The notes: generated by a model not told the origin, from the sequence alone. A DNA stretch of 64,000 nucleotides from Patescibacteria group bacterium (GCA_043798935.1 JAZDOC010000022.1:15299-79298), one strand, 5' to 3'. Counted from the stretch's first letter, positions 1 through 64,000 are shown. A program made the numbers and translations.

Positions 1-884
1 TAGAAAATATTAATGTTTTTATAGATCAAGCAGTATCGGATCAGTATGAACCAGGCTCGGTATTCAAATCTTTTTCATTAGGCGCGGCCCTAGACATGGG
101 AAAGATTACTCCCTACACAACTTACAACGACACTGGCGAAGTAAAAATAGGAAAGTATACAATTCAAAATTCCGACGATAAAAGCAACGGTACAGTAGAC
201 ATGAATTATGTATTAACCCACTCGTTAAACACGGGATCAATTTTTGCAGTTGAACAAATCGGCAATGAAGCATGGTATCAGTATGTGAAGAATTTTGGCT
301 TTGGTGAACTAACTGGAATTACTTTAGCTGGTGAAAATTACGGTAATATTACGGCTTTAGAAAAGCTAGCTGATATATATTCGGCCACTTCTTCTTATGG
401 GCAAGGAATAACTGTCACACCCATACAACTAATAACTGCATTTAGCAGTATTGCTAACGGGGGCAAATTAATGAAGCCTTATGTAGTACAAGAGGTTGAA
501 AAACCTAGCGGCGAAAAAATTATCACTCAGCCCGAGGTTGTTCGCCAAGTTATTTCGGCACAGACTGCGAGTACGTTATCGGCCATGTTAGTAAATGTTA
601 TAGACAGTGGCCACGCTGTACTGGCGCAAGTCCCTGGCTATTATATGGCCGGTAAAACCGGTACGGCCCAAGTACCAAAAGAAAATGGCGCCGGTTATGA
701 TGCTTATCGGCATAAAGATTCATTTTTAGGATTTGGGCCTGTGTCAAACCCTAAATTTGTAATTCTAACTAAATTAGATGAGCCAGCTAATGCTCCCTGG
801 GCTGCTAATACCACCGCGCCTTTGTTTAGTAAAATTGCCACTTATTTAGTGGACTATTATCAGTTAATGCCTGATAAAGAATAA
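1..884 (+). CDS. Penicillin-binding protein transpeptidase domain, 5'-truncated at the window edge (FtsI/PBP2-like)
   Basis: The reading frame is open from nt 3. SxxK (GSVFKSF) and KTG (AGKTGTAQ) motifs are present. murF follows immediately, as in dcw clusters. Confidence 0.75.
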   Translation, partial: ENINVFIDQAVSDQYEPGSVFKSFSLGAALDMGKITPYTTYNDTGEVKIGKYTIQNSDDKSNGTVDMNYVLTHSLNTGSIFAVEQIGNEAWYQYVKNFGFGELTGITLAGENYGNITALEKLADIYSATSSYGQGITVTPIQLITAFSSIANGGKLMKPYVVQEVEKPSGEKIITQPEVVRQVISAQTASTLSAMLVNVIDSGHAVLAQVPGYYMAGKTGTAQVPKENGAGYDAYRHKDSFLGFGPVSNPKFVILTKLDEPANAPWAANTTAPLFSKIATYLVDYYQLMPDKE

Positions 885-907
885 TTATTTATAATTTATT
901 TGTTCAT

Positions 908-2194
908 ATGAAAAAATATATTGAAAAAATTTTATTCATCCTGGCAAAATTAATTTTATCTCGGCATCATCCGCAAGTCATTGGTATTACCGGCAGTGTT
1001 GGTAAAACATCAGCTAAAGAAGCGATTTTTTCAGTTTTAAAAACTAAATATAATGTTCGTACTAATTATAAAAATTATAACAACGAAATAGGTTTGCCAC
1101 TTACAATTATCGGTGCCAGTAGTTATGGTAAAAATATTTTTGGTTGGATCTGGGTAATAATAAAAGCTCTGGGAGTCATCGCGTGGCCCAAGTATCAGGA
1201 AATATTGATTTTAGAAATGGGTGCCGATAAACCAGGCGATATTAAATATTTAACTAATTTAGCGCCCTGCAACATTGGTGTTCTAACAGCTATCGGTAGC
1301 CAGCCAGTGCATTTGGAAAACTATAAAAATTTGGATCAGCTTATAAAAGAAAAAGGCATAATTGCTACACATTTATCTGATAAAGATTTTGCAATAATTA
1401 ATGTAGACGATAAACAAATTCAAAGCATATCCGATAAAATAAAAGCTCAGATATTTAGTCTTGGTAATTCCGAGGCAGCCACCATTAGAGTGAGCGATAT
1501 TAATTATTCGCTTAATCTTGAAAATGATTCATCATATCGAAATGCGGGTATCAATTTTAAAGTGCATTATCAGGGAAATACCGTTCCTTTTCATCTATCA
1601 AATGTTTTGGGCATGCCTTCTGTTTATGCTGGGTTAAATGCGATTGCGGTGGGGTTAATTTATAAAATGAATCTAGTGGAAATTGCTTCGGCTTTACAAA
1701 ATTATCAAGCGCCGGTTGGAAGACTCAATATAATTCCTGGTATTAAAGATACGGTTATTATCGACGATAGCTATAATTCTTCACCGTTAGCGTGCCGACA
1801 AGCCATCGAGCTTTTAAATAAAGTGAGCGTTACGGGTAGGAAAATTGCTTGTCTTGGCAATATGGCAGAACTAGGAAGCGAATCAAAAAAAGCTCATCGT
1901 GAAATAGGGCGTTTGATTCAGGAATACAATATTGATATTTTGTTTGCAATTGGTGATCAAGCTTTAGAAATTGCCAGTGCGGCTTTAGAAAAAGGAATGA
2001 ATAAAGACCATGTTTTTACATTTCCCGATTCAGATAGCGCTCGCAAAACAGTTCAAGATGAAATTCACTGTGGTGATGTGATTTTAATTAAAGGTTCACA
2101 AAGTGTGCGTACGGAAAAAATTACATTAGAAATTATGGCCGAACCACAAAAAGCGTCTGAGCTTCTGGTACGTCAAGATAAAAGTTGGAAATAA
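908..2194 (+). CDS. murF: UDP-N-acetylmuramoyl-tripeptide--D-alanyl-D-alanine ligase (Mur ligase family)
   Basis: GITGSVGKTS P-loop and the NYNNEIGLPLTII signature typical of MurF. It sits directly after the PBP gene. Confidence 0.75.
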   Translation: MKKYIEKILFILAKLILSRHHPQVIGITGSVGKTSAKEAIFSVLKTKYNVRTNYKNYNNEIGLPLTIIGASSYGKNIFGWIWVIIKALGVIAWPKYQEILILEMGADKPGDIKYLTNLAPCNIGVLTAIGSQPVHLENYKNLDQLIKEKGIIATHLSDKDFAIINVDDKQIQSISDKIKAQIFSLGNSEAATIRVSDINYSLNLENDSSYRNAGINFKVHYQGNTVPFHLSNVLGMPSVYAGLNAIAVGLIYKMNLVEIASALQNYQAPVGRLNIIPGIKDTVIIDDSYNSSPLACRQAIELLNKVSVTGRKIACLGNMAELGSESKKAHREIGRLIQEYNIDILFAIGDQALEIASAALEKGMNKDHVFTFPDSDSARKTVQDEIHCGDVILIKGSQSVRTEKITLEIMAEPQKASELLVRQDKSWK

Positions 2195-2200
2195 TAAAAT

Positions 2201-3589
2201 TTAGTATAATTGCAACTGATAAGTGTTTAGCAAGTCATTATTTTTACTGGGATCAATATAAATTTCAAAATTTATTTTTTCGTTTTCACTTTCAGCTGTT
2301 TCTAAAAACATTCTGTAAATCGGAATAATAACCAGTTGTGGATTTTCATCTTGATTGTAAGCTAACTCATAAGTTAAGTATAGATCGTTAACTTTAAAAA
2401 TATTAGAATTAGATTCAGTTAGATCGATAATTTTAGTAATATAAGTGTTCTCGTCTCGATTTTTTAGCTGAGAGAGAATTCTGCTGTAAGCTGTTTGCGG
2501 TGAAACTAAATCGATGATTTTTCCGGTAGAGACTAATTTTTCCGGTATATAATGACCGAATAAGGATACGAGTTTTCCATTTCTAACCACAACGTGCCAA
2601 GGCATACGATTGAAGATAAGAGTATCTGTTAAACTGTTAGTAAAGAAAATATCAAATTCTTTATCGCCTTCAACTTTGTAATTATTAAGCTTGCTCTCTT
2701 TCCATAATAAGGAATCAATATCAACATTATTGATTTCGGCAATATAATTTAAAGCTTGGTTTTTATAATCCGCGTCAGCGTATTCTTCAGACTGTTCGTA
2801 ATCTAAAAATCCTGTGTCACTAATCGATAGACATTGGTCGCTTTTATTCATATCAAAATAGTTTTCTAACATACCATAACGATACGATAAACATGAATCA
2901 TCATCCGGATAAGATTTTAAATATATTCCGGGCAGAGTATGATGATTTGAAACAAACTGGTTTTCATCTATCTGAAAAATTTTCGCCATGTTTTTTAAAT
3001 CAGTAGTGTTAAAAGTATTAAGCATTTTTATTTCCACTGGTGCTGGTGTTTCTTCAGATAAATTTATTGCTGATACTTTCCAAGTAGAAGTATCTTTGCC
3101 ACTACCACCGCCACACTCACAAGTTACATCGAACAAATTTAAAGTAGTGGTTCGAGGAATAAAAGCTAACTCGTTATTCTCGATTGAAATATTAGCGCTT
3201 GATTCATTTGAATTCGAATTACTATTAGTATCAATATTAATGGCTACTTTTTGTATAGTACCGAAATTTAAATTACTGTTAGTGCTGTGTTGGTTTGGCT
3301 TTGTGGTATTGATTACAAAAGTTTTAATATCAGCTGGAAATAACTCGGGCATAAATAGCATAAAGGCGATTAAAGCCAAAGCTGTCACGGCGGTGGTGCT
3401 ATAAGTAAGTACACGCCATTTATCAAAAAAATTGAATCTATTTGAAAAAGAGAATTTTGGAGTCTGTTGTTTGGAAGCATTAGCCAGTACATTATTAAAC
3501 ATTCTGGTTTTATCAGCCATAGATAAATCAACCTTTTTTCGGTGGCTGTTTTGAAAAATTTGTTCCAGATTACTAGGGTTGATATTCAT
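2201..3589 (-). CDS. Putative anti-sigma factor: single-pass membrane protein with a large extracytoplasmic domain
   Basis: Lies immediately downstream of the ECF sigma gene on the same strand and overlaps it. The N-terminal 60 aa are cytoplasmic, followed by a TM helix (VLTYSTTAVTALALIAFMLFM). Confidence 0.5.
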   Translation of the reverse strand: MNINPSNLEQIFQNSHRKKVDLSMADKTRMFNNVLANASKQQTPKFSFSNRFNFFDKWRVLTYSTTAVTALALIAFMLFMPELFPADIKTFVINTTKPNQHSTNSNLNFGTIQKVAINIDTNSNSNSNESSANISIENNELAFIPRTTTLNLFDVTCECGGGSGKDTSTWKVSAINLSEETPAPVEIKMLNTFNTTDLKNMAKIFQIDENQFVSNHHTLPGIYLKSYPDDDSCLSYRYGMLENYFDMNKSDQCLSISDTGFLDYEQSEEYADADYKNQALNYIAEINNVDIDSLLWKESKLNNYKVEGDKEFDIFFTNSLTDTLIFNRMPWHVVVRNGKLVSLFGHYIPEKLVSTGKIIDLVSPQTAYSRILSQLKNRDENTYITKIIDLTESNSNIFKVNDLYLTYELAYNQDENPQLVIIPIYRMFLETAESENEKINFEIYIDPSKNNDLLNTYQLQLY

Positions 3590-3644
3590 ATTCTTTTTTT
3601 AATTTTTCAATTGTGCGAGAAACTAATATTCTTATAGCGCCTGG

Positions 3645-4127
3645 TTATTTACCAACAATTTTACTTATTTCTTCATAAGGTAAATCTTCCAAATAACGCA
3701 GTTCAAATACTTCAGGAATAGGTGGTTTCATTTGTTTTATTCTTTCCCACAATATAAGTAAATCCGATTTTTTGGATAATGTTTCATTTTCACCCAGTTT
3801 GTACTCAACATTATCAATGTTTATATGCTGTTTATGGCCATAAAAGTCTTGGCAGACAGTGCGGGCGACTTGGTATAGATACGAAGAATAGGGGTGTCCT
3901 TGCCATTTAAACTTAGGCAAAGCTTTAAGCGCCCTGGTAAATACTTCAGTCGTAAGATCTTCGGCTGTATCTTTATCGCGATTTGTATGATAATAAATAT
4001 ATCGAAAAATTTTATCAACGTATTTATTATATAATTCAGCAAAAGCTTCAGAATTAGCTTGTGCCGCAGAAATTAATTGTTCGTCGGATTGGGCTTCTAA
4101 TGAAGATGTATTTTGCGTATAATTCAC
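3645..4127 (-). CDS. ECF-type sigma-70 factor, apparently cut by an in-frame TAA within region 4.2 (the frame continues to 3573)
   Basis: Sigma-70 region 2 (FAELYNKYVDKIFRYIYYHT) and the start of region 4 (LRYLEDLPYEEISKIVGK) are present. The downstream 23 codons in the same frame read PGAIRILVSRTIEKLKK, which is the remainder of the helix-turn-helix. Confidence 0.7.
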   Translation of the reverse strand: MNYTQNTSSLEAQSDEQLISAAQANSEAFAELYNKYVDKIFRYIYYHTNRDKDTAEDLTTEVFTRALKALPKFKWQGHPYSSYLYQVARTVCQDFYGHKQHINIDNVEYKLGENETLSKKSDLLILWERIKQMKPPIPEVFELRYLEDLPYEEISKIVGK

Positions 4128-4190
4128 AAAAATGATTTAAAATAGATGCGTATATTAAAACATGCTTTCAGATGTTGTGTCAATAATTAT

Positions 4191-4305
4191 TGGCTATATA
4201 AATATTTAATTAAAAACCCACGCCTTTTAAGGGCGGGGCTTTTTGCTGTTATTATATTCTATTTTAGCCCCTGGCTTTATGCTAGTGGGCTAAGCATTCA
4301 AATAT
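4191..4305 (+). repeat. Family A composite repeat, copy 1: about 110 bp with two GC hairpins and flanking T-runs
   Basis: Near-identical to 5683..5795 and to the reverse complement of 20361..20465. Contains the hairpins cccacgcc...ggcggggc and agcccctggc...gtgggct. Confidence 0.65.
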
Positions 4306-4343
4306 ACCAGCTTTATTATTTGTTATTGATCCTAATTTAAATA

Positions 4344-4374
4344 AAAAGCGCCGGGTTAGTGGCGCTCTTTATTT
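4344..4374. terminator. Bidirectional intrinsic terminator hairpin after the lipoprotein gene
   Basis: aaagcgccgggttagtggcgcttt with T-runs on both strands. Confidence 0.5.
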
Positions 4375-4394
4375 TTAGAAGTGAAATAAACAAG

Positions 4395-5444
4395 TTATTT
4401 CCAGCTGGCTAAAATGCTTTCGAATACTGTTTCAACTTTTTCTTTGTTGTTATAATCAGAGTCGCTCATCAAAGCAATGTATTCATTATCACCTTTAGTC
4501 CATTTAGCGTATAATAATATATTATCGTATTCTGGGCTTTCATCTTGAGTGTAATAAATAGATATTTCTTGTCCGCTAATAGTTATTTTTTTAGCATCTT
4601 TATAATCTTTTCTACCACCAACACCCATTCCTGGATGATCAACAAACATTGTGAATTTATTATTACTGTTACTTGAATTTGTTAAGACTAATTCTAAAGT
4701 AGTGTCAGTACTATTAGGCGAAGTATTATTAACTTCTTCAGTTACAGAGTAATTACCAGGGTAAGCGAAACTAAAATTATATTTTGAATTAGAATAGTTT
4801 GATAAAGTAGAGGCTGATGTTGTAATTTCTTGGACGGTAACTTCGGGGATAGCAATAGATTTTAAAATTTCCATAAAAGTACCATCAGCTTGGTGTATAT
4901 TATTTTCATCAAGCAAGGCGAAGCTCATTTTATTCATTTGCCAAATCGCTACTGTACCAGAATCTTCACTCATGGCATAAACGCCATTATCTTCGGTATT
5001 TGCATAAGAGATAACTGCGATTGTAGCGTTGGGCGTCTCAACATCACTTGATACTTCAGCTAGCGTAAAACTATTAATAAATCGAGAATAGGTTTGAGTG
5101 GCAGAAAGCATTTCCCCACCTAAATTAGTAGCTGGGCACTCAGTAAATTCAATCAATTTTAAAGTGTCGAATTCATAAACTGTAGCGCAATCAATGCTAC
5201 CATTCTTTGTTTTCCAATCAGCTGGGTAACTGAAACTAATATTATTAGCTTCGTCCATAAAAGTAGCAGTGTCTGCACTTCGTGTCTCTACAGTAGCTTT
5301 AACTTCTGTAGCACTGACATTTTGATCTTCTTTAGTTACTTCAGGAGTAACATTTGTGTTTTTTGTAACAACGTCTTTTGTTGTCTGCGCGCATCCGGCA
5401 GTGAAAACCGCCAATAATGCTAGCAGTAATAAGGTTTTTTTCAT
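4395..5444 (-). CDS. Lipoprotein (FTAG|C lipobox) with repeated FSYP-motif domains
   Basis: MKKTLLLLALLAVFTAGC signal and lipobox. Low-complexity T/N-rich linker. Paralogous to 17545..18201. Confidence 0.6.
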   Translation of the reverse strand: MKKTLLLLALLAVFTAGCAQTTKDVVTKNTNVTPEVTKEDQNVSATEVKATVETRSADTATFMDEANNISFSYPADWKTKNGSIDCATVYEFDTLKLIEFTECPATNLGGEMLSATQTYSRFINSFTLAEVSSDVETPNATIAVISYANTEDNGVYAMSEDSGTVAIWQMNKMSFALLDENNIHQADGTFMEILKSIAIPEVTVQEITTSASTLSNYSNSKYNFSFAYPGNYSVTEEVNNTSPNSTDTTLELVLTNSSNSNNKFTMFVDHPGMGVGGRKDYKDAKKITISGQEISIYYTQDESPEYDNILLYAKWTKGDNEYIALMSDSDYNNKEKVETVFESILASWK

Positions 5445-5682
5445 AGTTTTTAAAATTAATTATTCTAACAAGCTATATAATATTATAATTATAATTTTGT
5501 TACATTATTAATAATAGAGTAAACAAAAAATACTCTTATTTGAGATAATTGATAAATGTTAATTAACAGGTCTTAATTTATTCAATTAAATTAATCTGTA
5601 TAATAAACAACGTGGTGTATAACTGTAGATTGAATTTATATTAATTGAATAAATTATTGATTCCCACTAAGAATGAATAATT

Positions 5683-5795
5683 TGGCATATATAAATATTT
5701 AATTAAAAGCCCACGCCCATAAAGGGCGGGGCTTTTAGCTCTATTATATATAGTTTTAGCCCCTGGCTTTATGTCAGTGGGCTAAACATTCAATT
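5683..5795 (+). repeat. Family A composite repeat, copy 2, just 3' of the his operon
   Basis: Sequence identity to 4191..4305. The hairpin is followed by a T-run on the minus strand, so it is positioned to terminate hisIE. Confidence 0.65.
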
Positions 5796-5825
5796 ATATC
5801 AACCGCACTGTTCGTTATAGAGCCT

Positions 5826-6458
5826 TTAATTACGACAGATCTTTTTATTTCTTTTTCCAAGTTCTCGCTCTATATCTATTAAAAAGATATTTTTTTTGGC
5901 TAAAAGTACCATTAAATGATAAATTACATCAGCCGATTCTTCGATAATTCTTTGCTTGCTGTTTTCTAACACCACCTCATTGGCCTCTTCGATAATTTTA
6001 AAACGAATTAAATTAATGTCATTTAATAGTTTAACAGTATAAGATGTATTTTGCCGGCGCGATGATGTCATTTTGTTTTCACTTTTGCGATTTTTTATAA
6101 TCTGTTCTAATGTTTTGAAATTAAAATCCGGATTTATTTTAAAGCAAGAATAAGCGCCAGTGTGGCAAGTGGGGCCATTTGGTTCGACTAACATTAGAAT
6201 TGCATCTTTGTCGCAGTCATAAAACATCTCCTTAAATAAAAGATAATTTTTTGAAGTTTCGCCTTTGGTCCATAATCTTTTTTTACTTCGACTGTAGAAT
6301 GTAATTTTTCCAGATTGCTTTGTTTTTTGAATGGATTCTTTATTTGAATAACCAAGCATTAATATTTCTTTAGTGTTAATGTCTTGGATTATAGTTGGAA
6401 TAAGCAAAGAGAGCGAGTCTCCTGACGAGCTCGGTTTATTATTTATAATCTTACGCAT
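5826..6458 (-). CDS. hisI: Bifunctional phosphoribosyl-AMP cyclohydrolase / phosphoribosyl-ATP pyrophosphatase
   Basis: HisI core (CHTGAYSCF) followed by a MazG-like HisE C-terminus. It is the last gene of the his operon. Confidence 0.85.
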   Translation of the reverse strand: MRKIINNKPSSSGDSLSLLIPTIIQDINTKEILMLGYSNKESIQKTKQSGKITFYSRSKKRLWTKGETSKNYLLFKEMFYDCDKDAILMLVEPNGPTCHTGAYSCFKINPDFNFKTLEQIIKNRKSENKMTSSRRQNTSYTVKLLNDINLIRFKIIEEANEVVLENSKQRIIEESADVIYHLMVLLAKKNIFLIDIERELGKRNKKICRN

Positions 6459-7186
6459 ATATTTTGATTATTTAAATATTGTTTAACTTGTTTGATAGTT
6501 AATTTGTTATAGTGAAAAATTGAAGCGGCGAGTAGACCATCAGCTATTTTTGCCGCATCAGCCAGATGTTTTAGTGTGCCGGCGCCACCAGACGCTATAA
6601 TGGGAATGTTCACAGCTCGGCGAATTTTTTTAAGTAGTTCTAAATCATATCCATTTTGCAGGCCGTCTTGATCTATGGAATTAATGCAAATTTCACCTGC
6701 GCCTAATTTTTTGATTCTTTTAACCCAGCCTAACACATTGATATCGGTATTTTGTTTAGCACCATTAATAAATATTTTATCTTTACTTACATCAATTCCA
6801 ACTACAATACACTGCGATCCAAATTGTTTGGCACCGTCCGAGATTAATTGCGGGTTTAAAACTGCCGCCGAATTAATACTAATTTTATCAGCGCCGGCCA
6901 ATAAAATTTTTCTCATGTCTCTCACATTTCTAATTCCGCCACCAACGCAAAAGGGGATATTAATTACCTCGGAAATTTGTTCAACCAGCTCTGTAATAGT
7001 ATTTTTATTTTCTGCTGAAGCTGAAATATCATAAAAAATTAATTCATCAGCACCTTGGTCAGAATAGAATTTTGCAATTTTAACCGGGTCGCCGTCTTGC
7101 ACTTGCACATTATTTTGAAATTTAATACCTTTGGTTAAAATGCCGTTTTTAACATCCAGGCATGGTATAATTCTTTTGGCTAACAT
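6443..7186 (-). CDS. hisF: Imidazole glycerol phosphate synthase, cyclase subunit
   Basis: (beta/alpha)8 HisF motifs (RIIPCLDV, GGGIR, SGGAG). Overlaps hisI. Confidence 0.9.
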   Translation of the reverse strand: MLAKRIIPCLDVKNGILTKGIKFQNNVQVQDGDPVKIAKFYSDQGADELIFYDISASAENKNTITELVEQISEVINIPFCVGGGIRNVRDMRKILLAGADKISINSAAVLNPQLISDGAKQFGSQCIVVGIDVSKDKIFINGAKQNTDINVLGWVKRIKKLGAGEICINSIDQDGLQNGYDLELLKKIRRAVNIPIIASGGAGTLKHLADAAKIADGLLAASIFHYNKLTIKQVKQYLNNQNICVRL

Positions 7187-7835
7187 ATTGTTTTAATGAT
7201 TTATTAGTATAGAGCGCTTTGCCAATAATGACCGCATAAATATTCATCATGGCCAAAGTTTGTAAATCTATTTCATCACGCACACCGCCGGCCACTATTA
7301 CTTCACAAATTTTTGTTAATCGCTTAATCATAGTGAAATTTGGTCCGCTTAATGTCCCATCGCGATCGACATCAGTATAAATTATTTGGCGTAGGCGATT
7401 CTGTTTAATAAAATTAAAAATATTAATATTCGATTTTTCCTGCCAGCCCTTGACCATAATCGACTCATCTTGGCAATCAAGCGAAACAATAATTTTTTTA
7501 TTATTTATAATCTCGGGATTTTTAATTGCTAAAGTAGAAACAATAATTCTATTAGTTTTAATTTCTGAAATTACATTTTCATCACGCACACCACCACCAA
7601 ATTGAATTTTTAAGTTAGTGTTTTTAATAATTTGTTCAACAATATTATAATTTACAAGTTGTCCGGTTTGTGCGCCGTCTAAATCGATAACATGAAGCCA
7701 TTTAGCACCTTGTTTTTCAAAATTTTTCGCAACTTGTAAAGGATCGTCGCTATAAACAGTGGATTCATTAAACTTACCGCACGTTAATCGAACGCATTTA
7801 TTATTTTGTAAATCGATGGCTGGAATAATTAACAT
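7149..7835 (-). CDS. hisA: ProFAR isomerase
   Basis: IIPAIDL and GGGVRD motifs. Lies between hisH and hisF. Confidence 0.85.
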   Translation of the reverse strand: MLIIPAIDLQNNKCVRLTCGKFNESTVYSDDPLQVAKNFEKQGAKWLHVIDLDGAQTGQLVNYNIVEQIIKNTNLKIQFGGGVRDENVISEIKTNRIIVSTLAIKNPEIINNKKIIVSLDCQDESIMVKGWQEKSNINIFNFIKQNRLRQIIYTDVDRDGTLSGPNFTMIKRLTKICEVIVAGGVRDEIDLQTLAMMNIYAVIIGKALYTNKSLKQYVSQKNYTMPGC

Positions 7836-8428
7836 ATATTATTAAAGTTTTTTAAAAGCATAAGTCCATCATCAGCACTTTTTTCCGGATGGAACTGGAC
7901 GCCGTAGATATTTTTATAATTATAGACCGAAACAAAAGTTTGACTGTAATTTGTTTTAGCAATGGCAATATTATTAACCGGCGATAAATAATATGAATGA
8001 ACAAAATAAAAGTAGCTACTATTAGCAATGCCTGAAAATAATTTATTGTTTTTAGAATATTTAACTTGATTCCAGCCCATATGAGGAACGATCACTTTAG
8101 ATTTTGGAAAAATTACATTTTTACCTTTTAGCACTCCTAAACAGCGTGTGTTATTTTCAGCGCTTTTTTCAAATAATATTTGAGCGCCTAGACAAATACC
8201 TAAAAAGGGGCTGTTTGAAGAAATAAATTTTTTGATCGGTGAGATTAAATTTAACGAGCGTAAATTTTTCATGGCCTCACCGGCAGCGCCCACACCCGGA
8301 AAAATAATTTTTTCAGCTTTAATTACATCAGCTGGCCGGGATGCGGTTTTATATGGAATATTTAATCTGTCCAAAGCATTTTGAACACTTTTTAAATTTC
8401 CGGATTTGTAATCGATTATTGTGATCAT
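7829..8428 (-). CDS. hisH: Imidazole glycerol phosphate synthase, glutaminase subunit
   Basis: Class I glutamine amidotransferase with the GICLGAQ catalytic Cys and the HPEKS motif. Confidence 0.9.
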   Translation of the reverse strand: MITIIDYKSGNLKSVQNALDRLNIPYKTASRPADVIKAEKIIFPGVGAAGEAMKNLRSLNLISPIKKFISSNSPFLGICLGAQILFEKSAENNTRCLGVLKGKNVIFPKSKVIVPHMGWNQVKYSKNNKLFSGIANSSYFYFVHSYYLSPVNNIAIAKTNYSQTFVSVYNYKNIYGVQFHPEKSADDGLMLLKNFNNIC

Positions 8429-8490
8429 TTATTTATTGTATATATTTTCAGTGCCCCCAATAAATTAGGAGCCTGAAAATTCGTTTGTAT

Positions 8491-9519
8491 TTAGAGCTTT
8501 CCTTTTGTACTCGGCAACATGTTTTTCATACGCGAATCATTTTCTACGGCCATTTTTATGGATTTGGCCACGGCTTTAAACATGGCCTCGATTTTGTGGT
8601 GCTCGTTACGACCAATAACTTTAATATTTAAATTACAGCTCAGATTATCTGCAAAGGCCTGCCAGAAATCTTCTAGTAGTTCAGTGGGCAAGTCGCCAAC
8701 AAATTCACGTTTAGGTTTATAATCTAATTTTAAATAACTGCGGCCACCTACGTCTAGAGCCACCTGAGCTAAGCTTTCATCCATGGGTAAAAGAAATCCG
8801 TAGCGACGAATACCTTTTTTATCTCCCAGCGCTTTTTTTAGGGCTCGGCCTAAAACAATGCCAATGTCCTCAGTGGTGTGATGCTCATCAACATTTAAGT
8901 CGCCGGATGCTTTAATATTTAAATCAATAAGAGAATGTTTAGAAAACAGCTCGAGCATATGATTAAGAAAACCTACACCCGTATCAATATTATAATTTCC
9001 AATACCGTCTAAATTTAGTGCTAAAGAAATTTGGGTTTCTTTAGTTTTTCTAGTTTCCATGGCAAACCTAGGGAAGCGGGAATTAGTTTCAGCTTTAATA
9101 AAATTGACGCCTAAATTTTTAGCAAATTTTTTATCAGATTCGCGGTCGCCGATCATGATGGAAGTTTTTTTATCATAATTAATGCTTGCAACTAAACCAA
9201 TTTTTGGTTTACGGCAAGTACAGTTGTCTTTTGGTAAGTGAGGACAAACTAAAATTTTGTAAAATTCAATTTTGTTTTTTTTCAGAATTTTTAATAATTC
9301 GTTTTGGGGAATTTCAAAATCTTTCATTGGAAAAGACGCGGTTCCAATGCCGTCTTGATTTGAAACCATAATTAATTTATAACCTTGCTTTAACAAGGAT
9401 TTTAATCCCGGGATGACGCCTTCTAAAATTTTAAGTTTAGCTAAGCTATCAATTTGCTTAGTTTCTTCGGGTTCGTAAATTAAAGCCCCATCACGGTCGA
9501 TAAATGCTATTTTTTCCAT
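8491..9519 (-). CDS. hisB: Bifunctional histidinol-phosphatase (HAD) / imidazoleglycerol-phosphate dehydratase
   Basis: N-terminal HAD motif FIDRDGALI. The C-terminal IGPD domain has its His-rich metal sites (DEHHTTED, EHHKIEA). Confidence 0.85.
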   Translation of the reverse strand: MEKIAFIDRDGALIYEPEETKQIDSLAKLKILEGVIPGLKSLLKQGYKLIMVSNQDGIGTASFPMKDFEIPQNELLKILKKNKIEFYKILVCPHLPKDNCTCRKPKIGLVASINYDKKTSIMIGDRESDKKFAKNLGVNFIKAETNSRFPRFAMETRKTKETQISLALNLDGIGNYNIDTGVGFLNHMLELFSKHSLIDLNIKASGDLNVDEHHTTEDIGIVLGRALKKALGDKKGIRRYGFLLPMDESLAQVALDVGGRSYLKLDYKPKREFVGDLPTELLEDFWQAFADNLSCNLNIKVIGRNEHHKIEAMFKAVAKSIKMAVENDSRMKNMLPSTKGKL

Positions 9520-10601
9520 AAGTTTTTAATTAGTTCGTTTAAAAATAAATTATTAGTTTTTTTATCACGTACAGTGACACGGATTGAGTTTTTTATTTGG
9601 CTATTTCTATCACGGACAATAATGCCTTTTTTGGCTAATTTTTTGATTACGGGCTTTGAATTTTTATCTAACTGAATGAGTAAGAAATTGGCTTGAGAAT
9701 CGGCAAATTTAATATTATTGTTTAGTAGTATATTTTTTATGCGCTCTCTTTCTGATATCGTCTGCTTGATTGTTTTATAAATATTTTCTAGATCTTTTTT
9801 TAAAACCATTTTAGCAAGTTCCATGGAAAAATAAGGTATACCCATGGGAAATCTAATGCCGTCTAATTTAGTGGCTAGTTCTTGATTTGTCAGAACATAA
9901 CCAACCCGAGCCGAGGCAATGCGAGCAAATTTAGAAAAGCTTTTTAAAATAATTAAATTATTATATTTATTGATTAATTTTTTAAAAGATTTTCCGTAAA
10001 ATTCACCGTAGGCTTCGTCCACGACCACTAAAGCATTAGCTTTTTTAATAATATTCTCTATTTTTTTTGGTTCAGAAATTGTCCCGGTTGGATTATTGGG
10101 ATTACAGATAAAAATTAATTTTACGTTTTTATTTTTAGATTTCGCGATAATTTTTTTGTCATCAATTTGCCAATTTTTATCTAAGGGAATATCTTGGACT
10201 TTCCCGCTGACCAATTCGGATTGGATTTTATAGACTGAATAAGTCGGGGAGGATATGATAAAGCGATCATTATAGTTTAAACAACATTTAGCGATAATAT
10301 CAATCATTTCATCGCCACTGTTTCCGCACACTACTTGATTAGTTTTGCAATTTTCATATTTAGCAATTAGTATTTTTAGCTTTTCATAATCAAAATCTAA
10401 ATATTCGTTAACATCGCGTTTTTTTGAAATAACTTTAATAAAATCATCATAACAATCCGGTGGTGAAGCGGGCGTATTATAATCTAGCCTAATAATTTGT
10501 GCGGGTTTGAGATTATTTTTTTTCGCAATTTGTTCGGTAGTGTCTTCCCATGTGTAGGGAATTAAATTTTGAATTGATTTTTTTAAATATTTATTTAACA
10601 T
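9507..10601 (-). CDS. hisC: Histidinol-phosphate aminotransferase
   Basis: Class II aminotransferase with PLP-lysine region (SFSKFARIASARVGY). Position matches the operon order. Confidence 0.85.
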   Translation of the reverse strand: MLNKYLKKSIQNLIPYTWEDTTEQIAKKNNLKPAQIIRLDYNTPASPPDCYDDFIKVISKKRDVNEYLDFDYEKLKILIAKYENCKTNQVVCGNSGDEMIDIIAKCCLNYNDRFIISSPTYSVYKIQSELVSGKVQDIPLDKNWQIDDKKIIAKSKNKNVKLIFICNPNNPTGTISEPKKIENIIKKANALVVVDEAYGEFYGKSFKKLINKYNNLIILKSFSKFARIASARVGYVLTNQELATKLDGIRFPMGIPYFSMELAKMVLKKDLENIYKTIKQTISERERIKNILLNNNIKFADSQANFLLIQLDKNSKPVIKKLAKKGIIVRDRNSQIKNSIRVTVRDKKTNNLFLNELIKNLWKK

Positions 10602-10606
10602 ATATT

Positions 10607-11728
10607 TTAATCATTTTTAAATCTAATTTTAATAGCTTCAGCGTGCTTTGGTAATCCTTCGGTCTCGGCTAATTTAATAATATAGTCTTTTAATCCAGAT
10701 AATCCTGGTTCAGACACTTTTTGAAATTCGACCATTTTGCCGAAATCTTCAACACTAAGTGCTGAATAAACTTTTGCCCAGCTTGAAGTGGGCAGGGTGT
10801 GGTTGGGGCCGGTAATATAGTCGCCGGCCGGAACCGGAGAATACGAACCGATAAACACAGAGCCGGCATTCACAATTTTCGCAATAACTTGTTTTTCATT
10901 TTTAACAATTATTTCCAGATGTTCGGGTGCAAGTTCATTAATTTTTTTTATACCGGCATTAATATTTTTAATTAATATTTTTTTGCCTATTTTTATTTTT
11001 TTATACAGATTTTGATTTGTAGTAATTAACCACGCTTTAGTATCAGGACCATGTTCAAGTTGCGATGCTAAATCAGCTTGAATGAATTTTGGATTCGCTG
11101 TTTCATCAGCCAAAATTGCAATTTCTGACGGACCAGCCGGCATGTCGATAGCGACATCTTGTGAAACCAGCATTTTAGCTTGCATAACATATTTATTTCC
11201 GGGACCAAAAATTTTTTGCACTCGCGGAACGCATTTTGTGCCATACGTCATGGCCGCGATTGCCTGGGCTCCACCAACTTGAAATATTTCCGTGATACCG
11301 ACGATGTCGGCCGCCACTAATATTGCATCGGAAATAGGCGGCGGTGAACATAATACAATTTTTGTGCAACCTGCAATTTTAGCGGGCACGCCCAGCATTA
11401 ATACAGTTGAAGGGTAAGTGGCCAGACCACCCGGAACATAAAGCCCAATTTTTTCTATGGGTCGAAATTCACGCCAACATTTAACCCCGGCTGATGTCTC
11501 GATAGTTCTTTCTTTTTTAATTAAAATATTTTCATTAAATTTATCGATATTTTTTTTGGCTATTTTTAAAGCCTCAATAAAATATGCATCAACATTTAAA
11601 TAAGCTGATTTAATTTGGCTCGGTGCCACTTTAATATTAGTTAATTTAATTTTATCAAACTTAAGTGTGTATTTTTTTATAGCTTTGTCGCCGTTTAATT
11701 TTACGTCTTGTATAATTTTAGTAATCAT
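10607..11728 (-). CDS. hisD: Histidinol dehydrogenase
   Basis: HisD family motifs (GPGNKYV, LEHGPD). Confidence 0.9.
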   Translation of the reverse strand: MITKIIQDVKLNGDKAIKKYTLKFDKIKLTNIKVAPSQIKSAYLNVDAYFIEALKIAKKNIDKFNENILIKKERTIETSAGVKCWREFRPIEKIGLYVPGGLATYPSTVLMLGVPAKIAGCTKIVLCSPPPISDAILVAADIVGITEIFQVGGAQAIAAMTYGTKCVPRVQKIFGPGNKYVMQAKMLVSQDVAIDMPAGPSEIAILADETANPKFIQADLASQLEHGPDTKAWLITTNQNLYKKIKIGKKILIKNINAGIKKINELAPEHLEIIVKNEKQVIAKIVNAGSVFIGSYSPVPAGDYITGPNHTLPTSSWAKVYSALSVEDFGKMVEFQKVSEPGLSGLKDYIIKLAETEGLPKHAEAIKIRFKND

Positions 11729-11729
11729 A

Positions 11730-12593
11730 TTATTTAATTATTTTTTCAATCGGCACGACCAGTATGCCTGAAGCGCCGGCTTTTTTTAGCTTTTCAATAA
11801 CTTCCCAAAAAACTTCTTCTTCAACTACTGAATGCAAGGCCACCATTGATGTGTCATTTAAAGCAACTATTGAAGGGCTATCTAATCCGGGAATTAATGA
11901 AACTATTTTTCTTAAATTTTTTACTGGTGCATTAAGCATGATGTATTTTGTCCGTCCAGCTTTCACCACACTTTTAATTCGCATTGTTAATCTGGCAATT
12001 TGTTGCTCTTTCCATTTATTACGTAAAGAATTTTTATCAGCAATCAAAACAGCTTGAGAATTAAAAATTTTAAAACAAGAACTTAGGCCGTTATTAGCTA
12101 AAGTGTTGCCGCTGGAAACAATGTCGCAAATGCAATCAGCTACTTTAGCTGACGGTGCAATTTCTACTGAACCCGATAATTTAATAATTTCAGCTTTAAT
12201 TTTATTTTGTTTTAAAAAATTATTTAAGCAATTAGTATAAGTGGTTGCGATTTTTAGATTATTTATTTTATTTACATTATCTATTTTTTTATTTTTTGGA
12301 CACGCAATATTCAACGAACAAAAGCCAAAATTAAGTTCAGTTAAAATTTTTACATCTACTTGTTTTTCAAATATCACATCTTGGCCCACAATACCCATAT
12401 CTACAGTTCCATCGGCCACATACTCGGGAATATCGTCATCGCGAATAAATAAAATTTCCAGCGGAAAATTCCGACAGCGCGAACAGAGTTTGCGTTTATA
12501 AATTTCAAACTCAAGGCCAGCTTGTTTTAGAAGCTCTAAACTTTTTTCCGACAAACGGCCTTTTTGTTGAATTGCAATTTTTAATGTTTTCAT
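11730..12593 (-). CDS. hisG: ATP phosphoribosyltransferase (long form)
   Basis: At 287 aa this is a long-form HisG with the C-terminal regulatory domain. It is the first gene of the operon. Confidence 0.85.
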   Translation of the reverse strand: MKTLKIAIQQKGRLSEKSLELLKQAGLEFEIYKRKLCSRCRNFPLEILFIRDDDIPEYVADGTVDMGIVGQDVIFEKQVDVKILTELNFGFCSLNIACPKNKKIDNVNKINNLKIATTYTNCLNNFLKQNKIKAEIIKLSGSVEIAPSAKVADCICDIVSSGNTLANNGLSSCFKIFNSQAVLIADKNSLRNKWKEQQIARLTMRIKSVVKAGRTKYIMLNAPVKNLRKIVSLIPGLDSPSIVALNDTSMVALHSVVEEEVFWEVIEKLKKAGASGILVVPIEKIIK

Positions 12594-12609
12594 AATATTT
12601 GTAAATAAT

Positions 12610-12640
12610 AAAAAAAATACCCCATGAAAGGGGTAATGTT
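12610..12640 (-). terminator. his attenuator terminator hairpin (tacccc-tttcat-ggggta followed by a T8 run) just upstream of hisG
   Basis: On the minus strand the hairpin plus U-run lies 17 nt before the hisG ATG. A competing antiterminator, gaaagggg pairing with cccctttc, overlaps the leader stop codon. Confidence 0.6.
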
Positions 12641-12673
12641 ATTGAAACTTATTTTAGTTTAATATATTAAAAA

Positions 12674-12733
12674 TCACCCCTTTCGATAGAAATGGTGATG
12701 ATGATGTAAAACTGAAGTTAATAATTTAATCAT
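12674..12733 (-). CDS. hisL: Histidine operon leader peptide (MIKLLTSVLHHHHHFYRKG)
   Basis: A 19-codon ORF with five consecutive His codons (CAT CAT CAT CAC CAT), followed by alternative hairpins and a terminator. It is absent from the ORF track because it falls below the length cutoff. Confidence 0.65.
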   Translation of the reverse strand: MIKLLTSVLHHHHHFYRKG

Positions 12734-12887
12734 ATTTTTTTTACAGATTATTTTATAATAATCTTTTATGTTAGCGCATTAATATAGTGCGAGAAGCATT
12801 TCTATATTAATACGTTAACACAGAAAGTTACTATAACTTAAGCATAATAGTCTATATTTATCGACTTGTCAAATTTGCGATTATTAT

Positions 12888-12930
12888 AGCCCTGCCCTTT
12901 ATGGGTGTGGGCTTATAATTAAATATTAAT
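12888..12930 (-). repeat. Family A repeat, degenerate partial copy carrying the first hairpin only
   Basis: agccctgccctttatgggtgtgggcttataattaaatatt matches the core of the A3 copy. The flank ttatagagcct is shared with the region at 5806..5826. Confidence 0.45.
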
Positions 12931-13045
12931 ATAATACCAAATTATTCATTAGTTTTGCTCTACATTGTTTATTATAGAGCCTATTATTCTTGCCTGTATT
13001 CAAGTTTTACTATATAATAAACTCATTATTATTAATGTTAAAAAA

Positions 13046-13267
13046 ATGAAAAAAGTATTATTTTTAGGAGCCGCTTTGTTATTATTAGCCGGCTGTGCTA
13101 CAACCGATTCGAGCGATACAAACACCAATGCTACTGCAAACACTAATTCAGCTGCTACTGTTTCTACAGATGTAAACGTAGGTGAAGAAGGTGCAGCAGT
13201 TGGTGCCAGTATAACTATTGGTGGTAATACCAACACTGTAGAAACCAACACAAACGTAGAAGACTAA
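13046..13267 (+). CDS. Small T/N-rich lipoprotein (LAG|C lipobox)
   Basis: MKKVLFLGAALLLLAGC signal. The ORF track begins earlier at 12965, but the internal ATG with a signal peptide is the likelier start. Confidence 0.5.
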   Translation: MKKVLFLGAALLLLAGCATTDSSDTNTNATANTNSAATVSTDVNVGEEGAAVGASITIGGNTNTVETNTNVED

Positions 13268-13294
13268 ATTTACAACCAGAAAAACTTCATAAAT

Positions 13295-13329
13295 AAGGCT
13301 TTAATACAGATATTAAAGCCTTATTTTTA
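13295..13329 (+). terminator. Intrinsic terminator (aaggctttaata-caga-tattaaagcctt followed by a T-run)
   Basis: A 12 bp stem followed by atttttat. Confidence 0.5.
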
Positions 13330-13396
13330 TATTTGTAATAATTTAATTTTTAATAAAATTTGTTAAAATTAAAGTTTTAGATTATATTGTAGGCAA

Positions 13397-14348
13397 ATGA
13401 AATCACTAGGGCAAAAAAAATCGCATTAATTTATGCCGGTGGCGCCGAGTTTGCGCTCGGTTTTAACGAAACGCTTTTAAAAAGTGGATTGATAATTTTT
13501 TTGAATTCCAGATGATGGCTGAAGTCGAGCCGTTTTTTGTGTTTCATGGCGCGGGTAGTGATGTAAGTTGGTCTTTAGCATCTAACATTGCCAAAGTAAT
13601 AAAAGAGCAACATGAAAATTATGATGGGTTTATAATTACCCACAGCCTGGATAATATAGTTTATACCAGTTCACTTTTGTCATTCATGATTCAAAATTCG
13701 ACTAAGCCTATTATTTTTACAGCTTCGGTTATTCCCGATGAAACAGCTAAAGAATTCATATCGCCACGCCAAGGCATGTATTTCGGAGAATTTGAAACAC
13801 TTAATTTGCGGGCCGGTTTAATAAATACGGTGCAAATTGCCACCATGGATATTGCTGAAATCGGCATTGTAATCGGTAATCATTTAATGCGCGCCGTGCA
13901 ATTTGAACCCAAATGGCTGGCGTATAATGGTTGCATCGATGCAGAAAGAAAAAGTTTTTTAGCCAAAATTCAGTTTGGAATTCATTTAGCTTCTCATGCT
14001 ACCAAACGGTCGAAAGGCACACCTGATTTTAATCTCAAGTATAACGGGCGTATCAAAGCTGTAAGTGTTTATCCGGACGCAACGCTATCTAATGATTTTA
14101 ATGACATAGACGGCATATTTATTATTGCCGGGCAAGAACAATTAGTTCCGAGCTCTTGGCAGCTACCTGCAAATATTCCAATTTGTGCGTATTCAACCGG
14201 TAATAACAAAAAATTCAATAATATTATTACTTGCGATTCCATGGTTACGGAAGCGGCTATTTCTAAATTTGTTTGGACACTGGGGCAGAGTAAAAATATA
14301 AAAGAAATTAAGAAAATAATGTCTAAAAATATCGTCGGTGAATATTGA
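13397..14348 (+). pseudogene. Type I L-asparaginase (AnsA-like) that appears to be decaying: a frameshifted 5' end and substituted catalytic threonines
   Basis: The body 13512..14348 aligns with AnsA (DGFIITHSLDNIVYTSSLLSFMIQNSTKPIIFTAS against the hGTDTmaYTasaLSFMleNlgKPvivTgS consensus). The N-terminal motif KIALIYAGGA (compare TGGT) is encoded upstream in another frame. Two -1 shifts at A8 (13413-13420) and T7 (13496-13502) are needed to join the pieces. Confidence 0.5.
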
Positions 14349-14974
14349 TTATGATTATTTATCTATTTGATCAACAAAAAACCGCCCTGTCTGATTTTTT
14401 AAATCAGAGCGATATTGAGTTGCGGCAAAAATCGCAAGACTCGGGAAATATTGAAACCTGGGATCAAATGGGTATGAATCCGCTCGAGCGCATTGATGCC
14501 ATGATTTTAGAAATTACTGAAACTAATTCGCAGATAAATTATTTATTGGCGCAAGCAATATTACTTCATAAAAATACTTTGTGTCTGTATCGAAAAAATA
14601 ATCCACCCCGGCAGTTATTATTATATTTAAAGAAGAAAAACGTACCACGTTGCTTGCAAGTAAAAGCATATAGCGAAGCGGCATTAAAAGATTTATTTTT
14701 AAAATTTGTTAAAAATATTAAACCCCATATTCAGATTGCCGAGACTCCGCATATTAAATATACTCTGCGTATGACAGAAAATATTGAAAAATATTTAAAC
14801 TGGAAAAGCAAACAAGCCAAATTAAATAAGGCCGATTTCATTCGTGATGAAATTAATCGCATGGCCGAAGCAGATGAAGAATATAATAAGTGGTTAAAAA
14901 TATTAAATGATTCATTTGACAGAAATTTTATTTTTGATAAAATGTTTTTGAAAATAGAGGCGTCACTTTTTTAG
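14345..14974 (+). CDS. Hypothetical protein (209 aa)
   Basis: Open frame with start and stop overlap (ATGA) to the asparaginase-like gene. No recognizable motifs. Confidence 0.4.
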   Translation: MIMIIYLFDQQKTALSDFLNQSDIELRQKSQDSGNIETWDQMGMNPLERIDAMILEITETNSQINYLLAQAILLHKNTLCLYRKNNPPRQLLLYLKKKNVPRCLQVKAYSEAALKDLFLKFVKNIKPHIQIAETPHIKYTLRMTENIEKYLNWKSKQAKLNKADFIRDEINRMAEADEEYNKWLKILNDSFDRNFIFDKMFLKIEASLF

Positions 14975-15056
14975 AGGCGTCTCTATTTTTTTTAAACAGG
15001 TCATGAAAATTGTTTCTGACCAAATAAATCAAGGATTTTTGTGGCGGAACGTATAG

Positions 15057-15106
15057 GGAGCCGTCGCAAAAAACCTGTTGACAACTTAATGCCAAGGCCG
15101 TATATG
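15057..15106 (+). promoter_or_regulatory. Family C motif 1 (gagccgtcgcaaaaaacctgTTGACA-17-TATATG), a putative promoter with an upstream operator, before ssb
   Basis: The same 26-nt block including a -35 box recurs at 20836..20861. Confidence 0.4.
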
Positions 15107-15214
15107 CTTCTCTGTGGAAAGAAGAGCGCCCTCTATTTTTCACTATTTAATTAACACGGCTTTGGTTAACAACAACAAATTTAAATATAATTATTAAAAA
15201 TTAACATTCAAATT

Positions 15215-15622
15215 ATGGATTTGAATCAAGCGACTCTTATCGGGAATGTGGCACGTGACCCCGAAACAAAGACTTTAACCTCGGGCCAAAAAGTGACCAA
15301 GGCAACTTTAGCTACAAATTATGCCTGGAAAGACAAACAAACCGGTGAAAAAAAATCAAAAGCTGATTTTCACACCGTTGTGGGCTGGAATGGAATTGGT
15401 CAAAACATGGCTGATTATTTAAAAAAAGGCGACAAAGTATACTTTGCCGGAAGAATTAATAATTCCTCGTGGGAAGGCAAAGATGGACAGAAAAAGTATT
15501 ATACCGACATTATCGCCAGCAAAATGATTATGTTAGGTCATGCTAGCAAAAAAGAAGAAGTTGAAGACAAAGTTCAGGAAACACAAATTGTGGAAGAGGA
15601 TAATGGGGAGAATCCTTTTTAA
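15215..15622 (+). CDS. ssb: Single-stranded DNA-binding protein
   Basis: OB-fold SSB N-terminus (LNQATLIGNVARDPE...FHTVVGWN) with an acidic C-terminal tail (EEDNGENPF). Confidence 0.85.
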   Translation: MDLNQATLIGNVARDPETKTLTSGQKVTKATLATNYAWKDKQTGEKKSKADFHTVVGWNGIGQNMADYLKKGDKVYFAGRINNSSWEGKDGQKKYYTDIIASKMIMLGHASKKEEVEDKVQETQIVEEDNGENPF

Positions 15623-15678
15623 CAAATATTAGTGTAGAGAAGCGCCATGGTTGTTGTACTATAGAAACACCTACATAA

Positions 15679-15708
15679 TGTAGAGACGCGCCATGGCGCG
15701 TCTCTACA
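15679..15708. terminator. Family B perfect 30-bp palindrome tgtagagacgcgccatggcgcgtctctaca, a likely terminator after ssb
   Basis: Perfect palindrome with a degenerate half-copy at 15633..15650. The same palindrome recurs at 20683..20712. Confidence 0.5.
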
Positions 15709-15788
15709 TTTTCACAAAAACACGAATTTTAACAATTACAACAACGGGTTTTGACACTATTATTTTTAAATAATATAATAACATTCCT

Positions 15789-16136
15789 ATGACCAAACAA
15801 GACAAAATATTACACATTTTGGAACAGCATTCTAAAATGTTTAAAAAAAACGATTTAAGTTTTAAAAAAATTGATTCAAAGTTCGATAAAATAGACATTA
15901 AATTTCGCGGTATTGATAATAAGCTTGATATTCACATGGCACAAATAATAAAAAATACTGAAGATATAGATTGGATTAAAAAAAATATGGTTACCAAAGC
16001 CGACCATCAAGATGTTTTGAATATATTAGATAGTATCTCCACAACTGTTAATATAATCAGGCAAGATCATTACTCGGCGATTGAATGGTTAAAGCGACAT
16101 GAATTAAGAATAACTAACATCGAATCAAAAATCTAA
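15789..16136 (+). CDS. Hypothetical coiled-coil protein (115 aa)
   Basis: Open frame only. Confidence 0.35.
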   Translation: MTKQDKILHILEQHSKMFKKNDLSFKKIDSKFDKIDIKFRGIDNKLDIHMAQIIKNTEDIDWIKKNMVTKADHQDVLNILDSISTTVNIIRQDHYSAIEWLKRHELRITNIESKI

Positions 16137-16294
16137 AAATTGTTATCCCCAGACGGCGCTAGCAGAATTTAATTTGCTAATTTAAAGCAAAAAATAATAT
16201 CAAAACAGAGACGGCTCTGCTTTGACGACGGCTAGGTAAAGATCTATGATTTTAATATAGAAAATATAATTTAATAATAATTTTAAAAAACAAT

Positions 16295-17518
16295 ATGAAA
16301 AAAATATTATTTGCCATAATGTTTTTAATTCTTCCTGTGTTAGTTTCAGCAGAGTTTGATTTTAATCAAGATGCATATGAATTTGGCGATTACTCTGTTG
16401 TTAGCGAATTGGTTCAATTTAATAATTCTGAAACCGTATATTATTTAGCCAAGATTGAAATCAGCGGAGTAGTTTATTATGATTTATTAAAATATAATTC
16501 AAAATATACCGAACCAAAAAAAGTGCATCGTTTTAGCAATAAAGATTTTGATATCAGCAATAAAACAGGCACAACTAGCGGTTTTGAAATAAAAAAAATA
16601 AATAACAAATTATATATTTTTAATAAAGCATTTAATTTTCGAAATAATAAAAAAACAGTTTATTCTTTAAATAAAAAAAATAATCTTAAAAAACGAGCTA
16701 TTAAAACAAATTTCAGTAAACGTTCTTTTATTAGCAACTCATTTAAATTTAATAAAGAATTATTTATTGTTTTCTTCTCTTTAACCAATGAAGCTCATAA
16801 ATATAATTTACATATTTATAAAACCAAGGACGGAATTACATGGGAACATTTAGAACCGCAGGTTTTTAAAAAAACAACTGGCTATTCTGTTATCTCAAAA
16901 AAGATTGGATCATCATTATTTTTTCAAATTGTCGAAGATGCTGATAATTTATATTTATATCAAAACAACGATTTTGTGAAATTGGCAGATGATACTAAAC
17001 TAGAAAAAAGTTTTGCATGGACTGAAGTTTTTAACACAAATACACCAGTAGTAGTTAAAAGTGGTTATAAGTTAAAATATTATCAAAATAACGCATGGAA
17101 CGATACAATTCAAAATAAAATAAACGAAGTTAATGCTAACAATAAAATGGTAGTAGCTGCGAGCAGAAAAGATGACTCTTGGGTTGTGTCCACAAATTTA
17201 AAAAATTTTTATAAAAAAGAATTAAATAAAGAACAGTTAGAAAAATTATACATAGATGATATTAATTATATTCTTGAAATTAGAAAGTTCAATAATAAAA
17301 TAGGCTTATTTACAAACTTAAAGGCATTATCCGATCATTATTCATATCCAAACTACAAGCATATATTTATAAGTGGAAATGGGAAAGATTGGAAATATAT
17401 TAGAGCCAAAACATATAATTTTGTGTCTTATAAAAATAAATTGATATTTCCAAATTATTTTCTTAATTATAATAATTTACAAAATATTGATATAAATTCA
17501 ACTAAAATTAATAAATAA
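16295..17518 (+). CDS. Secreted hypothetical protein (signal peptide), K/N-rich
   Basis: MKKILFAIMFLILPVLVSA signal peptide. No recognizable domain. Confidence 0.5.
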   Translation: MKKILFAIMFLILPVLVSAEFDFNQDAYEFGDYSVVSELVQFNNSETVYYLAKIEISGVVYYDLLKYNSKYTEPKKVHRFSNKDFDISNKTGTTSGFEIKKINNKLYIFNKAFNFRNNKKTVYSLNKKNNLKKRAIKTNFSKRSFISNSFKFNKELFIVFFSLTNEAHKYNLHIYKTKDGITWEHLEPQVFKKTTGYSVISKKIGSSLFFQIVEDADNLYLYQNNDFVKLADDTKLEKSFAWTEVFNTNTPVVVKSGYKLKYYQNNAWNDTIQNKINEVNANNKMVVAASRKDDSWVVSTNLKNFYKKELNKEQLEKLYIDDINYILEIRKFNNKIGLFTNLKALSDHYSYPNYKHIFISGNGKDWKYIRAKTYNFVSYKNKLIFPNYFLNYNNLQNIDINSTKINK

Positions 17519-17544
17519 TCAAATTAAAATAATTAAAAACAATT

Positions 17545-18201
17545 ATGAAAAAAATTTTATTATTCACAACTGTTTTGGCACTAATGCTTACCGGTTGTGC
17601 AACAAATCAAAATCAAGCAGTTCAAAATCAACCTACTAACGTTGTTGCCGAACAAAGTAATGATACGGCCACTGTTAATACTAACACCGACGTTCAAGTG
17701 AAAGTCGTCGCTTCAGCTAGCGAAACCGATGCCACTTCTGACTGGCAAACTCATAGTAATGATAATTATGGATTTTCATTTAAAGCGCCAAGCGAATTTA
17801 TTATTGATGAAGAGAAAAAAGGTGACGGGTATTATTATAATTTAGAGGCTAACGATGAAGATATAAAAATTACAGCTCCAATATTTATAATTCTTAAAAA
17901 AGATAGCGAAGGATTAAATTTATCTGATTGGGCTAAAAAGAATGTAGATGTGAATAATAAATTAAGTTTTCCAGAATACAAAACCAAATCTGGCGTTAAC
18001 GGAATTTCTATGTCTGGCGCAACAGATCTAGCTGATTATGGAAACTACGCTTATTATTCTTATTTTTTCAAAAAAGGAAATTATATTTATGCAGTAGCGG
18101 CTGGTTCGCAAGATCATTCGTTTATTGAAAGTTATAATTACAACAATGATGAAATAATTAGTGCTATATTGAATAGTTTTGATTTTGTTGATGGTTTATA
18201 A
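17545..18201 (+). CDS. Lipoprotein (LTG|C), paralogous to the lipoprotein at 4395..5444
   Basis: MKKILLFTTVLALMLTGC lipobox. Shares the GFSFKAPSEF and FSYP-type motif. Confidence 0.55.
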   Translation: MKKILLFTTVLALMLTGCATNQNQAVQNQPTNVVAEQSNDTATVNTNTDVQVKVVASASETDATSDWQTHSNDNYGFSFKAPSEFIIDEEKKGDGYYYNLEANDEDIKITAPIFIILKKDSEGLNLSDWAKKNVDVNNKLSFPEYKTKSGVNGISMSGATDLADYGNYAYYSYFFKKGNYIYAVAAGSQDHSFIESYNYNNDEIISAILNSFDFVDGL

Positions 18202-18410
18202 ATTTATTCGAATACTATTAACTGGCAAAATATTTAGCGAAATTATTAGATATATTAAATACTAACCCTGTTTTTACTGAATATAAGTGAAGAAATAATA
18301 ATTATTAATAATAAAGTAGTGATAAATATAGAAATATTAAAGTAATTTTGAGTTCCGCTTTTCCCTAAGTCATATTAGGGAAAAAAATGAGCTCACAATC
18401 CGTACAACCC

Positions 18411-18444
18411 GAATTTTGCACGTGAGTTCTGTAGTGCAAAATTC
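18411..18444 (+). promoter_or_regulatory. Perfect 11-bp-stem hairpin (gaattttgcac...gtgcaaaattc) immediately 5' of the island gene's RBS. A second hairpin lies at 18361..18382.
   Basis: An inverted repeat seen directly. It ends 8 nt before the AGAAGGAGAAAGGACC-ATG. Confidence 0.3.
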
Positions 18445-18464
18445 TTTCAGAAGGAGAAAGGACC

Positions 18465-20060
18465 ATGATCAATCAAATGATCGGGTCGATGTCGTGCCTT
18501 CTCATGCTCATGATGAGCACGGGAGTGAAGGCAACGTGCGACGACGGAGCACACGCCTACATGGACGAGTTCGATGGCGTCGTGGCGTACTCCAATGGCG
18601 GATATACCGGCACTGGCTATGGTGATTGTCAGTGCGTTGAGTACATCAAGCGTTTCTACGGAACCGGCTCAGTCGGCAACGGGAACGTGGCATGTACCAA
18701 CCTCGCAAGCCTCTACGGCTTCAACTACTACAGCAACGGCGGCACCACACAGCCTCGAGTCGGTGATGTTCTGTGCTTCAGCTACGGCGCATACGGGCAC
18801 GTGGCCATCATCGATGAAGTGAACAGCAGCTCCGTGGAGATCATCGATCAGAATCGGAGCTCGAGCGACGCCACGCTGGATCTCAGCCTGGCAGTCTCAG
18901 GTGGTCGGTACACGATCGGCAACTTCGGAAGTAGTGCCGTTTATGTGGCGACTGGTTGGGCGCGGGATCCGAGCTACACCCCGCCTTCGACCTGCACCGA
19001 CCACACCTACGACGTGATCGCGGTGGAAGCGAGCGCGGACGGAAGCAGCTACGACTGGGTGAGCTTCTTCCTGCGCGACGATGATACCCTGCAGTCCTAC
19101 GGAACGGTGGCCTCGAATGTGGGCAACACCAGTGGCAACGTGGCCCTGCTCGTCGGCAACATCGACAGCAATTCCTACGACGAGATCGTGGAGGTACGCA
19201 CCAGTGGCAGCAGGACCTACCTGTACGTGTACCAGCCCACCGGCGACGGCGGGTTCGGCTCACGGACATTGTGGCGCACCGAGACCGGATTCGCGGCCGA
19301 GGAAGCGTTCCTGGCCGACACCAACAATGATGGCAAGGCCGATGTGATCCTGGGCAACGAACAGGCCGACTCCGAGAGCGACCACGACATGCAGTGGTAC
19401 AAGTACACGAGCACGGGTTCGTCCTTCAGCTCGTGTAGCAACTGGACCACTGACAACTCCGACGACTCGTTCGGGCAGAACGGCGATGTGTTCGCGATCG
19501 GCGACTTCAACTACAACGGCAAGGCCGAGATCCTGCGCGGTCGCGATGACTACAGCGGGTGCCCGAGCAATCTGGCGTGGTACTGGCTCCAGGCCGATGG
19601 CGACATCTATTCGCCGCACACCTGCTGGGGCTACATGGACAACCAGTTCCTGGTCGGCAACGTGGATACGGACAGCCACGACGAGATCGCGGAAGTGCGG
19701 AGCGCCCACGGCTACTCGGGCTCCACGGTTCCTACGTACTCGTGCGACCTGAACAGCTCCACCGGCGCCCTCACCAGCACCAAGCGCGCTAACGACAGCG
19801 GCGGCACGAGCGGCTGGTACTACATGTACGACGTCAACGAAGACGGCTACGATGACCTGATTCGCTGGAATGCGATGACCGTGACCGATGCTGGCGACGT
19901 GGTGTGGTTGTGCAACAACACGGGAGGCAATTGCTACCACAGCGTCACGCGCACGTTCATGGAGCAGACCTACGAGCAGACCATGGTGACCGGCATCTCG
20001 CAGGGCAGTGGCGACTACCTGCTCTGGGGCTACTTCGGCCAGCACACGGTGTGCGAGTAG
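18465..20060 (+). CDS. Secreted CHAP/NlpC-P60-like cysteine amidase-peptidase fused to FG-GAP/VCBS calcium-binding repeats
   Basis: N-terminal signal-like segment. Cys motif (YGDCQCVEYIKRFY) and His motif (GHVAIIDEV) typical of CHAP. At least five repeats with DxNxDGxxD/E-(I/L)x cores (DTNNDGKADVI, DFNYNGKAEIL, DVNEDGYDDLI, NIDSNSYDEIV, NVDTDSHDEIA). Confidence 0.65.
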   Translation: MINQMIGSMSCLLMLMMSTGVKATCDDGAHAYMDEFDGVVAYSNGGYTGTGYGDCQCVEYIKRFYGTGSVGNGNVACTNLASLYGFNYYSNGGTTQPRVGDVLCFSYGAYGHVAIIDEVNSSSVEIIDQNRSSSDATLDLSLAVSGGRYTIGNFGSSAVYVATGWARDPSYTPPSTCTDHTYDVIAVEASADGSSYDWVSFFLRDDDTLQSYGTVASNVGNTSGNVALLVGNIDSNSYDEIVEVRTSGSRTYLYVYQPTGDGGFGSRTLWRTETGFAAEEAFLADTNNDGKADVILGNEQADSESDHDMQWYKYTSTGSSFSSCSNWTTDNSDDSFGQNGDVFAIGDFNYNGKAEILRGRDDYSGCPSNLAWYWLQADGDIYSPHTCWGYMDNQFLVGNVDTDSHDEIAEVRSAHGYSGSTVPTYSCDLNSSTGALTSTKRANDSGGTSGWYYMYDVNEDGYDDLIRWNAMTVTDAGDVVWLCNNTGGNCYHSVTRTFMEQTYEQTMVTGISQGSGDYLLWGYFGQHTVCE

Positions 20061-20360
20061 ACGCATCACGGTACTAGCGCGCGACTAGTTTCAAACGGCG
20101 AGTAGGCGAAACGGCCAAAGCTCGCAAAGGTTCGATAGTTCTTTTTTATACGAAGGAGTTTGAGTAGGGAATTCACTTCTTCGTCGCGAGGGCGCTCGCC
20201 TAGCAGTTAAAGTTTCATGCTAAGTCCGTATGGATTTTTCAAAAAAACTTACACTGCTAGGCGGGCCACGATTCTTTAAAAAAGTTTATGTTTAATATAA
20301 ATATATTAAACATTTTTTGCATTATTAAGCTGACATTAATAATTAATTGGTTTATATAAT

Positions 20361-20465
20361 TGAATGTTTAGCCCACTGGCATAAAGCCAGGGGCTAAACT
20401 ATATATAATAACAAATAAAAAGCCCCGCCCTTTATGGGCGTGGGCTTTTTATTAAATATTTATCA
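20361..20465 (-). repeat. Family A composite repeat, copy 3 (reverse orientation), just 3' of the island gene
   Basis: Its reverse complement matches 5683..5795. Confidence 0.65.
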
Positions 20466-20600
20466 TTTACAGCCCGCGTTAGCCCTCGTCGGGAGACTCG
20501 GGTTCTTTGATTAATTTCAACCAAGAGGGCGAGTCTCTCCGGCCTCGCTGAGGCAAAGCCGAGAGCGGGCCTGACGAGCCCGATAAAAACCCACGCGCTA
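20466..20600. other. GC-rich structured segment of about 135 bp, with terminal gcccgc/gcgggc pairing and an internal gggagactcg/cgagtctctcc stem. It may be an ncRNA or an island remnant.
   Basis: Inverted repeats seen directly. The composition resembles the island but is separated from it by repeat A3. Confidence 0.3.
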
Positions 20601-20603
20601 TTC

Positions 20604-20712
20604 ATGTTTTGTAGAGACGTAGCATGGATATCCTGTAGAGACGCGGCGGAAAATTTGTATAGAGACGCGATACGGATATCCTGTAGAGACGCGCCATGGC
20701 GCGTCTCTACAT
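20604..20712 (+). repeat. Family B tandem array: four units of about 24 bp beginning tgtagagacg, ending in the perfect 30-bp palindrome
   Basis: Units start at 20610, 20634, about 20657 and 20683. The last equals the palindrome at 15679..15708. Confidence 0.55.
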
Positions 20713-20835
20713 TACATATTACACATAAAATCAGGCATTTTATAGACGGCGCAACATGTTTAGCGCCGTCTCTTGATATATTTGTCCACATGCCAATAGG
20801 CCATTTTTAATGCTAACAATAGCCAATTTCACGAA

Positions 20836-20861
20836 TGGAGCCGTCGCAAAAACCCTATTGA
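20836..20861 (+). promoter_or_regulatory. Family C motif 2 (gagccgtcgcaaaaaccctaTTGACG)
   Basis: A second copy of the motif found before ssb. Confidence 0.35.
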
Positions 20862-20955
20862 CGTTTTATATACATTGTTGTTAGTTTGTAGTAGAGAGTT
20901 TCAACGCCTCTCTCTTTCTTCCCTCCAATTGCAATTCATCTAAATGGACTGGCAA

Positions 20956-20983
20956 TTGACGGGAAATAAAAACAGCGTAAAAT
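20956..20983 (+). promoter_or_regulatory. Sigma-70-like promoter TTGACG-16-TAAAAT driving the leader of the downstream cassette
   Basis: Consensus-like hexamers with 16-nt spacing. Followed by a GGAGGG Shine-Dalgarno site and a micro-ORF. Confidence 0.4.
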
Positions 20984-21021
20984 ATAGTGCATCTTGCCCT
21001 AAGAATCGATTAGGAGGGTAA

Positions 21022-21048
21022 ATGAAAACTTATAAGACAGCAACATAG
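21022..21048 (+). CDS. Candidate 8-codon micro-ORF (MKTYKTAT) with a strong Shine-Dalgarno site, speculative
   Basis: aggagggtaaATG. It lies about 30 nt downstream of the predicted transcription start. Confidence 0.2.
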   Translation: MKTYKTAT

Positions 21049-21127
21049 GGAATTGTTGTCTGACAAATCTCTATTGTAATGAAGCCTGTTTTCCACTACT
21101 ATTTTACGCTGATTTTTATTCTAAAAA

Positions 21128-21316
21128 ATGTTAGAAACTATTATGAATATTTTAGAAGAATTATTTGAAAGATGGGGGTTTATCAGTTTATTTTTTGCTT
21201 TTTTGGTATTAATTAATCATGAATATAAAATTATTAGAACTGGTTATATGACCAGTTTTTTGTTTTATGAAGAAGCTGTGGCTAGGGTAAAAAGAGAGTA
21301 TCAAAAAACGATTTAA
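21128..21316 (+). CDS. Small single-TM protein (62 aa), hypothetical
   Basis: Open frame with a hydrophobic segment GFISLFFAFLVLI. Confidence 0.3.
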   Translation: MLETIMNILEELFERWGFISLFFAFLVLINHEYKIIRTGYMTSFLFYEEAVARVKREYQKTI

Positions 21317-21515
21317 ATATAACTTATCCACATCGAGATAAATTATTTTTTCTGAAATTGACAAAAAGGTGATACAATGTTCATGTATTTATTTGATTGG
21401 TATAAAAAAATAGCAATAATTTATATAAATATTAATTAATCAGAATTTTATTATTGTCAACTAATAAAATTTTATTAATGAAATATTTGTTAATTAATTT
21501 TTTGTCTAAACATTA

Positions 21516-22964
21516 ATGAAAAATAACAAAAATAAAATTAAAATTTTAATTTTTGGCGCTAGTGGTTTAGTTGGTAGCAGTGTTTTAAGAGAACTATTAC
21601 AAAGAGGCTATAAAAAAATAGCATTAGCGTACTTTGAAGATAAAAAATTAAGTGTTAACAGACTAAGAATAATTGAAAAAGAATATAGTGTTTGTTTAAA
21701 GAAATATGAAAAAAATGTATTTGTACAAAAAAATTTAAGCAATGACTCTTTTCAGAATATATTTTCTTCAATCAATAAGACAAAAAGTCTAGAGAGATAT
21801 ATAAAAAATAAAAAATTAAGCAAAGAAAGTTCAGTATTATTTGATATAATCAATGATTTTAAACCAACTTTTATAATTGATTGTATTAATACTGCCACTA
21901 TTTGTTCTTACATTAATAACAATGGAAAAAACGATAAAACAAGTTTAGGTTTATTTTTATTATTGAAATATTTTCAAAATTTAAATAATGTTTTTAAAAG
22001 AAATTTTGCCTCAAAAGATTTTCATGAAATTCAAAAATATATAAAAATTGGTACAACTGGCATTGGTGGCATGGGCTTAAATATGCCTTTTACACACGGA
22101 GAAGACAAGCCATCGATGTCTCTTTTAAAAAAGGTTGCGTTTGCTGGTGCTCAAACGAATATATTATTAGCTATGCGAAGAAACAATTATATAAAAATAA
22201 AAGAAATTATACCCTCAACAGCAATTTTTTCTAAAGAATTATTGATCTCTCAGAATGATAGAATTATGAAATATCAGAAATCATTAAAGATAAATAACAA
22301 AAATACGCATTTTGGTTTCGATGGCGGTGAAAGTGGTTTATATTCAGTTGAAGAATTTTCATTGTTATCTAATAAAGCCCAAATGGGTTTTATTGAAGTA
22401 ATGTTTTTAGCGAAAATTATTGCGGATGAATTATTTAAAGATAAACAGGATGCTCTGCTAGGCCTTGATAAATATTGTATTAAAAATCATCGTAACTCAT
22501 ATAAATTGCGGAAAAAAATGATAAATGATGCAAAACAAATTATGGCGCTTCATAATATTCAATGTGTAGCACACGGTAATTTAGGCCCATATATAATAAG
22601 GCGGATTCTTTTTGAGGCTACAATTTTTACAAAATATCTAACAAAAAACAGATTTATTTTTTTTAAATCTAATAATAAAGTAATGGCAATTGAAATTAAC
22701 AAAGATTTAATGAAAGATAGAACATTAGTTGATGAAATAAATTTTTCAGGTTTAAAATTTATAAAATATAATTATAAAAAAAATCAGAAATCAATAAAAA
22801 AAGATTCTTTATTGATTTATATTGATGAAAAAAAATGCAGACATTGGAAAACACATTTCTCTTTACTTGGTTTACAGAAAAAAAATGCTATAATACCAAC
22901 AATTAGTGAGCTTGTCTCTAATTTAATCATTTTCTACAATAATGATTTACAAAAATTTAGTTAA
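21516..22964 (+). CDS. NAD(P)-binding Rossmann-fold protein (482 aa) with a large uncharacterized C-terminal region
   Basis: N-terminal motif KILIFGASGLVGSSVLRELLQRG (GxxGxxG). Translationally coupled to the next gene by a 23-nt overlap. Confidence 0.5.
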   Translation: MKNNKNKIKILIFGASGLVGSSVLRELLQRGYKKIALAYFEDKKLSVNRLRIIEKEYSVCLKKYEKNVFVQKNLSNDSFQNIFSSINKTKSLERYIKNKKLSKESSVLFDIINDFKPTFIIDCINTATICSYINNNGKNDKTSLGLFLLLKYFQNLNNVFKRNFASKDFHEIQKYIKIGTTGIGGMGLNMPFTHGEDKPSMSLLKKVAFAGAQTNILLAMRRNNYIKIKEIIPSTAIFSKELLISQNDRIMKYQKSLKINNKNTHFGFDGGESGLYSVEEFSLLSNKAQMGFIEVMFLAKIIADELFKDKQDALLGLDKYCIKNHRNSYKLRKKMINDAKQIMALHNIQCVAHGNLGPYIIRRILFEATIFTKYLTKNRFIFFKSNNKVMAIEINKDLMKDRTLVDEINFSGLKFIKYNYKKNQKSIKKDSLLIYIDEKKCRHWKTHFSLLGLQKKNAIIPTISELVSNLIIFYNNDLQKFS

Positions 22965-24495
22965 TTCTTTTTTCCCAGCACCATATCCCGTTAAATCAAC
23001 GGCTGAACTTGAACAACTCTTTTTAGACTTTTCAGTCGAGGATTTTTTTAATTTCCTGAAAAATGTTGATATTGGGCTTATTAACGAAATTTCAAATCAG
23101 CGTGTGCTTGAGCTTTTTAACTTAGCAGCGCACCATGTTCCAGCATATAAGGATTTTCTAAAAAAAAATAATATTAATTCTAATGATATTAAGGATATAA
23201 ATGATTTTTCACTTGTTCCAATTATGGACAAGTCTAATTATTTGAATAAGTATTCTATTGAAGAGCTTTCATGGGATGGAAAATTAAATGGGCATAGCAT
23301 GCTATCAGTAAGTTCTGGAACATCCGGTAAGCCATATTATTGGCCCAGGAGTATATATTTAGAATATGAAACGGCAATTACACACGAGATTTTTTGCAAC
23401 ATGTTTTTTGACATTAAAAATAAAAAAACATTGGTAATAGTTGCATATGCAATGGGAATGTATGTTGCTGGAACATTTACATTAAATTCTTTTAGTAAAC
23501 TAGCAAAAAAAGGATATAAAATTTCAGTTGTTTCACCAGGCTTAGATGAAACTGAAGTTCTTCGAATAGCGGAAGATTTATATCAAGATTATGACCAAAT
23601 AATTTTAGCAGGCTATCCGCCATTTGTTAAAGATATTCTTGATTATGGTATTGCTAATAATATTTCATTAGACAAATATAATTTAAAATTTATTTTTGGT
23701 GCAGAAAATTTTAGTGAGGAATGGCGATCATATGTATTGAATTTAGCTGGTCATAAATCGTTATTTAAAATCCCGTATTATTCAATGAACACATACGGGT
23801 CAGCCGATTGTGCTATTTTGGGTCACGAAACACCATTTTCTATTAAATATCGCCGATTCATAAAATCACAAAACATGGAACGCATTGCCTTTAATTGTGA
23901 ACACATGCCAACGTTGGTTCAATTTAATCCATTTGTTAAATATTTTGAATTAGTTAATCAAAAGTTAATTTTTAGTGCTAATGGCGGCATCCCTCTTATA
24001 AGGTATAATATTAATGACTTAGGAAATATAGTTTCTCACAAAGAGTTATGCAACAAGCTCAAAATAAATTTTATTGATTCGGATTTTTCGTCGGAAAATA
24101 AATTTAATAAATTTCCATTTCTTTATTTATACGGTAGAGCAGGGAATACAGTTACAATATATGGAGTAAATATTTACTATGAAAATATTAAGATGGCTCT
24201 AGAAAATCAGCAAATAATTCATATTGTATCAGGGAAATTTTCATTAAAGACTACTGTAGATAAAGGATATAATCAATCTTTAGAAATTGATATTGAGTTG
24301 TCCACTAAAAAAGATGCTTCAAATAACGAAAAAGGATTAATTAGTACTATTATTCAGCACACTCTAGAACAAAATAATCTAGAGTATAAAAAATTAAAAT
24401 TAAAAATTGGCAGCAAAGCAATTCCAAAGATAAATTTTTATTTAAGAAATCATTTTAAACAAATTAAAAGTAAACATAAATGGATAGAAAATTGA
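22942..24495 (+). CDS. Adenylate-forming enzyme of the PaaK / coenzyme F390 synthetase / CapK family
   Basis: SSGTSGKPYYWPRS matches the PaaK-type SSGTTGKP AMP-binding loop. The approximately 500-aa size fits the family. Confidence 0.55.
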   Translation: MIYKNLVNSFFPAPYPVKSTAELEQLFLDFSVEDFFNFLKNVDIGLINEISNQRVLELFNLAAHHVPAYKDFLKKNNINSNDIKDINDFSLVPIMDKSNYLNKYSIEELSWDGKLNGHSMLSVSSGTSGKPYYWPRSIYLEYETAITHEIFCNMFFDIKNKKTLVIVAYAMGMYVAGTFTLNSFSKLAKKGYKISVVSPGLDETEVLRIAEDLYQDYDQIILAGYPPFVKDILDYGIANNISLDKYNLKFIFGAENFSEEWRSYVLNLAGHKSLFKIPYYSMNTYGSADCAILGHETPFSIKYRRFIKSQNMERIAFNCEHMPTLVQFNPFVKYFELVNQKLIFSANGGIPLIRYNINDLGNIVSHKELCNKLKINFIDSDFSSENKFNKFPFLYLYGRAGNTVTIYGVNIYYENIKMALENQQIIHIVSGKFSLKTTVDKGYNQSLEIDIELSTKKDASNNEKGLISTIIQHTLEQNNLEYKKLKLKIGSKAIPKINFYLRNHFKQIKSKHKWIEN

Positions 24496-25523
24496 AGGAA
24501 TATAGAATATTAAATTATAATCATGATCGCTCCTCGCTTGATGTACTATTTAATAATGGAGCTCAAGTTATTGATTTTTTCAACGAACAATTATCTGAAT
24601 TAAATAATATTCAATTACAAGTTGATCAAAATAATAGTTATAAAACAAGAAATTGTTCCAATTTAAAAAAAGAAGGTAATTGGGTTTGGTATCCATGGTT
24701 AAATTCTCTTGTGCATGTTCTTAAAGAAAGTGATTTTTTTGAAGTAAAAACTGCAAGGAACAAACTATTAATTAATAAAAATGAACAGTTAAATTTTTAT
24801 AACTACAAAATAGGAATAGCAGGTTTATCAGTTGGGAATAGCATTGCAACAACTATTAAGCTCCAGGGAGGTGCAAAAAAAATTAAAATAGCTGATCATG
24901 ATACATTATCTTTATCAAATACAAATCGAATAAAGGCAGGCATTAATAATTTAGGTTTAAAGAAGACTGAAATAACAAGACGTCAGATTTTAGAGATTGA
25001 CCCATATTCAGATATTTCAGTATATTCAGATGGAATAAATTTAAATAATGTTACCGATTTTATTAATGATATAGATTTAATTATTGATGAGGTTGATGAT
25101 TTTAAAATAAAAATTTTGTTAAGAGAACAGGCGAGAATAAAAAAAATTCCCTTGTTAATGATTACAGACAATGATGACGGTGCATTAATTGATTATTATC
25201 CATATAATTATATTGATAAAGTTCCATTGTTTTATAACATTGCCGACACTATTCTATACAATTTTTTAAAAAAAGAAACAATTACAAAACAAGAAATGGT
25301 GCAATTAAGTTCAGAAATAGTTGGTAAATCAAATATTTCAAAAAGAATGAATACCTCGTTACAATTAATAGGCAAAGAGCTTTATTCATGGCCTCAGCTT
25401 GGAACGGCCGCCACTTTTTCCGGAGTTATTGGTTGTTATATGGTAAGAATGCTTGCAAACGGTCAACAATTTAATTTTAATCGCAAATTAATTAGCATTA
25501 ATAATTTATTAGAATGTTATTAA
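24480..25523 (+). CDS. E1-like (ThiF/MoeB/MccB family) adenylyltransferase with an N-terminal extension of about 100 aa
   Basis: Rossmann motif KIGIAGLSVGNSIA, followed by KIKIADHDTLSLSNTNR (compare DxDxVExSNLNRQ) and DLIIDEVDDFKIKILLRE. Confidence 0.6.
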   Translation: MDRKLKEYRILNYNHDRSSLDVLFNNGAQVIDFFNEQLSELNNIQLQVDQNNSYKTRNCSNLKKEGNWVWYPWLNSLVHVLKESDFFEVKTARNKLLINKNEQLNFYNYKIGIAGLSVGNSIATTIKLQGGAKKIKIADHDTLSLSNTNRIKAGINNLGLKKTEITRRQILEIDPYSDISVYSDGINLNNVTDFINDIDLIIDEVDDFKIKILLREQARIKKIPLLMITDNDDGALIDYYPYNYIDKVPLFYNIADTILYNFLKKETITKQEMVQLSSEIVGKSNISKRMNTSLQLIGKELYSWPQLGTAATFSGVIGCYMVRMLANGQQFNFNRKLISINNLLECY

Positions 25524-27835
25524 TAACAACAATTATTTCTTGTGTATTTTCTTTGATAATTAGTATTATAGTAATTCGTCATAAAAGAAATAATTATTCA
25601 AGTATAATTTTTTTCATATTTTGTTTAGCTTTGTTTTTTTGGTCAATTTCAAATTATGCATCTATTATTGTCATTAGTAAGTTTTATATTTTACTTTGGA
25701 TGCGAATAGTTATGATTTTTGCCGTTATTCAATCTATGTCTTTTTTGCTTTTTATTAACAATTTTCCACATAAACATTTGGTGATAAGAAAAAAATATGT
25801 ATATCTTGCATCAATCATTGCTATATTAAATTTTCTTCTATGTTGTTCACCGTATCTATTTAGAGATGTCCTTATTGAAGACGGATTCAGGTCGCCAGTT
25901 ATTGCACCAGGCATTTTATTGTTCATACTCACCACGGTAGGGTCTATAATATCAGGTTTTATTATTTTATTAAAGCGATTAAAAAAAAGTCGGGGGTTGG
26001 TCAAGCATCAATTATATTATATCTTTCTAGGTTCTTTAATCATGTTTTTTTTAATTATATTATTTAATTTAATTTTTGTTATTATTTTTCATATTTCATT
26101 TTTTGTCGATTGGGGTCCAGTTTTTGTTTTGCCCTTTATTTTTAGCACAACTTACGCTATTATTCGCTATCGTCTAATGGACATTAAGTTAATCATCACC
26201 CGTTCCTTAATATTCTTCTTCCTTACTTTAACCGTAGCCTCTACATTCGTACTAGTTTCTTCTTTAGCCGGAATATTTTTTGCTAATAGCTTTGGGGCTA
26301 ACCAATATGTGATTTGGTTTGTGGCCGCGATAATCATCGTATTGGGCTTAGACCCCATTAAAGACGCTTTGGCCAAAGAAACAGACAAAGTTTTCTTTAA
26401 AGGTAAAGTTAATTATGACGCGGTATTAAAAAATATTACCGAGATTCTTTCCGAAGAAGTGCATGTAAAAGAAATTATTATTAAAACGCAAAATCGTTTA
26501 AAACAAGATTTAAAGATAAAAGACGCTACATTACTTATTTATTTCGGTGATGATTTCTTTTTACAACCCGAAGAAGTACCGACCAAAGCAGAAATACTTT
26601 CACGAGAAACACCACATTATAATGAAGAAGCACAGACTCAAGAAGCAGTGCAGGCGAGTGATGATTCGAGTGTTAACAATGCGATTGTTGCTCATAATAA
26701 AAAAGCCACTCAATGCATGCCGGCACTAGCCAAGCATTTTACAAAAGACGCATTTATTATTGTGGCCGACGAGTTGGAGCGCAAAATTTCCGATTGCGAT
26801 GATCCGGAAAAAGCGGCTGAAATGCAGGCAATTTACAACGAAATTCAGCAAATGAACGCATCCATGGTAGTTCCGATTTATCGCAACAAAGAGTTGTCTA
26901 GCATTTTATTTTTAGGACAAAAAACCAGTGGCGATGTATTTAATAACGAAGACATCCAAATGCTTGAAGTGCTGGCACCGCAGTTATCAGCCGCTTTGTT
27001 TAAAGCCACGTTATTCCAAGAAGCTAAATTATTCAATATCAAACTTAAACAAGAAGTGGAACATGCCACTCACGAACTTAAGCATGCCAACGAACATCTG
27101 CAGGAGCTTGATGACGCTAAATCCGAATTCATGTCTATTGCTTCGCATCAACTGCGCACGCCACTATCCGGCATTATGGGCTATCTGTCCATGATCCTAG
27201 ACGGCGATTATGGCAATCTTTCTGAAGAGCAAACACCCATTATGAAAGAAGTATTTTCGGCCAGCCAGCGCTTAATCCGCTTGGTAAACTTATTTTTAAA
27301 CGTCACGCGTATTGAAGCCGGGCGCTTGAAATTTAATTTTACCGAGATCGACATGCCTAAAATTTTAGGCGAACTTGTTCATGAATTAAAGCCGGCCGCG
27401 GATAAAAAAGGCTTAAAACTTATCATGGCTAAAACCAAAGATAAAATTCCACCCATTACTGTGGATGCGGATAAAATTCAAGATATCGTTTTAAATTTGA
27501 TCGATAACGCTACTAAATACACTCAAAAAGGAAAGATTACTGTGGATGTTAAGTTGCAGAATAAAAAGCACATTTTAATTACTGTAACCGATACCGGCAT
27601 GGGTATTGACCCTGAAGAAGTGCCAAAACTATTTAATAAATTCGTGCGTGGCGATGGCATGGTCCAAGTAAATCCAAATGGCGCCGGCTTAGGCTTATTC
27701 ATTGCCAAGAAAATCACCGAAGGCCACCATGGCGACATCTGGGCCGAATCTCCGGGCGTGGGCAAAGGTACTACTTTCAATGTACTGCTTCCAATTAAAC
27801 AGCCCAAGGTTGTTGAAGAAGCGGAAAAGAAATAA
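25514..27835 (+). CDS. Multi-pass membrane sensor histidine kinase with HisKA and HATPase_c domains, and no cognate response regulator nearby
   Basis: About seven N-terminal TM helices. H-box (IASHQLRTPLSGIMGYL), N-box (DNATKYT) and G-boxes (DTGMGI, GAGLGL). A 10-nt overlap with the E1-like gene. Confidence 0.8.
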   Translation: MLLITTIISCVFSLIISIIVIRHKRNNYSSIIFFIFCLALFFWSISNYASIIVISKFYILLWMRIVMIFAVIQSMSFLLFINNFPHKHLVIRKKYVYLASIIAILNFLLCCSPYLFRDVLIEDGFRSPVIAPGILLFILTTVGSIISGFIILLKRLKKSRGLVKHQLYYIFLGSLIMFFLIILFNLIFVIIFHISFFVDWGPVFVLPFIFSTTYAIIRYRLMDIKLIITRSLIFFFLTLTVASTFVLVSSLAGIFFANSFGANQYVIWFVAAIIIVLGLDPIKDALAKETDKVFFKGKVNYDAVLKNITEILSEEVHVKEIIIKTQNRLKQDLKIKDATLLIYFGDDFFLQPEEVPTKAEILSRETPHYNEEAQTQEAVQASDDSSVNNAIVAHNKKATQCMPALAKHFTKDAFIIVADELERKISDCDDPEKAAEMQAIYNEIQQMNASMVVPIYRNKELSSILFLGQKTSGDVFNNEDIQMLEVLAPQLSAALFKATLFQEAKLFNIKLKQEVEHATHELKHANEHLQELDDAKSEFMSIASHQLRTPLSGIMGYLSMILDGDYGNLSEEQTPIMKEVFSASQRLIRLVNLFLNVTRIEAGRLKFNFTEIDMPKILGELVHELKPAADKKGLKLIMAKTKDKIPPITVDADKIQDIVLNLIDNATKYTQKGKITVDVKLQNKKHILITVTDTGMGIDPEEVPKLFNKFVRGDGMVQVNPNGAGLGLFIAKKITEGHHGDIWAESPGVGKGTTFNVLLPIKQPKVVEEAEKK

Positions 27836-28004
27836 CTTTTCGCCCACTGGCTAATACAAATATCGCGCCTACTGGCATCCCTCCTACGCTAAAGCTGCAG
27901 AGGGCAAGAAAGCCAGGGGCTTTTTTTGATGTTTATTTAGTTCTTTTATGGTTTGTATTTTTATGCTAAAATGATAAAAGTTAATCATTATTTATTCATT
28001 TTTT

Positions 28005-29135
28005 ATGAAAACCTTGAAAGACCTAAATGTAAACGGTCAGAAAGTACTATTGCGGGTAGATTTTAATGTTCCATTAACCGATAACATGCAAGTAAAAGAT
28101 AACACGCGCATTAAAGAGGCTGTGCCTACTATAAAATATTTACTTGAGCAAGGCGGTGCTAAACAAGTAATATGCTTAGCACATTTCGGCCGACCCAAAG
28201 GAAAAATTGTAGAAGAAATGCGTTTGGCGCCAGTAGTTTCGGAATTAGAAACTATTTTAGGCATGCCGGTCGGTTACAGTCGCGATTTAACCGTCCCAGA
28301 AGGAAAAGTTGTTCTATTAGAAAATATTCGTTTCTATGCCGGTGAAGAAATAAACGACCCGGAATTTTCAAAGCAGTTGGCATCTTTAGCTGATTGTTAT
28401 GTAAACGACGCTTTTGGTACAGCGCATCGCGCCCATGGTTCAACGGCCGGCGTGGCTGAATTGCTACCACATGCGGCCGGGTTATTAATGCAAAAAGAAG
28501 TGGAGAACTTAGAAAAAGTTTTGCATAATCCCGAGCACCCGGTAGTGGCTATTATAGGTGGCGCCAAAATTTCCACTAAAATTTCTCTTATTAAAAATCT
28601 GCTTCCCAAAGTAGAGTACTTGCTATTGGGTGGAGCGTTAGCTAACACGGTTTTACTTGCTCAACATAAACAAGTAGGTAAGTCGCTGGTGGAAAAAGAT
28701 TTAGCCAATACAATTTCCGACTTAGTTAGCAATAAATTACGTATACCGGTTGATGTAGCGACTGTAAAAGATATTGAAACTAAAAAAGATCTAAAAATTA
28801 AAGCTGTTGGAGCAGTAATAGCCGACGACATTATTTTAGACATTGGCCCAGACACTGTTAATTTATACGAAAAATGTATTCAACAAGCCAAAACCATAAT
28901 TTGGAACGGCCCTATGGGATTATTTGAACAGACAGACTTTGCCAAAGGTACTTATGGCGTGGCTCGGGCCGTGGCCGATTCAGATGGCTATTCAGTAATA
29001 GGTGGCGGTGAAACCGTAGCGGCCGTAAAAAATACCGGGCTTGAAAATAAAATTTCATTTATTTCTACCGGCGGTGGCGCCATGCTAGAATTTTTAGAAG
29101 GAAAAACACTTCCGGGTATAGAAGCTTTAGAATAA
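28005..29135 (+). CDS. pgk: Phosphoglycerate kinase
   Basis: LLRVDFNVP and other PGK motifs. Confidence 0.9.
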   Translation: MKTLKDLNVNGQKVLLRVDFNVPLTDNMQVKDNTRIKEAVPTIKYLLEQGGAKQVICLAHFGRPKGKIVEEMRLAPVVSELETILGMPVGYSRDLTVPEGKVVLLENIRFYAGEEINDPEFSKQLASLADCYVNDAFGTAHRAHGSTAGVAELLPHAAGLLMQKEVENLEKVLHNPEHPVVAIIGGAKISTKISLIKNLLPKVEYLLLGGALANTVLLAQHKQVGKSLVEKDLANTISDLVSNKLRIPVDVATVKDIETKKDLKIKAVGAVIADDIILDIGPDTVNLYEKCIQQAKTIIWNGPMGLFEQTDFAKGTYGVARAVADSDGYSVIGGGETVAAVKNTGLENKISFISTGGGAMLEFLEGKTLPGIEALE

Positions 29136-29158
29136 AATAAATAATCAATAAAATAAAT

Positions 29159-30400
29159 ATGAAAATTAAAAAAATTATTGCTCGACAAATATTAGATTCA
29201 CGCGGAAACCCTACTGTTGCTTGTAGCGTGGAATTAATTAATGGTATAAAAGCCGAGGCCATGGTGCCATCGGGTGCTTCAACTGGCGTTCATGAAGCCG
29301 TGGAATTACGCGATGGCAATAAAAAAATTTATAATGGAAAAAGCGTTTTAAAAGCCGTAAATAATGTTAATAAAAAGATCGCGCCAAAATTAATCGGTCA
29401 TGATGTTACTTCACAGCGGGCTATTGATGAAATCATGATTAACTTAGACGGCACTGAAAATAAAAGTAAGCTTGGCGCTAATGCAATTTTAAGCGCGTCT
29501 TTAGCTTGTGCTAAAGCCGGAGCCATGGCCAAAAAATTGCCATTATACAAATATATTAGAAACACTTATAAATTATCTGAAAAAAAATATATTCTTCCAT
29601 ACCCCATGATGAATATTTTAAATGGTGGCAAGCATGCCGATAGCGGTCTGGAAGTGCAGGAATTTATGGTGGTCCCGCAAGCTAAAAATTTTGCTAAACG
29701 CATCCAGCAGGGAGCTGAAATTTTTCACGCTTTAAAAAAAATTTTATCTATGGACAAACAAAGCGTCGGAGTAGGCGATGAAGGAGGCTTTGCCCCAAAA
29801 TTAAATCGCAACGAAGACGCGCTAATTTATATTAAAAAAGCCATCCAACTAGCCGGCTATAAATTAGGTTCAGACATTAAAATTGCACTGGATCCGGCCG
29901 CCTCGGAATTTTATTTGGAAAAAGATAAATATAAATTCGATAAACAAGCAGTATCAGCTGTTAAACTCTTAAAAGAATACGAAAAATGGATAAATAAATA
30001 TTCCATCGTTTCCATTGAAGATGGCTTACAGGAAGATGATTGGGACAACTGGTGGATCATGACCCAGCGCCTGGGTAAAAAGATTTGTCTGGTAGGGGAC
30101 GATTTATTTGTTACCAATATCAAGCGTCTCCAGATGGGCATCGAGCGCAAAGTAGCTAACAGTGTGCTAATCAAAGTAAATCAAATTGGCACGCTTTCCG
30201 AAACCATGGATTGCATTAAACTGGCCAAGAAAAATAATTATAAAGTAATCGTTTCACATCGAAGCGGGGAAACAGAAGATACCACTATTTCCGATTTAGC
30301 CGTGGCCGTAAACGCCAATTACATAAAAACCGGTTCATTATGCCGCAGTGAGCGTATTTGTAAATATAATCGTTTATTAGCTATTAGCAAAGAGCTATAG
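29159..30400 (+). CDS. eno: Enolase
   Basis: ARQILDSRGNPTV N-terminus and the SHRSGETEDT active-site motif. Confidence 0.9.
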   Translation: MKIKKIIARQILDSRGNPTVACSVELINGIKAEAMVPSGASTGVHEAVELRDGNKKIYNGKSVLKAVNNVNKKIAPKLIGHDVTSQRAIDEIMINLDGTENKSKLGANAILSASLACAKAGAMAKKLPLYKYIRNTYKLSEKKYILPYPMMNILNGGKHADSGLEVQEFMVVPQAKNFAKRIQQGAEIFHALKKILSMDKQSVGVGDEGGFAPKLNRNEDALIYIKKAIQLAGYKLGSDIKIALDPAASEFYLEKDKYKFDKQAVSAVKLLKEYEKWINKYSIVSIEDGLQEDDWDNWWIMTQRLGKKICLVGDDLFVTNIKRLQMGIERKVANSVLIKVNQIGTLSETMDCIKLAKKNNYKVIVSHRSGETEDTTISDLAVAVNANYIKTGSLCRSERICKYNRLLAISKEL

Positions 30401-30427
30401 TTTTATATTGAAAACTGATTTATAAAC

Positions 30428-31840
30428 TTAAACAGCTTCTCTGTCAGCATTATTTCCTTCAACTCCATCACTTTCTGTTTGTGCTCCATTCTCTGGAGTT
30501 GTGTTTCCAATTGACGCTCCTAATTTATTGAGCACGTCAATAATATCCAAACCAGATTCACTAATAATACGTTGTGTCTCATGTGACGAAAAAGCCATCG
30601 AAGCTTTGTTATTTCCGATTTCATAAAGTTGTAATGTTCTATCAAGGGGTGAGATTCTGGCATTTATTCTACCTGCATCCAATTGGCCAGCTAGATCGCC
30701 AAGTTCATGGCGGTGAGAAGAATTTAATTCTTCTAAAATAAGTCTATTCATTTCAGTTGGAGAAATGTTTTCACCTTCCGGAACTAAAACTTGTTCTAAA
30801 GTAGGAGATTCTTTACTAGTTTTTTCACCTTCACCTTTACCTTGCCCTTTATTTGCATTGCCATCTTCAGTACCGTCTCCATCATAACTATCATCTTCAT
30901 TAATAACAGTTGGCTTTTTTTCAGGCTCTTCCTTCTTTGTTCCTTCAGAAGCCGGCATGCCTTTTGTCTGACTTGCTTCTTCATCGGGGACCATTAGTTC
31001 TTCTAATTCTTCGGCTGTAAAAGAAGTGCGAGCCATGATCTCACCCTCTTTCATTAAAGGATTTTTTATTTCTTGTCCTGATTCAACACCATCTGATTGC
31101 GCTTGATTGACCAAGCAGTATTCTTTAGAGCCGTCATTATTTGTATAAACTTCAGCAATAAATGCTGGCACCACTTCACCGTTGATGTTCAAATTAATAG
31201 TATCGCCTTCTTGAAATAGCTTTAAATCTTCAGGAACTTCTCTTAGTTTAAGCTCCGGAGTTGCTTTGCTGTCGCTCCAAGGTAGTGTTTCATCTATATG
31301 GGCTATGAATGTTTCCGGAGAAACTGGTTGTTCAAGCATCGGTTCTGCAACTGGTGTTGCGTCGATTCCGGTCCAGGCTGATGTTTCAGTTGGGGTATCT
31401 TCAGCTACCTGGTTATCCTTTGCAATTGTTTCAGCAATATCTTTAGCTAAAACTTTGTTCATTGCCGCTTTGGTTTCATCGTCTGGATTTCGGAATAAAT
31501 TTTTCAAAGCTTGAAAACGTTCTTTAACAGCTATCATGGCACGAGCAATAATACCCAAGTCTTGTTTATCAATCGGGCTTAAGTCGTCTTCGGTAATTTG
31601 TCCGGCACTGAGTTCGACTACATCAGCAGTAGCTACGGCATCAGCGTCCATATCGCCTTCGGTTTCTTCTGCATCAAGCTTGGCCCATGCTTCAACCACT
31701 TTTTGCGCCATTTCCTGGTCATTGGCACCTGGAACTTCTTTTAAATTAATATCTCCTTCTGATGGTATAGATTGCGGTTGATTAGCGACTTGTTCCGGAG
31801 TTTTAGGTGTATGTTCAAAATTTTTTACTGATCCTTCCAT
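30428..31840 (-). CDS. Highly acidic hypothetical protein (470 aa)
   Basis: Open frame, D/E-rich. It is the last gene of a four-gene minus-strand operon. Confidence 0.4.
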   Translation of the reverse strand: MEGSVKNFEHTPKTPEQVANQPQSIPSEGDINLKEVPGANDQEMAQKVVEAWAKLDAEETEGDMDADAVATADVVELSAGQITEDDLSPIDKQDLGIIARAMIAVKERFQALKNLFRNPDDETKAAMNKVLAKDIAETIAKDNQVAEDTPTETSAWTGIDATPVAEPMLEQPVSPETFIAHIDETLPWSDSKATPELKLREVPEDLKLFQEGDTINLNINGEVVPAFIAEVYTNNDGSKEYCLVNQAQSDGVESGQEIKNPLMKEGEIMARTSFTAEELEELMVPDEEASQTKGMPASEGTKKEEPEKKPTVINEDDSYDGDGTEDGNANKGQGKGEGEKTSKESPTLEQVLVPEGENISPTEMNRLILEELNSSHRHELGDLAGQLDAGRINARISPLDRTLQLYEIGNNKASMAFSSHETQRIISESGLDIIDVLNKLGASIGNTTPENGAQTESDGVEGNNADREAV

Positions 31841-31946
31841 AAATTTATAGTTTATTGTTTAGAATATATATTAATTAACTATTTAATGATATTTACAAAT
31901 TTATCTGTTATTGATTGGCTATTGTCAGGTTAATGATGAATAAAAT

Positions 31947-32159
31947 TTATAGCTTATGAATTTCTTCATGAAGTTTTTCGATTTCGCTTAATTGTTTTTC
32001 ATCTCCGATTCTTTTCATGGCCTTTAACACAACTTGTCGTTGTTTGTGGGAAAGTTTATTAATAATCTGTTTATATTGATGCAATGCTTCAATTGCCAGT
32101 TTAATTCGATCAGCTTCTTTCATTTTAGCGATTTCTTCTATTTGATCTGCTGTTAGCAT
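31947..32159 (-). CDS. Small helical protein (70 aa), paralog of 32664..32903
   Basis: A shared DQI...LS..EK...LAK....KA...I pattern. Confidence 0.35.
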   Translation of the reverse strand: MLTADQIEEIAKMKEADRIKLAIEALHQYKQIINKLSHKQRQVVLKAMKRIGDEKQLSEIEKLHEEIHKL

Positions 32160-32236
32160 AAAAATAATTTTAACTGTTAAGAATAAGCTATTAAGACGAT
32201 TTTGTCAATACCTAATGTGCTTATTTGAAAAAAATA

Positions 32237-32671
32237 TCAACTATTTTCAGAAGCTTCTGGGTCATCTGAAGTTTTGGCAAATTCAACTGAAATTGGTGAT
32301 TGGCTTGTTGCATCATCACTTTGCATATCGATGTCAGACGTTGTATCAGTTGAGAGCTGGCTTAATGTTGATTGTAAGTTAGCCGTGGCGGCCTTGCTTT
32401 GGTTAATTAGGTTGTTTAAAAGCTGATGATCGCTTTGTTTTAGAATGGCGCCCTGAGCTTGTACTGCCTGTAAATAGCTATTAATATTGTCAGCAAAAAT
32501 ATCGGCCGCTACTTGGGCTTTATCAAGACCTTGGCTAACAGCGTCATCAAGATTTTCGGCTTGTTTTTCTTGAGCCGCTTGTTGTTCTTTTTGTTCGCGC
32601 TCGAATTTTTTTGTACTGCCCGGAGCCGGAAAATTTTCCGGAGTGGGTAAATGATTAGCCATATTAATCAA
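32237..32671 (-). CDS. Hypothetical Q/A-rich protein (144 aa)
   Basis: Start overlaps the upstream small ORF by 8 nt. Confidence 0.4.
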   Translation of the reverse strand: MINMANHLPTPENFPAPGSTKKFEREQKEQQAAQEKQAENLDDAVSQGLDKAQVAADIFADNINSYLQAVQAQGAILKQSDHQLLNNLINQSKAATANLQSTLSQLSTDTTSDIDMQSDDATSQSPISVEFAKTSDDPEASENS

Positions 32672-32903
32672 TATTCATTATTTGTTGTTTGATTTGCTCG
32701 ATGTTTTCATCTTCAATATCTTCTAAAGCTTTGGAAAGAAGATTTTTTTCTTCCTTGGTAAGATGTTCCATGATTTGCAAATATTCACCCACGGATTGCT
32801 TGGCTAAATTAATTTTTTCCTGTTCGGAAAGATTGGCAAAATTATTAATTTGATCTTGAGTATTCATATATATTATTCTACCATATTTTTTCATTATAAT
32901 CAA
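32664..32903 (-). CDS. Small helical protein (79 aa), paralog of 31947..32159
   Basis: See the paralog. Confidence 0.35.
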   Translation of the reverse strand: MIIMKKYGRIIYMNTQDQINNFANLSEQEKINLAKQSVGEYLQIMEHLTKEEKNLLSKALEDIEDENIEQIKQQIMNID

Positions 32904-32941
32904 ACTTTTTAATAATAATTTATTGTGTTATAATATAAACC

Positions 32942-34975
32942 ATGTTTGATTATATCTTTAAACCAAAGTCAATTGCGCTAATCGGCGCGTCGCGCGATCC
33001 TAATTCTTTAGGTCACGATATTTTGGAAAATGTGAAAAAACTTGGCTTCACTGGAAAAATTTATCCGGTTAATTTAAAAGCCAAGAAAATACTCGGCCTT
33101 ACTTGTTATAAATCCGTGCTCGATATTAAAGATTCTGTGGATCTGGCCATTATTATGGTACCGGCTCAATTTGTTAGTCAGGTAATTAAAGAATGTGGTC
33201 GTAAAAAAGTTCCGGGAGCAGTAATTATTTCGGCCGGTTTCAAGGAAACTGGTGACGCCGGTTTAGTCAGAGAAAAAGAACTGCAATATTTAGCTAGAAA
33301 AAATAATATTAAAATTATTGGTCCTAATTGTCTGGGTATTCTAAATCCACATATTAAATTAAACGCTTCTTTTGCCGAGGGTATGCCCAAAGCCGGAAAT
33401 GTCGGGCTAGTTTCTCAATCCGGTGCCATGGCTGTAGCAATTTTAGACTGGGCATATCAATCGGGCTTGGGTTTTTCAAAAATAATTAGTATTGGCAACA
33501 AGGCTGGTTTAAGCGAAATAGAACTTTTTAAATATCTTTCCAGTGATCTAGAAACAAAAATAATAATGATGTATTTAGAAAGCATTACCGATGGCCGGGA
33601 GTTTATGAAACTGGCTGATAAAGTATCTAATAAAAAACCCATTATTGTTTTAAAAGCCGGTAGCTCTAATGCCGGCAGTAAAGCCATATCATCACATACC
33701 GGGTCCCTCGCCGGATCAGACCAAGCCATTGAAACCGCTTTCTGGCAATCAGGCGTGATTCGCGCGCGCAGTGTGGAAGATTTATTCGATTTTGCTAAAG
33801 CGTTTAGCCAGCTTCCTTTACCACGCGGAAATAAAGTTGCTATTGTCACTAATGCCGGTGGTCCGGGAATTATGGCTACTGATGCAGTTTGTAATACTAA
33901 TTTGGAGTTAGCGAATTTATCGCCCGAAACTAAAAAAATTCTAACAGTAAAATTACCTAAATCTGCGAGCGTCAATAACCCCATAGACATTATCGGTGAT
34001 GCGCTTACTGATAGATACGAAATCGCTCTTACCCAAGTTCTAAAAGATAAAAATGTTGATAGCGTTGTTTTAATCTTAACCCCTCAAACCATGACTCAAG
34101 AAAATGAAACCGCCGAGTTGGTTGTAAGATTAGCAAAAAAAAATTCTAAACCGATTCTACCAGTATTTATGGGCGGGGAAGATGTTAATTCCGGACGCCA
34201 AATTTTAATGAAAAACAATCTACCTAATTTTGATTTTTGTGAACGGGCAATTCGGGCACTGGATAAAATGCTTTTAGCCAAGCGCATTAAAACCGATGTG
34301 GTACTGGCAAAATATAAAACTACTCCAAAAAAAATAAATTTTTCAAAAAATAAAATTCAACTAAAAACCATTGATGCGGAAAAATTAATCAGCTCTTATG
34401 GCTTGCCGGTATTAGAAAGTAAATTAATTAAAGGTGAGTCTGAAATCAATAAAATTCATTGCTGGCCAGTTGCTATAAAAATTGCTTCCCGCGATATTAT
34501 TCATAAAAAAGCTAGCGGCGCTATTAGAATTAATATTAATACACCCGATCAAGCTGAAACTGCCATGCTTGAAGTAATTAATAATGTTAAAGCCATTAAT
34601 AAGCATAATGAAATAGACGGCATTTTAGTTCAACCCATGGCAAGGTCTGGTGCAGTTGAAATAATTATCGGCATGAAGCGGGATGAAAATTTTGGACCCA
34701 TGATCATGTTTGGTTTAGGTGGCTCGTTTGTGGAAGTTTTAAAAGACGTTTCGTTTTCCATTGCACCAATTACTAAAAAACAAGCTCGTGAACAAATTGA
34801 AAAAGTAAAATCATTTTCTATATTAAAAAAATACGACACTAATTTACTGGCCGACATTTTAGTTAAAGTATCGCATTTAGCCATGGACTATCCGGAGATT
34901 AGAGAATTGGATTTAAATCCGGTAATGTTATATAGAAAAGGAGCGAGTATTATTGACGTTCGAATAATGTTATGA
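32942..34975 (+). CDS. Acetate--CoA ligase (ADP-forming), fused alpha and beta domains
   Basis: CoA-binding N-terminus (SIALIGASRDPNSLG), succinyl-CoA-synthetase-like ligase domain and ATP-grasp C-terminus. Confidence 0.8.
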   Translation: MFDYIFKPKSIALIGASRDPNSLGHDILENVKKLGFTGKIYPVNLKAKKILGLTCYKSVLDIKDSVDLAIIMVPAQFVSQVIKECGRKKVPGAVIISAGFKETGDAGLVREKELQYLARKNNIKIIGPNCLGILNPHIKLNASFAEGMPKAGNVGLVSQSGAMAVAILDWAYQSGLGFSKIISIGNKAGLSEIELFKYLSSDLETKIIMMYLESITDGREFMKLADKVSNKKPIIVLKAGSSNAGSKAISSHTGSLAGSDQAIETAFWQSGVIRARSVEDLFDFAKAFSQLPLPRGNKVAIVTNAGGPGIMATDAVCNTNLELANLSPETKKILTVKLPKSASVNNPIDIIGDALTDRYEIALTQVLKDKNVDSVVLILTPQTMTQENETAELVVRLAKKNSKPILPVFMGGEDVNSGRQILMKNNLPNFDFCERAIRALDKMLLAKRIKTDVVLAKYKTTPKKINFSKNKIQLKTIDAEKLISSYGLPVLESKLIKGESEINKIHCWPVAIKIASRDIIHKKASGAIRININTPDQAETAMLEVINNVKAINKHNEIDGILVQPMARSGAVEIIIGMKRDENFGPMIMFGLGGSFVEVLKDVSFSIAPITKKQAREQIEKVKSFSILKKYDTNLLADILVKVSHLAMDYPEIRELDLNPVMLYRKGASIIDVRIML

Positions 34976-36495
34976 AACAACCGATTATTTTAGCCATTAT
35001 GGATGGTTGGGGAATGGCCCCGGCCAATAAAGGTAATGCCATTACTTTGGCCAAGACGCCAAATTTAGATTATCTAAATAAAGAATATCCACATACACTC
35101 TTAAGAGCTTCTGGTTCAGTCGTGGGCTTGCCGATTGAACAAGACGGGAACTCTGAAGCCGGGCACATGAATATCGGCGCCGGTCGCATTGTTGAGCAAG
35201 ACGCCATGATTGTTAATCATCATATCTACGACGGCACTTTTTATAAAAATGCGGCTCTGCAAACCGCGATTGACCACGCTCAGTCTAATAAATCACGTCT
35301 TCATTTAATGGGTCTATTAACCGACGGTATGAGCGCTCATGCTTATCCGGATCATGTTTATGCGCTTTTAGATTTATTACGCAAAAAAGGAGTAAAAGAA
35401 GTTTATTTGCATTTATTTACCGATGGTCGTGATGCACCACAACATGATGCTATAAAATATCTGCGTCGCCTGGAAAGTTTTTTTTCTAATGGTGAAAAAA
35501 TTGCTACCATCATGGGTCGGTATTTTGCCATGGAGCGTAATAAGCGCTGGGACATTACAGAACAGGCTTACAATCTTTTAACTCTGGGTGAATCAGTGCA
35601 TCAAGCCAAAGATGCAGAATCAGCAATTTTAAGAGCTTATAATCAAAATAAAACTGATGAGTTTATCGAGCCGACTTTAATTGATAAAAAAGGATTAATT
35701 CAAGATAATGATTCAGTTATATTTTTTAATCTGCGATCCGATCGCACTCGTCAGTTATCCAAAGCTTTTGTTCAACCCGAATTTAATAAAAAAAATCCGG
35801 GATCATTTATTCGTAAGAAAATTATTAAAAATTTAAAATTCGTGGCCATGACAGATTTTGGCCCGGATTTAGACCATATATTAAGCGCTTTTCCGTCGGT
35901 TGATGTGCCCGATACTTTGCCCATGGAATTAGCCGGTAAAAAACAACTTTATATTGCCGAGAGCGAAAAATACGCGCATGTCACTTATTTTTTTAATGGC
36001 GGATATGCTGAAACCGTTGGCGGGGAAGATCGAGTAAAAATTCCTTCACCCGACGTAAACAGGTACGACCAGGCTCCGGAAATGAGTGCGGCTAAAATTA
36101 CAAAAACTGTTGTGGATTTTATTAAACAAGATGCTTACGATTTTTATTGCATTAATTATGCCAATCCCGATATGGTCGCTCACACCGGAAACCTTGAAGC
36201 CAGCATCAAGGCTTGTGAATTTATTGATAAACAAATTGGCGAACTTTATAAACAAGTTAAAAATAAAAACGGTATTTTAATTATAACGGCTGATCATGGC
36301 AATGCTGAAGAGCTAATTAATCTTGAGACCGGTGAAGTAGACACGAAACATTCCACTAATCTCGTGCCGTTTATCGTCACGAAAAAGAATTTAAATCTTA
36401 AAAAAAATGGATGCTTAGGATGTATAGCGCCCACTATTTTAAAATTATTTAATTTACCGCCAGCTAAATTGATGAGCGAAAAATCTTTATGTTAA
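34972..36495 (+). CDS. gpmI: 2,3-bisphosphoglycerate-independent phosphoglycerate mutase, copy 1
   Basis: ILAIMDGWG, the GNSEAGH catalytic Ser motif and the C-terminal ITADHGNAE. Confidence 0.85.
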   Translation: MKQPIILAIMDGWGMAPANKGNAITLAKTPNLDYLNKEYPHTLLRASGSVVGLPIEQDGNSEAGHMNIGAGRIVEQDAMIVNHHIYDGTFYKNAALQTAIDHAQSNKSRLHLMGLLTDGMSAHAYPDHVYALLDLLRKKGVKEVYLHLFTDGRDAPQHDAIKYLRRLESFFSNGEKIATIMGRYFAMERNKRWDITEQAYNLLTLGESVHQAKDAESAILRAYNQNKTDEFIEPTLIDKKGLIQDNDSVIFFNLRSDRTRQLSKAFVQPEFNKKNPGSFIRKKIIKNLKFVAMTDFGPDLDHILSAFPSVDVPDTLPMELAGKKQLYIAESEKYAHVTYFFNGGYAETVGGEDRVKIPSPDVNRYDQAPEMSAAKITKTVVDFIKQDAYDFYCINYANPDMVAHTGNLEASIKACEFIDKQIGELYKQVKNKNGILIITADHGNAEELINLETGEVDTKHSTNLVPFIVTKKNLNLKKNGCLGCIAPTILKLFNLPPAKLMSEKSLC

Positions 36496-38075
36496 ACGAA
36501 CCTTTTCCAGTAGTATTATTAATTCTTGATGGTTTTGGTATAGCCACGCCCTCGCGCGGGAATGCAATTAGTATGGCTTATACGCCTAATTTTACCAACC
36601 TTATAAATACTTATCCGGCTACAACATTGCAAGCATCGGGTGAAATGGTAGGGTTGCCGTTTGCTGAAATGGGTAACAGCGAGGTCGGGCATTTAAATAT
36701 TGGTGGTGGCCGGAAAGTTGATCAAAATTTACAGCTTTTGAACAATAAAATCATGGACAACAGTTTTGCTGAAAATCAGGCTTTTGCCAAAGCTATCCAG
36801 CATGTAAAAAATAATAATTCCCGCTTGCATATTATGGGTCTTACTAGTGAAGGCGGTATTCATAGTGCGCTTAATCATCTTTATGCTCTGCTTGAAATAT
36901 GTCAGCAACAGGAAATTAAAGAAGTATATATTCATGCATTTTTAGATGGTCGAGACACAGCTCACAACAGTGGTTTAAAATATATTTCTGATTTAGAAAA
37001 TCGCATGCGATCCATGGGCGTGGGTAAAATTGCTAGTTTAGCCGGTCGGTTTTATGCCATGGATAGAGATAATCATTGGGATCGAATTGCCAAAGCTTAT
37101 CGTGCTATGGTTTTAGGCCAAGCCGACTACCAAGCTGACAATGCCTTACAAGCCATTGAAGATTCATATCATCGGCAAGTATTTGATGAAGAATTCATTC
37201 CCACCGTTATTACTGACCAAGGCAAACCCGTAGCCACGATTCAAGATAATGACTCCTTAATATTTATTAACTTTCGAGCTGATCGTGCCCGCCAGATGAC
37301 TAAAGCTTTTTGCTTGCCTGGTTTTGATAAATTTTCAGAGCACAGTTATATGCGTAATTTGTGTTTTGCGACCATGATGGAGTATGAAAAAAATTTACCG
37401 GTTAATGTAGCATTTTTTCCGGATAAAATAAACATGCCACTGGCGCGAGTTATCTCTGAAGCCGGCTTGCGTCAAATTCATATTGCCGAAACGGAAAAAT
37501 ACGCTCACGTCACTTTCTTCTTTAATGGTGGTCGAGAAGAGGCGTTTACTAATGAAGATCGGGTAATTATTCCATCTCCGGCAGTATCGAGCTATGCCCA
37601 AGCGCCACAAATGAGCGCTATGTCCGTAAAAGATAAAATTGTTGAAGCCATTAACGGTGGCGAGTATCATTTTATTTTGGCTAACTTTGCCAATGCCGAT
37701 ATGGTGGGTCATACGGGCGATATTGCAGCCGCAAAAATTGCCGTAGAAACATTAGATAGATGTTTAGGCGAAATTGTTCCGGCGTTATTAAATACTAATG
37801 GTACTTTAATTATTACGGCTGATCATGGTAATGCCGAAGAAATGCTAAATTTAGTGGACGGTAATATTAATAAAGAACACTCTACTAATCCGGTGCCGTT
37901 TATTTTAGTTGGACGTCGCTGGATGGGAAGAAAAAATATGTGGCCAACTACCATGGCCGGAGATTTAAGCTATAACATTCCATCAGGCGTACTATCTGAT
38001 ATCGCACCCACAGTTTTAAATATTATGAATTTACCGATTCCGGCCGAGATGACACAAGCATCATTATTAAGATAA
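36489..38075 (+). CDS. gpmI: 2,3-bisphosphoglycerate-independent phosphoglycerate mutase, copy 2, a divergent tandem paralog
   Basis: LLILDGFG, GNSEVGH and ITADHGNAE. Confidence 0.85.
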   Translation: MLNEPFPVVLLILDGFGIATPSRGNAISMAYTPNFTNLINTYPATTLQASGEMVGLPFAEMGNSEVGHLNIGGGRKVDQNLQLLNNKIMDNSFAENQAFAKAIQHVKNNNSRLHIMGLTSEGGIHSALNHLYALLEICQQQEIKEVYIHAFLDGRDTAHNSGLKYISDLENRMRSMGVGKIASLAGRFYAMDRDNHWDRIAKAYRAMVLGQADYQADNALQAIEDSYHRQVFDEEFIPTVITDQGKPVATIQDNDSLIFINFRADRARQMTKAFCLPGFDKFSEHSYMRNLCFATMMEYEKNLPVNVAFFPDKINMPLARVISEAGLRQIHIAETEKYAHVTFFFNGGREEAFTNEDRVIIPSPAVSSYAQAPQMSAMSVKDKIVEAINGGEYHFILANFANADMVGHTGDIAAAKIAVETLDRCLGEIVPALLNTNGTLIITADHGNAEEMLNLVDGNINKEHSTNPVPFILVGRRWMGRKNMWPTTMAGDLSYNIPSGVLSDIAPTVLNIMNLPIPAEMTQASLLR

Positions 38076-38083
38076 AAAATATT

Positions 38084-39043
38084 ATGAAATACGACGTAGT
38101 GTGCATGGGTTCGTGTGTAAGAGATATTGTTTTTTACACCAGTGAAGCCGAGTTTCTGAAAAATCCTAAAAATGATCCCACTAAAGTTTTTTTATTGGGG
38201 TTCGAGTATGGCGCAAAAATAAAAAGTGATGAAGTTTATTATTCGTTTGGCGGCGGCGCTGCCAACACGGCCATTAATTTTGCCAACTTGAATTTAAAAA
38301 CCGCCATTATATCGGCTGTAGGGGATGATGGTCTGGGCGCAGAAATAATTAATCGTTTAAAACAAAAAAAAGTCGATTCAAAATTTATCAGCGTGGAAAA
38401 AAAATTACCAACTGGCCTATCTTTTTTAGTGGTCGATAAAAATTCTAACGAACATGTGGTTTTAGTCTCTTACGGGGCAAATAACGGGCTCAAAAAAATA
38501 CCCCATATTGATACCAAATGGCTCTATGTTTCTTCATTAAGCACAAATAAATGGGCGCATCTAATGGATGAAGCTATTAGAACCAAAGTGCAAATTGCTT
38601 GGAACCCGGGAGCTACACAGTTAAAAGCAGGCTACATGAAACTAAAAAAATATTTTAAATATACTGATGTCTTATTACTTAATAAAGACGAGGCCATAGA
38701 GCTTTGTCTTTCAGCTGGAATTAAATTAAAAAAATGGGATGAAAAAAAATTAGCCGAAATTATTTGGAGCTGGGGAGTTGGGCTTGTATCCATTACCGAC
38801 GGCATAAAAGGTGTTTGGGTTTATTATGCTAATAAACATTATTATAAAAAACCGCATCACGGTAAACCAAAAGATACTACTGGCGCCGGTGATTGTTTTG
38901 GTTCAACTTTAATTGCCGGGTTAATTAAAACCAAAGGCGATATTAACAAGTCTTTAGACCTGGCTATAAAAAATTCTTCAGCTTTAGTTTTTAAACCTGG
39001 CGCACAAGAAGGTTTATTAACCTGGCAAGAGCTTAATAAATAA
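38084..39043 (+). CDS. PfkB/ribokinase-family sugar kinase
   Basis: GGGAANTA and DTTGAGDCF motifs. Confidence 0.7.
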   Translation: MKYDVVCMGSCVRDIVFYTSEAEFLKNPKNDPTKVFLLGFEYGAKIKSDEVYYSFGGGAANTAINFANLNLKTAIISAVGDDGLGAEIINRLKQKKVDSKFISVEKKLPTGLSFLVVDKNSNEHVVLVSYGANNGLKKIPHIDTKWLYVSSLSTNKWAHLMDEAIRTKVQIAWNPGATQLKAGYMKLKKYFKYTDVLLLNKDEAIELCLSAGIKLKKWDEKKLAEIIWSWGVGLVSITDGIKGVWVYYANKHYYKKPHHGKPKDTTGAGDCFGSTLIAGLIKTKGDINKSLDLAIKNSSALVFKPGAQEGLLTWQELNK

Positions 39044-39059
39044 TTTCCAATTTTCAATT

Positions 39060-40001
39060 ATGCAGGCAAAAGTTGATCATGAGTTTTTTATAAGGCAGGC
39101 TTTCTTACAAGCTGAAAAGGGGCGGGGGCAAGTTTCGCCTAATCCTTTAGTGGGTGCAATTATTGTAAAAGACGGAATAATTTTAGCTCGCGGTTATCAT
39201 CATAAATTTCAAGGCATTCACGGGGAAGTCGATGCTATAAACAAAGCTTTAAAAAAACATGGCCATAAGAAATTAAAAGGCGCTAGTTTATATGTAAACT
39301 TAGAGCCGTGCGCCCATTACGGCAGTAATCCACCTTGCACCGATATTATTTCCAGTTATAATTTTAAACAAGTTATATTTTCAAATTTAGATCCGAATCC
39401 ACTGGTAAACGGAAAAGGTAAAAGAGCTTTAAGAAAGTTTAATATTAATGTGATTGACAAAATTTTAGAATCTGAAGGCAAAGAATTAAACAAAGTGTAT
39501 TTCAAAAGCATTACTCAAAAAATGCCGTTTATTTATTTAAAAACAGCCTTAAGTTTAGACGGTAAAATTACTCACCCCAATAACAAATATATTAGTTCCA
39601 AACCGGCTTTGCAATATGTGCATGAGCTAAGAAGCCAAGTAGATGCTATTTTAGTAGGGTATAATACTAATGTTATAGATAAACCAAAATTAACTTGTCA
39701 CATTAAAGGTAAAAGAAATCCAAAAAAACTTATTTTGCCAAAAAACAAAATTGATTTAGTAAAATATTTGCATGATTTATACATGAAAGGAATTTGCAGT
39801 ATTTTGGTTGAGGGTGGTAGCCAAGTTATTACAAGTTTTTTAGAACAACAATTAGCTGATAAAGTAATTTTAATATATACGCCGGAAATATTTGGCAAAC
39901 AACAGCTTAACTATTGCCAAAAGCTGTCTAAAGTAGTTAAATTACAACAAATTCAAACCAAAATTTTAGGAAAAAATATCATAATTGAAGGATATGCTTG
40001 A
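39060..40001 (+). CDS. ribD: Riboflavin biosynthesis deaminase/reductase
   Basis: CMP/dCMP deaminase zinc site (HGEVDAI...EPCAHYG...PPC) followed by a RibD reductase domain. Confidence 0.8.
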   Translation: MQAKVDHEFFIRQAFLQAEKGRGQVSPNPLVGAIIVKDGIILARGYHHKFQGIHGEVDAINKALKKHGHKKLKGASLYVNLEPCAHYGSNPPCTDIISSYNFKQVIFSNLDPNPLVNGKGKRALRKFNINVIDKILESEGKELNKVYFKSITQKMPFIYLKTALSLDGKITHPNNKYISSKPALQYVHELRSQVDAILVGYNTNVIDKPKLTCHIKGKRNPKKLILPKNKIDLVKYLHDLYMKGICSILVEGGSQVITSFLEQQLADKVILIYTPEIFGKQQLNYCQKLSKVVKLQQIQTKILGKNIIIEGYA

Positions 40002-41184
40002 TAAAATAGAAAAAGCTATTAAAGATATTAAAGCCGGCAAAATAGTAGTTGTGCTTGATGACGAAAACCGTGAAAATGAGGGTGATCTTATTATGGCGGC
40101 TGAAAAAGTTAAATCCGAACATATAAATTTTATGGCAATTCATGGCCGGGGCTTGATTTGCGTCCCCATGGAAGCTGGCGAATTAAATCGTTTAGAGTTA
40201 AAACCAATGGTCGAGAAAAATACTGAAGCTCATGGCACTGGCTTTACTGTTTCAGTCGACGCCAAAGCCAAAACTTCTACTGGTATTTCTGCTCGAGACC
40301 GCGCTACCACAATAAAAACTTTAATTAGTAAAAAAGCTAAACCTCAAGATCTTTTACGACCTGGCCATATTTTTCCTTTACAAGCCAGGCCGGGCGGTGT
40401 TTTGGAGCGGGTTGGCCACACTGAAGCCGCAGTTGATTTGGCACGGCTGGCTGGCTCAAAACCGGCCGGTGTAATTTGTGAAATTATGAACACCGACGGC
40501 ACAATGGCACGGCTGACAGATTTAATTAAATTTTCAAAACTTCATAAACTAACAATTATTTCTATTGCCGATTTAATTAAATATCGCAAAAAACAGGAAA
40601 AATTAATTACTAAACTGGTCGAAACAAAAATACCCACAGCTTATGGCGAATTTAAAATCATTGTTTATGAATCAAAAATAGATAACTATCAGCACTTAGC
40701 TATTATCAAAGGAAATATTAGAAATAAAAAGAATGTATTAGTGCGCGTGCATAGCGAATGCTTTACCGGTGATATATTAAAATCAAAAAAATGTGATTGT
40801 GGAGAACAGCTCGACTCGGCCATGAAAAAAATTGCTCACAAAAAACAAGGAGTGATTTTATATATGCGCCAAGAGGGAAGAGGCATCGGGCTGGTTAATA
40901 AATTGCACGCTTATTGCTTACAAGCCAAAGGCAGAGATACGGTTGAAGCCAATCATGAACTGGGTTTTAAAGATGATTTAAGAGATTATGGCATCGGCGC
41001 TCAAATTCTCGCTGATTTAGGTTTAACTTCCATTAATTTATTAACCAATAATCCACGAAAAGTAGTGGGGCTTGAAGCATATAACTTAAAAATTACTAAA
41101 ATAATTCCACTAAAAATAAAACCAAATAAATATAATAAAAAGTATTTGCAAGTTAAAAAGAAGAAATTAGGGCATAATTTATAA
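39985..41184 (+). CDS. ribBA: Bifunctional 3,4-dihydroxy-2-butanone-4-phosphate synthase / GTP cyclohydrolase II
   Basis: RibB N-terminus (RENEGDLIMAAE) and a RibA C-terminus with the CxxC...C zinc site (HSECFTGD...CDCG). Confidence 0.85.
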   Translation: MKDMLDKIEKAIKDIKAGKIVVVLDDENRENEGDLIMAAEKVKSEHINFMAIHGRGLICVPMEAGELNRLELKPMVEKNTEAHGTGFTVSVDAKAKTSTGISARDRATTIKTLISKKAKPQDLLRPGHIFPLQARPGGVLERVGHTEAAVDLARLAGSKPAGVICEIMNTDGTMARLTDLIKFSKLHKLTIISIADLIKYRKKQEKLITKLVETKIPTAYGEFKIIVYESKIDNYQHLAIIKGNIRNKKNVLVRVHSECFTGDILKSKKCDCGEQLDSAMKKIAHKKQGVILYMRQEGRGIGLVNKLHAYCLQAKGRDTVEANHELGFKDDLRDYGIGAQILADLGLTSINLLTNNPRKVVGLEAYNLKITKIIPLKIKPNKYNKKYLQVKKKKLGHNL

Positions 41185-41199
41185 TTATTTTAAAAAAAT

Positions 41200-42009
41200 A
41201 TGAATGAAGATTTATTAAGAACAATTAGTATGCGACAAAACAATGAGGGGGATAAAACATTATTATCTCCTGAAGACTCCAAATATAAACAGGCAGAATT
41301 AATGCCGGCAGTTGAAGCTCAACTTGAAAAAATGCAAAAACATCCGGTCGTTCAAAAAATAGAAGAAATTTTAAAAGATCCAAAAATACAAGCTCTAAAA
41401 TATCATAATCGAGATCATACCATAGATGTAGTAAAGGAAGCAATTTTAATGGCACTATATGCAAATGAATTAGTAGCTAAAGGTGAAATGGATGCTAGTG
41501 AAGAATTCACAGAAAAAGATCTTGAGATGCTAGCTCTAGCTGCCTATGCACACGACATTGGTTTTTTAGTTGACGCAACAAAACAATTAGATAAAAACAA
41601 AACCGGCCACGAAGAAGTTGGTGCACAATTATTTTTATTTCAATTAGCAGAAGGTTCGAATTTAACTAGGCAGGAAGTAATGGTTATCAGCGAAGCCATT
41701 AAAGCCACGGAAGTTAAATTTGACACTAGCAGAGGTTGTTTATTGCAAACTCAAGATCCTAAAAATAAAATTGCCCGAGTTTTAATGGATGCGGATGTGG
41801 CAAATTTTGGCCGTGAAGATAGGAGTGATTGCACTATGCGATATGCAAAAGAACTAGGAATATCAGATGAAAAAATGTCGGTGTTTAAACAATCAACATT
41901 AAGTATGATGCGCAATCATTCTTGGCAATCCGTTGCTGGAAGAGAATTACGAGAATCACAAAAAAGATTAAATATAATAGCTTTACAATCAGATATCCAA
42001 AGTGCATGA
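41200..42009 (+). CDS. HD-domain phosphohydrolase
   Basis: H..HD motif (YHNRDHTIDV) and a second HD (AAYAHDIGF). Confidence 0.5.
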   Translation: MNEDLLRTISMRQNNEGDKTLLSPEDSKYKQAELMPAVEAQLEKMQKHPVVQKIEEILKDPKIQALKYHNRDHTIDVVKEAILMALYANELVAKGEMDASEEFTEKDLEMLALAAYAHDIGFLVDATKQLDKNKTGHEEVGAQLFLFQLAEGSNLTRQEVMVISEAIKATEVKFDTSRGCLLQTQDPKNKIARVLMDADVANFGREDRSDCTMRYAKELGISDEKMSVFKQSTLSMMRNHSWQSVAGRELRESQKRLNIIALQSDIQSA

Positions 42010-42782
42010 TAAAAATTACCGGCTCAATAATAAAAAAAATAAAAAAACCACTAGCCAAAGCACATAAAGGCGATAATGGTATTTTAACTATTATTGCTGG
42101 TTCAAAAAAATATCATGGTGCGCCACTTTTAGCCATTAATATTGCTAGTCGTTTTGTTGATCTGGTGTATTTTTATTCTAACGCCGAAAATCAAAAATTA
42201 GCAAACAAATTAAAATTAAAATCCAGCTGTTTTATCAATATCACTAATGAGGTGAATCTCGAGACGAGTTTGCTTAAATCAGATGCCATATTAATTGGAT
42301 CCGGTTTAGAAGTTAATAAGAAAAATAAATTATTAATCAACAAGATAATTAAAAAAAATAAAAATAAAAAATTTATTTTAGATGCTGGGGCACTAGCCAT
42401 AATAAATAAGATAAATTTATCTCATAATATAATAATTACGCCGCATGCTGATGAGTACAAGCAATTATTTGGAAAAATGTCACCACTTGAAGTAGTTAAA
42501 AAATATAAAATCACGTTAGTTTTAAAAGGAAAAACCGACATAGTAGCCACAAGTAAAAAAATGTATTATAATACAACCGGAAACAGCGGAATGACAAAAG
42601 GGGGAACCGGCGACGTATTAGCCGGTCTTATTGCGGCCTTAGCGTGCAATAATAATGCGCTTTTAGCCTCTTGTGCCGGTGTGTATTTAAATGGTTTAGC
42701 CGGAGATGCATTAAAAAAGAAAGTAGGCTATTTTTATAATGCTGACGATTTGCTAAAAATAATTCCTCAATTTATAAAATAA
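42006..42782 (+). CDS. nnrD: ADP-dependent NAD(P)H-hydrate dehydratase (YjeF C-terminal domain)
   Basis: KGDNGILTIIAGS and GGTGDVLAGLIAAL motifs. The ATG at 42006 overlaps the upstream stop in an ATGA arrangement. The ORF track begins earlier, at 41922. Confidence 0.65.
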   Translation: MIKITGSIIKKIKKPLAKAHKGDNGILTIIAGSKKYHGAPLLAINIASRFVDLVYFYSNAENQKLANKLKLKSSCFINITNEVNLETSLLKSDAILIGSGLEVNKKNKLLINKIIKKNKNKKFILDAGALAIINKINLSHNIIITPHADEYKQLFGKMSPLEVVKKYKITLVLKGKTDIVATSKKMYYNTTGNSGMTKGGTGDVLAGLIAALACNNNALLASCAGVYLNGLAGDALKKKVGYFYNADDLLKIIPQFIK

Positions 42783-42795
42783 TTTTCAATAAAGC

Positions 42796-43719
42796 ATGAG
42801 CCCTAAGAAAAAAAACAACATTGTTTTATTCTCCGGAACAACCAATAAATCTTTAGCGAGAAAAATTGCCAAAGAGTTGGATGTAAAATTAGGCAAAGTA
42901 GTCATTAAGCATTTCTCGGACGGTGAAACGTATGTTAACGTCGAAGAAGACGTGAAAAATAAAAAAGTTTATTTTATTCAAAGCGGATCATATCCGGCCA
43001 ATGAAAGCTTGATGGAATTAATTATCATGTTGCACGCGTTAAAAAATAATTTATCACCTAAAAAGGTTATTGCAGTTGTGCCTTTTTATCCGTATCGACG
43101 TATGGAAAAAACCGTGGAGGCGGGTGAATCGCTGACTTTTGAATTAGTCGCTGATCTTCTTAAAACCGCCGGTATCGATAAAATTATTTGCATGGATTTA
43201 CACAAGCACCGATCCAAAAGATTTTTTAAATTCCAACGGCGCGAGCTTTTTGCCATGAGCGCAATTATAGAATATTTAAAAAAGAAAGATCTCAGCAACA
43301 TGGTTATTTTAGCACCCGATAAAGGTTCAATGCCGGAATCAAAAAAATATGCCAAAGCTTTAAACATTCCAATTGTTAAAGCTTACAAAAAAAGAAAGAA
43401 ACACGATGAGGCAATCATTAAAAAAATAGTGGGCGAAGTAAAAGACAAAGATGTAATAATCATTGATGACGAAATAAACACTGCCGGAACACTGGTGGGT
43501 GTTGTTAATGCCATAAAAGAACATGGCGCGCGCGATATTTATTTTGCTTGCACTCATCCGGTTTTATCAGGTCCGGCCATTGAACGCCTGAAAAATTCAT
43601 GCATTAAGGAAGTGGTCGTCACTGATACTATCGAACTGCCCGAAGAAAAATTAATCGATAAAATTAAAGTAATTTCCGTAGCCAAGATTTTTGCTGATGC
43701 CATTAGTAACGATCGATAA
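42796..43719 (+). CDS. prs: Ribose-phosphate pyrophosphokinase
   Basis: PRPP-binding loop VIIIDDEINTAGTL and N-terminal Prs motifs. Confidence 0.8.
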   Translation: MSPKKKNNIVLFSGTTNKSLARKIAKELDVKLGKVVIKHFSDGETYVNVEEDVKNKKVYFIQSGSYPANESLMELIIMLHALKNNLSPKKVIAVVPFYPYRRMEKTVEAGESLTFELVADLLKTAGIDKIICMDLHKHRSKRFFKFQRRELFAMSAIIEYLKKKDLSNMVILAPDKGSMPESKKYAKALNIPIVKAYKKRKKHDEAIIKKIVGEVKDKDVIIIDDEINTAGTLVGVVNAIKEHGARDIYFACTHPVLSGPAIERLKNSCIKEVVVTDTIELPEEKLIDKIKVISVAKIFADAISNDR

Positions 43720-43721
43720 TT

Positions 43722-44333
43722 ATGAAATTGCCTTCGCGTAATGAGTGTCAAAAAATATTCAATAAATATCATACACCGGTTCACATCATTAAACATTCTT
43801 TAGCCGTTAATAAAGTAGCAAATTATTTGGCTAAAAAATTAGTAATAGCAGGATGTAAAATAAATTTAGATTTAGTTGATCGGGCTTCACTGCTTCATGA
43901 TACTATTCGAGTAGCTGATATTAAAGGCGATTTGTTTGCTTATACGGATAAAAGCGATGAAACTAAAACTAACTTATTGTTCTGGCAAAAATTACAGAAA
44001 AAATTTCATAATCAACATCACGCCGAAGCCAGCTACCAAATATTTAAAAAGCAATATCTGGAAATGGCGCGAGTAATCAAAAAACATCGTTTAAGTGCAA
44101 TTTTGCGAGGTGAATTAAAAACCTGGGAAGAAAAAATCGTTTATTATGCCGATAAAAGAGTTGACCACGACAAGTTTGTATCAATAAAAAAAAGATTAAG
44201 CCAGGGCAGGAAAAGATGGCACTCAGTACCAAATACGCTTGATAATCAAGAACTGCTTAAACAGCTCACGGCACTGGAAAAACAAATTTTTTCAGCAATT
44301 AAAGTTAAACCCCAAAAAATAAATGATCTATAA
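43722..44333 (+). CDS. HD-domain protein
   Basis: HS..V...A...A and LLHDTIR motifs. Confidence 0.5.
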   Translation: MKLPSRNECQKIFNKYHTPVHIIKHSLAVNKVANYLAKKLVIAGCKINLDLVDRASLLHDTIRVADIKGDLFAYTDKSDETKTNLLFWQKLQKKFHNQHHAEASYQIFKKQYLEMARVIKKHRLSAILRGELKTWEEKIVYYADKRVDHDKFVSIKKRLSQGRKRWHSVPNTLDNQELLKQLTALEKQIFSAIKVKPQKINDL

Positions 44334-44772
44334 AGGTAAATTACCGGTTAAAAATGTTAAAAGCGTTGGCGCCATTATTATAAATGACCAGCAAAAAGTT
44401 TTAATTTTATTTCAAAAACAAAATCGATATTGGGAGTTTCCTAAAGGCAAAGTAGAGCTGGGCGAGGAAAATGATGAATTAGATACATTACGCCGGGAAA
44501 TTTTTGAAGAAGCTGGTTTAAAAAAAATAAAAGTTATCAAAGAATTCAGACATGGCTTCAATTACCAGTTTAAATTTGACAATTTTTTAATTAAAAAAAA
44601 TAATATTTTTTATTTAGCGAAAACTATTGAACCTGAAGAAGTGGTTCTGTCTGATGAACATTTAGAGTATAAGTGGGTAAGCTTACCAGCTGTAAATCGT
44701 TTTTTTAAACATAAAAATCAACGAGTGTTAATTTATAAATTAAGAGAATTTTTATCTCCGCCCGGCAAATAA
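44323..44772 (+). CDS. NUDIX hydrolase
   Basis: Nudix box GKVELGEENDELDTLRREIFEEAG. Confidence 0.6.
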   Translation: MIYKGKLPVKNVKSVGAIIINDQQKVLILFQKQNRYWEFPKGKVELGEENDELDTLRREIFEEAGLKKIKVIKEFRHGFNYQFKFDNFLIKKNNIFYLAKTIEPEEVVLSDEHLEYKWVSLPAVNRFFKHKNQRVLIYKLREFLSPPGK

Positions 44773-44774
44773 CC

Positions 44775-46463
44775 ATGAAAGATAATTGGAACGTAGTGGC
44801 AAAAATGCCCGAATCATTAAAGGATAAGTTTCCGGAAATAAATCCGATAATTTTACAATTGCTTTTTAATCGCCAAATAACCGAACAGAAGCAAATTGAA
44901 GAATTCATTACGCCTGATTATTCTACCGATCAAAATTCACCTTTTTTATTTCGCGATATGGAAAAAGTTTTGGCGCGAATCGAGCAAGCTTTATCAAAAC
45001 ATGAAAAAGTAGTTATTCATGGTGATTACGATGCAGACGGAGTTTGTTCGACTTGTTTAATGCATGAAGTTTTAACCGCAATTGGTATAAAAAATTTAAG
45101 CATTTATATTCCGGATCGAGAAACCGAAGGGTATGGCTTGAACATGAACACTATTAATAATTTTATTCAAGCAAAGGTTGATTTAATAATAACTGTTGAC
45201 TGCGGCATAGCTAACGCTAAAGAGATTGCTTATGCATTGGAAAATAAAATTGATACCATCATTACCGACCATCATGCTGAACCGCTTGATATGCCAACTT
45301 CAGCCGTGGCTATTATCGATTCAGCTATTAGTAGTGAGCCGTATCCATTTAAAAAATTAGCTGGGGTGGGCGTGGCCTTTAAAGTTGCCCAAGCATTAAT
45401 AAAAAAATATGAGCTAGGCGAAGGTTTTGAGAAATGGTTATTAGACCTAGTGGCCATTAGCACTATTACAGATTGTATGCCTTTACTTGGCGAAAATCGC
45501 ACTTTGGTAAAATATGGTTTAATGGTTTTAAATAAAACTAAACGCTTGGGTTTATTGGAACTGATCAAAAGTATTGGCAATAATTTTTTAAGTATTGATT
45601 CGCATATTGTTGGTTTTCGTCTTGGTCCTAGATTAAATGCAGCTGGTCGCATGGATCATGCTAATTCTGCTTATCAATTATTAGCCACGAAAGATCCGGC
45701 TGAATCGGTTGATTTATCTAGACAACTCAATCAGTCAAATACAAATCGCCAAAAAATTACCGAGAAAATAACCAATCAAGCTAAAGAACAGATTGCCGGC
45801 GAGATCGACGAGTCAGTCTATTTTGCTTATCATAGAGATTGGCCAATTGGAATATTAGGTTTGGTTGCCGGAAAGATAAGTGATTTATACCAAAAACCAA
45901 CTTTTATTATTACCGAGAACCAGGGCGAGATTACCGGCTCTGGTCGATCCATTGAGCAAATAAATATTATTGAAGCTATTCAGCAATGTGAAGAATATTT
46001 ATCGCGTTTTGGCGGTCATGCCCAAGCCTGTGGTTTCTCGCTGAAAAATGGTGCATCATTATCTGAATTTAAAATAAAATTGCGACGAATCATTGGTGAA
46101 AAAATTAAAAATAAAGTTCTGAAAAAAACTGTGCGTATAGAATCGGAAATAACATTATCAGATATCACCTGGGAATTAATGAATGAGCTGGAAAAATTCA
46201 GTCCCTTTGGCGAGGGCAACCCTAAACCATTATTTTTATTAAAAAATTTAACCATACGTGATTGGCAAATAGTTGGTCAAAACAACAAGCATTTGCGCTT
46301 GATATTCGAACAGGATAATATAGTAAAAAAAGCCATCGGTTTTAATTTCGGTAGTTTTTCGGATCAAATCGATCGCGATAAAAAAATTGATATTGTAGCC
46401 GAGCTGGATGTTAATGAATGGAACGGAAACAAAGAACAACAATTAAAAATCGTTGATATATAA
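44775..46463 (+). CDS. recJ: Single-stranded-DNA-specific exonuclease RecJ
   Basis: DHH motifs (HGDYDADGV, DHH) and the DHHA1 region. Confidence 0.8.
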   Translation: MKDNWNVVAKMPESLKDKFPEINPIILQLLFNRQITEQKQIEEFITPDYSTDQNSPFLFRDMEKVLARIEQALSKHEKVVIHGDYDADGVCSTCLMHEVLTAIGIKNLSIYIPDRETEGYGLNMNTINNFIQAKVDLIITVDCGIANAKEIAYALENKIDTIITDHHAEPLDMPTSAVAIIDSAISSEPYPFKKLAGVGVAFKVAQALIKKYELGEGFEKWLLDLVAISTITDCMPLLGENRTLVKYGLMVLNKTKRLGLLELIKSIGNNFLSIDSHIVGFRLGPRLNAAGRMDHANSAYQLLATKDPAESVDLSRQLNQSNTNRQKITEKITNQAKEQIAGEIDESVYFAYHRDWPIGILGLVAGKISDLYQKPTFIITENQGEITGSGRSIEQINIIEAIQQCEEYLSRFGGHAQACGFSLKNGASLSEFKIKLRRIIGEKIKNKVLKKTVRIESEITLSDITWELMNELEKFSPFGEGNPKPLFLLKNLTIRDWQIVGQNNKHLRLIFEQDNIVKKAIGFNFGSFSDQIDRDKKIDIVAELDVNEWNGNKEQQLKIVDI

Positions 46464-46890
46464 TTTTAAAAAAATGACAAAATTAATAATTTATACTGAT
46501 GGTGGTGCGCGTGGAAATCCAGGCCCGGCTGGAATCGGTGTTCACATTGTAGACGAGGCTAATCATCTGGTTGGGGATTATAATCAATACATCGGCGAAA
46601 CCACTAATAACCAGGCTGAATATCAGGCAGTTCATTTAGCCATGGAGAAAATTAAAGATCTTGGCATTCAAGAAATAGAATTTTATTTAGATTCATTGTT
46701 GGTAGTTCAACAATTAAACGGTGTTTATAAAATAAAAGATAAAAATTTAGGTGTATGGTTTGTGAAAATTTGGAATCAGAAATTGAAATATAAAAAAATA
46801 AGTTTTACTCATATTCCGCGCGAACAGAACAAAATTGCCGATAAGTTGGTAAATATTGCAATCGACAAAGCTTTAGGGCCTCAAGCTTGA
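46453..46890 (+). CDS. rnhA: Ribonuclease HI
   Basis: IYTDGGARGNPGPAGIG and catalytic D/E/D spacing. Confidence 0.8.
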   Translation: MIYNFKKMTKLIIYTDGGARGNPGPAGIGVHIVDEANHLVGDYNQYIGETTNNQAEYQAVHLAMEKIKDLGIQEIEFYLDSLLVVQQLNGVYKIKDKNLGVWFVKIWNQKLKYKKISFTHIPREQNKIADKLVNIAIDKALGPQA

Positions 46891-46916
46891 CATTTTCAAG
46901 CTTTTGTAATATATTA
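46885..46916 (+). promoter_or_regulatory. rnpB promoter TTGACA-17-TATATT
   Basis: Consensus -35 and near-consensus -10 hexamers about 5 nt upstream of the RNA 5' end. Confidence 0.4.
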
Positions 46917-46919
46917 TTA

Positions 46920-47310
46920 GTGCTTAAGTAAGCCGTAAGGTTGCTGTTTTACAATTAAAACAGAGGAAAGTCCGAACACCATTTTAAAGACAGTCGGTAA
47001 CACCGACCGAGATATAAGTGATGGATAGAAAATCTATAGATTTCTGTTCGTCTATAAACTCAGGGAAAGTGCCACAGAGACAATACTATCCTAATGAAAA
47101 TTGGGAGAAAGGTGAAAAGTTTCCGTAAAACGGAATCCACTACCGGTGACGGCTAGTGCGTGGTAAACCCTGTTGGGTGCAAGAGCAAGTTTTTTCCGAT
47201 TAGCGTAAGCAAAGCGGAAAATGGTAGCTCGCATGAGTTTGTTGGCAACAACAAGCCTAGATAGATAACCTTATTTAACAGAATTCGGCTTACAGGTTTG
47301 CTTAAGCCCC
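46920..47310 (+). ncRNA. rnpB: RNase P RNA (bacterial)
   Basis: Universally conserved AGGAAAGUCCG (46963-46973) and ACAGAAUUCGGCUUA (47278-47292) blocks. The P1 stem is closed by gcttaag (46922) pairing with cttaagc (47301). Confidence 0.8.
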
Positions 47311-47351
47311 TCTTTGGAGGGTTTGAAACAACAGAACTATTAAATTTTTTC

Positions 47352-48779
47352 ATGAAAAAAACGGAATTAATATTCGGTTTTATTTTATTACCGCTCGACT
47401 ATTTAATGTTAATACTCGCTTCTATGAGTGCGTATTTTTTGCGTTTCGGCGATACTTTTTCCGAAATCAGACCAGTTATTTATGAATTGCCGTTTAAAGA
47501 CTTTTTTTTGGTTTCATTAATTGCATCTTTAGCCTTAATAATTATATTTGCCTGGAATGGCCTTTACAGTATTACCGGTACCAGACGCATCGTCACCGAG
47601 CTTCGTCGAATATTTGTGGCTTGCTCAACCGGAGTTCTAATTGTTATTATTTTAACTTTTTTTGATCGGGAATTATTTTCCTCGCGCTTTATAATCTTAG
47701 CAGATTGGATGCTAAGTATCGTATATGTTTCTTTGGCACGCTATTTCATTATTCAACTGGAAAGATATTTATTTACCAGAGGCATCGGATTACATCGTAT
47801 CGTGGTTATTGGTGATGGTCGAACCGCTCGTTTTTTAAAAAGTACCATTCGCCATAACCGATCATTGGGTTATGTAATTTCCGAAGAATGCGAAACCATT
47901 AATGGCGATATTCTTGATAAATTAAGTAAAATTTTAAAAATTAAATCCATTGATGAAATCATTTTAGCGCAACCAAATTTAAGTAGTGAGGAAAAAAATC
48001 AACTGGTTGAATTTTGTGATGTTAATAATATTTCATTTAAATATGCAGCTGATATGTTCGATTCTAAAGTAGCTAATATTGAAATTCGTCCTTTGGCCGG
48101 TGTGCCCATTGTAGAGATTAAACGAACTCCGCTGGATGGCTGGGGTAAAATAATTAAGCGCGTGATCGATATAATTTTTTCTATTCTCTGGCTGATTTTT
48201 ACTGGCTGGCTGATGTTGATTATTGCTTTAGCCATTAAATTAGATAGCCCTGGTGCAGTGATCTATAAAAATGAAAGAGTGGGCTATAAAGGCAAGAAAT
48301 TCAAGACTTTAAAATTTCGATCCATGCGGAGCGATTACTGCGTGGGTGAAGAATATGGTGATGTAAATAAAGCCTTGGAGTTTGAACAACAATTAATTAA
48401 AGAAAAAAGCATTAAGAGCGGACCAGTTTATAAAATTAAAGATGACCCCCGCGTCACACGAGTTGGCGCATTTATCCGGCGTACATCACTCGATGAATTT
48501 CTTCAGGTTTTTAATGTACTAAAAGGAGAAATGAGTTGGATCGGACCACGACCACATCAACCACGTGAAGTTGAAAAATATGAAAAGCAACATCTAAGCG
48601 TCTTAAGCGTTAAACCCGGCATCAGCGGGTTAGCTCAAATTTCCGGTCGCAGTGATTTAGAATTCAATGATGAAATGAAATTAGATACTTATTATATTGA
48701 AAATTGGAGCCTGGGATTAGATTTATATATTATGTTTAAAACACCACTAGTATTATTTAATAAAAGAAAAGCTTTATGA
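47352..48779 (+). CDS. Undecaprenyl-phosphate sugar phosphotransferase (WbaP/bacterial sugar transferase family)
   Basis: N-terminal TM helices, a Rossmann-like middle region, and a C-terminal sugar-transferase domain (PGISGLAQISGR). The start has been moved to the MKKTELIF methionine to avoid overlap with rnpB. Confidence 0.75.
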   Translation: MKKTELIFGFILLPLDYLMLILASMSAYFLRFGDTFSEIRPVIYELPFKDFFLVSLIASLALIIIFAWNGLYSITGTRRIVTELRRIFVACSTGVLIVIILTFFDRELFSSRFIILADWMLSIVYVSLARYFIIQLERYLFTRGIGLHRIVVIGDGRTARFLKSTIRHNRSLGYVISEECETINGDILDKLSKILKIKSIDEIILAQPNLSSEEKNQLVEFCDVNNISFKYAADMFDSKVANIEIRPLAGVPIVEIKRTPLDGWGKIIKRVIDIIFSILWLIFTGWLMLIIALAIKLDSPGAVIYKNERVGYKGKKFKTLKFRSMRSDYCVGEEYGDVNKALEFEQQLIKEKSIKSGPVYKIKDDPRVTRVGAFIRRTSLDEFLQVFNVLKGEMSWIGPRPHQPREVEKYEKQHLSVLSVKPGISGLAQISGRSDLEFNDEMKLDTYYIENWSLGLDLYIMFKTPLVLFNKRKAL

Positions 48780-49876
48780 AAATAGCTCTGGTTCACGATC
48801 ATCTGGCACAAGACGGTGGAGCCGAAAAAGTTTTGGCGGCTTTTCAACAAATTTGGCCCGAGGCACCAACTTATGTTGTTGTTTATAATCCCAAACAAGC
48901 TAATAAAATTTTTGCTAATAAAGACATTAGAACTTCGTTTATTCAAAAATTACCTTGGGGAGTGAAAAAATATAAATGGTATATGCCTTTTTATCCGGCC
49001 GCAGTTGAAGATTATGATTTATCAGATTACGATGTTATTCTTTCGAGCAATTCGGCTTTTGCTAAAGGAATTATTACTAAGCCAAAAACTTTACATATTT
49101 GTTATTGTCATACACCCACGCGCTTTTTATGGAGTGATACACACAGCTATATAAAAGAACTGGGAGTTTCTAAAATCGTTAAGAAAATATTACCTATTTT
49201 TTTAAGTAATATTCGCCAGTGGGATCGTTTAGCCGCTGAACGAGTAGATAAATATATTTCCAATTCCAGTTTAGTTAAAAAGCGCATTGAAAAATATTAT
49301 CATCGTGATAGTGATATCATTTATCCGCCCGTTGAAGTTGAAAAATTTGCTCTTAACAATGAAACCGGGGATTACTTTTTAGCCGGTGGTCGCATTGTGC
49401 CTTATAAAAGATTCGACATTATAGTTGATGCTTTTAATAGGTTAGGTAGACCTTTAAAAATTTTTGGTGATGGTCCGGAATTAAACGCGCTAAAAGCCCG
49501 AGCTAAAAAAAATATTGAATTTCTTGGTCGGGTAGATGACCAGGAAAAAATGAAATTATATCAGAATGCTCTGGCTTATATTAATCCGCAAGAAGAAGAT
49601 TTTGGCATAACCATGCTTGAATCTATGGCTTCGGGTCGTCCGGTTATTGCTTATGATGCAGGGGGAGCCAAGGAAATTATAAACACGAACCTCACTGGTA
49701 TTTTATTTGCTGAACAAACCTGGGAAGATTTAGCTGATGCTGTAGTTAAATTCGATTCTGCAACTTATACGCCATCAGAGATTAGAAAATATGCCGAACA
49801 ATTTAATATTTCGCATTTCAAGCAAAGTATAGAACAATACGTTGAACAAGCTTATCAAGAATTTAATAATAAATAA
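48776..49876 (+). CDS. Glycosyltransferase family 4
   Basis: GT-B fold with a C-terminal E..E motif region (FGITMLESMASGRPVIA). Confidence 0.7.
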   Translation: MKIALVHDHLAQDGGAEKVLAAFQQIWPEAPTYVVVYNPKQANKIFANKDIRTSFIQKLPWGVKKYKWYMPFYPAAVEDYDLSDYDVILSSNSAFAKGIITKPKTLHICYCHTPTRFLWSDTHSYIKELGVSKIVKKILPIFLSNIRQWDRLAAERVDKYISNSSLVKKRIEKYYHRDSDIIYPPVEVEKFALNNETGDYFLAGGRIVPYKRFDIIVDAFNRLGRPLKIFGDGPELNALKARAKKNIEFLGRVDDQEKMKLYQNALAYINPQEEDFGITMLESMASGRPVIAYDAGGAKEIINTNLTGILFAEQTWEDLADAVVKFDSATYTPSEIRKYAEQFNISHFKQSIEQYVEQAYQEFNNK

Positions 49877-49878
49877 AT

Positions 49879-50493
49879 ATGGAACTAAAAGAACATTTAA
49901 AAATTTTTAATCAGGGTAAGTGGTTTATTATCGCTTTAGCCGTAGCTGTGGCAGTAGTAAGCTTTCTTTATGCAACTTATCGACCCGACAGCTATAAAGC
50001 TGTTATTTCATTCGACATTAATTTAGTAAATCGAACCGATTCTGCCGACTATCAATATGGTTCATATTACGATTTAAAAGGCGCCGAAATGTTTACGCAA
50101 AATGTTATGAGTTGGTTGCGTACTCCGGCGGTTATTGCCCAAATTTATGAGACAGCCGGCATTGGTTATGAAATCGATAATTTAGATCAGTTCACTAATC
50201 GTTTTACAGCGCGTCAATATGCAGCGCAAAATTTTGTAGTAAGTTATTATGATCCATCAGCCGAAAATGCAAATAAAATTGCAGATGGCATCAGCACAGT
50301 ATTAAATGCAAAAGTTAAAGAATCTAATAAAGATGTCAGCAACAAATCGTTATTCAGTATTATTGCATCTGAACCGGCAATTGTTTTAAGTGAAATTAAT
50401 TTATATTTAATTACTATCTTAGGTTTCATAGTTGGTTTAGTTATTGGGTCGCTTTTAGTTTACTCTCGACACTATTTACGAAACATCAAATAA
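49879..50493 (+). CDS. Wzz-like polysaccharide chain-length determinant (short form)
   Basis: Two terminal TM helices flank a periplasmic domain. The N-terminal block WFIIALAVAVAVVSFLYATYRPDSYKA is Wzz-like. Confidence 0.5.
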   Translation: MELKEHLKIFNQGKWFIIALAVAVAVVSFLYATYRPDSYKAVISFDINLVNRTDSADYQYGSYYDLKGAEMFTQNVMSWLRTPAVIAQIYETAGIGYEIDNLDQFTNRFTARQYAAQNFVVSYYDPSAENANKIADGISTVLNAKVKESNKDVSNKSLFSIIASEPAIVLSEINLYLITILGFIVGLVIGSLLVYSRHYLRNIK

Positions 50494-50502
50494 TTTAAAT
50501 AA

Positions 50503-51624
50503 ATGCTAATTGGCATTGATATTAGATGTTTATTAGAAGCTCAGCCGTCAGGTGTGTCTTTTTATACTCAAAATTTACTGGATAATTTACTGCGTTTAAA
50601 CACCGAACATGATTATTTATTGTTTTATAATTCATTTCAGCCGGTTCATAAAGAAATTATTTCTCGGTTATCAAAATATCCCCGGGTGCAAATAAAAAAA
50701 TTCAGCTACCCTAATAAATTATTTAATTTTTTTACTAATTTTTTACATTGGCCGAAGATCGATAAATTAATTGGCGGCGTGGATGTTTTTTTTGCGCCTA
50801 ATTTACAATTTATTTCTTTATCCAAAGAGTGCCGCGTAGTGGTAACAGTTCATGATTTATCGTTTAATTTATTTCCGCATTTTTTGTCTTTTAAACGCAA
50901 GTTGTGGCATAAATTAATTAATCCGAAAAAGTTTATTCAAACAGCCGATAAAATTATTGCTGATTCATTCAATACAAAAAAGGATTTAATTTCTTTATTT
51001 CAAATTAGCGAAAATAAAATCGAAGTAGTTCATTTAGGAGGTTCTATTAAAAATGAAAATAATAATTCAGAATCATTTTCTGGTAGTCTACCGCAAAACT
51101 ATATTTTGTCGGTTTCAACTTTAGAGCCAAGAAAAAATATTAGTGGTTTAATAGATGCATTTAATATAGTTTCTGCATCACCAAATAATTTTGATTTACA
51201 TTTATTAATTGTTGGTCCAGCCGGTTGGAAAAACAGCGATATTTATAATAAATCTAAAAATAATAGTAAAATAATTTTTTTGGGTTTTGTTGATGAAAAG
51301 GAAAAAACCGCTTTATATAAAAATGCTCGAGCTTTTATTTACCCCACTTTTTACGAAGGTTTTGGATTACCACCACTTGAAGCTATGAATTATCATGTGC
51401 CAATAATTGCCAGCTATAATTCATCTTTGCCCGAAGTGCTGGGAAGTTCTGCCTTGTATGTGAATCCATACAACACTCAAGAAATTGTTGTAGCCATCAA
51501 CGCTGTGTTATTTGATTTGAATTTAAAAAACAATCTTCTGGCTGGCGCGCAGGAGCAAATGAAAAAATTTTCCTGGTCAAAAACTGCAGTCGAAACTTTA
51601 AATATTTTTAATGCTCTTGTATAA
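50503..51624 (+). CDS. Glycosyltransferase family 4
   Basis: YEGFGLPPLEAM motif. Confidence 0.7.
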   Translation: MLIGIDIRCLLEAQPSGVSFYTQNLLDNLLRLNTEHDYLLFYNSFQPVHKEIISRLSKYPRVQIKKFSYPNKLFNFFTNFLHWPKIDKLIGGVDVFFAPNLQFISLSKECRVVVTVHDLSFNLFPHFLSFKRKLWHKLINPKKFIQTADKIIADSFNTKKDLISLFQISENKIEVVHLGGSIKNENNNSESFSGSLPQNYILSVSTLEPRKNISGLIDAFNIVSASPNNFDLHLLIVGPAGWKNSDIYNKSKNNSKIIFLGFVDEKEKTALYKNARAFIYPTFYEGFGLPPLEAMNYHVPIIASYNSSLPEVLGSSALYVNPYNTQEIVVAINAVLFDLNLKNNLLAGAQEQMKKFSWSKTAVETLNIFNALV

Positions 51625-52816
51625 TAAGCAGTATATGCGAATAGGAATTGATGCTCGTTTTTATGGAGGCGAACAATCTAAAGGGTTGGGGCGTTATACT
51701 CAGAAGTTAATCGAGTATTTAATGCACTTAGACCAAAATAACGAATACGTTATTTTTTTACAATCCGAGCAATATAAAAAATGGGCTTGTCCGTATCGCA
51801 ATTTTATTGCCATTGAAGCACCATACCCATGGTATAGCTGGGAAGAACAAGTATTTATGCCTCTGAAAATAAAACAAGCCAATGTAGATTTTATGCATTT
51901 TCCGCATTTCAACGTTCCTCTTTTTTATAATGGTCCGTTTATAGTAACTATTCACGATTTAATTCTTTCTCGTTTTCCCACGGAGCGCGCTACTACACTG
52001 GGTCCGTGGTTATATAAAATTAAACAATTAGCTTATCATCAAGTAATAAAACATGCAGCACTCAAGGCGCAACAAATTATTACCGTGTCCAATTATTCTA
52101 AGCAGGATATTATGGATTATTTTAAAATTTCCGAAAAAAAAATTATTGTCACTTATGAAGCGGCCGATATCATCCCGAGCGATGAAGCTAGTGAAGATGA
52201 TAGTAAAATTATTCTCTCGGGTTTGGGTATCAATAAAGCTTATTTACTGTATGTGGGTAATGCTTATCCGCATAAAAATTTAGAAACTTTGCTTAAAGTA
52301 GTCCATCAATTAAAAAAAGACCATCAATTAAATTGGAAATTAGTTTTAGTTGGCCGGAAAGATTATTTTTACAAACGGCTTGAACAACAAGCCTGGGCTA
52401 TGAATTTAGATCAGGACATTATTTTCACCGGTTTTATAGCAGATAAAGATTTACCGGTTTTGTATCAAAAAGCAACGGCGTATATTTTTCCATCGCGTTA
52501 TGAAGGTTTTGGATTGCCACCACTTGAAGCCATGAGTTACAAAACACCGGTTATTTGTTCAAACCAAGCATGTTTGCCTGAAGTGCTAGGGTCAGCGGTT
52601 TTATATTTTGATTATCAAGATGTATATGGTATAATAGAACAAGTAAAAAATATATTTACAGATATAAATCTCAAACAAGAGCTTATACGTAAAGGACTAA
52701 AACAAATAAAAAAATACAGCTGGGGAAAAATGGCCCGGCAAACTTTAGAAATTTATGCCCAAACAGATCATAGCGTCAAAAACCGTAAAAAAAACGCATA
52801 CGTTAAAACCCATTAA
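51611..52816 (+). CDS. Glycosyltransferase family 4
   Basis: YEGFGLPPLEAM motif. Paralogous to the preceding gene. Confidence 0.7.
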   Translation: MLLYNKQYMRIGIDARFYGGEQSKGLGRYTQKLIEYLMHLDQNNEYVIFLQSEQYKKWACPYRNFIAIEAPYPWYSWEEQVFMPLKIKQANVDFMHFPHFNVPLFYNGPFIVTIHDLILSRFPTERATTLGPWLYKIKQLAYHQVIKHAALKAQQIITVSNYSKQDIMDYFKISEKKIIVTYEAADIIPSDEASEDDSKIILSGLGINKAYLLYVGNAYPHKNLETLLKVVHQLKKDHQLNWKLVLVGRKDYFYKRLEQQAWAMNLDQDIIFTGFIADKDLPVLYQKATAYIFPSRYEGFGLPPLEAMSYKTPVICSNQACLPEVLGSAVLYFDYQDVYGIIEQVKNIFTDINLKQELIRKGLKQIKKYSWGKMARQTLEIYAQTDHSVKNRKKNAYVKTH

Positions 52817-55136
52817 GCTTAGTCCTGGTATACCCAGTAGCAATGTATTAGATTTACGTTCCACTAAACTAGGCTCAAAAGAACACGCGGTTTATACCAA
52901 AGAAAAAAATAAAGCCATTAAAAAAGAAAAGCAAATTAAAAATGGCGGTTGGTTTAAATCTTTATTTTCTTCATCCGCAAAACAAAAGTCACCTAAAGAT
53001 ATTTTAGCCCGTTCTCAAAAAATTCAAGAGCAAATTCAAGAGCGCCAGCAAGAGAAAAAAACTATTGTTAAAAAATCCGAAAAAGTTAAAATTGTTGCTC
53101 AAAAACATCAGCCCGAACCGGCTCCGGTTATCGCATCAGCTGTTTCAAAAACTTCATGGTTCCAGACATCATTCAAGCCGTTGTCTTTTTTTATTATAAT
53201 TTGCTTGATGTTAATCATGCCGTTTGCCTGCATGGCCTTATATTATAAACTAGACGACATTAAAGCCTCAGTTTTTTCTTTGTCATCAAAAGCGCTGGAA
53301 GATATGCAAGTTGGTAGTCAATTAGCGAGTGATTCTAATTTCACTGAAGCTTCAGCTCAATTTAATAATGCTTTGGAAAAGTTTACGACTGCGCAAAACG
53401 AGCTAACAATTTATAATGATACTTTTTCAGCAGTAATTGCATCTTTACCTGGTAAAGGCAAAGAATATAAAAGCGCTCAAAATCTTCTTTCAGCTGCAAC
53501 TCATTTAACCACAGCGGCCGATAATTTAACCACGGCTTTTAACATCTTTAACAAACTAGACAGCGAAGTTCTGAAAAATATTAATGCCACTAATCCGCCT
53601 TCACTTACCGAAATAATCGTGCTCGGTCATGCTAATTTAAAACCCGCCAGTGAAGAAATTGATTTAGCTAACACTGCCCTTAGCCAGGTAGATGCCAACA
53701 AATTGCCGGCTGATTATATCGACAAAATAAATCTTATTAAAGAAGAACTGCCTAAAATAAATAAAAGCTTAAAACAAGTTTTGCAATTATCTGAAGCCAT
53801 GCTAACTATTTTAGGTCATGATCAAGAAAAAAGATATTTGGTAGTGTTCCAAAATAATCGAGAAATCAGAGCTACAGGTGGATTCTTAGGAAGCTTTGGC
53901 GTAATCGATATATCTGGTGGTAAAGTTACAAAAATTGCTATTCCGGGTGGCGGTACTTACGATCTAAATGGAGCTCTAAAAGCTAAAGTTATTTCTCCGG
54001 AACCAATGCATTTAATAAATCCAGCGTGGCAGATTCAAGATGCTAATTGGTGGCCCGATTGGCCGACTTCAGCTCAAAAAATAGAATGGTTTTATAATCA
54101 AAGCGATGGTCCAACAGTAGACGGAGTGTTGGCTCTTACTCCTGATATCATTGAATCAATGCTTGAAATTACCGGCCCCATCGATATGGGCCAGGAATAC
54201 AACATTATTATTGATGCACAAAATTTTTACGATATTGTTCAAACTGAATCTGAGAAAAAATACGATGAAACGCGCGTGCCTAAGAAAATTATTGCCGATT
54301 TAACTCCAAAATTATTAAGCCAACTTTTTTCCTTGGAAAAAGATTCGACTTTATCAGTTTTAGAAGTTTTTTATAATGCCTTGCGGGAAAAAGATATTTT
54401 GTTATATTTTAACGATCCATTTTTAGAAGAGGAGATGATGAATTTAGGCTGGAGCGGATCAATTAAAAATACCGATAGCGATTATTTATCGATTATTAAT
54501 ACAAATATTAGTGGTGGAAAAACTGATGGTGTGATTGAAGAAATTATTAATCATAAATCGGAAATCCAAAGCGACGGATCGATTATCGATACGGTTAGCG
54601 TCACCCGGACACATAAAGGGCATATTGATAACACCTTTACCAGTACTTTAAATTGGGATTATATTCGGGTTTATGTTCCGGAAGGGAGCGAATTATTATC
54701 AAGCTCAGGTTTTAATCAGCCCGATAATAAATTAATTCTTGATACGCCCGAAGGATATACGCTCGATACCGATTTAAAAAATATTTCGGGTGACACCTTT
54801 ATGGAAGAAAATAGTAAAATGAGAATTAATAAGGAATTTAATAAAACAGTTTTTGCCAACTGGCAAAGCTTAGAGCCGGGTGCTAGTAAAACTTATACCA
54901 TCTCTTATAGATTGCCATTTACTTTGCAAACAGGTGGTTGGTTGAAAAACACCGATACTTATAGTTTGCTGGTTCAAAAGCAGTCCGGTAGCTTTAACAG
55001 TTTGTTTAACACAGAGTTAATTTTACCAGATAATTATGCCATTAAATGGCGTTATCCAAAAGATTTTCAAAATTCTTTTAACAGCGTTTTAGATACCGAC
55101 AAATATTTAGGAGTGGTAATTGTTGATCAAAAATAA
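52755..55136 (+). CDS. Large membrane-anchored hypothetical protein (DUF4012-like), associated with the polysaccharide cluster
   Basis: Single TM (FFIIICLMLIMPFACMALYY) and the motif RYLVVFQNNREIRATGGFLGSFGVIDI. The true start may lie downstream of the 60-nt overlap with the preceding gene. Confidence 0.45.
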   Translation: MPKQIIASKTVKKTHTLKPIKLSPGIPSSNVLDLRSTKLGSKEHAVYTKEKNKAIKKEKQIKNGGWFKSLFSSSAKQKSPKDILARSQKIQEQIQERQQEKKTIVKKSEKVKIVAQKHQPEPAPVIASAVSKTSWFQTSFKPLSFFIIICLMLIMPFACMALYYKLDDIKASVFSLSSKALEDMQVGSQLASDSNFTEASAQFNNALEKFTTAQNELTIYNDTFSAVIASLPGKGKEYKSAQNLLSAATHLTTAADNLTTAFNIFNKLDSEVLKNINATNPPSLTEIIVLGHANLKPASEEIDLANTALSQVDANKLPADYIDKINLIKEELPKINKSLKQVLQLSEAMLTILGHDQEKRYLVVFQNNREIRATGGFLGSFGVIDISGGKVTKIAIPGGGTYDLNGALKAKVISPEPMHLINPAWQIQDANWWPDWPTSAQKIEWFYNQSDGPTVDGVLALTPDIIESMLEITGPIDMGQEYNIIIDAQNFYDIVQTESEKKYDETRVPKKIIADLTPKLLSQLFSLEKDSTLSVLEVFYNALREKDILLYFNDPFLEEEMMNLGWSGSIKNTDSDYLSIINTNISGGKTDGVIEEIINHKSEIQSDGSIIDTVSVTRTHKGHIDNTFTSTLNWDYIRVYVPEGSELLSSSGFNQPDNKLILDTPEGYTLDTDLKNISGDTFMEENSKMRINKEFNKTVFANWQSLEPGASKTYTISYRLPFTLQTGGWLKNTDTYSLLVQKQSGSFNSLFNTELILPDNYAIKWRYPKDFQNSFNSVLDTDKYLGVVIVDQK

Positions 55137-56753
55137 ATGAACATGTGGCGCCGGATCATCCATAAACTTACATCTACAATTACTGGCGGGGCTATCATTA
55201 TTGGCCTGGCTTCAATCATCTCGCGTTTTATTGGTTTGGTCCGCGACAATTTATTTGCAAAATATTTCGGTGCTTCCGCCATTTTAGATGTTTATAATGC
55301 GGCTTTTAAAATTCCGGATTTAATTTTCAATATTTTGGTTTTAGGAGCGTTATCGGCTTCTTTCATTCCGGTTTTTTTAGAAGTGTGGGAAAAAGAAGAT
55401 AAAGCCAAAGCCTGGCGTGTGGCCAATTCAATTTTAAATTTATTATTAGTTGGCCTAACTGTTTTAGCCACTCTAGCATTCATCGCGGCGCCGGTTATTT
55501 CATCAAAAATATTGATGGCCGAAAGATCAGTTGAACAACAAGTGTTAACAGCTCAGTTTATGCGCATCATGTTGTTTAGCATTATATTTTTTGGAGCCAG
55601 TAATGTTTTTTCCGGTATTTTAAATTCATTTCGGCGTTTTTTAGCTTATTCTTTAGCGCCAATTTTTTATAATTTAGGAATCATAATCGGTATTATTTTT
55701 TTATCAGAAAAATTTGGCCCGATTGGCTTAGCGTATGGTGTTACATTAGGTGCGGGCATGCATTTTTTAATACAGATTCCGGCAGTAATCCGCGCCGGTT
55801 GGCGATATGAATTTGTTCTGGATTGGAAAAATAAAGGAGTAATGAAAATATTAAAATTAATGCCCCCGCGATCATTAGCACTAGGTATTGTTCAAATTAA
55901 TGCTTTTATTATTGCGGCTCTGGCATTGCGCTTACCCGAAGGTAGTTTAACGGTCTGGACATGGGCCGATAATTTACAAAATTTTCCCATTAATGTTTTT
56001 GGCGTTTCGCTAGCGCTCTCAGCCTTTCCGGTTTTTTCGCGCGCTTTTGCGGATAAACAATTTCACGAATTTACCGAATATTTTTCTTCCAGTTTTCGAA
56101 AAGTGTTGTTTTTCATAATTCCAATTTCAATTATCACCTTATTATTAAGAGCTCAAATCGTGCGCTTAATTCTTGGTTCTTTTGGTGGTGGTAAATTCGA
56201 TTGGGATGCAACCATTTTAACTGCTCAAACTTTGGGTTGTTTTTCAATATCCATGTTTGCTTCGGCCCTGATTCCTATTTTAGCGCGCTCGTTCTTTGCT
56301 CAGCAAGACACTAAAACACCGGTAATTATCAGTTCAATATCGGTAGTTATTAATGCAGTTTTGGCAGTAATTTTATCTAAATTTTACGGTATTTATGGCT
56401 TAGCCATGGCTTTTTCAATTTCCAGTTTGCTAGACATGCTGATGCTTCTGACGGCATTGCGCGTAAAAGTAGGCTATCTTGATGATAAGCGCATTATTAA
56501 TTCGGTTTATAAAATTATATTTGCCTCATTGATCATGGGAGTGGTAATTCATGGTGTTAAATATTTTGTGGCATCGCTAGTTGATATGCATACTTTCATG
56601 GGGATCTTTATTCAATCTACGGTTAGCGTTTCGGCTGGTGTGTTTATTTATTTACTAATTGCTATTTATTTTAAATTTGATGAAGTAAATATAGTTTGTG
56701 ATTGGTTGTTAAAAGCTAGAAAACAAATATTAAATGGTTATGGTCGCCAATAA
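55137..56753 (+). CDS. murJ: Lipid II flippase MurJ (MviN)
   Basis: 14-TM MOP-family protein with MurJ N-terminal motifs (RDNLFAKYFGAS...LDVYNAAFKIPD). Confidence 0.8.
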   Translation: MNMWRRIIHKLTSTITGGAIIIGLASIISRFIGLVRDNLFAKYFGASAILDVYNAAFKIPDLIFNILVLGALSASFIPVFLEVWEKEDKAKAWRVANSILNLLLVGLTVLATLAFIAAPVISSKILMAERSVEQQVLTAQFMRIMLFSIIFFGASNVFSGILNSFRRFLAYSLAPIFYNLGIIIGIIFLSEKFGPIGLAYGVTLGAGMHFLIQIPAVIRAGWRYEFVLDWKNKGVMKILKLMPPRSLALGIVQINAFIIAALALRLPEGSLTVWTWADNLQNFPINVFGVSLALSAFPVFSRAFADKQFHEFTEYFSSSFRKVLFFIIPISIITLLLRAQIVRLILGSFGGGKFDWDATILTAQTLGCFSISMFASALIPILARSFFAQQDTKTPVIISSISVVINAVLAVILSKFYGIYGLAMAFSISSLLDMLMLLTALRVKVGYLDDKRIINSVYKIIFASLIMGVVIHGVKYFVASLVDMHTFMGIFIQSTVSVSAGVFIYLLIAIYFKFDEVNIVCDWLLKARKQILNGYGRQ

Positions 56754-58302
56754 AAGAATTTGCTTAATCGTTTTAATATTAATTTTATTTTTTCTTTCTT
56801 CATTCACTTTCTCGCACTACTTATTTAATTGGGACGCTTCTCAATTTGCAATCGGATTGAAGACTTTTAACGTTTTCGAACACCAACCTCATCCACCCGG
56901 TTATCTGGCTTTTATTTTTGTGGGGAAAATATTTAATGTTTATTTTAATAATGCCAATTTTAGTTTAACTTTAATTAGTTTCATATTTTCTCTGTTAGCC
57001 TTAATTTATTTATTTTTATTAGTGAGTTTAACATTCCCGAAGCGAATTGATTTGGTATTTATTGCCGGTTGGGTGTTAATTACTAATCCTATTTTTTGGT
57101 TCTATCGGAGTCTAGCTCTTACTTATACGGTTGATATTTTTATCGGCGTTTATCTAGCCTGGAGCTATTACAAAACAAATAGTCATAATAATCGTATTTA
57201 TTTTACCAGCATCATTTTTGGTTTAGGGGCCGGCTTTCGGCCTACGCTTTTAGTTTTGCTCTTACCGTTATATTTAATGAATGTTTATCAGGCGCGCTTA
57301 AATTTTAAAAGACAATTAATTAATCTGATATATTTAATAATATCTGTATTAGGCTGGCTTCTGCCACTTATAATTTTAAGTGGGGGATTATTTGATTATT
57401 TTCAAATTGTTAAGAATTTATTTGGTGCTTCATCTGCTTCTACATCTAATTTATTCAAGCAAATCAAAACCGTGGCCGGCGTTTCGACCGTCGCTATTAA
57501 TTTTTTAATTGTCCCGCTTCTAGTTAGCTTGGTAATTTTTATAAAAAAACAAACTTACAAAAAAATATTTAAACATCACAATTTTTGGTTATTTTTAATT
57601 TGGTCTATGCCGGCTGTTATGGTGTATGTATTTATTCATTTTGGTCAGCCGGGGTACATATTAATTTTTTTACCGGTTTTGATTATTTTAAGCTTATACG
57701 GTTTTGATTATTTATTGCAAAAAAAGTTTTATTTTATCTGCTCATTGCTTGTGGTCCTACCAGTTTCTATTTTTTTATTATTACCCAGTAGCGAATTTTC
57801 ATTTGTAAACGATTTGTTTAGAAAAGTAGATCCATGGTTTTTGCGTTTTAATTATCAGGAAATTAAAAGCAACGATACGACGATTAAACAACTAATATCC
57901 GATATTCAGAAAGAAGACGGTAATAAATTAATTATTGCTACCAGGAATTTACATTATTATGACGGTGGTAAATTTACAAAAATTAATCCAAATTATTTTC
58001 GTCAGATTATGTATTATCTACCCGAAATACAACAAAACAATATCATCGAAATTGCGTTAAATAGAAAATTCTCTATTCAAGGCAAATACGAAAATAATAA
58101 TTACTATACTATTATTAATGATGGAAAAATTATTACAGTAGATTCCAAAATAAATAAAATTATTATTCTGGCCAATAAGTTAGAAGATCATGACTTGCCT
58201 TCTGTTAACAATTTAATATCAAAACAAAACTACTTTACAAGCGATATAAGCCAATGTAATGAATTTAAATTTTTAGATTTTACTTTTAAAAAAGTAAAAT
58301 AA
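56734..58302 (+). CDS. Polytopic membrane protein, a putative ArnT/PMT-like glycosyltransferase
   Basis: More than ten TM helices with a soluble C-terminal domain. The assignment rests on weak similarity only. Confidence 0.35.
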   Translation: MVMVANKRICLIVLILILFFLSSFTFSHYLFNWDASQFAIGLKTFNVFEHQPHPPGYLAFIFVGKIFNVYFNNANFSLTLISFIFSLLALIYLFLLVSLTFPKRIDLVFIAGWVLITNPIFWFYRSLALTYTVDIFIGVYLAWSYYKTNSHNNRIYFTSIIFGLGAGFRPTLLVLLLPLYLMNVYQARLNFKRQLINLIYLIISVLGWLLPLIILSGGLFDYFQIVKNLFGASSASTSNLFKQIKTVAGVSTVAINFLIVPLLVSLVIFIKKQTYKKIFKHHNFWLFLIWSMPAVMVYVFIHFGQPGYILIFLPVLIILSLYGFDYLLQKKFYFICSLLVVLPVSIFLLLPSSEFSFVNDLFRKVDPWFLRFNYQEIKSNDTTIKQLISDIQKEDGNKLIIATRNLHYYDGGKFTKINPNYFRQIMYYLPEIQQNNIIEIALNRKFSIQGKYENNNYYTIINDGKIITVDSKINKIIILANKLEDHDLPSVNNLISKQNYFTSDISQCNEFKFLDFTFKKVK

Positions 58303-58305
58303 TAT

Positions 58306-58665
58306 TTAGAAATTAAGTTTATCAGCTAAATCGCTAATCAGAGGCATTCTTTTTTCGGTTCCGCTAAGCGCGTTTAACCAACTCATTAACCAGACGATCA
58401 TTAAAGCAATATTTAAACAAATTGAAATTAACCAACCTAAAAGAGGAATTATATTTAATACTTGGCACACTACCCAAACAGCTACCCAAATAATAAATAT
58501 GGCTAAACTTTGTTTGGCATAAAACATAACATATTTATTTTCTTTCCATAAAGACATGGCAATTGCAAAACCGATAATACTTAAAAACGTAGTAAGAAAA
58601 GCATTTGTTTTTTCATCGCTAGGTTTAACTGGTTGGCTTGAATTAGAATTTTGATGTTCATTCAT
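58306..58665 (-). CDS. Small 3-TM membrane protein
   Basis: Open frame with hydrophobic segments. Confidence 0.4.
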   Translation of the reverse strand: MNEHQNSNSSQPVKPSDEKTNAFLTTFLSIIGFAIAMSLWKENKYVMFYAKQSLAIFIIWVAVWVVCQVLNIIPLLGWLISICLNIALMIVWLMSWLNALSGTEKRMPLISDLADKLNF

Positions 58666-58749
58666 AATTTTTGTTTGCGTTAATAAATAATATTTAGTTT
58701 ATCAATAATAAGTTAATTTTGCAATAATCACTGGCTAAATAGTGTGTTT

Positions 58750-59325
58750 TTATTTTCGCACCAGATACATGCTTCCGTGACCCGGAATAATATAATCAGC
58801 AATTTTTAGAATTTCTTGGCGGCTTTTTTCCAGCTGTTTTTGATTTTCGGCAAACTGGTCTATAACCGGTAAATTTTCTTTCCAAAAAACATCTCCGCAA
58901 ATTACAATTTTTAAAGCAATACTTCCTAGTTGATCACCAATTTCTGAATTAACCACTAAACTTAAACCATCTCGGCTGTGCCCTGGTGTTTTAATAATTT
59001 TAATGTCATTAGTAAAATTATCTTTATAATTTTCGCATTTGTCTTTATTCCAAATTCCCCAATAGTCTATAATTTTCGCATTTGTAAATAGACCCACATA
59101 TTTATAATGGTCGGTGTGAGCGTGGGTGATAAAAACGTAGTTAATATCAGTTAATTCTAAATCTTCCTCGTTTAATTTAGCGATTAAAATATTAGGGTCA
59201 ACCAATGTGCCTGGATCAACAATCATGTTTAGATTTTCACTTTGGACTAAACTGATTGTAGAACAAGATCCGCCATTACCTTCAGACGAGGTATAGCCCG
59301 GAATTAATACTTTTACTTTTGTCAT
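58750..59325 (-). CDS. MBL-fold metallo-hydrolase
   Basis: ITHAHTDHY metal-binding motif. Confidence 0.65.
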   Translation of the reverse strand: MTKVKVLIPGYTSSEGNGGSCSTISLVQSENLNMIVDPGTLVDPNILIAKLNEEDLELTDINYVFITHAHTDHYKYVGLFTNAKIIDYWGIWNKDKCENYKDNFTNDIKIIKTPGHSRDGLSLVVNSEIGDQLGSIALKIVICGDVFWKENLPVIDQFAENQKQLEKSRQEILKIADYIIPGHGSMYLVRK

Positions 59326-59428
59326 GCGGGTATTTTAGCATTTTTGTAAAAATCTTGCTAATAATTAAATCTTTATAATCTGGCTCAACCATTGATTATT
59401 TAACAAAAATAAGCTATCTTAATAGCGT

Positions 59429-61210
59429 ATGAATTTAGAAAAAATCAGGAATTTCTGCATTATCGCACATATCGATCATGGTAAATCCACTCTAGCGGAT
59501 CGTTTTTTGGAAATTACCAAAACGGTCGAAAAGCGAAAAATGAAAGAACAACTTCTGGATCAAATGGATTTAGAAAGAGAAAGGGGAATCACCATCAAGC
59601 TTCAACCCGTGCGCATGGATTACAAAGGCTATATTTTAAATTTAATTGACACGCCCGGGCATGTTGATTTCACCTATGAAGTATCACGATCACTAGCTTG
59701 TTGCGAAGGGGCGATTTTAGTGGTTGATGCCACGCAGGGAATTGAAGCGCAGACTTTAGCAAATTTATATTTAGCCATTGATCAGAACTTAGAGATTATT
59801 CCCATTATTAATAAAATAGATTTACCGGCTGCCGATATCGAAAAAGTGTCCAAAGAAATAATGAATTTAATCGGCTGTAAGCGTGAAGAAATAATTGCCG
59901 TTTCAGCGAAAACCGGTGCCAATGTTCCGGCAATCTTAGACCGAGTTATTGAGCGTGTTCAACCACCCAAGGAGAGAGAGCAAAAAACGCGAGCTTTAAT
60001 TTTTGATTCGGTTTTTGATGATTACCGCGGAGTAATTGCTTATATTCGAGTATTCGACGGTGAAATAAAGCGTGGTGACCAACTCCGCTTAATGTCTAAT
60101 TATGCATTATCCGAAGCTTTAGAAGTTGGTGTTTTTAAACCCAGTCTTATAAAAAAAGATGTTTTACAAGCTGGCGAGATTGGCTATGTCGTTACTGGTT
60201 TTAAAGAAGTAGAGGAGTGTCGGGTTGGTGATACTGTCACTTTACACAAACAACCGGCTGAAAAAATGCTAGCCGGATACAAACAAGTGAAACCAATGGT
60301 TTATGCTGGTATATTCTGTAAAGAAGGTAATGATTACCCTAAGCTTCGTGATGCCATATCAAAATTAAAATTAAACGATGCCGCTTTAAGCTATGAACCA
60401 GAAAATTCCAAAGCTTTGGGTTTTGGTTTTCGCTGCGGATTTTTAGGTTTACTTCATCTAGATGTAATGCAAGAAAGATTAACGCGCGAATACAATCTAG
60501 ATTTAATTGTCACGGTTCCATCGGTAGCATACAAATTATATTATCGCGATGGTCAGGAAAAGATAATTTCCTCGCCAGTCGAGATGCCGGATCCCACCTA
60601 CATCGATCATATAGAAGAGCCGCTTATGAAGATAGACATTGTTACTCCGGCTGAATATATCGGCAATATCATGTGCTTACTGCAGGAAAAACGCGGACAG
60701 CCCACCGATTCGCAGATGGAATATTTAAATTCAGAAAGAGTAGTTATTCATTACGAGGTTCCGCTGGCCGGAATAGTTGTGGATTTTTACGATAAACTTA
60801 AAAATGTTTCTTCAGGCTATGCTTCTTTAAATTACGAATTTTCCGGATATCAAAGAGCTAAAGTAAGACGCATGGATATATTAGTCGCCGGCGATATGGT
60901 TGAAGCGTTGTCTTCTATTGTTTATGAAGATGAAGCTATTCGCGCCGGGCGCAAAATAGTAGAAGCTTTAAAAAAAGTATTGCCTCGGCAAATGTTTGAA
61001 GTTCGCTTGCAGGCCGCTTTATCGGGCAAGATAGTTTCATCAGCCAACATTCCAGCCATGCGAAAAGACGTGACCGCTAAGCTTTATGGCGGAGACGTTA
61101 CTCGTAAACGCAAGCTTTTAGAAAAACAAAAAAAAGGCAAACGCAAAATGAAATCCATGGGTAAAGTTGATATTCCGCAAGAGGCTTTCTTGGCAGTGTT
61201 AAAGAGATAG
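59429..61210 (+). CDS. lepA: Elongation factor 4
   Basis: G1 motif (AHIDHGKST), G3 motif (DTPGHVDF) and the LepA-specific C-terminal domain. Confidence 0.9.
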   Translation: MNLEKIRNFCIIAHIDHGKSTLADRFLEITKTVEKRKMKEQLLDQMDLERERGITIKLQPVRMDYKGYILNLIDTPGHVDFTYEVSRSLACCEGAILVVDATQGIEAQTLANLYLAIDQNLEIIPIINKIDLPAADIEKVSKEIMNLIGCKREEIIAVSAKTGANVPAILDRVIERVQPPKEREQKTRALIFDSVFDDYRGVIAYIRVFDGEIKRGDQLRLMSNYALSEALEVGVFKPSLIKKDVLQAGEIGYVVTGFKEVEECRVGDTVTLHKQPAEKMLAGYKQVKPMVYAGIFCKEGNDYPKLRDAISKLKLNDAALSYEPENSKALGFGFRCGFLGLLHLDVMQERLTREYNLDLIVTVPSVAYKLYYRDGQEKIISSPVEMPDPTYIDHIEEPLMKIDIVTPAEYIGNIMCLLQEKRGQPTDSQMEYLNSERVVIHYEVPLAGIVVDFYDKLKNVSSGYASLNYEFSGYQRAKVRRMDILVAGDMVEALSSIVYEDEAIRAGRKIVEALKKVLPRQMFEVRLQAALSGKIVSSANIPAMRKDVTAKLYGGDVTRKRKLLEKQKKGKRKMKSMGKVDIPQEAFLAVLKR

Positions 61211-61239
61211 AAACACGAAAAATCGAAATGAACGAAATT

Positions 61240-61266
61240 ACGCGAAATTTTTTCGCGTTTTTTTAA
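61240..61266 (+). terminator. Intrinsic terminator after lepA (acgcgaaa-tttt-ttcgcgt followed by T7), nested inside a longer inverted repeat (gaaacacgaa ... ttcgtgtttc)
   Basis: Hairpin followed by a U-run, seen directly. Confidence 0.55.
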
Positions 61267-61446
61267 TATTTTCTATCCTTCGTGTTTCTCTTTTCCACCT
61301 CTACTCTTGACAAGAGAGTTTTTTGGGTGTATTGTTATCTGTTTCGTACATTACAACTTGCCGAATTTTTCCCAATTGAGAGGGCACTAGAGATTTTTCT
61401 CTGGGTCCTCTGATTAGGAAAAGCACAGCAAAACACATGTTTTTAA

Positions 61447-61480
61447 AGAGTTGGCTAGCCAACTCTTTTTTTGTTATAAT
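61447..61480 (+). promoter_or_regulatory. Hairpin with a T-run (agagttggc-tagc-caactct + T7), then TATAAT 7 nt before the ftsW ATG
   Basis: The hairpin and the -10-like hexamer are both seen directly. The arrangement suggests a terminator or attenuator followed by a possibly short-leader promoter. Confidence 0.3.
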
Positions 61481-61486
61481 AAGCCC

Positions 61487-62659
61487 ATGTCTGTTTCAAG
61501 AACATTTAAACGAACAACATCGGTGGCTAAAAAAAATCAGTCACGATCTTTTTTAAATTTTCACGAACCTTCTTATGTCTTAATTGTTATATTAGGCTTA
61601 CTTTTAGTAATCGGTTTAATTATGCTTACTTCAGCATCATCGGTTATGGGTTATCAGAAATGGGCTGATAGCTATTATTATATTAAGCATCAATTTTTTT
61701 ATGGTATTATTTTTGGGCTGGTTATGCTATATATCATGTCGCAGATAGATTACCGCATCTGGAAAAAGTTAGCATTCCCCATGGTTATAGTAACTGTTTT
61801 ACTACTTTTTTTAGTATTAGTTCCGGGCATTGGTTATGAATATTTAGGAGCCAAAAGATGGATTAGTATTTTCGGTTTTCAATTTCAGCCTTCTGAACTC
61901 GTAAAATTAACTTTTTTAATTTATCTGGCTGTTTGGTTGGAAAATAGATCAAAAAAAATGGAAGATATTTCTTCCAGTTTTATTCCTTTTTTAATCATGA
62001 TTGGTTTTTTAGTTTTTATGATTGCCGGAATTCAAAAAGATTTAGGTACCATGATCGTAATTGGTGTAATTTCCATTACAGTGTACTTTGTAGCTGGCGC
62101 GCCATGGAAACATTTAGCTTGGATGGGTATGGGTGGTAGCGCTCTCTTTTTATTGCTGGTTAAAATTGCACCATATCGTGCCGCTCGTTTAATGGTTTTT
62201 TTAAATCCGGAATTAGATCCCCAAGGCATTGGTTACCATATCAATCAGGCACTTTTAGCTTTTGGCTCTGGCGGATTATTTGGTTTGGGGCTCGGGCACT
62301 CACGGCAAAAATATAATTATCTTCCCGAAGCGGCGGGCGATTCTATTTTTGCTGTAATTGGCGAAGAGCTGGGTTTTCTTTTCACGGCTGCACTAGTTAT
62401 TTTATACCTGGCTTTATTTCTACAAAGTATGAAAATTGCTCGCCAAGCATCAGACTCTTTTGGGCGCTTGGTTGCAATTGGTATTATTACTTGGATAACT
62501 TTTCAAGCCATGGTAAATATGGGCGCCATGCTTTCGATCATGCCTTTAACTGGTATTCCACTACCGTTTATAAGTTACGGTAGTACTTCGCTTGTAATGA
62601 ACCTGATGGCCATGGGTCTTTTAATTAGCATATCCAAACAAACTAAAACAAATTTATGA
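61487..62659 (+). CDS. ftsW: SEDS-family peptidoglycan polymerase FtsW
   Basis: 10-TM SEDS protein followed by murG. The ATG at 61487 is preferred over the ORF track's TTG at 61451. Confidence 0.8.
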   Translation: MSVSRTFKRTTSVAKKNQSRSFLNFHEPSYVLIVILGLLLVIGLIMLTSASSVMGYQKWADSYYYIKHQFFYGIIFGLVMLYIMSQIDYRIWKKLAFPMVIVTVLLLFLVLVPGIGYEYLGAKRWISIFGFQFQPSELVKLTFLIYLAVWLENRSKKMEDISSSFIPFLIMIGFLVFMIAGIQKDLGTMIVIGVISITVYFVAGAPWKHLAWMGMGGSALFLLLVKIAPYRAARLMVFLNPELDPQGIGYHINQALLAFGSGGLFGLGLGHSRQKYNYLPEAAGDSIFAVIGEELGFLFTAALVILYLALFLQSMKIARQASDSFGRLVAIGIITWITFQAMVNMGAMLSIMPLTGIPLPFISYGSTSLVMNLMAMGLLISISKQTKTNL

Positions 62660-63669
62660 AAATAATATTATCGGGTGGGGGCACCATGGGATCAGTCACT
62701 CCGCTTATCGCCATTAGTGAACAAATGCCGGAAGCTGAAATATTATTTGTCGGTACTAAAAATGGTCCGGAAAAAGAAATAATTGAAGTAAAAAAAATCA
62801 AATTCATTGTTATTTCATCAGCTAAATTTAGACGCTATTTTTCTGGGCAAAATTTTATTGATTTATTAAAAATAATAATAATTTGTTGGCAAAGTTTTTG
62901 GTTGCTTTATAAAGAAAAACCGCAAGTTATTGTTAGCGCCGGTGGGTATGTTGCCGTGCCTTTAATATGGATGGGTTGGCTACTTCGAATACCTTCTTTA
63001 GTCCACTCGCAAGATATAAAAACTGGTTTAGCTATTAAATTAGTGCGCCCGTTTGCTACTAAAATTACTAAAGCTTTTTCCGATACGGATTTAAATGCCG
63101 AAGTGGTAGGCAATCCGGTGCGTAATTTAGAAATCACCACAAATATTTTTAAATTAAAACAAGATAAGCCAGTAGTTTTAATTACTGGTGGCGGTACAGG
63201 CGCTGGCGGGATAAACAATTTAATTTCTAAAGAATTATTTGAAATAGCGCAAATTATTCACTTAACCGGCAAGGCCAAAAACAATAATTCACTTTCTCAT
63301 AGCGATTATCATGTATTTGAATTTTTAAATGAAGCCATGATCGAGGCTTTACAAAAAGCCGATATTATAATAACGCGCGCTGGCCTGGGCACTTTAACTG
63401 AATTAGCAATGCTGGAAAAACCGATTATTATCATTCCGATTTCTAATTCTCATCAAGAAGATAATGCAGAATATTTCAAAAAACATCAAGCCGCAATAGT
63501 TTTATCAGAAGTCAATCTGACTGCAGATAAATTAAATTCAGTTATTAAAAATTTATTGAACAACAAATCTCAACAAACCGAACTAAGTTCTAACATTAAA
63601 ACATTAATCAAGCCTCATGCCAGCGAAACCCTCGCCACCATTATTAAACAGCTCGCAAACCGCACATAA
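62656..63669 (+). CDS. murG: UDP-GlcNAc:undecaprenyl-PP-MurNAc-pentapeptide GlcNAc transferase
   Basis: N-terminal GGGTMGSVTP G-loop and a C-terminal GT28 domain. Overlaps ftsW in an ATGA arrangement. Confidence 0.8.
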   Translation: MKIILSGGGTMGSVTPLIAISEQMPEAEILFVGTKNGPEKEIIEVKKIKFIVISSAKFRRYFSGQNFIDLLKIIIICWQSFWLLYKEKPQVIVSAGGYVAVPLIWMGWLLRIPSLVHSQDIKTGLAIKLVRPFATKITKAFSDTDLNAEVVGNPVRNLEITTNIFKLKQDKPVVLITGGGTGAGGINNLISKELFEIAQIIHLTGKAKNNNSLSHSDYHVFEFLNEAMIEALQKADIIITRAGLGTLTELAMLEKPIIIIPISNSHQEDNAEYFKKHQAAIVLSEVNLTADKLNSVIKNLLNNKSQQTELSSNIKTLIKPHASETLATIIKQLANRT

Positions 63670-64000
63670 TTTTCTATTAAAGTTAAAACCTCAAGCATAT
63701 AGCACTGCCAGAATTCAAGCTTTTTTAAGTTATTTAAATAATCCACAAGATAAATTTAAAGTTGTTCATGTGGCTGGTACATCAGGCAAGGGTTCGACCT
63801 GCCAGATGATTGCCAGTATTTTAAAACAAGCCGGATATAAAACTGGTTTAACCATATCGCCGTACTTAATTGACCCGCTTGAAAAAATTCAAATTAATAA
63901 TCGTCAAATTTCGGAAAAATTTTTTATTAATCTTGTTAATAAATATAAATTTTTAATTGTTAAATTTAACCTTACTTACTTTGAAGCTTTTATAGCTCTT
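63617..64000 (+). CDS. Mur-ligase-family protein, FolC-like (folylpolyglutamate/dihydrofolate synthase), 3'-truncated at the window end
   Basis: The P-loop VVHVAGTSGKGST matches the FolC-type HVAGTNGKGS rather than the MurC glycine-rich loop. The ATG at 63617 overlaps the murG 3' end. Confidence 0.5.
   Translation, partial: MPAKPSPPLLNSSQTAHNFLLKLKPQAYSTARIQAFLSYLNNPQDKFKVVHVAGTSGKGSTCQMIASILKQAGYKTGLTISPYLIDPLEKIQINNRQISEKFFINLVNKYKFLIVKFNLTYFEAFIAL

Follow-up and report, generated by a model that had tools for sequence, protein, structure and literature searches.

Should a GC-rich gene in an AT-rich chromosome be taken for a recent import? Atypical GC content is routinely taken to mean that a gene arrived recently by horizontal transfer, and it has also been put forward as a clue to the hosts of uncultured episymbionts. 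The question is posed sharply by a single gene in a 64,000-nucleotide stretch of DNA from a Patescibacteria group bacterium (hereafter, the window). A preliminary description, made from this sequence alone, had proposed that the gene encodes a secreted wall hydrolase that was privately acquired from a high-GC donor. Here we examine the composition of the gene and its flanks, its predicted product and its relatives.

An outlier gene with GC-rich flanks

The gene lies at 18465..20060 on the plus strand and encodes 531 amino acids, exactly the ORF first described. Its GC content is 0.605 (GC1 0.51, GC2 0.47, GC3 0.833), compared with a mean of 0.339 for the other 46 ORFs of the window, for which GC3 averages 0.277 (s.d. 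0.047). With a GC3 z score of 11.7, the gene is foreign-looking in composition, as had been stated. GC in 300-bp windows is 0.21–0.30 up to 18349, 0.57–0.64 over 18500–20000 and 0.36 at 20150–20449. At 40-bp resolution, the rise occurs about 80 bp 5′ of the ATG and the drop about 200 bp past the stop codon, matching the abrupt changes reported at 18388 and 20272. Across the 64 kb, only the hydrolase gene and a segment at 20451–20700 (0.52) exceed 0.50 GC in 200-bp windows; the PBP and Mur ligase genes of the window, used as controls, have ordinary GC.

Codon preference is inverted relative to the neighbours, which bears out the earlier remark on GC3-rich codons. AAG encodes 100% of Lys residues (background 12%), CAG 93% of Gln (23%), TTC 100% of Phe (16%), and CTG and CTC together 89% of Leu (10%). 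G-ending and C-ending codons are both raised in each codon class. Residue usage is shifted too, with Lys at 1.1% versus 9.2%, and the protein is low in Ala (6.4%), Arg (3.0%) and Pro (1.5%). Because the non-coding leader and 3′ flank are also GC-rich, and G3 and C3 are both up, we attribute the pattern to a tract-wide GC effect and not to codon optimisation of NNY codons.

Upstream, the AT-rich spacer ends in a hairpin (TTTCCCTAA/TTAGGGAAA; 18360..18383, plus strand) that we found by inspection of the sequence and that is likely to be the terminator of the preceding lipoprotein gene; most related loci have an analogous hairpin after the stop codon of their lipoprotein gene. The GC rise starts right after this hairpin. 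The 5′ leader (18388..18464, plus strand) has a GC content of 0.40–0.45, against 0.12–0.23 farther upstream, and folds into two mutually exclusive hairpins, GAGCUCAC/GUGAGUUC and AAUUUUGCAC/GUGCAAAAUU. A UUCUUUC motif adjoins the Shine–Dalgarno sequence AGAAGGAGA (18449–18457), which is strong, as first described. A leader hairpin is conserved at the same position in relatives, but the version in the window is divergent: this copy has neither the conserved CUAG leader hairpin nor the MERYxR signal peptide of most relatives. For these structures we relied on single-sequence folds, with no covariance model built, because the MAFFT and RNAalifold consensus of the 5′ leaders was poor, with hairpin arms out of register.

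The 3′ flank (20061..20272, plus strand) has a GC content of 0.35–0.57, is highly structured (minimum free energy (MFE) of −76 kcal/mol over 215 nt) and contains an inverted repeat with 22-nt arms (20194–20215/20245–20266). It has no match among the related loci. We rejected an integron attC reading of the repeat at 20194–20266, as the RYYYAAC/GTTRRRY cores were absent on inspection and no integrase was found among the 30 window ORFs scanned, the flanking ones included. Rfam searches of 18200–21500, at gathering and E-value thresholds, returned nothing real, only hairpin look-alikes of attenuator leaders, and the same searches of ten related loci returned no leader family.

The island had been thought to end at a ‘family-A’ repeat that had inserted into or alongside the acquired DNA, with GC-rich debris beyond it. 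Neither part of this claim is supported. The repeat, a 115-nt double hairpin, begins at 20349 (20349..20463), outside the island, and is native to the genome, with inverted copies elsewhere in the window at 5691–5804 (91% identity) and 4198–4306 (87%) and a partial copy at 12888–12927. It is followed by a unique, structured segment of about 0.55 GC (20466..20600; MFE −50 kcal/mol on the plus strand and −63 on the minus strand) that has no Rfam match and recurs neither elsewhere in the window nor in the related loci. Next comes a REP-like array built on TGTAGAGACGCG (20604..20717) that ends in a perfect 30-nt palindrome; it is also native, and an identical 32-nt copy lies at 15679–15710, downstream of ssb. 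Searching 20001–21500 by tblastn with all family proteins and neighbouring ORFs revealed no pseudogene remnant, and there is no coding remnant in 20061–21127.

A predicted secreted wall hydrolase

The protein is probably secreted and exported by Sec. A signal peptide is predicted at residues 1–23 (18465..18533, plus strand; MINQMIGSMSCLLMLMMSTGVKA↓TCDD) from alignment with relatives and from a helix at residues 2–18 of the AF2 model. Its cleavage site aligns with ...AHA↓SSCDDG and ...AVA↓CDG of relatives, and the peptide has no basic n-region. Residues 49–130 (18609..18854, plus strand) match the CHAP domain (Pfam PF05257) at 48.2 bits (cut-off 26; E = 1.6e-12). This agrees with the N-terminal Cys/His pair that had been recognized, and we predict Cys57 in GDCQCVEY and His112 in GHVAIID as the catalytic residues. 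His112 is invariant over 22 aligned homologues, and GHVAI aligns with GHVAV of the solved PcsB CHAP domain; the third polar residue is likely to be Asp128/Asn130. In Foldseek searches, the CHAP part matched the Gsp amidase 3a2z.

The C-terminal part, residues ~177–531 (18993..20057, plus strand), is predicted to form an FG-GAP-like β-propeller on the basis of Pfam, calcium-loop motifs, AF2 and Foldseek. The AF2 model, summarized as six or seven blades, has pLDDT values mostly of 80–95 in the blades, and Cys177 and Cys530 lie at the two ends of the propeller. The FG-GAP/VCBS repeats described earlier were recovered in part: PF13517 (FG-GAP_3) scores 35 bits (cut-off 26.9), and five canonical [DN]x[DN]x[DN][GS]xx[DE] loops occur at residues 232, 285, 347, 399 and 456 with a period of 52–62 residues, but the classical FG-GAP model PF01839 stays below threshold (16.2 bits; cut-off 22.1). 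The best Foldseek match to the propeller was UmbA4 (9oee_A; E = 6e-12), with 14% identity in the structural alignment; the Psathyrella lectin 2bwm (E = 1e-7) and integrin αV also ranked among the top fold matches. The propeller of the model is thus a putative lectin or wall-binding module. Signal peptide, CHAP domain and propeller together support the proposed secreted, wall-targeting hydrolase.

Several known systems resemble this protein in part. With CHAP hydrolases (PF05257; pneumococcal PcsB, and staphylococcal and phage CHAP amidases and endopeptidases) it shares the Cys–His papain-like domain and, by prediction, wall-directed secretion; here, however, CHAP is fused to a 350-aa calcium-loop propeller instead of a coiled coil, SH3b or LysM, is interchangeable with M23 in close relatives and is encoded by a gene of anomalous composition that has a PsbP-like lipoprotein gene as its partner. 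Phage endolysins and bacteriocin-type murein hydrolases follow the same two-module logic, with domain swaps at a sharp linker junction, but our hydrolase has no phage context and no holin, occupies a conserved chromosomal slot among chromosomal genes and uses a propeller as its binding module. Phage, viral-contig and plasmid collections contained no family match. Integrin-α and Psathyrella velutina lectin (PVL) have seven-bladed propellers with FG-GAP-like repeats and DxDxDG calcium loops in common with the window protein, and PVL (2bwm) was crystallised with a GlcNAc derivative; they differ in that here the classical FG-GAP model is below threshold and the blades number six or seven. The calcium-loop propeller is also shared with the UmbA lectins of Streptomyces umbrella toxin particles (PDB 9oee; PMC13274773), and in UmbA4 it is this propeller that binds the wall glycopolymer teichuronic acid and determines which species is targeted (PMC13274773). 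Unlike UmbA, the window protein has no trypsin-like (Pfam) or bulb-lectin domain and no UmbB or UmbC nearby, and its lectin-like part is fused to a hydrolase.

Relatives in the same chromosomal slot

A word-indexed protein search missed the family twice; an exhaustive HMMER search of 1.84 billion representatives recovered it, with 17 clusters at E < 1e-30, all consisting of CHAP or M23 followed by the propeller. In that search, no protein from any source exceeded 40% full-length identity to the window protein, which is a singleton cluster in the databases. Named members belong to Patescibacteria, Kerfeldbacteria or unclassified ‘bacterium’ metagenome-assembled genomes (MAGs). A metagenome scan for family loci yielded one locus. 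An initial family alignment was too heterogeneous to be used for scanning loci. We read the genomic context of 12 family genes on 11 contigs, with about ten clusters, including P0075, falling outside this set. With its abundance of Ala, Arg and Pro, the P0075 protein could come from a GC-rich genome; we considered its C-terminal tail as a MYXO-CTERM sorting signal and dropped this reading when no NCBIfam model matched. Several family members contain MopE repeats, which are typical of Myxococcota.

All 12 context-read relatives reside in Patescibacteria-type genomes of 34–46% GC, none of them GC-matched to the hydrolase gene. The gene is nonetheless GC-rich in each. Its GC3 and that of its neighbours are 0.83 versus 0.28 in the window, 0.52 versus 0.27 in L001, 0.75 versus 0.40 in L005, 0.60 versus 0.20–0.25 in L006, 0.80 versus 0.35 in L007, 0.68 versus 0.37 in L008, 0.65 versus 0.35 in L009, 0.66 versus 0.30 in L010, 0.79 versus 0.29 in L011 and 0.76 versus 0.33–0.45 in L014; the paralogues L002 (0.74) and L003 (0.80) have neighbours at about 0.41–0.45. 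Hydrolase GC3 varies from 0.52 to 0.83 without following genome GC, and the window combines the highest value with the lowest-GC genome. Among 148 ORFs of at least 120 aa in about 190 kb (the window and ten loci, L014 being left out), 14 were GC3 outliers, and 12 of these were the eleven hydrolase genes and an N-terminal fragment of the L009 gene. CHAP plus FG-GAP proteins from two genomes outside the family served as controls: one (L012) has no island and the other (L013) a GC3 excess of only about 0.1.

These homologues do not support a private acquisition from a high-GC donor. The preliminary description had looked to best homologues in equally AT-rich relatives, with similar GC, as the finding that would speak against it; the relatives are indeed AT-rich, but their homologous genes are GC-rich. 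Because the gene is found in the same slot and is GC-rich in about a dozen AT-rich Patescibacteria, we regard its composition as a long-standing trait of the family and not as a recent gift from a high-GC host. Hydrolase pairs have a dS of 0.83 to >2 and a dN/dS of 0.14–0.48, and their identity (31–44%) is comparable with the values for genes in the flanks (asparaginase 28–30%, SSB 50–63%). As synonymous sites between members are saturated, the GC-richness is not the leftover of one old transfer either.

The recurrence of the locus also bears on whether assembly or binning merged reads of another, GC-rich organism with an AT-rich contig. A chimera would explain the singleton protein cluster, but it needs two junctions within a contig of about 80 kb, the gene is bordered by an orderly succession of native hairpins and repeats, and the arrangement recurs in about ten independent assemblies (NCBI, JGI, ENA and Logan). 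Since these share the same GC-rich gene in the same slot, we judge a chimera very improbable.

Selection on translation or on the transcript alone, with GC-rich codons serving either to slow translation of a hazardous autolysin where the tRNA pool is AT-adapted or to stabilise the mRNA, would suit a trait that is family-wide and stationary over saturated dS, the presence of further GC-rich secreted hydrolase-like genes nearby and a leader with the potential to occlude the Shine–Dalgarno site. We give it a slim chance, in view of the enriched non-coding flanks, the rise of G- and C-ending codons alike in each codon class and the altered residue usage. The GC-rich secreted genes near relatives are an M23 lipoprotein gene in L002 and a lipoprotein gene in L008; they hint at a class-wide phenomenon, but imports could also explain them. 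A reading of the L008 lipoprotein as a C39-like peptidase found no Pfam match.

A recombining locus

Directly upstream of the hydrolase gene, in the window and on all 11 related contigs, lies a low-GC, PsbP-like lipoprotein gene. In the window (17545..18201, plus strand) this gene encodes 218 aa with the lipobox LTGC, matches Pfam PsbP_2 (38 bits) and LPAM_1, and has a host-typical composition (GC 0.32, GC3 0.21). By BLASTP it matches its counterparts in L003, L005 and L008 directly, and those in L001 and L002 are linked through L003/L005. The lipoproteins of L007, L009, L010, L011 and L014 share position and lipobox, most with a TSDW...Y(G)FSF motif, and L006 has a fragment at this position. 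The neighbourhood is partly conserved: a block of asparaginase, a 209-aa ORF and SSB lies upstream in the window, L007 and L009, and the SSB gene is also found in L001; HisKA kinases lie downstream in the window, L001 and L008; and an iPGM–iPGM–PfkB block is common to the window and L008. The 407-aa ORF at 16295–17518 has no detectable homology with the similarly placed ORF of L007.

These observations bear on the proposal of a one-off, recent acquisition from a high-GC host, such as an actinobacterium, as host-derived weaponry. The extreme contrast in composition, flanks included, the Streptomyces lectin UmbA4 as best structural match of the propeller and the singleton status of the window copy would all agree with it. 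Yet the same slot, lipoprotein gene and neighbourhood occur in about ten independent assemblies of AT-rich genomes, no match exceeds 40% identity, each named member comes from Patescibacteria or from an unclassified MAG, and the identity to UmbA4 is only 14%. The window contains no tRNA, and ten flanking ORFs, those nearest the island among them, were scanned without finding an integrase or transposase domain. We also found no direct repeats flanking the island. We see only a small chance that a one-off acquisition is correct.

The hydrolase locus recombines, and CHAP and M23 are interchangeable in close relatives. L007 (CHAP) and L014 (M23) share 1,295 nt of propeller at 97.2% identity up to a sharp junction, and their lipoprotein genes and leaders are 75–84% identical. 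The paralogues L002 and L003 are 81–84% identical in leader, propeller and terminator, and differ in carrying CHAP versus M23. Propeller similarity correlates weakly and positively with lipoprotein similarity (Spearman 0.40), and L001 is the closest relative of the window by both SSB and propeller. In the L007–L011 cluster, polarised singleton changes comprised 18 S>W and 7 W>S, mostly in the three lineages of lower GC3; this underpowered excess would fit import followed by decay.

Discussion

We assign an even chance to the reading that the hydrolase and lipoprotein genes form a resident, recombining two-gene wall-hydrolase module of a Patescibacteria clade, the GC-richness of which is a stationary property of the lineage. 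Leader, coding sequence and 3′ flank would together form a cassette that recombination exchanges and reshuffles among Patescibacteria, and frequent recombination with a GC-biased outcome, whole-transcript selection or both would keep the cassette far from the composition of the genomes. More tentatively, and with the balance of probability somewhat against it, we propose that the hydrolase lineage is actively held at a GC3 of 0.65–0.83 in genomes with a GC3 of 0.25–0.45 by locus-specific GC-biased gene conversion or whole-transcript selection, as an isochore-like, gene-sized island, possibly general to secreted wall hydrolases of Patescibacteria. To our knowledge, gene-specific GC maintenance of such size has no established precedent in bacteria.

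Composition could also be renewed from outside, if serial allelic replacement refills the slot after the lipoprotein gene with cassettes of an unsampled lineage whose GC content is about 60%, each copy then slowly decaying towards the composition of its recipient. Such a lineage could be a host, a Patescibacterium of high GC content or a predator, for instance a myxobacterium. Sharp GC edges that take in the non-coding flanks, codon use typical of bacteria with 60–65% GC, the cassette exchange demonstrated for L002/L003 and L007/L014, the S>W excess in three lineages, GC3 values that do not track genome GC and the MopE repeats of several members are all in keeping with such replacement. So is the window copy itself, an outlier that has neither the usual family leader nor the usual signal peptide and the highest GC3 in the lowest-GC genome; such a pattern would be expected if its allele had been replaced fairly recently from a source not yet sampled. 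On the other hand, 0 of 12 context-read relatives sit in a GC-matched genome, the exhaustive search found no full-length match above 40% identity from any source, the protein contains little Ala, Arg or Pro, unlike proteins that have long evolved at high GC, propeller similarity climbs, if weakly, with lipoprotein similarity, and L001 is nearest to the window by two separate genes. We consider serial replacement unlikely on balance, while granting it a sizeable minority chance.

A resident module has parallels elsewhere. Enterobacterial O-antigen and capsule loci occupy conserved slots and have persistently atypical GC. They share with the hydrolase locus its syntenic, hypervariable surface character, a composition off that of the genome in every lineage and cassette exchange, but they are AT-rich in GC-richer genomes and comprise many genes, whereas here a single gene departs upward by at most 0.55 GC3. 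T6SS Tae/Tai pairs of interbacterial antagonism combine an amidase effector with a lipoprotein immunity protein. As in these pairs, a gene for a fast-evolving, modular wall enzyme always lies beside one for a small exported lipoprotein; in contrast to them, there are no secretion-system genes nearby, the lipoprotein gene is upstream and its immunity role is putative. In the mode of action that we propose, the calcium-binding β-propeller would dock on a cell-wall glycopolymer or glycan, the CHAP Cys–His domain would then cut stem-peptide or amide bonds of peptidoglycan, and the lipoprotein would confer immunity, regulate the enzyme or anchor it. We slightly prefer the view that this putative episymbiont locally breaches the wall of a partner cell to the view that it remodels its own.

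The gene that looks most foreign in the window is thus one that its clade has conserved as a resident, which cautions against reading atypical GC as recent transfer. If its GC-richness is maintained in place, the locus would allow GC-biased conversion or selection at the nucleotide level, long debated in bacteria, to be studied in a natural setting. The module combines a lectin-like propeller and a swappable CHAP/M23 cutter with a partner lipoprotein and a sensor kinase encoded close by. It is a strong candidate for the means by which this clade of Patescibacteria engages the wall of a partner, and its propeller may encode partner specificity.

A GC-rich island around a single gene

The analysis confirmed the island of high GC content placed here by the preliminary description. 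Measured over 300 bp at a time, GC runs at 0.21–0.30 before position 18350, 0.57–0.64 across 18500–20000 and 0.36 by 20150–20449; finer windows place the rise about 80 bp upstream of the ATG and the drop about 200 bp past the stop. Elsewhere in the 64 kb, only a small patch at 20451–20700 exceeds 50% GC (200-bp windows). The lone gene was likewise recovered as first described: a single long ORF on the plus strand (18465..20060, 531 aa) with GC3-rich codons and a Shine–Dalgarno site, AGAAGGAGA, at 18449–18457. The gene has a GC of 0.605 and a GC3 (GC at third codon positions) of 0.833, against a mean GC3 of 0.277 (s.d. 0.047) across the window's remaining 46 ORFs (z = 11.7). Codon choice is inverted in all classes (AAG 100%, CAG 93%, TTC 100%, CTG or CTC for 89% of Leu) and Lys makes up 1.1% of residues versus a background of 9.2%. 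The PBP and Mur-ligase genes of the window have normal composition. Two antisense ORFs within the island (128 and 269 aa; 18883–20069, minus strand) are shadow ORFs, which are expected because A is almost absent from the sense third positions, and the faint resemblance they bear to antisense ORFs of a related locus (L001) is a by-product.

GC excess persists across the hydrolase family

GenBank holds the exact protein, encoded on a 79.8-kb contig, under the title 'MAG: CHAP domain-containing protein [Patescibacteria group bacterium]'. The protein forms a singleton cluster, and a word-indexed protein search matched its CHAP domain only. An exhaustive HMMER search returned 17 clusters at E<1e-30, in all of which this propeller is preceded by CHAP or M23, both wall-cutting catalytic domains, while MopE repeats or further domains come after it in some; the top full-length match was 40% identical. 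Named members come from Patescibacteria, Candidatus Kerfeldbacteria and unclassified 'bacterium' MAGs, and the taxonomy of unlabelled contigs was inferred from synteny with labelled ones.

DNA was retrieved for another 12 genes of the family, spread over 11 contigs (L001–L003, L005–L011 and L014) of NCBI, JGI, ENA and Logan assemblies, and every one (12/12) is a GC-rich island within an AT-richer genome. The best homologue of the window protein (L007) has a GC3 of 0.80 versus 0.35 for its neighbours; two genes on different contigs of one Kerfeldbacteria MAG reach 0.74 (L002) and 0.80 (L003) versus about 0.41–0.45, and L014 carries a full gene at 0.76 and a truncated copy at 0.67 versus 0.33–0.45. 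The remaining genes show 0.52 versus 0.27 (L001), 0.75 versus 0.40 (L005), 0.60 versus 0.20–0.25 (L006), 0.68 versus 0.37 (L008), 0.65 versus 0.35 (L009), 0.66 versus 0.30 (L010) and 0.79 versus 0.29 (L011). At all loci the GC-rich zone includes about 80 nt of leader and 80–200 nt of 3′ flank. When 148 non-overlapping ORFs were scanned blind (about 190 kb; the window and ten loci, L014 having been fetched later), 14 stood out as GC3 outliers, and 12 of these belong to the family: the eleven hydrolase genes and a piece of the L009 gene from its N-terminal end. Two control loci that encode CHAP and FG-GAP domains in another architecture had no GC excess (L012) or a mild one of about 0.1 GC3 (L013).

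Exported wall enzymes more broadly may share the excess, since other secreted genes beside family members are strongly GC-rich too. In L002 these are an M23 lipoprotein gene (5981–6964, plus strand; GC3 0.85) and a 163-aa ORF of unknown kind (7899–8390, plus strand; GC3 0.76). In L008, a lipoprotein of unknown family (8324–9394, plus strand) lies in a region of 0.66–0.70 GC, masked by an antisense shadow ORF of greater length.

The gene resides in a conserved chromosomal slot

In the window (17545–18201) and at every related locus, the hydrolase gene is directly preceded by a homologous, low-GC gene for a PsbP_2-like lipoprotein (GC3 0.21–0.36). The asparaginase, 209-aa ORF and SSB block (13512–15622) is present again in L007 and L009, the SSB gene also in L001; the HisKA kinase (25514–27835) also follows the hydrolase in L001 and L008, and the iPGM–iPGM–PfkB block (34972–39043) is found again in L008. 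This block consists of two tandem cofactor-independent phosphoglycerate mutase paralogues (34972–38075; L008 11132–14261) followed by a PfkB kinase. The hydrolases have diverged to a similar extent (31–44% identity) as the flanking asparaginase (28–30%) and SSB (50–63%), and L001 is nearest to the window by SSB and propeller alike. Shared position and comparable divergence indicate that the hydrolase gene is resident in a conserved slot and is not a private insertion.

Between hydrolase and kinase, the window has three co-directional genes (21516–25523; GC 0.24–0.29) that encode proteins of 482 aa (weak NAD-binding N terminus), 517 aa (no Pfam match) and 347 aa (ThiF-like). Neither L001 nor L008 has them, the kinase coming directly after the hydrolase there, so the slot seems open to other insertions. 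In L005, the module is preceded by a tRNA (3273–3345) and a LOOT RNA (3562–3689; Rfam RF03000, 71 bits), and 2.5 kb downstream of it lie genes for a large serine recombinase and for a terminase (12692–15626), part of a prophage-like element. The window also carries hisG, hisD, hisC, hisB, hisH, hisA, hisF and hisIE domains (5826–12593, minus strand), apparently a complete histidine biosynthesis operon. Patescibacteria generally lack amino-acid biosynthesis, and such an operon is unusual there.

Divergence, cassette exchange and the origin of the GC excess

Synonymous divergence (dS) is 0.83 between two paralogues of one genome and ranges from 1.1 to above 2 for other pairs; dN/dS is 0.14–0.48, and the genes are functional. 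High GC3 has outlasted saturating synonymous turnover, which a single old transfer cannot explain and which contradicts an ancient transfer with residual signal. A one-off gift from a high-GC host, as initially proposed, is contradicted by the conserved slot and the GC excess throughout the family.

The genes do recombine. A CHAP–propeller gene in L007 and the M23–propeller gene in L014 have 1,295 nt of propeller DNA in common at 97.2% identity (L007 8521–9815; L014 12228–13522), and the truncated M23–propeller copy in L014 shares in the match at 10622–10800. The similarity begins abruptly at the linker STTASVHLMSVEP; the catalytic domains are unrelated, the lipoprotein genes and leaders are merely 75–84% identical and the wider context differs. 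L014 carries the lipoprotein–hydrolase module in tandem, with one copy truncated. The two Kerfeldbacteria paralogues, one CHAP and one M23, similarly have leader, propeller and terminator in common (81–84% nucleotide identity) next to lipoproteins of 34–42% identity. These exchanges suggest that leader, coding sequence and 3′ flank form a cassette that shuffles within the Patescibacterial gene pool.

We give about an even chance to the cassette being kept GC-rich in place by putative GC-biased conversion and/or selection on the whole transcript, and favour this reading. No GC-matched genome is home to any of the 12 relatives whose context could be read, and nothing closer came up in the exhaustive search, whatever the source. 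Ala, Arg and Pro are scarce in the protein, the enrichment spans the whole tract, and recombination, a precondition of GC-biased conversion, is demonstrated at the locus. Against this stand an excess of GC-to-AT changes in three lineages (18:7 overall), about ten family clusters outside the context set (including the Ala/Arg-rich cluster P0075), the atypical leader and signal peptide of the window copy, and the further GC-rich secreted genes near some relatives. Serial refilling of the slot from an unsampled GC-rich reservoir is the rather unlikely alternative. Literature searches found the family, its cassette-style domain exchange and its persistent GC excess nowhere described. The protein itself belongs to known kinds, a CHAP hydrolase and an FG-GAP-like lectin propeller; what appears new is foremost the persistent GC excess, along with the domain exchange and the family definition (CHAP or M23 plus propeller, paired PsbP-like lipoprotein, conserved slot).

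Leader and 3′ flank

Most relatives have a conserved 5′ leader (L001 2847–2946, L002 3977–4083, L003 5436–5535, L006 282–393, L007 7865–7967, L009 7561–7655, L010 2157–2253 and L011 739–831) with a hairpin of 9–14 bp directly after the lipoprotein terminator. The hairpin closes with outer pairs CUAG/CUAG (in L007, CCGG/CUGG), and the inner stem varies between loci with apparently compensating changes. On the 3′ side of the hairpin, CCUUCACAA...GUGAGG/GGAG is predicted to pair with the Shine–Dalgarno or start region AUGGAACGG, a pairing that can, as predicted, occlude the Shine–Dalgarno site. The leaders had no match in Rfam and, judged from sequence, may be an undescribed cis-regulatory RNA. 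The window leader is divergent: after the AT-rich spacer and the hairpin at its end (18360–18383), the GC-enriched leader follows with GAGCUCAC/GUGAGUUC, then UUCUUUC...GAAGGAG.

Downstream, 20061–20272 is GC-enriched, strongly structured and unique. The 'family-A' repeat first noted at the island's end and the GC-rich segment noted beyond it are both present; the repeat, taken earlier to have inserted into or alongside acquired DNA, is native. It is a 115-nt double hairpin (20349–20463), MITE- or REP-like in appearance, with inverted copies at 5691–5804 and 4198–4306 and a partial copy at 12888–12927. The two inverted copies flank another PsbP_2-like lipoprotein gene (4395–5444, minus strand), a distant paralogue of the hydrolase's partner. 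REP-like TGTAGAGACGCG units, also native, occur at 20604–20717 and 15652–15710; both arrays end in an identical 32-nt stretch that holds a perfect 30-nt palindrome. A CHAP-family database protein, P0039, weakly matches the translated REP-like region (E 2e-4). The segment at 20466–20600 is unique in the window (about 55% GC, no second copy), has predicted folds of −50 and −63 kcal/mol on the two strands, and gave no coding remnant or Rfam match.

A predicted wall-cutting domain fused to a probable glycan-binding propeller

Pfam assigned CHAP (48 bits, residues 49–130) and FG-GAP_3 (35 bits) above their cut-offs. The domains proposed from sequence thus held, with the predicted catalytic Cys57 (QCVEY) and His112 (GHVAI) and five canonical Ca-loop motifs (residues 232, 285, 347, 399 and 456) present, except that the classical FG-GAP model fell below its cut-off. 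His112 is invariant across 22 homologues, and the CHAP domain is alignable to the solved CHAP of PcsB. In the AlphaFold model (mean pLDDT 79.7; blades mostly 80–95), an N-terminal helix, read as the signal peptide, leads into a CHAP fold and then an all-beta propeller. Foldseek against the PDB ranked first the Streptomyces UmbA4 bound to teichuronic acid (E 6e-12), followed by the Psathyrella velutina lectin, which binds GlcNAc, and by integrin alpha-V; the CHAP part matched the E. coli Gsp amidase. As a lectin, the UmbA4 propeller attaches to a glycopolymer of the wall and determines target specificity (PMC13274773). The likeness to UmbA4 lies in the propeller fold, and it is UmbA4's own propeller that binds teichuronic acid. 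Domains and modelled fold together point to a wall-cutting domain fused to a probable wall-glycan-binding domain.

The protein would be exported by Sec, its propeller would dock with Ca2+ onto a wall glycan or glycopolymer, and CHAP would cleave the peptidoglycan. Remodelling of the organism's own wall is a reasonable but lesser possibility. The cutter can be swapped (CHAP or M23), genomes carry the gene in several copies, additional lectin-like tails vary, dN/dS is rather high and a lipoprotein always adjoins; in these respects the family resembles antagonism or host-interaction factors more than housekeeping autolysins. We lean towards a hydrolase that breaches the wall of a partner. The window encodes peptidoglycan synthesis genes (PBP, Mur ligase), and an organism that makes its own peptidoglycan would have reason to pair such an enzyme with a putative immunity or regulatory lipoprotein.

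Follow-up and report, generated by a model that had tools for sequence, protein, structure and literature searches.

Our analysis of a 64-kb window, i.e., the whole stretch of DNA examined here from a Patescibacteria (CPR) genome, revealed a cassette of four plus-strand genes (G1–G4), which we judge, at somewhat better than an even chance, to be a variant of oxazolone-synthetase-type (Oxz/Tyz/Trz) pathways that is specific to Patescibacteria, works without CoA and is co-transcribed with a dedicated 7TM kinase. The product is probably a small amino-acid-derived molecule and not a modified peptide, and analogy to known systems suggests that it is probably an aromatic-amino-acid-derived heterocycle. 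Biological oxazolone synthesis was discovered only in 2020–2025. The variant is conserved across Patescibacteria, which have very small genomes and very little biosynthetic capacity, and would combine an ATP-dependent ligase, instead of acyl-CoA, for acyl supply with interchangeable redox partners and a dedicated 7TM kinase; a search of the searchable literature returned no description of it. Because the candidate receptor adjoins the synthase, the cassette offers a direct handle on the purpose of oxazolone-type molecules. It also indicates a testable role for the PaaK-like G2 family and for the poorly understood HisKA_7TM sensor domain.

G1 (21516–22964) encodes a 482-aa SDR-fold NAD(P)-dependent oxidoreductase with a PF27054 C-terminal domain, followed by G2 (22942–24495), a 517-aa PaaK-type adenylate-forming ligase of the ANL superfamily, G3 (24480–25523), a putative 347-aa stand-alone ThiF-like ATP-dependent cyclodehydratase of the TrzS (Rv1355c)/TyzB/OxzB oxazolone-synthetase type, and G4 (25514–27835), a 773-aa sensor histidine kinase with HisKA_7TM-GAF-HisKA-HATPase_c architecture. 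The sequence-only reading of this DNA had proposed these four ORFs, overlapping by 23, 16 and 10 nt at the G1/G2, G2/G3 and G3/G4 junctions, as a coupled set of an NAD-binding enzyme, a PaaK-like adenylating enzyme, a ThiF-like protein and a 7TM histidine kinase; the ORFs, the overlaps, the broad folds and all of the sequence motifs cited for them were confirmed. Furthermore, a locus from another metagenome (L001) has the identical gene order and exactly the same 23/16/10-nt overlaps. The coupling had also been called unlike that of the surrounding genes, which does not hold, as 17 of the 41 same-strand junctions in the window overlap.

The proposal that the four genes form a co-conserved unit was borne out in a neighbourhood survey of related loci. 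Counting the window, 28 Patescibacteria-type loci carry both G2 and G3, and the conserved core in Patescibacteria consists of G2, G3 and the 7TM histidine kinase. The usual redox partner is an Acg/TrzS-type FMN oxidase (14 of 28 loci), separate or fused, and in having a matching oxidase of this kind most sister cassettes resemble the Trz system; in one of them (L009) it is fused to G3 in a TrzS-like architecture, scoring 374 bits despite truncation at the contig end. Seven of the 28 loci, including the window, are instead of the G1 type, with G1 directly upstream on the same strand, and none of these seven has the FMN oxidase. Across the 64-kb window, tblastn with four CPR FMN-oxidase queries found nothing; G1 is the redox partner in this variant of the cassette. 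Other accessory genes encode a ScyB-like Trp dehydrogenase (302 bits), class I/II aminotransferases and SAM methyltransferases, the last lying within the G1/G2 cassette at L002 and L170; they are small-molecule enzymes with an aromatic 2-oxo-acid theme. Fusion proteins, of the types dehydrogenase-G2-ThiF, dehydrogenase-G2, G2-ThiF, ThiF-G2 and ThiF-FMN oxidase, in which the dehydrogenase joined to G2 is an amino-acid dehydrogenase, physically connect the steps and thereby tie the enzymes to one pathway.

G3 supports the assignment to oxazolone synthesis. Its best match is the NF005901 (Rv1355c family) model (E 1.6e-79, 268 bits), in which residues 15–345 align with positions 22–340 of 722. As G3 corresponds to the cyclase half alone, its score does not reach the cutoff of 476 set for full-length proteins. 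G3 relatives likewise match this TrzS family model. Judged by this alignment, G3 is a homologue of the N-terminal cyclase half of Rv1355c/TrzS, N-terminal extension included, and its adenylation motifs are conserved. Among 22 family members, residues D139xD141...N147xN149-R150 and D203-E204-x-D206 are invariant, and the general ThiF motif suggests a counterpart of the catalytic D217 of M. smegmatis TrzS among them. Mycobacteria make N-acyl oxazolones with TrzS, a ThiF-like cyclodehydratase that depends on ATP, and experiments on TrzS, TyzB and OxzB have shown that all three use ATP to cyclize N-acyl amino acids to oxazolones (PMC12856293, PMC10404671, bioRxiv 10.1101/2020.06.11.147165). The ThiF domain of G3 was confirmed (PF00899, E 5e-17), but the earlier description of the protein as MccB-like or E1-like does not hold, its specific relatives being the TrzS/TyzB/OxzB cyclases; and since these belong to oxazolone synthetases, the statement that the cassette matches no characterized pathway is outdated.

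G2 was expected to be a PaaK-like adenylating enzyme, and its fold and AMP-binding loop agree with this, but its sequence match to PaaK models is weak (47 bits against TIGR02155, whose cutoff is 646). The AF2 model (pLDDT 86) has a two-domain ANL fold, by which G2 is placed in the ANL adenylate-forming superfamily. The top Foldseek matches are BT_0428 and PaaK1/2 (E 1e-21, probability 1.0, 15–16% identity), and the next ranks are taken by 2-HIB-CoA ligase, ClxA from closoxazole biosynthesis and the amide-bond synthetase McbA, of which ClxA and McbA are CoA-independent ligases. Like PaaK, ClxA and McbA, G2 has an SSGTSGKP P-loop and a C-terminal catalytic-type lysine; in the family alignment the SSG.(S/T)G.P loop and K511 are invariant. 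The family, which has no Pfam match, comprises 480 clusters at E<=1e-30, with relatives in more than 500 species genomes. Pairs of G2 and kinase lacking G3 occur at two loci (L025, L026), and Nostocales G2 homologues have neither G3 nor kinase, so that the ligase also exists independently of the cassette.

G1 has both the NAD(P)-binding SDR core, with an N-terminal Rossmann motif, and the PF27054 ('Beta_methylindole_red_C') C-terminal domain, a family name that we take to refer to Ind2 (EC 1.1.1.397) of indolmycin biosynthesis. In that pathway, Ind3 is PaaK-like. The indolmycin enzymes of Streptomyces griseus include the C-methyltransferase Ind1, the NADH ketoreductase Ind2 and the ATP-dependent coupling enzyme Ind3; Ind2 converts 3-methylindolepyruvate into the 2-hydroxy acid, and in a subsequent ATP-dependent step Ind3 couples this acid to give an oxazolinone (PMC8246080). 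The methyltransferase, G1 and G2 at L002 and L170 would represent the same trio of activities. In contrast to indolmycin, the cassette has no Ind4/5/6 equivalents, and its ThiF-type cyclase is absent from the indolmycin pathway. The likeness of G1 to Ind2 is one of family name in a broad family: PF27054 is large (at least 566 metagenome matches), and its distant members sit in unrelated, housekeeping-looking gene contexts, which leaves an Ind2-like ketoreductase role of G1 weakly grounded.

Domain identities and gene linkage are observations, and the chemistry of all steps in the following scheme is drawn by analogy. The NAD(P)H-dependent G1 would produce a 2-hydroxy acid by reducing a 2-oxo acid that derives from an amino acid and is probably aromatic. 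In the majority of sister loci the 2-oxo acid would come from a ScyB-like tryptophan dehydrogenase or from an aminotransferase, with the FMN oxidase replacing G1. G2 may then adenylate the 2-hydroxy acid and acylate an amine with it by direct transfer, an amino acid being the simplest acceptor, and so take the place of the acyl-CoA-dependent N-acyltransferase of known oxazolone pathways. Finally, G3 would adenylate the remaining free carboxylate, and, by the route known from TrzS, intramolecular attack would close a five-membered ring of oxazolone type. G4 is proposed to perceive the labile product or its hydrolysis product through its 7TM domain and to signal to a response regulator encoded elsewhere in the genome; oxazolones are known to hydrolyse in acid or methanol (PMC12856293).

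The presumed logic, an N-acyl amino acid first and ATP-driven ring closure second, is that of OxzAB from Pseudoalteromonas rubra and of TyzACB and TrzAS from Mycobacterium tuberculosis and relatives. Of the three defining components of these pathways, the window variant lacks two, the FMN oxidase, in place of which it has the PF27054 NAD(P) reductase, and the GNAT-type acyl-CoA N-acyltransferase, in place of which the PaaK-type ATP-dependent ligase is the constant partner. No acyltransferase domain was detected in the four cassette genes or in the recurrent neighbours of the sister loci. Unlike the Oxz, Tyz and Trz systems, which belong to Proteobacteria or Actinomycetota, the present cassette comes from Patescibacteria and has a 7TM histidine kinase within the operon.

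The identification of G4 as a sensor histidine kinase with about seven transmembrane segments was supported by its Pfam domains (HisKA_7TM, GAF, HisKA and HATPase_c), by 8–9 hydrophobic segments in the first 280 aa and by the H-box SHQLRTP at H544. As previously noted, the window has no response regulator: no receiver domain was found across the 64 kb, where the best match to an HMM built from eight cassette-linked response regulators had an E of 0.15. At six sister loci (L002, L007, L012, L021, L168 and L169) a single-domain response regulator lies directly 3' of the kinase, and at five further loci one lies within a few kb of it. Of the 28 loci with both G2 and G3, 24 have a homologous 7TM kinase near the biosynthetic genes, and at three of the four others the contig breaks off. 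Additional 7TM-only paralogues are grouped at the kinase-bearing loci.

On the basis of gene adjacency only, the kinase may sense the cassette product. Operons pairing an autoinducer synthase with a membrane histidine-kinase receptor include CqsA/CqsS, LuxM/LuxN and PhcB/PhcS. The cassette resembles them in that its synthase genes adjoin a polytopic sensor kinase, with a regulator near in several sister loci; it differs from them in that no homology of enzymes or sensor domains is known. We tentatively suggest, as a possibility that we rate well below even, that G2-G3(-redox)-7TM kinase(-response regulator) constitutes a phylum-wide synthase/receptor pair, by which Patescibacteria would, with no need of acyl-CoA, turn aromatic amino-acid carbon into a labile autoinducer of oxazolone type (azlactone or N-acyl-amino-acid-derived) and detect it with the adjacent HisKA_7TM kinase. 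If true, CPR bacteria would have a native system for quorum-sensing-like or episymbiont-host signalling, which would provide both the first physiological role and the first receptor for biological oxazolones.

The same chemistry may also yield a small heterocyclic or N-acyl-amino-acid metabolite that is not a self-signal but has, for instance, antimicrobial activity, an effect on the host bacterium or a role under stress, with the kinase only regulating the operon on another cue. We regard this as unlikely overall, yet as the alternative to be taken most seriously. It is common for a kinase to share a transcript with its target genes; indolmycin, made via Ind2, is an antibiotic (PMC8246080), and the physiological role of oxazolones is not yet established, with stress or antibiotic induction reported (PMC12856293; bioRxiv 10.1101/2020.06.11.147165). 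However, the embedding of the kinase in the operon through its 10-nt overlap with G3, its retention in 24 of 28 loci across cassette variants and the 7TM-only paralogues at the same loci suggest, without deciding the matter, that the kinase is bound more closely to the function of the cassette than a generic regulator would be.

Among the readings listed from sequence alone was a novel signalling-molecule pathway, which is compatible with the oxazolone-type pathway proposed here, together with microcin-C-like peptide adenylation, a RiPP pathway and ubiquitin-like tagging, which are disfavoured. Peptide or protein modification of these kinds, with the N-terminal extension of about 100 aa as a peptide clamp, is to our mind quite improbable. 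G3 does share the ThiF Rossmann core with MccB (microcin C), PaaA (pantocin A) and E1 enzymes, but the similarity to MccB and PaaA is weak and limited to this core (E 1e-3 to 1e-5), the G3-family profile aligning with MccB at positions 124–195 only (E 1e-3, compared with 1.6e-79 for NF005901), and the PADLOC E1-E2 models also match weakly and in the core only (E 6e-9). The TrzS model, with its 268 bits, includes the extension, whereas the next best ThiF-family model reaches 65 bits. The extension is shared with TrzS, a small-molecule enzyme, and it has no sequence match in MccB; the profile of the N-terminal 100 aa of the G3 family matches the sequence of no solved structure. Unlike E1 enzymes, G3 has no catalytic Cys, the family alignment containing no invariant Cys, and the conserved neighbours include neither a Ubl nor an E2 or JAB partner; the accessory genes encode amino-acid dehydrogenase, aminotransferase, methyltransferase and FMN oxidase. 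A precursor peptide is equally absent, with no small ORF conserved among 24 cassettes.

Catabolism or salvage of aromatic acids is about as improbable; in such a route G2 would be an aryl-acid CoA ligase like PaaK or indoleacetate-CoA ligase, G1 would act as a dehydrogenase and the kinase would respond to the substrate. PaaK is the best named match of G2 in both sequence and structure, G2 could be a CoA ligase, and in a Bacteroidota-type genome (L085) a distant G1 relative has paaABCD and genes for a 2-oxoacid dehydrogenase as neighbours. Against this, no paa genes lie near any cassette and the PaaK score is far under the equivalog cutoff, on which grounds a true phenylacetate-CoA ligase was rejected; moreover, the obligate partner of G2, in some genomes fused to it, is an oxazolone-type cyclase, which has no place in CoA-dependent catabolism. 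A role of G3 in tRNA or cofactor modification, whether in ct6A cyclodehydration like TcdA or in sulfur-carrier activation like MoeB/ThiF, is hardly credible. TcdA is its best solved relative by sequence (E 1.4e-16), but with the TcdA model G3 reaches 48 bits where 304 are required, and its scores with the MoeB and ThiF models are likewise far below the cutoffs; no ThiS/MoaD-like gene lies nearby, and the operon partners are unrelated to tRNA modification.

Several elements assigned to the region upstream of G1 did not withstand comparison. The promoter at 20956–20983, 530 nt 5' of G1, is one of 48 promoter-like sites, where 43 +/- 7 are expected by chance. A 160-nt inverted-repeat hairpin at 20962–21122 (dG -46.8, z -4.9) contains its -10 element, the GGAGGG sequence, which is unsupported as a Shine-Dalgarno site, and the 8-codon micro-ORF; neither this micro-ORF nor the 62-aa single-TM ORF has a counterpart beside any related cassette. 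Downstream, the operon likely ends at a terminator-like hairpin with a 9-bp stem and a T-run on the plus strand (27906–27926), a pattern match only, located 70 nt past the kinase stop.

The four open reading frames described in the sequence-only reading were recovered in the window as G1 (21516-22964, forward strand), an SDR-fold NAD(P) oxidoreductase with a PF27054 domain, G2 (22942-24495), a PaaK-like ligase, G3 (24480-25523), a ThiF-like cyclase, and G4 (25514-27835), a 7TM kinase, with overlaps of 23, 16 and 10 nt. The same three overlaps (23, 16 and 10 nt) were found in the cassette of a related locus, L001, whose proteins are only ~50% identical to those of the window, so that the arrangement is conserved and not an accident of ORF calling. 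The overlaps had also been regarded as unusual for the region; however, of the 41 junctions between same-strand genes in the window, 17 overlap, and overlap alone is therefore not special here. The window belongs to a low-GC Patescibacteria/CPR contig (34.6% GC), and the cassette is lower still, at 24-29%. Horizontal transfer of the cassette was considered on the basis of this difference and set aside, as the argument was judged too weak.

Profile searches matched G3 to the NCBIfam Rv1355c-family model (E 1.6e-79, 268 bits), with an alignment starting at residue 15 and covering model positions 22-340 of 722; the second-best ThiF-type model reached 65 bits. TrzS (Rv1355c) converts N-acyl-tryptophan to N-acyl tryptazolone by an ATP-dependent cyclization followed by an O2-dependent desaturation (PMC12856293), and TyzB and OxzB perform the equivalent reaction for tyrosine- and phenylalanine-derived oxazolones (PMC10404671; bioRxiv 10.1101/2020.06.11.147165). 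For G3, an MccB-like peptide clamp had been proposed as the role of the N-terminal extension; however, this extension is spanned by the TrzS model in every CPR homologue tested and is therefore characteristic of a family of small-molecule enzymes. In the G3 family alignment the ThiF nucleotide and aspartate motifs are invariant, and no cysteine is. Compared with solved structures, the family profile matched best to TcdA, a ring-closing ThiF enzyme (1.4e-16), whereas the match to MccB (1e-3) was restricted to the Rossmann core. An exact look-up of the window's own G3 protein returned no contig.

G2 scored 47 bits against the PaaK model, for which the cutoff is 646, and Pfam yielded no match for it. 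Its AlphaFold model (pLDDT 86) superposes on BT_0428 and PaaK1/2 with an E-value of 1e-21; among the farther structural neighbours are 2-hydroxyisobutyryl-CoA ligase and two CoA-independent ligases, ClxA and McbA. The family comprises 480 clusters at E<=1e-30, and at least 558 species genomes encode a relative. Several of these relatives are gene fusions, namely dehydrogenase-G2-ThiF (1242 aa, with an amino-acid dehydrogenase), dehydrogenase-G2, G2-ThiF and ThiF-G2, which indicates that the dehydrogenase, G2 and ThiF enzymes belong to one pathway. The fusions of this family carry the protein identifiers P0285, P0304, P0324 and P0370.

The survey drew on 84 loci around homologues of G2 and G3, together with three around G1 homologues (L168-L170) obtained by exact look-ups; the neighbouring ORFs of all loci were clustered, and a presence/absence matrix was generated by tblastn. 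G2 and G3 occur together in 28 loci including the window, usually as neighbours but in variable order, and almost all of these loci are labelled as Patescibacteria lineages, with two MAGs recorded under a Gammaproteobacteria label. Of these 28 loci, 24 also encode a homologous 7TM kinase, and three of the four lacking it stop at a contig edge. In 14 of the 28 there is an FMN oxidase with matches to the Acg family and, for the Rv1355c model, to its C-terminal half. In L009, a Saccharimonadales MAG, G3 and the FMN oxidase form a single TrzS-like fusion (11482-13206) that scored 374 bits on the TrzS model, a value for an incomplete protein cut by the contig end. G1 lies on the same strand and directly upstream in seven loci (the window, L001, L002, L004, L168, L169 and L170), none of which contains the FMN oxidase. 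This exclusivity applies only to the same-strand G1 type; a strict rule of G1 or FMN oxidase, never both, was rejected, since L009 carries a distant, divergently oriented G1-like gene along with its G3-oxidase fusion. A relationship between G3 length (~350 versus ~395 aa) and G1 or FMN-oxidase cassette type was likewise rejected, because L168 is of the G1 type with a G3 of 387 aa. A ScyB-like tryptophan dehydrogenase (302 bits) also recurs among the neighbours, as do class I/II aminotransferases and SAM methyltransferases, the last located between G1 and G2 in L170 and before the second G2 copy in L002. L002 has an annotated gene of 62 aa (5432-5620) separating its two cassette copies; almost identical to the end of protein P0131, it is a remnant of a G1 C-terminus and points to a duplicated cassette that has lost its second reductase.

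Outside these cassettes, the PF27054 proteins retrieved by a metagenome scan with the G1 profile were all distant (25-29% identity) and unlinked to G2 or G3; the scan added no locus to the G1-type sample. The broad PF27054 family likewise has no linkage to either gene. Distant members of ~560 aa (24-27% identity) are encoded in L085 (7001-8683), L086 (5500-7206) and L087 (7001-8662), one following a 2-oxoacid dehydrogenase E1/E2 pair beside paaABCD and the others following scpA-scpB-rluB. The PF27054 family appears to have a housekeeping branch.

From the domain identities, the conserved catalytic motifs, the gene linkage and the gene fusions, we infer a pathway that would start with an aromatic 2-oxo acid, supplied by a dehydrogenase or aminotransferase, as in the sister loci, or by general metabolism. 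In the window variant G1 would reduce this compound to the 2-hydroxy acid. G2 would then adenylate the acid and pass its acyl group on to an amine, in the simplest case that of an amino acid, so that an N-acyl amino acid forms with no acyl-CoA involved. As in TrzS, G3 would adenylate the free carboxylate and close an oxazolone-type ring. Desaturation of the product by the FMN oxidase would follow in most sister cassettes; since the window variant goes without this step, its product may differ, for example by being saturated or by carrying a hydroxyacyl group. By analogy, the cassette may work in the same way as the oxazolone synthetase pathway. Two components that define that pathway are missing, however: the FMN oxidase is absent from the window, and no N-acyltransferase was found among the four cassette genes or their recurrent neighbours. 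The cassette is therefore regarded as a variant of the oxazolone pathway and not a member of it. The full-text literature searched (oxazolone/Patescibacteria, HisKA_7TM, and CPR ThiF/nitroreductase/kinase) contained no published description of a G2-G3-kinase module.

G4 has the HisKA_7TM-GAF-HisKA-HATPase_c architecture of a sensor kinase, and its H-box is intact. It had been described as an orphan within the window, and this holds, as a profile of eight cassette-linked response regulators detected no receiver domain there (best E 0.15). Elsewhere, a single-domain response regulator lies directly 3' of the kinase in six loci and a few kb away in five more. Paralogues consisting of HisKA_7TM only, or of 7TM-GAF without the kinase core, are located directly upstream of G1-type cassettes in L004 (3510-4844), L168 (6004-8786, three in a row) and L170 (1926-3560). 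From its adjacency, with a constant place inside the operon and extra 7TM-only paralogues at several loci, the kinase may perceive the product or its precursor. The serious rival retains the same chemistry, takes the product for an antimicrobial or a stress metabolite, and gives the kinase a purely regulatory role. A peptide, RiPP or ubiquitin-like system is disfavoured, given that no precursor peptide, catalytic cysteine or E2/JAB/Ubl partner was found and that the accessory enzymes of the cassettes are small-molecule enzymes. Both a TcdA-, MoeB- or ThiF-type function for G3, opposed by model cutoffs and context, and true phenylacetate catabolism, opposed by scores and gene context, are disfavoured as well.

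Outside Patescibacteria, the G2 homologue occurs without G3 and without the kinase. In Nostocales it usually lies divergently beside two Ser/Thr protein kinase genes, the ThiF cyclase and histidine kinase being absent (L030, L032, L035, L037, L043-L047, L051, L052, L055-L057, L059, L061-L063, L068, L070, L073-L075, L077, L078, L083 and L084). This pairing may be a second tie of the ligase family to signalling kinases, or only order-level synteny. In L025, L026 and L024 a 7TM histidine kinase comes after G2, and no ThiF cyclase lies within reach; the ligase may be linked more tightly to the kinase than to the cyclase. Phosphoglycerate kinase is encoded less than 8 kb from G2 in CPR loci (window 28005-30400, L004 and L013), with enolase next in the window and L004, and also near G2 in four Nostocales loci (L047, L050, L055 and L083); this proximity may be coincidental.

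The regulatory elements previously proposed upstream of G1, including a transcription start near 20990, are not supported. The promoter TTGACG-16-TAAAAT, 530 nt from G1, is one among 48 promoter-like matches in 8 kb, compared with 43 +/- 7 in shuffled sequence. An inverted repeat with 22-nt arms (20963-20984 and 21100-21121) closes a hairpin of ~160 nt (20962-21122; dG -46.8 kcal/mol, z -4.9), and the -10 element, the GGAGGG Shine-Dalgarno site and the 8-codon ORF all lie within it, GGAGGG being paired. The hairpin has no second copy in the window, and an Rfam scan of 19900-28100, which includes it, gave no match above threshold. None of the related cassettes has a counterpart of the micro-ORF or of the 62-aa ORF next to it; across the 24 cassettes searched no ORF of 18-90 aa was conserved, no protein from neighbouring loci matched the 1.4-kb spacer, and no common upstream motif was found across the seven G1-type loci. 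AT-rich inverted and direct repeats at 21427-21502, immediately 5' of the G1 start codon, include two copies of AATTTTATTA(T/A)TG at a distance of 24 nt; the repeats could act as an operator, or may reflect chance in AT-rich DNA.

Directly upstream of the spacer, a gene for a CHAP and FG-GAP repeat protein (18465-20060, forward strand) has a GC content of 60.5%, compared with 34.6% for the window. The gene has the appearance of foreign DNA, gained by horizontal transfer or joined on by a chimeric assembly, and no match for it turned up in a phage collection. A dispersed GC-rich palindromic repeat, TGTAGAGACGCG, is located at 15633-15708 and 20634-20711, the latter including the perfect palindrome TGTAGAGACGCGCCATGGCGCGTCTCTACA (20682-20711). 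The repeat has eight copies in the window, with 0.08 expected, and similar palindromes are present in several cyanobacterial loci (L059, L070).
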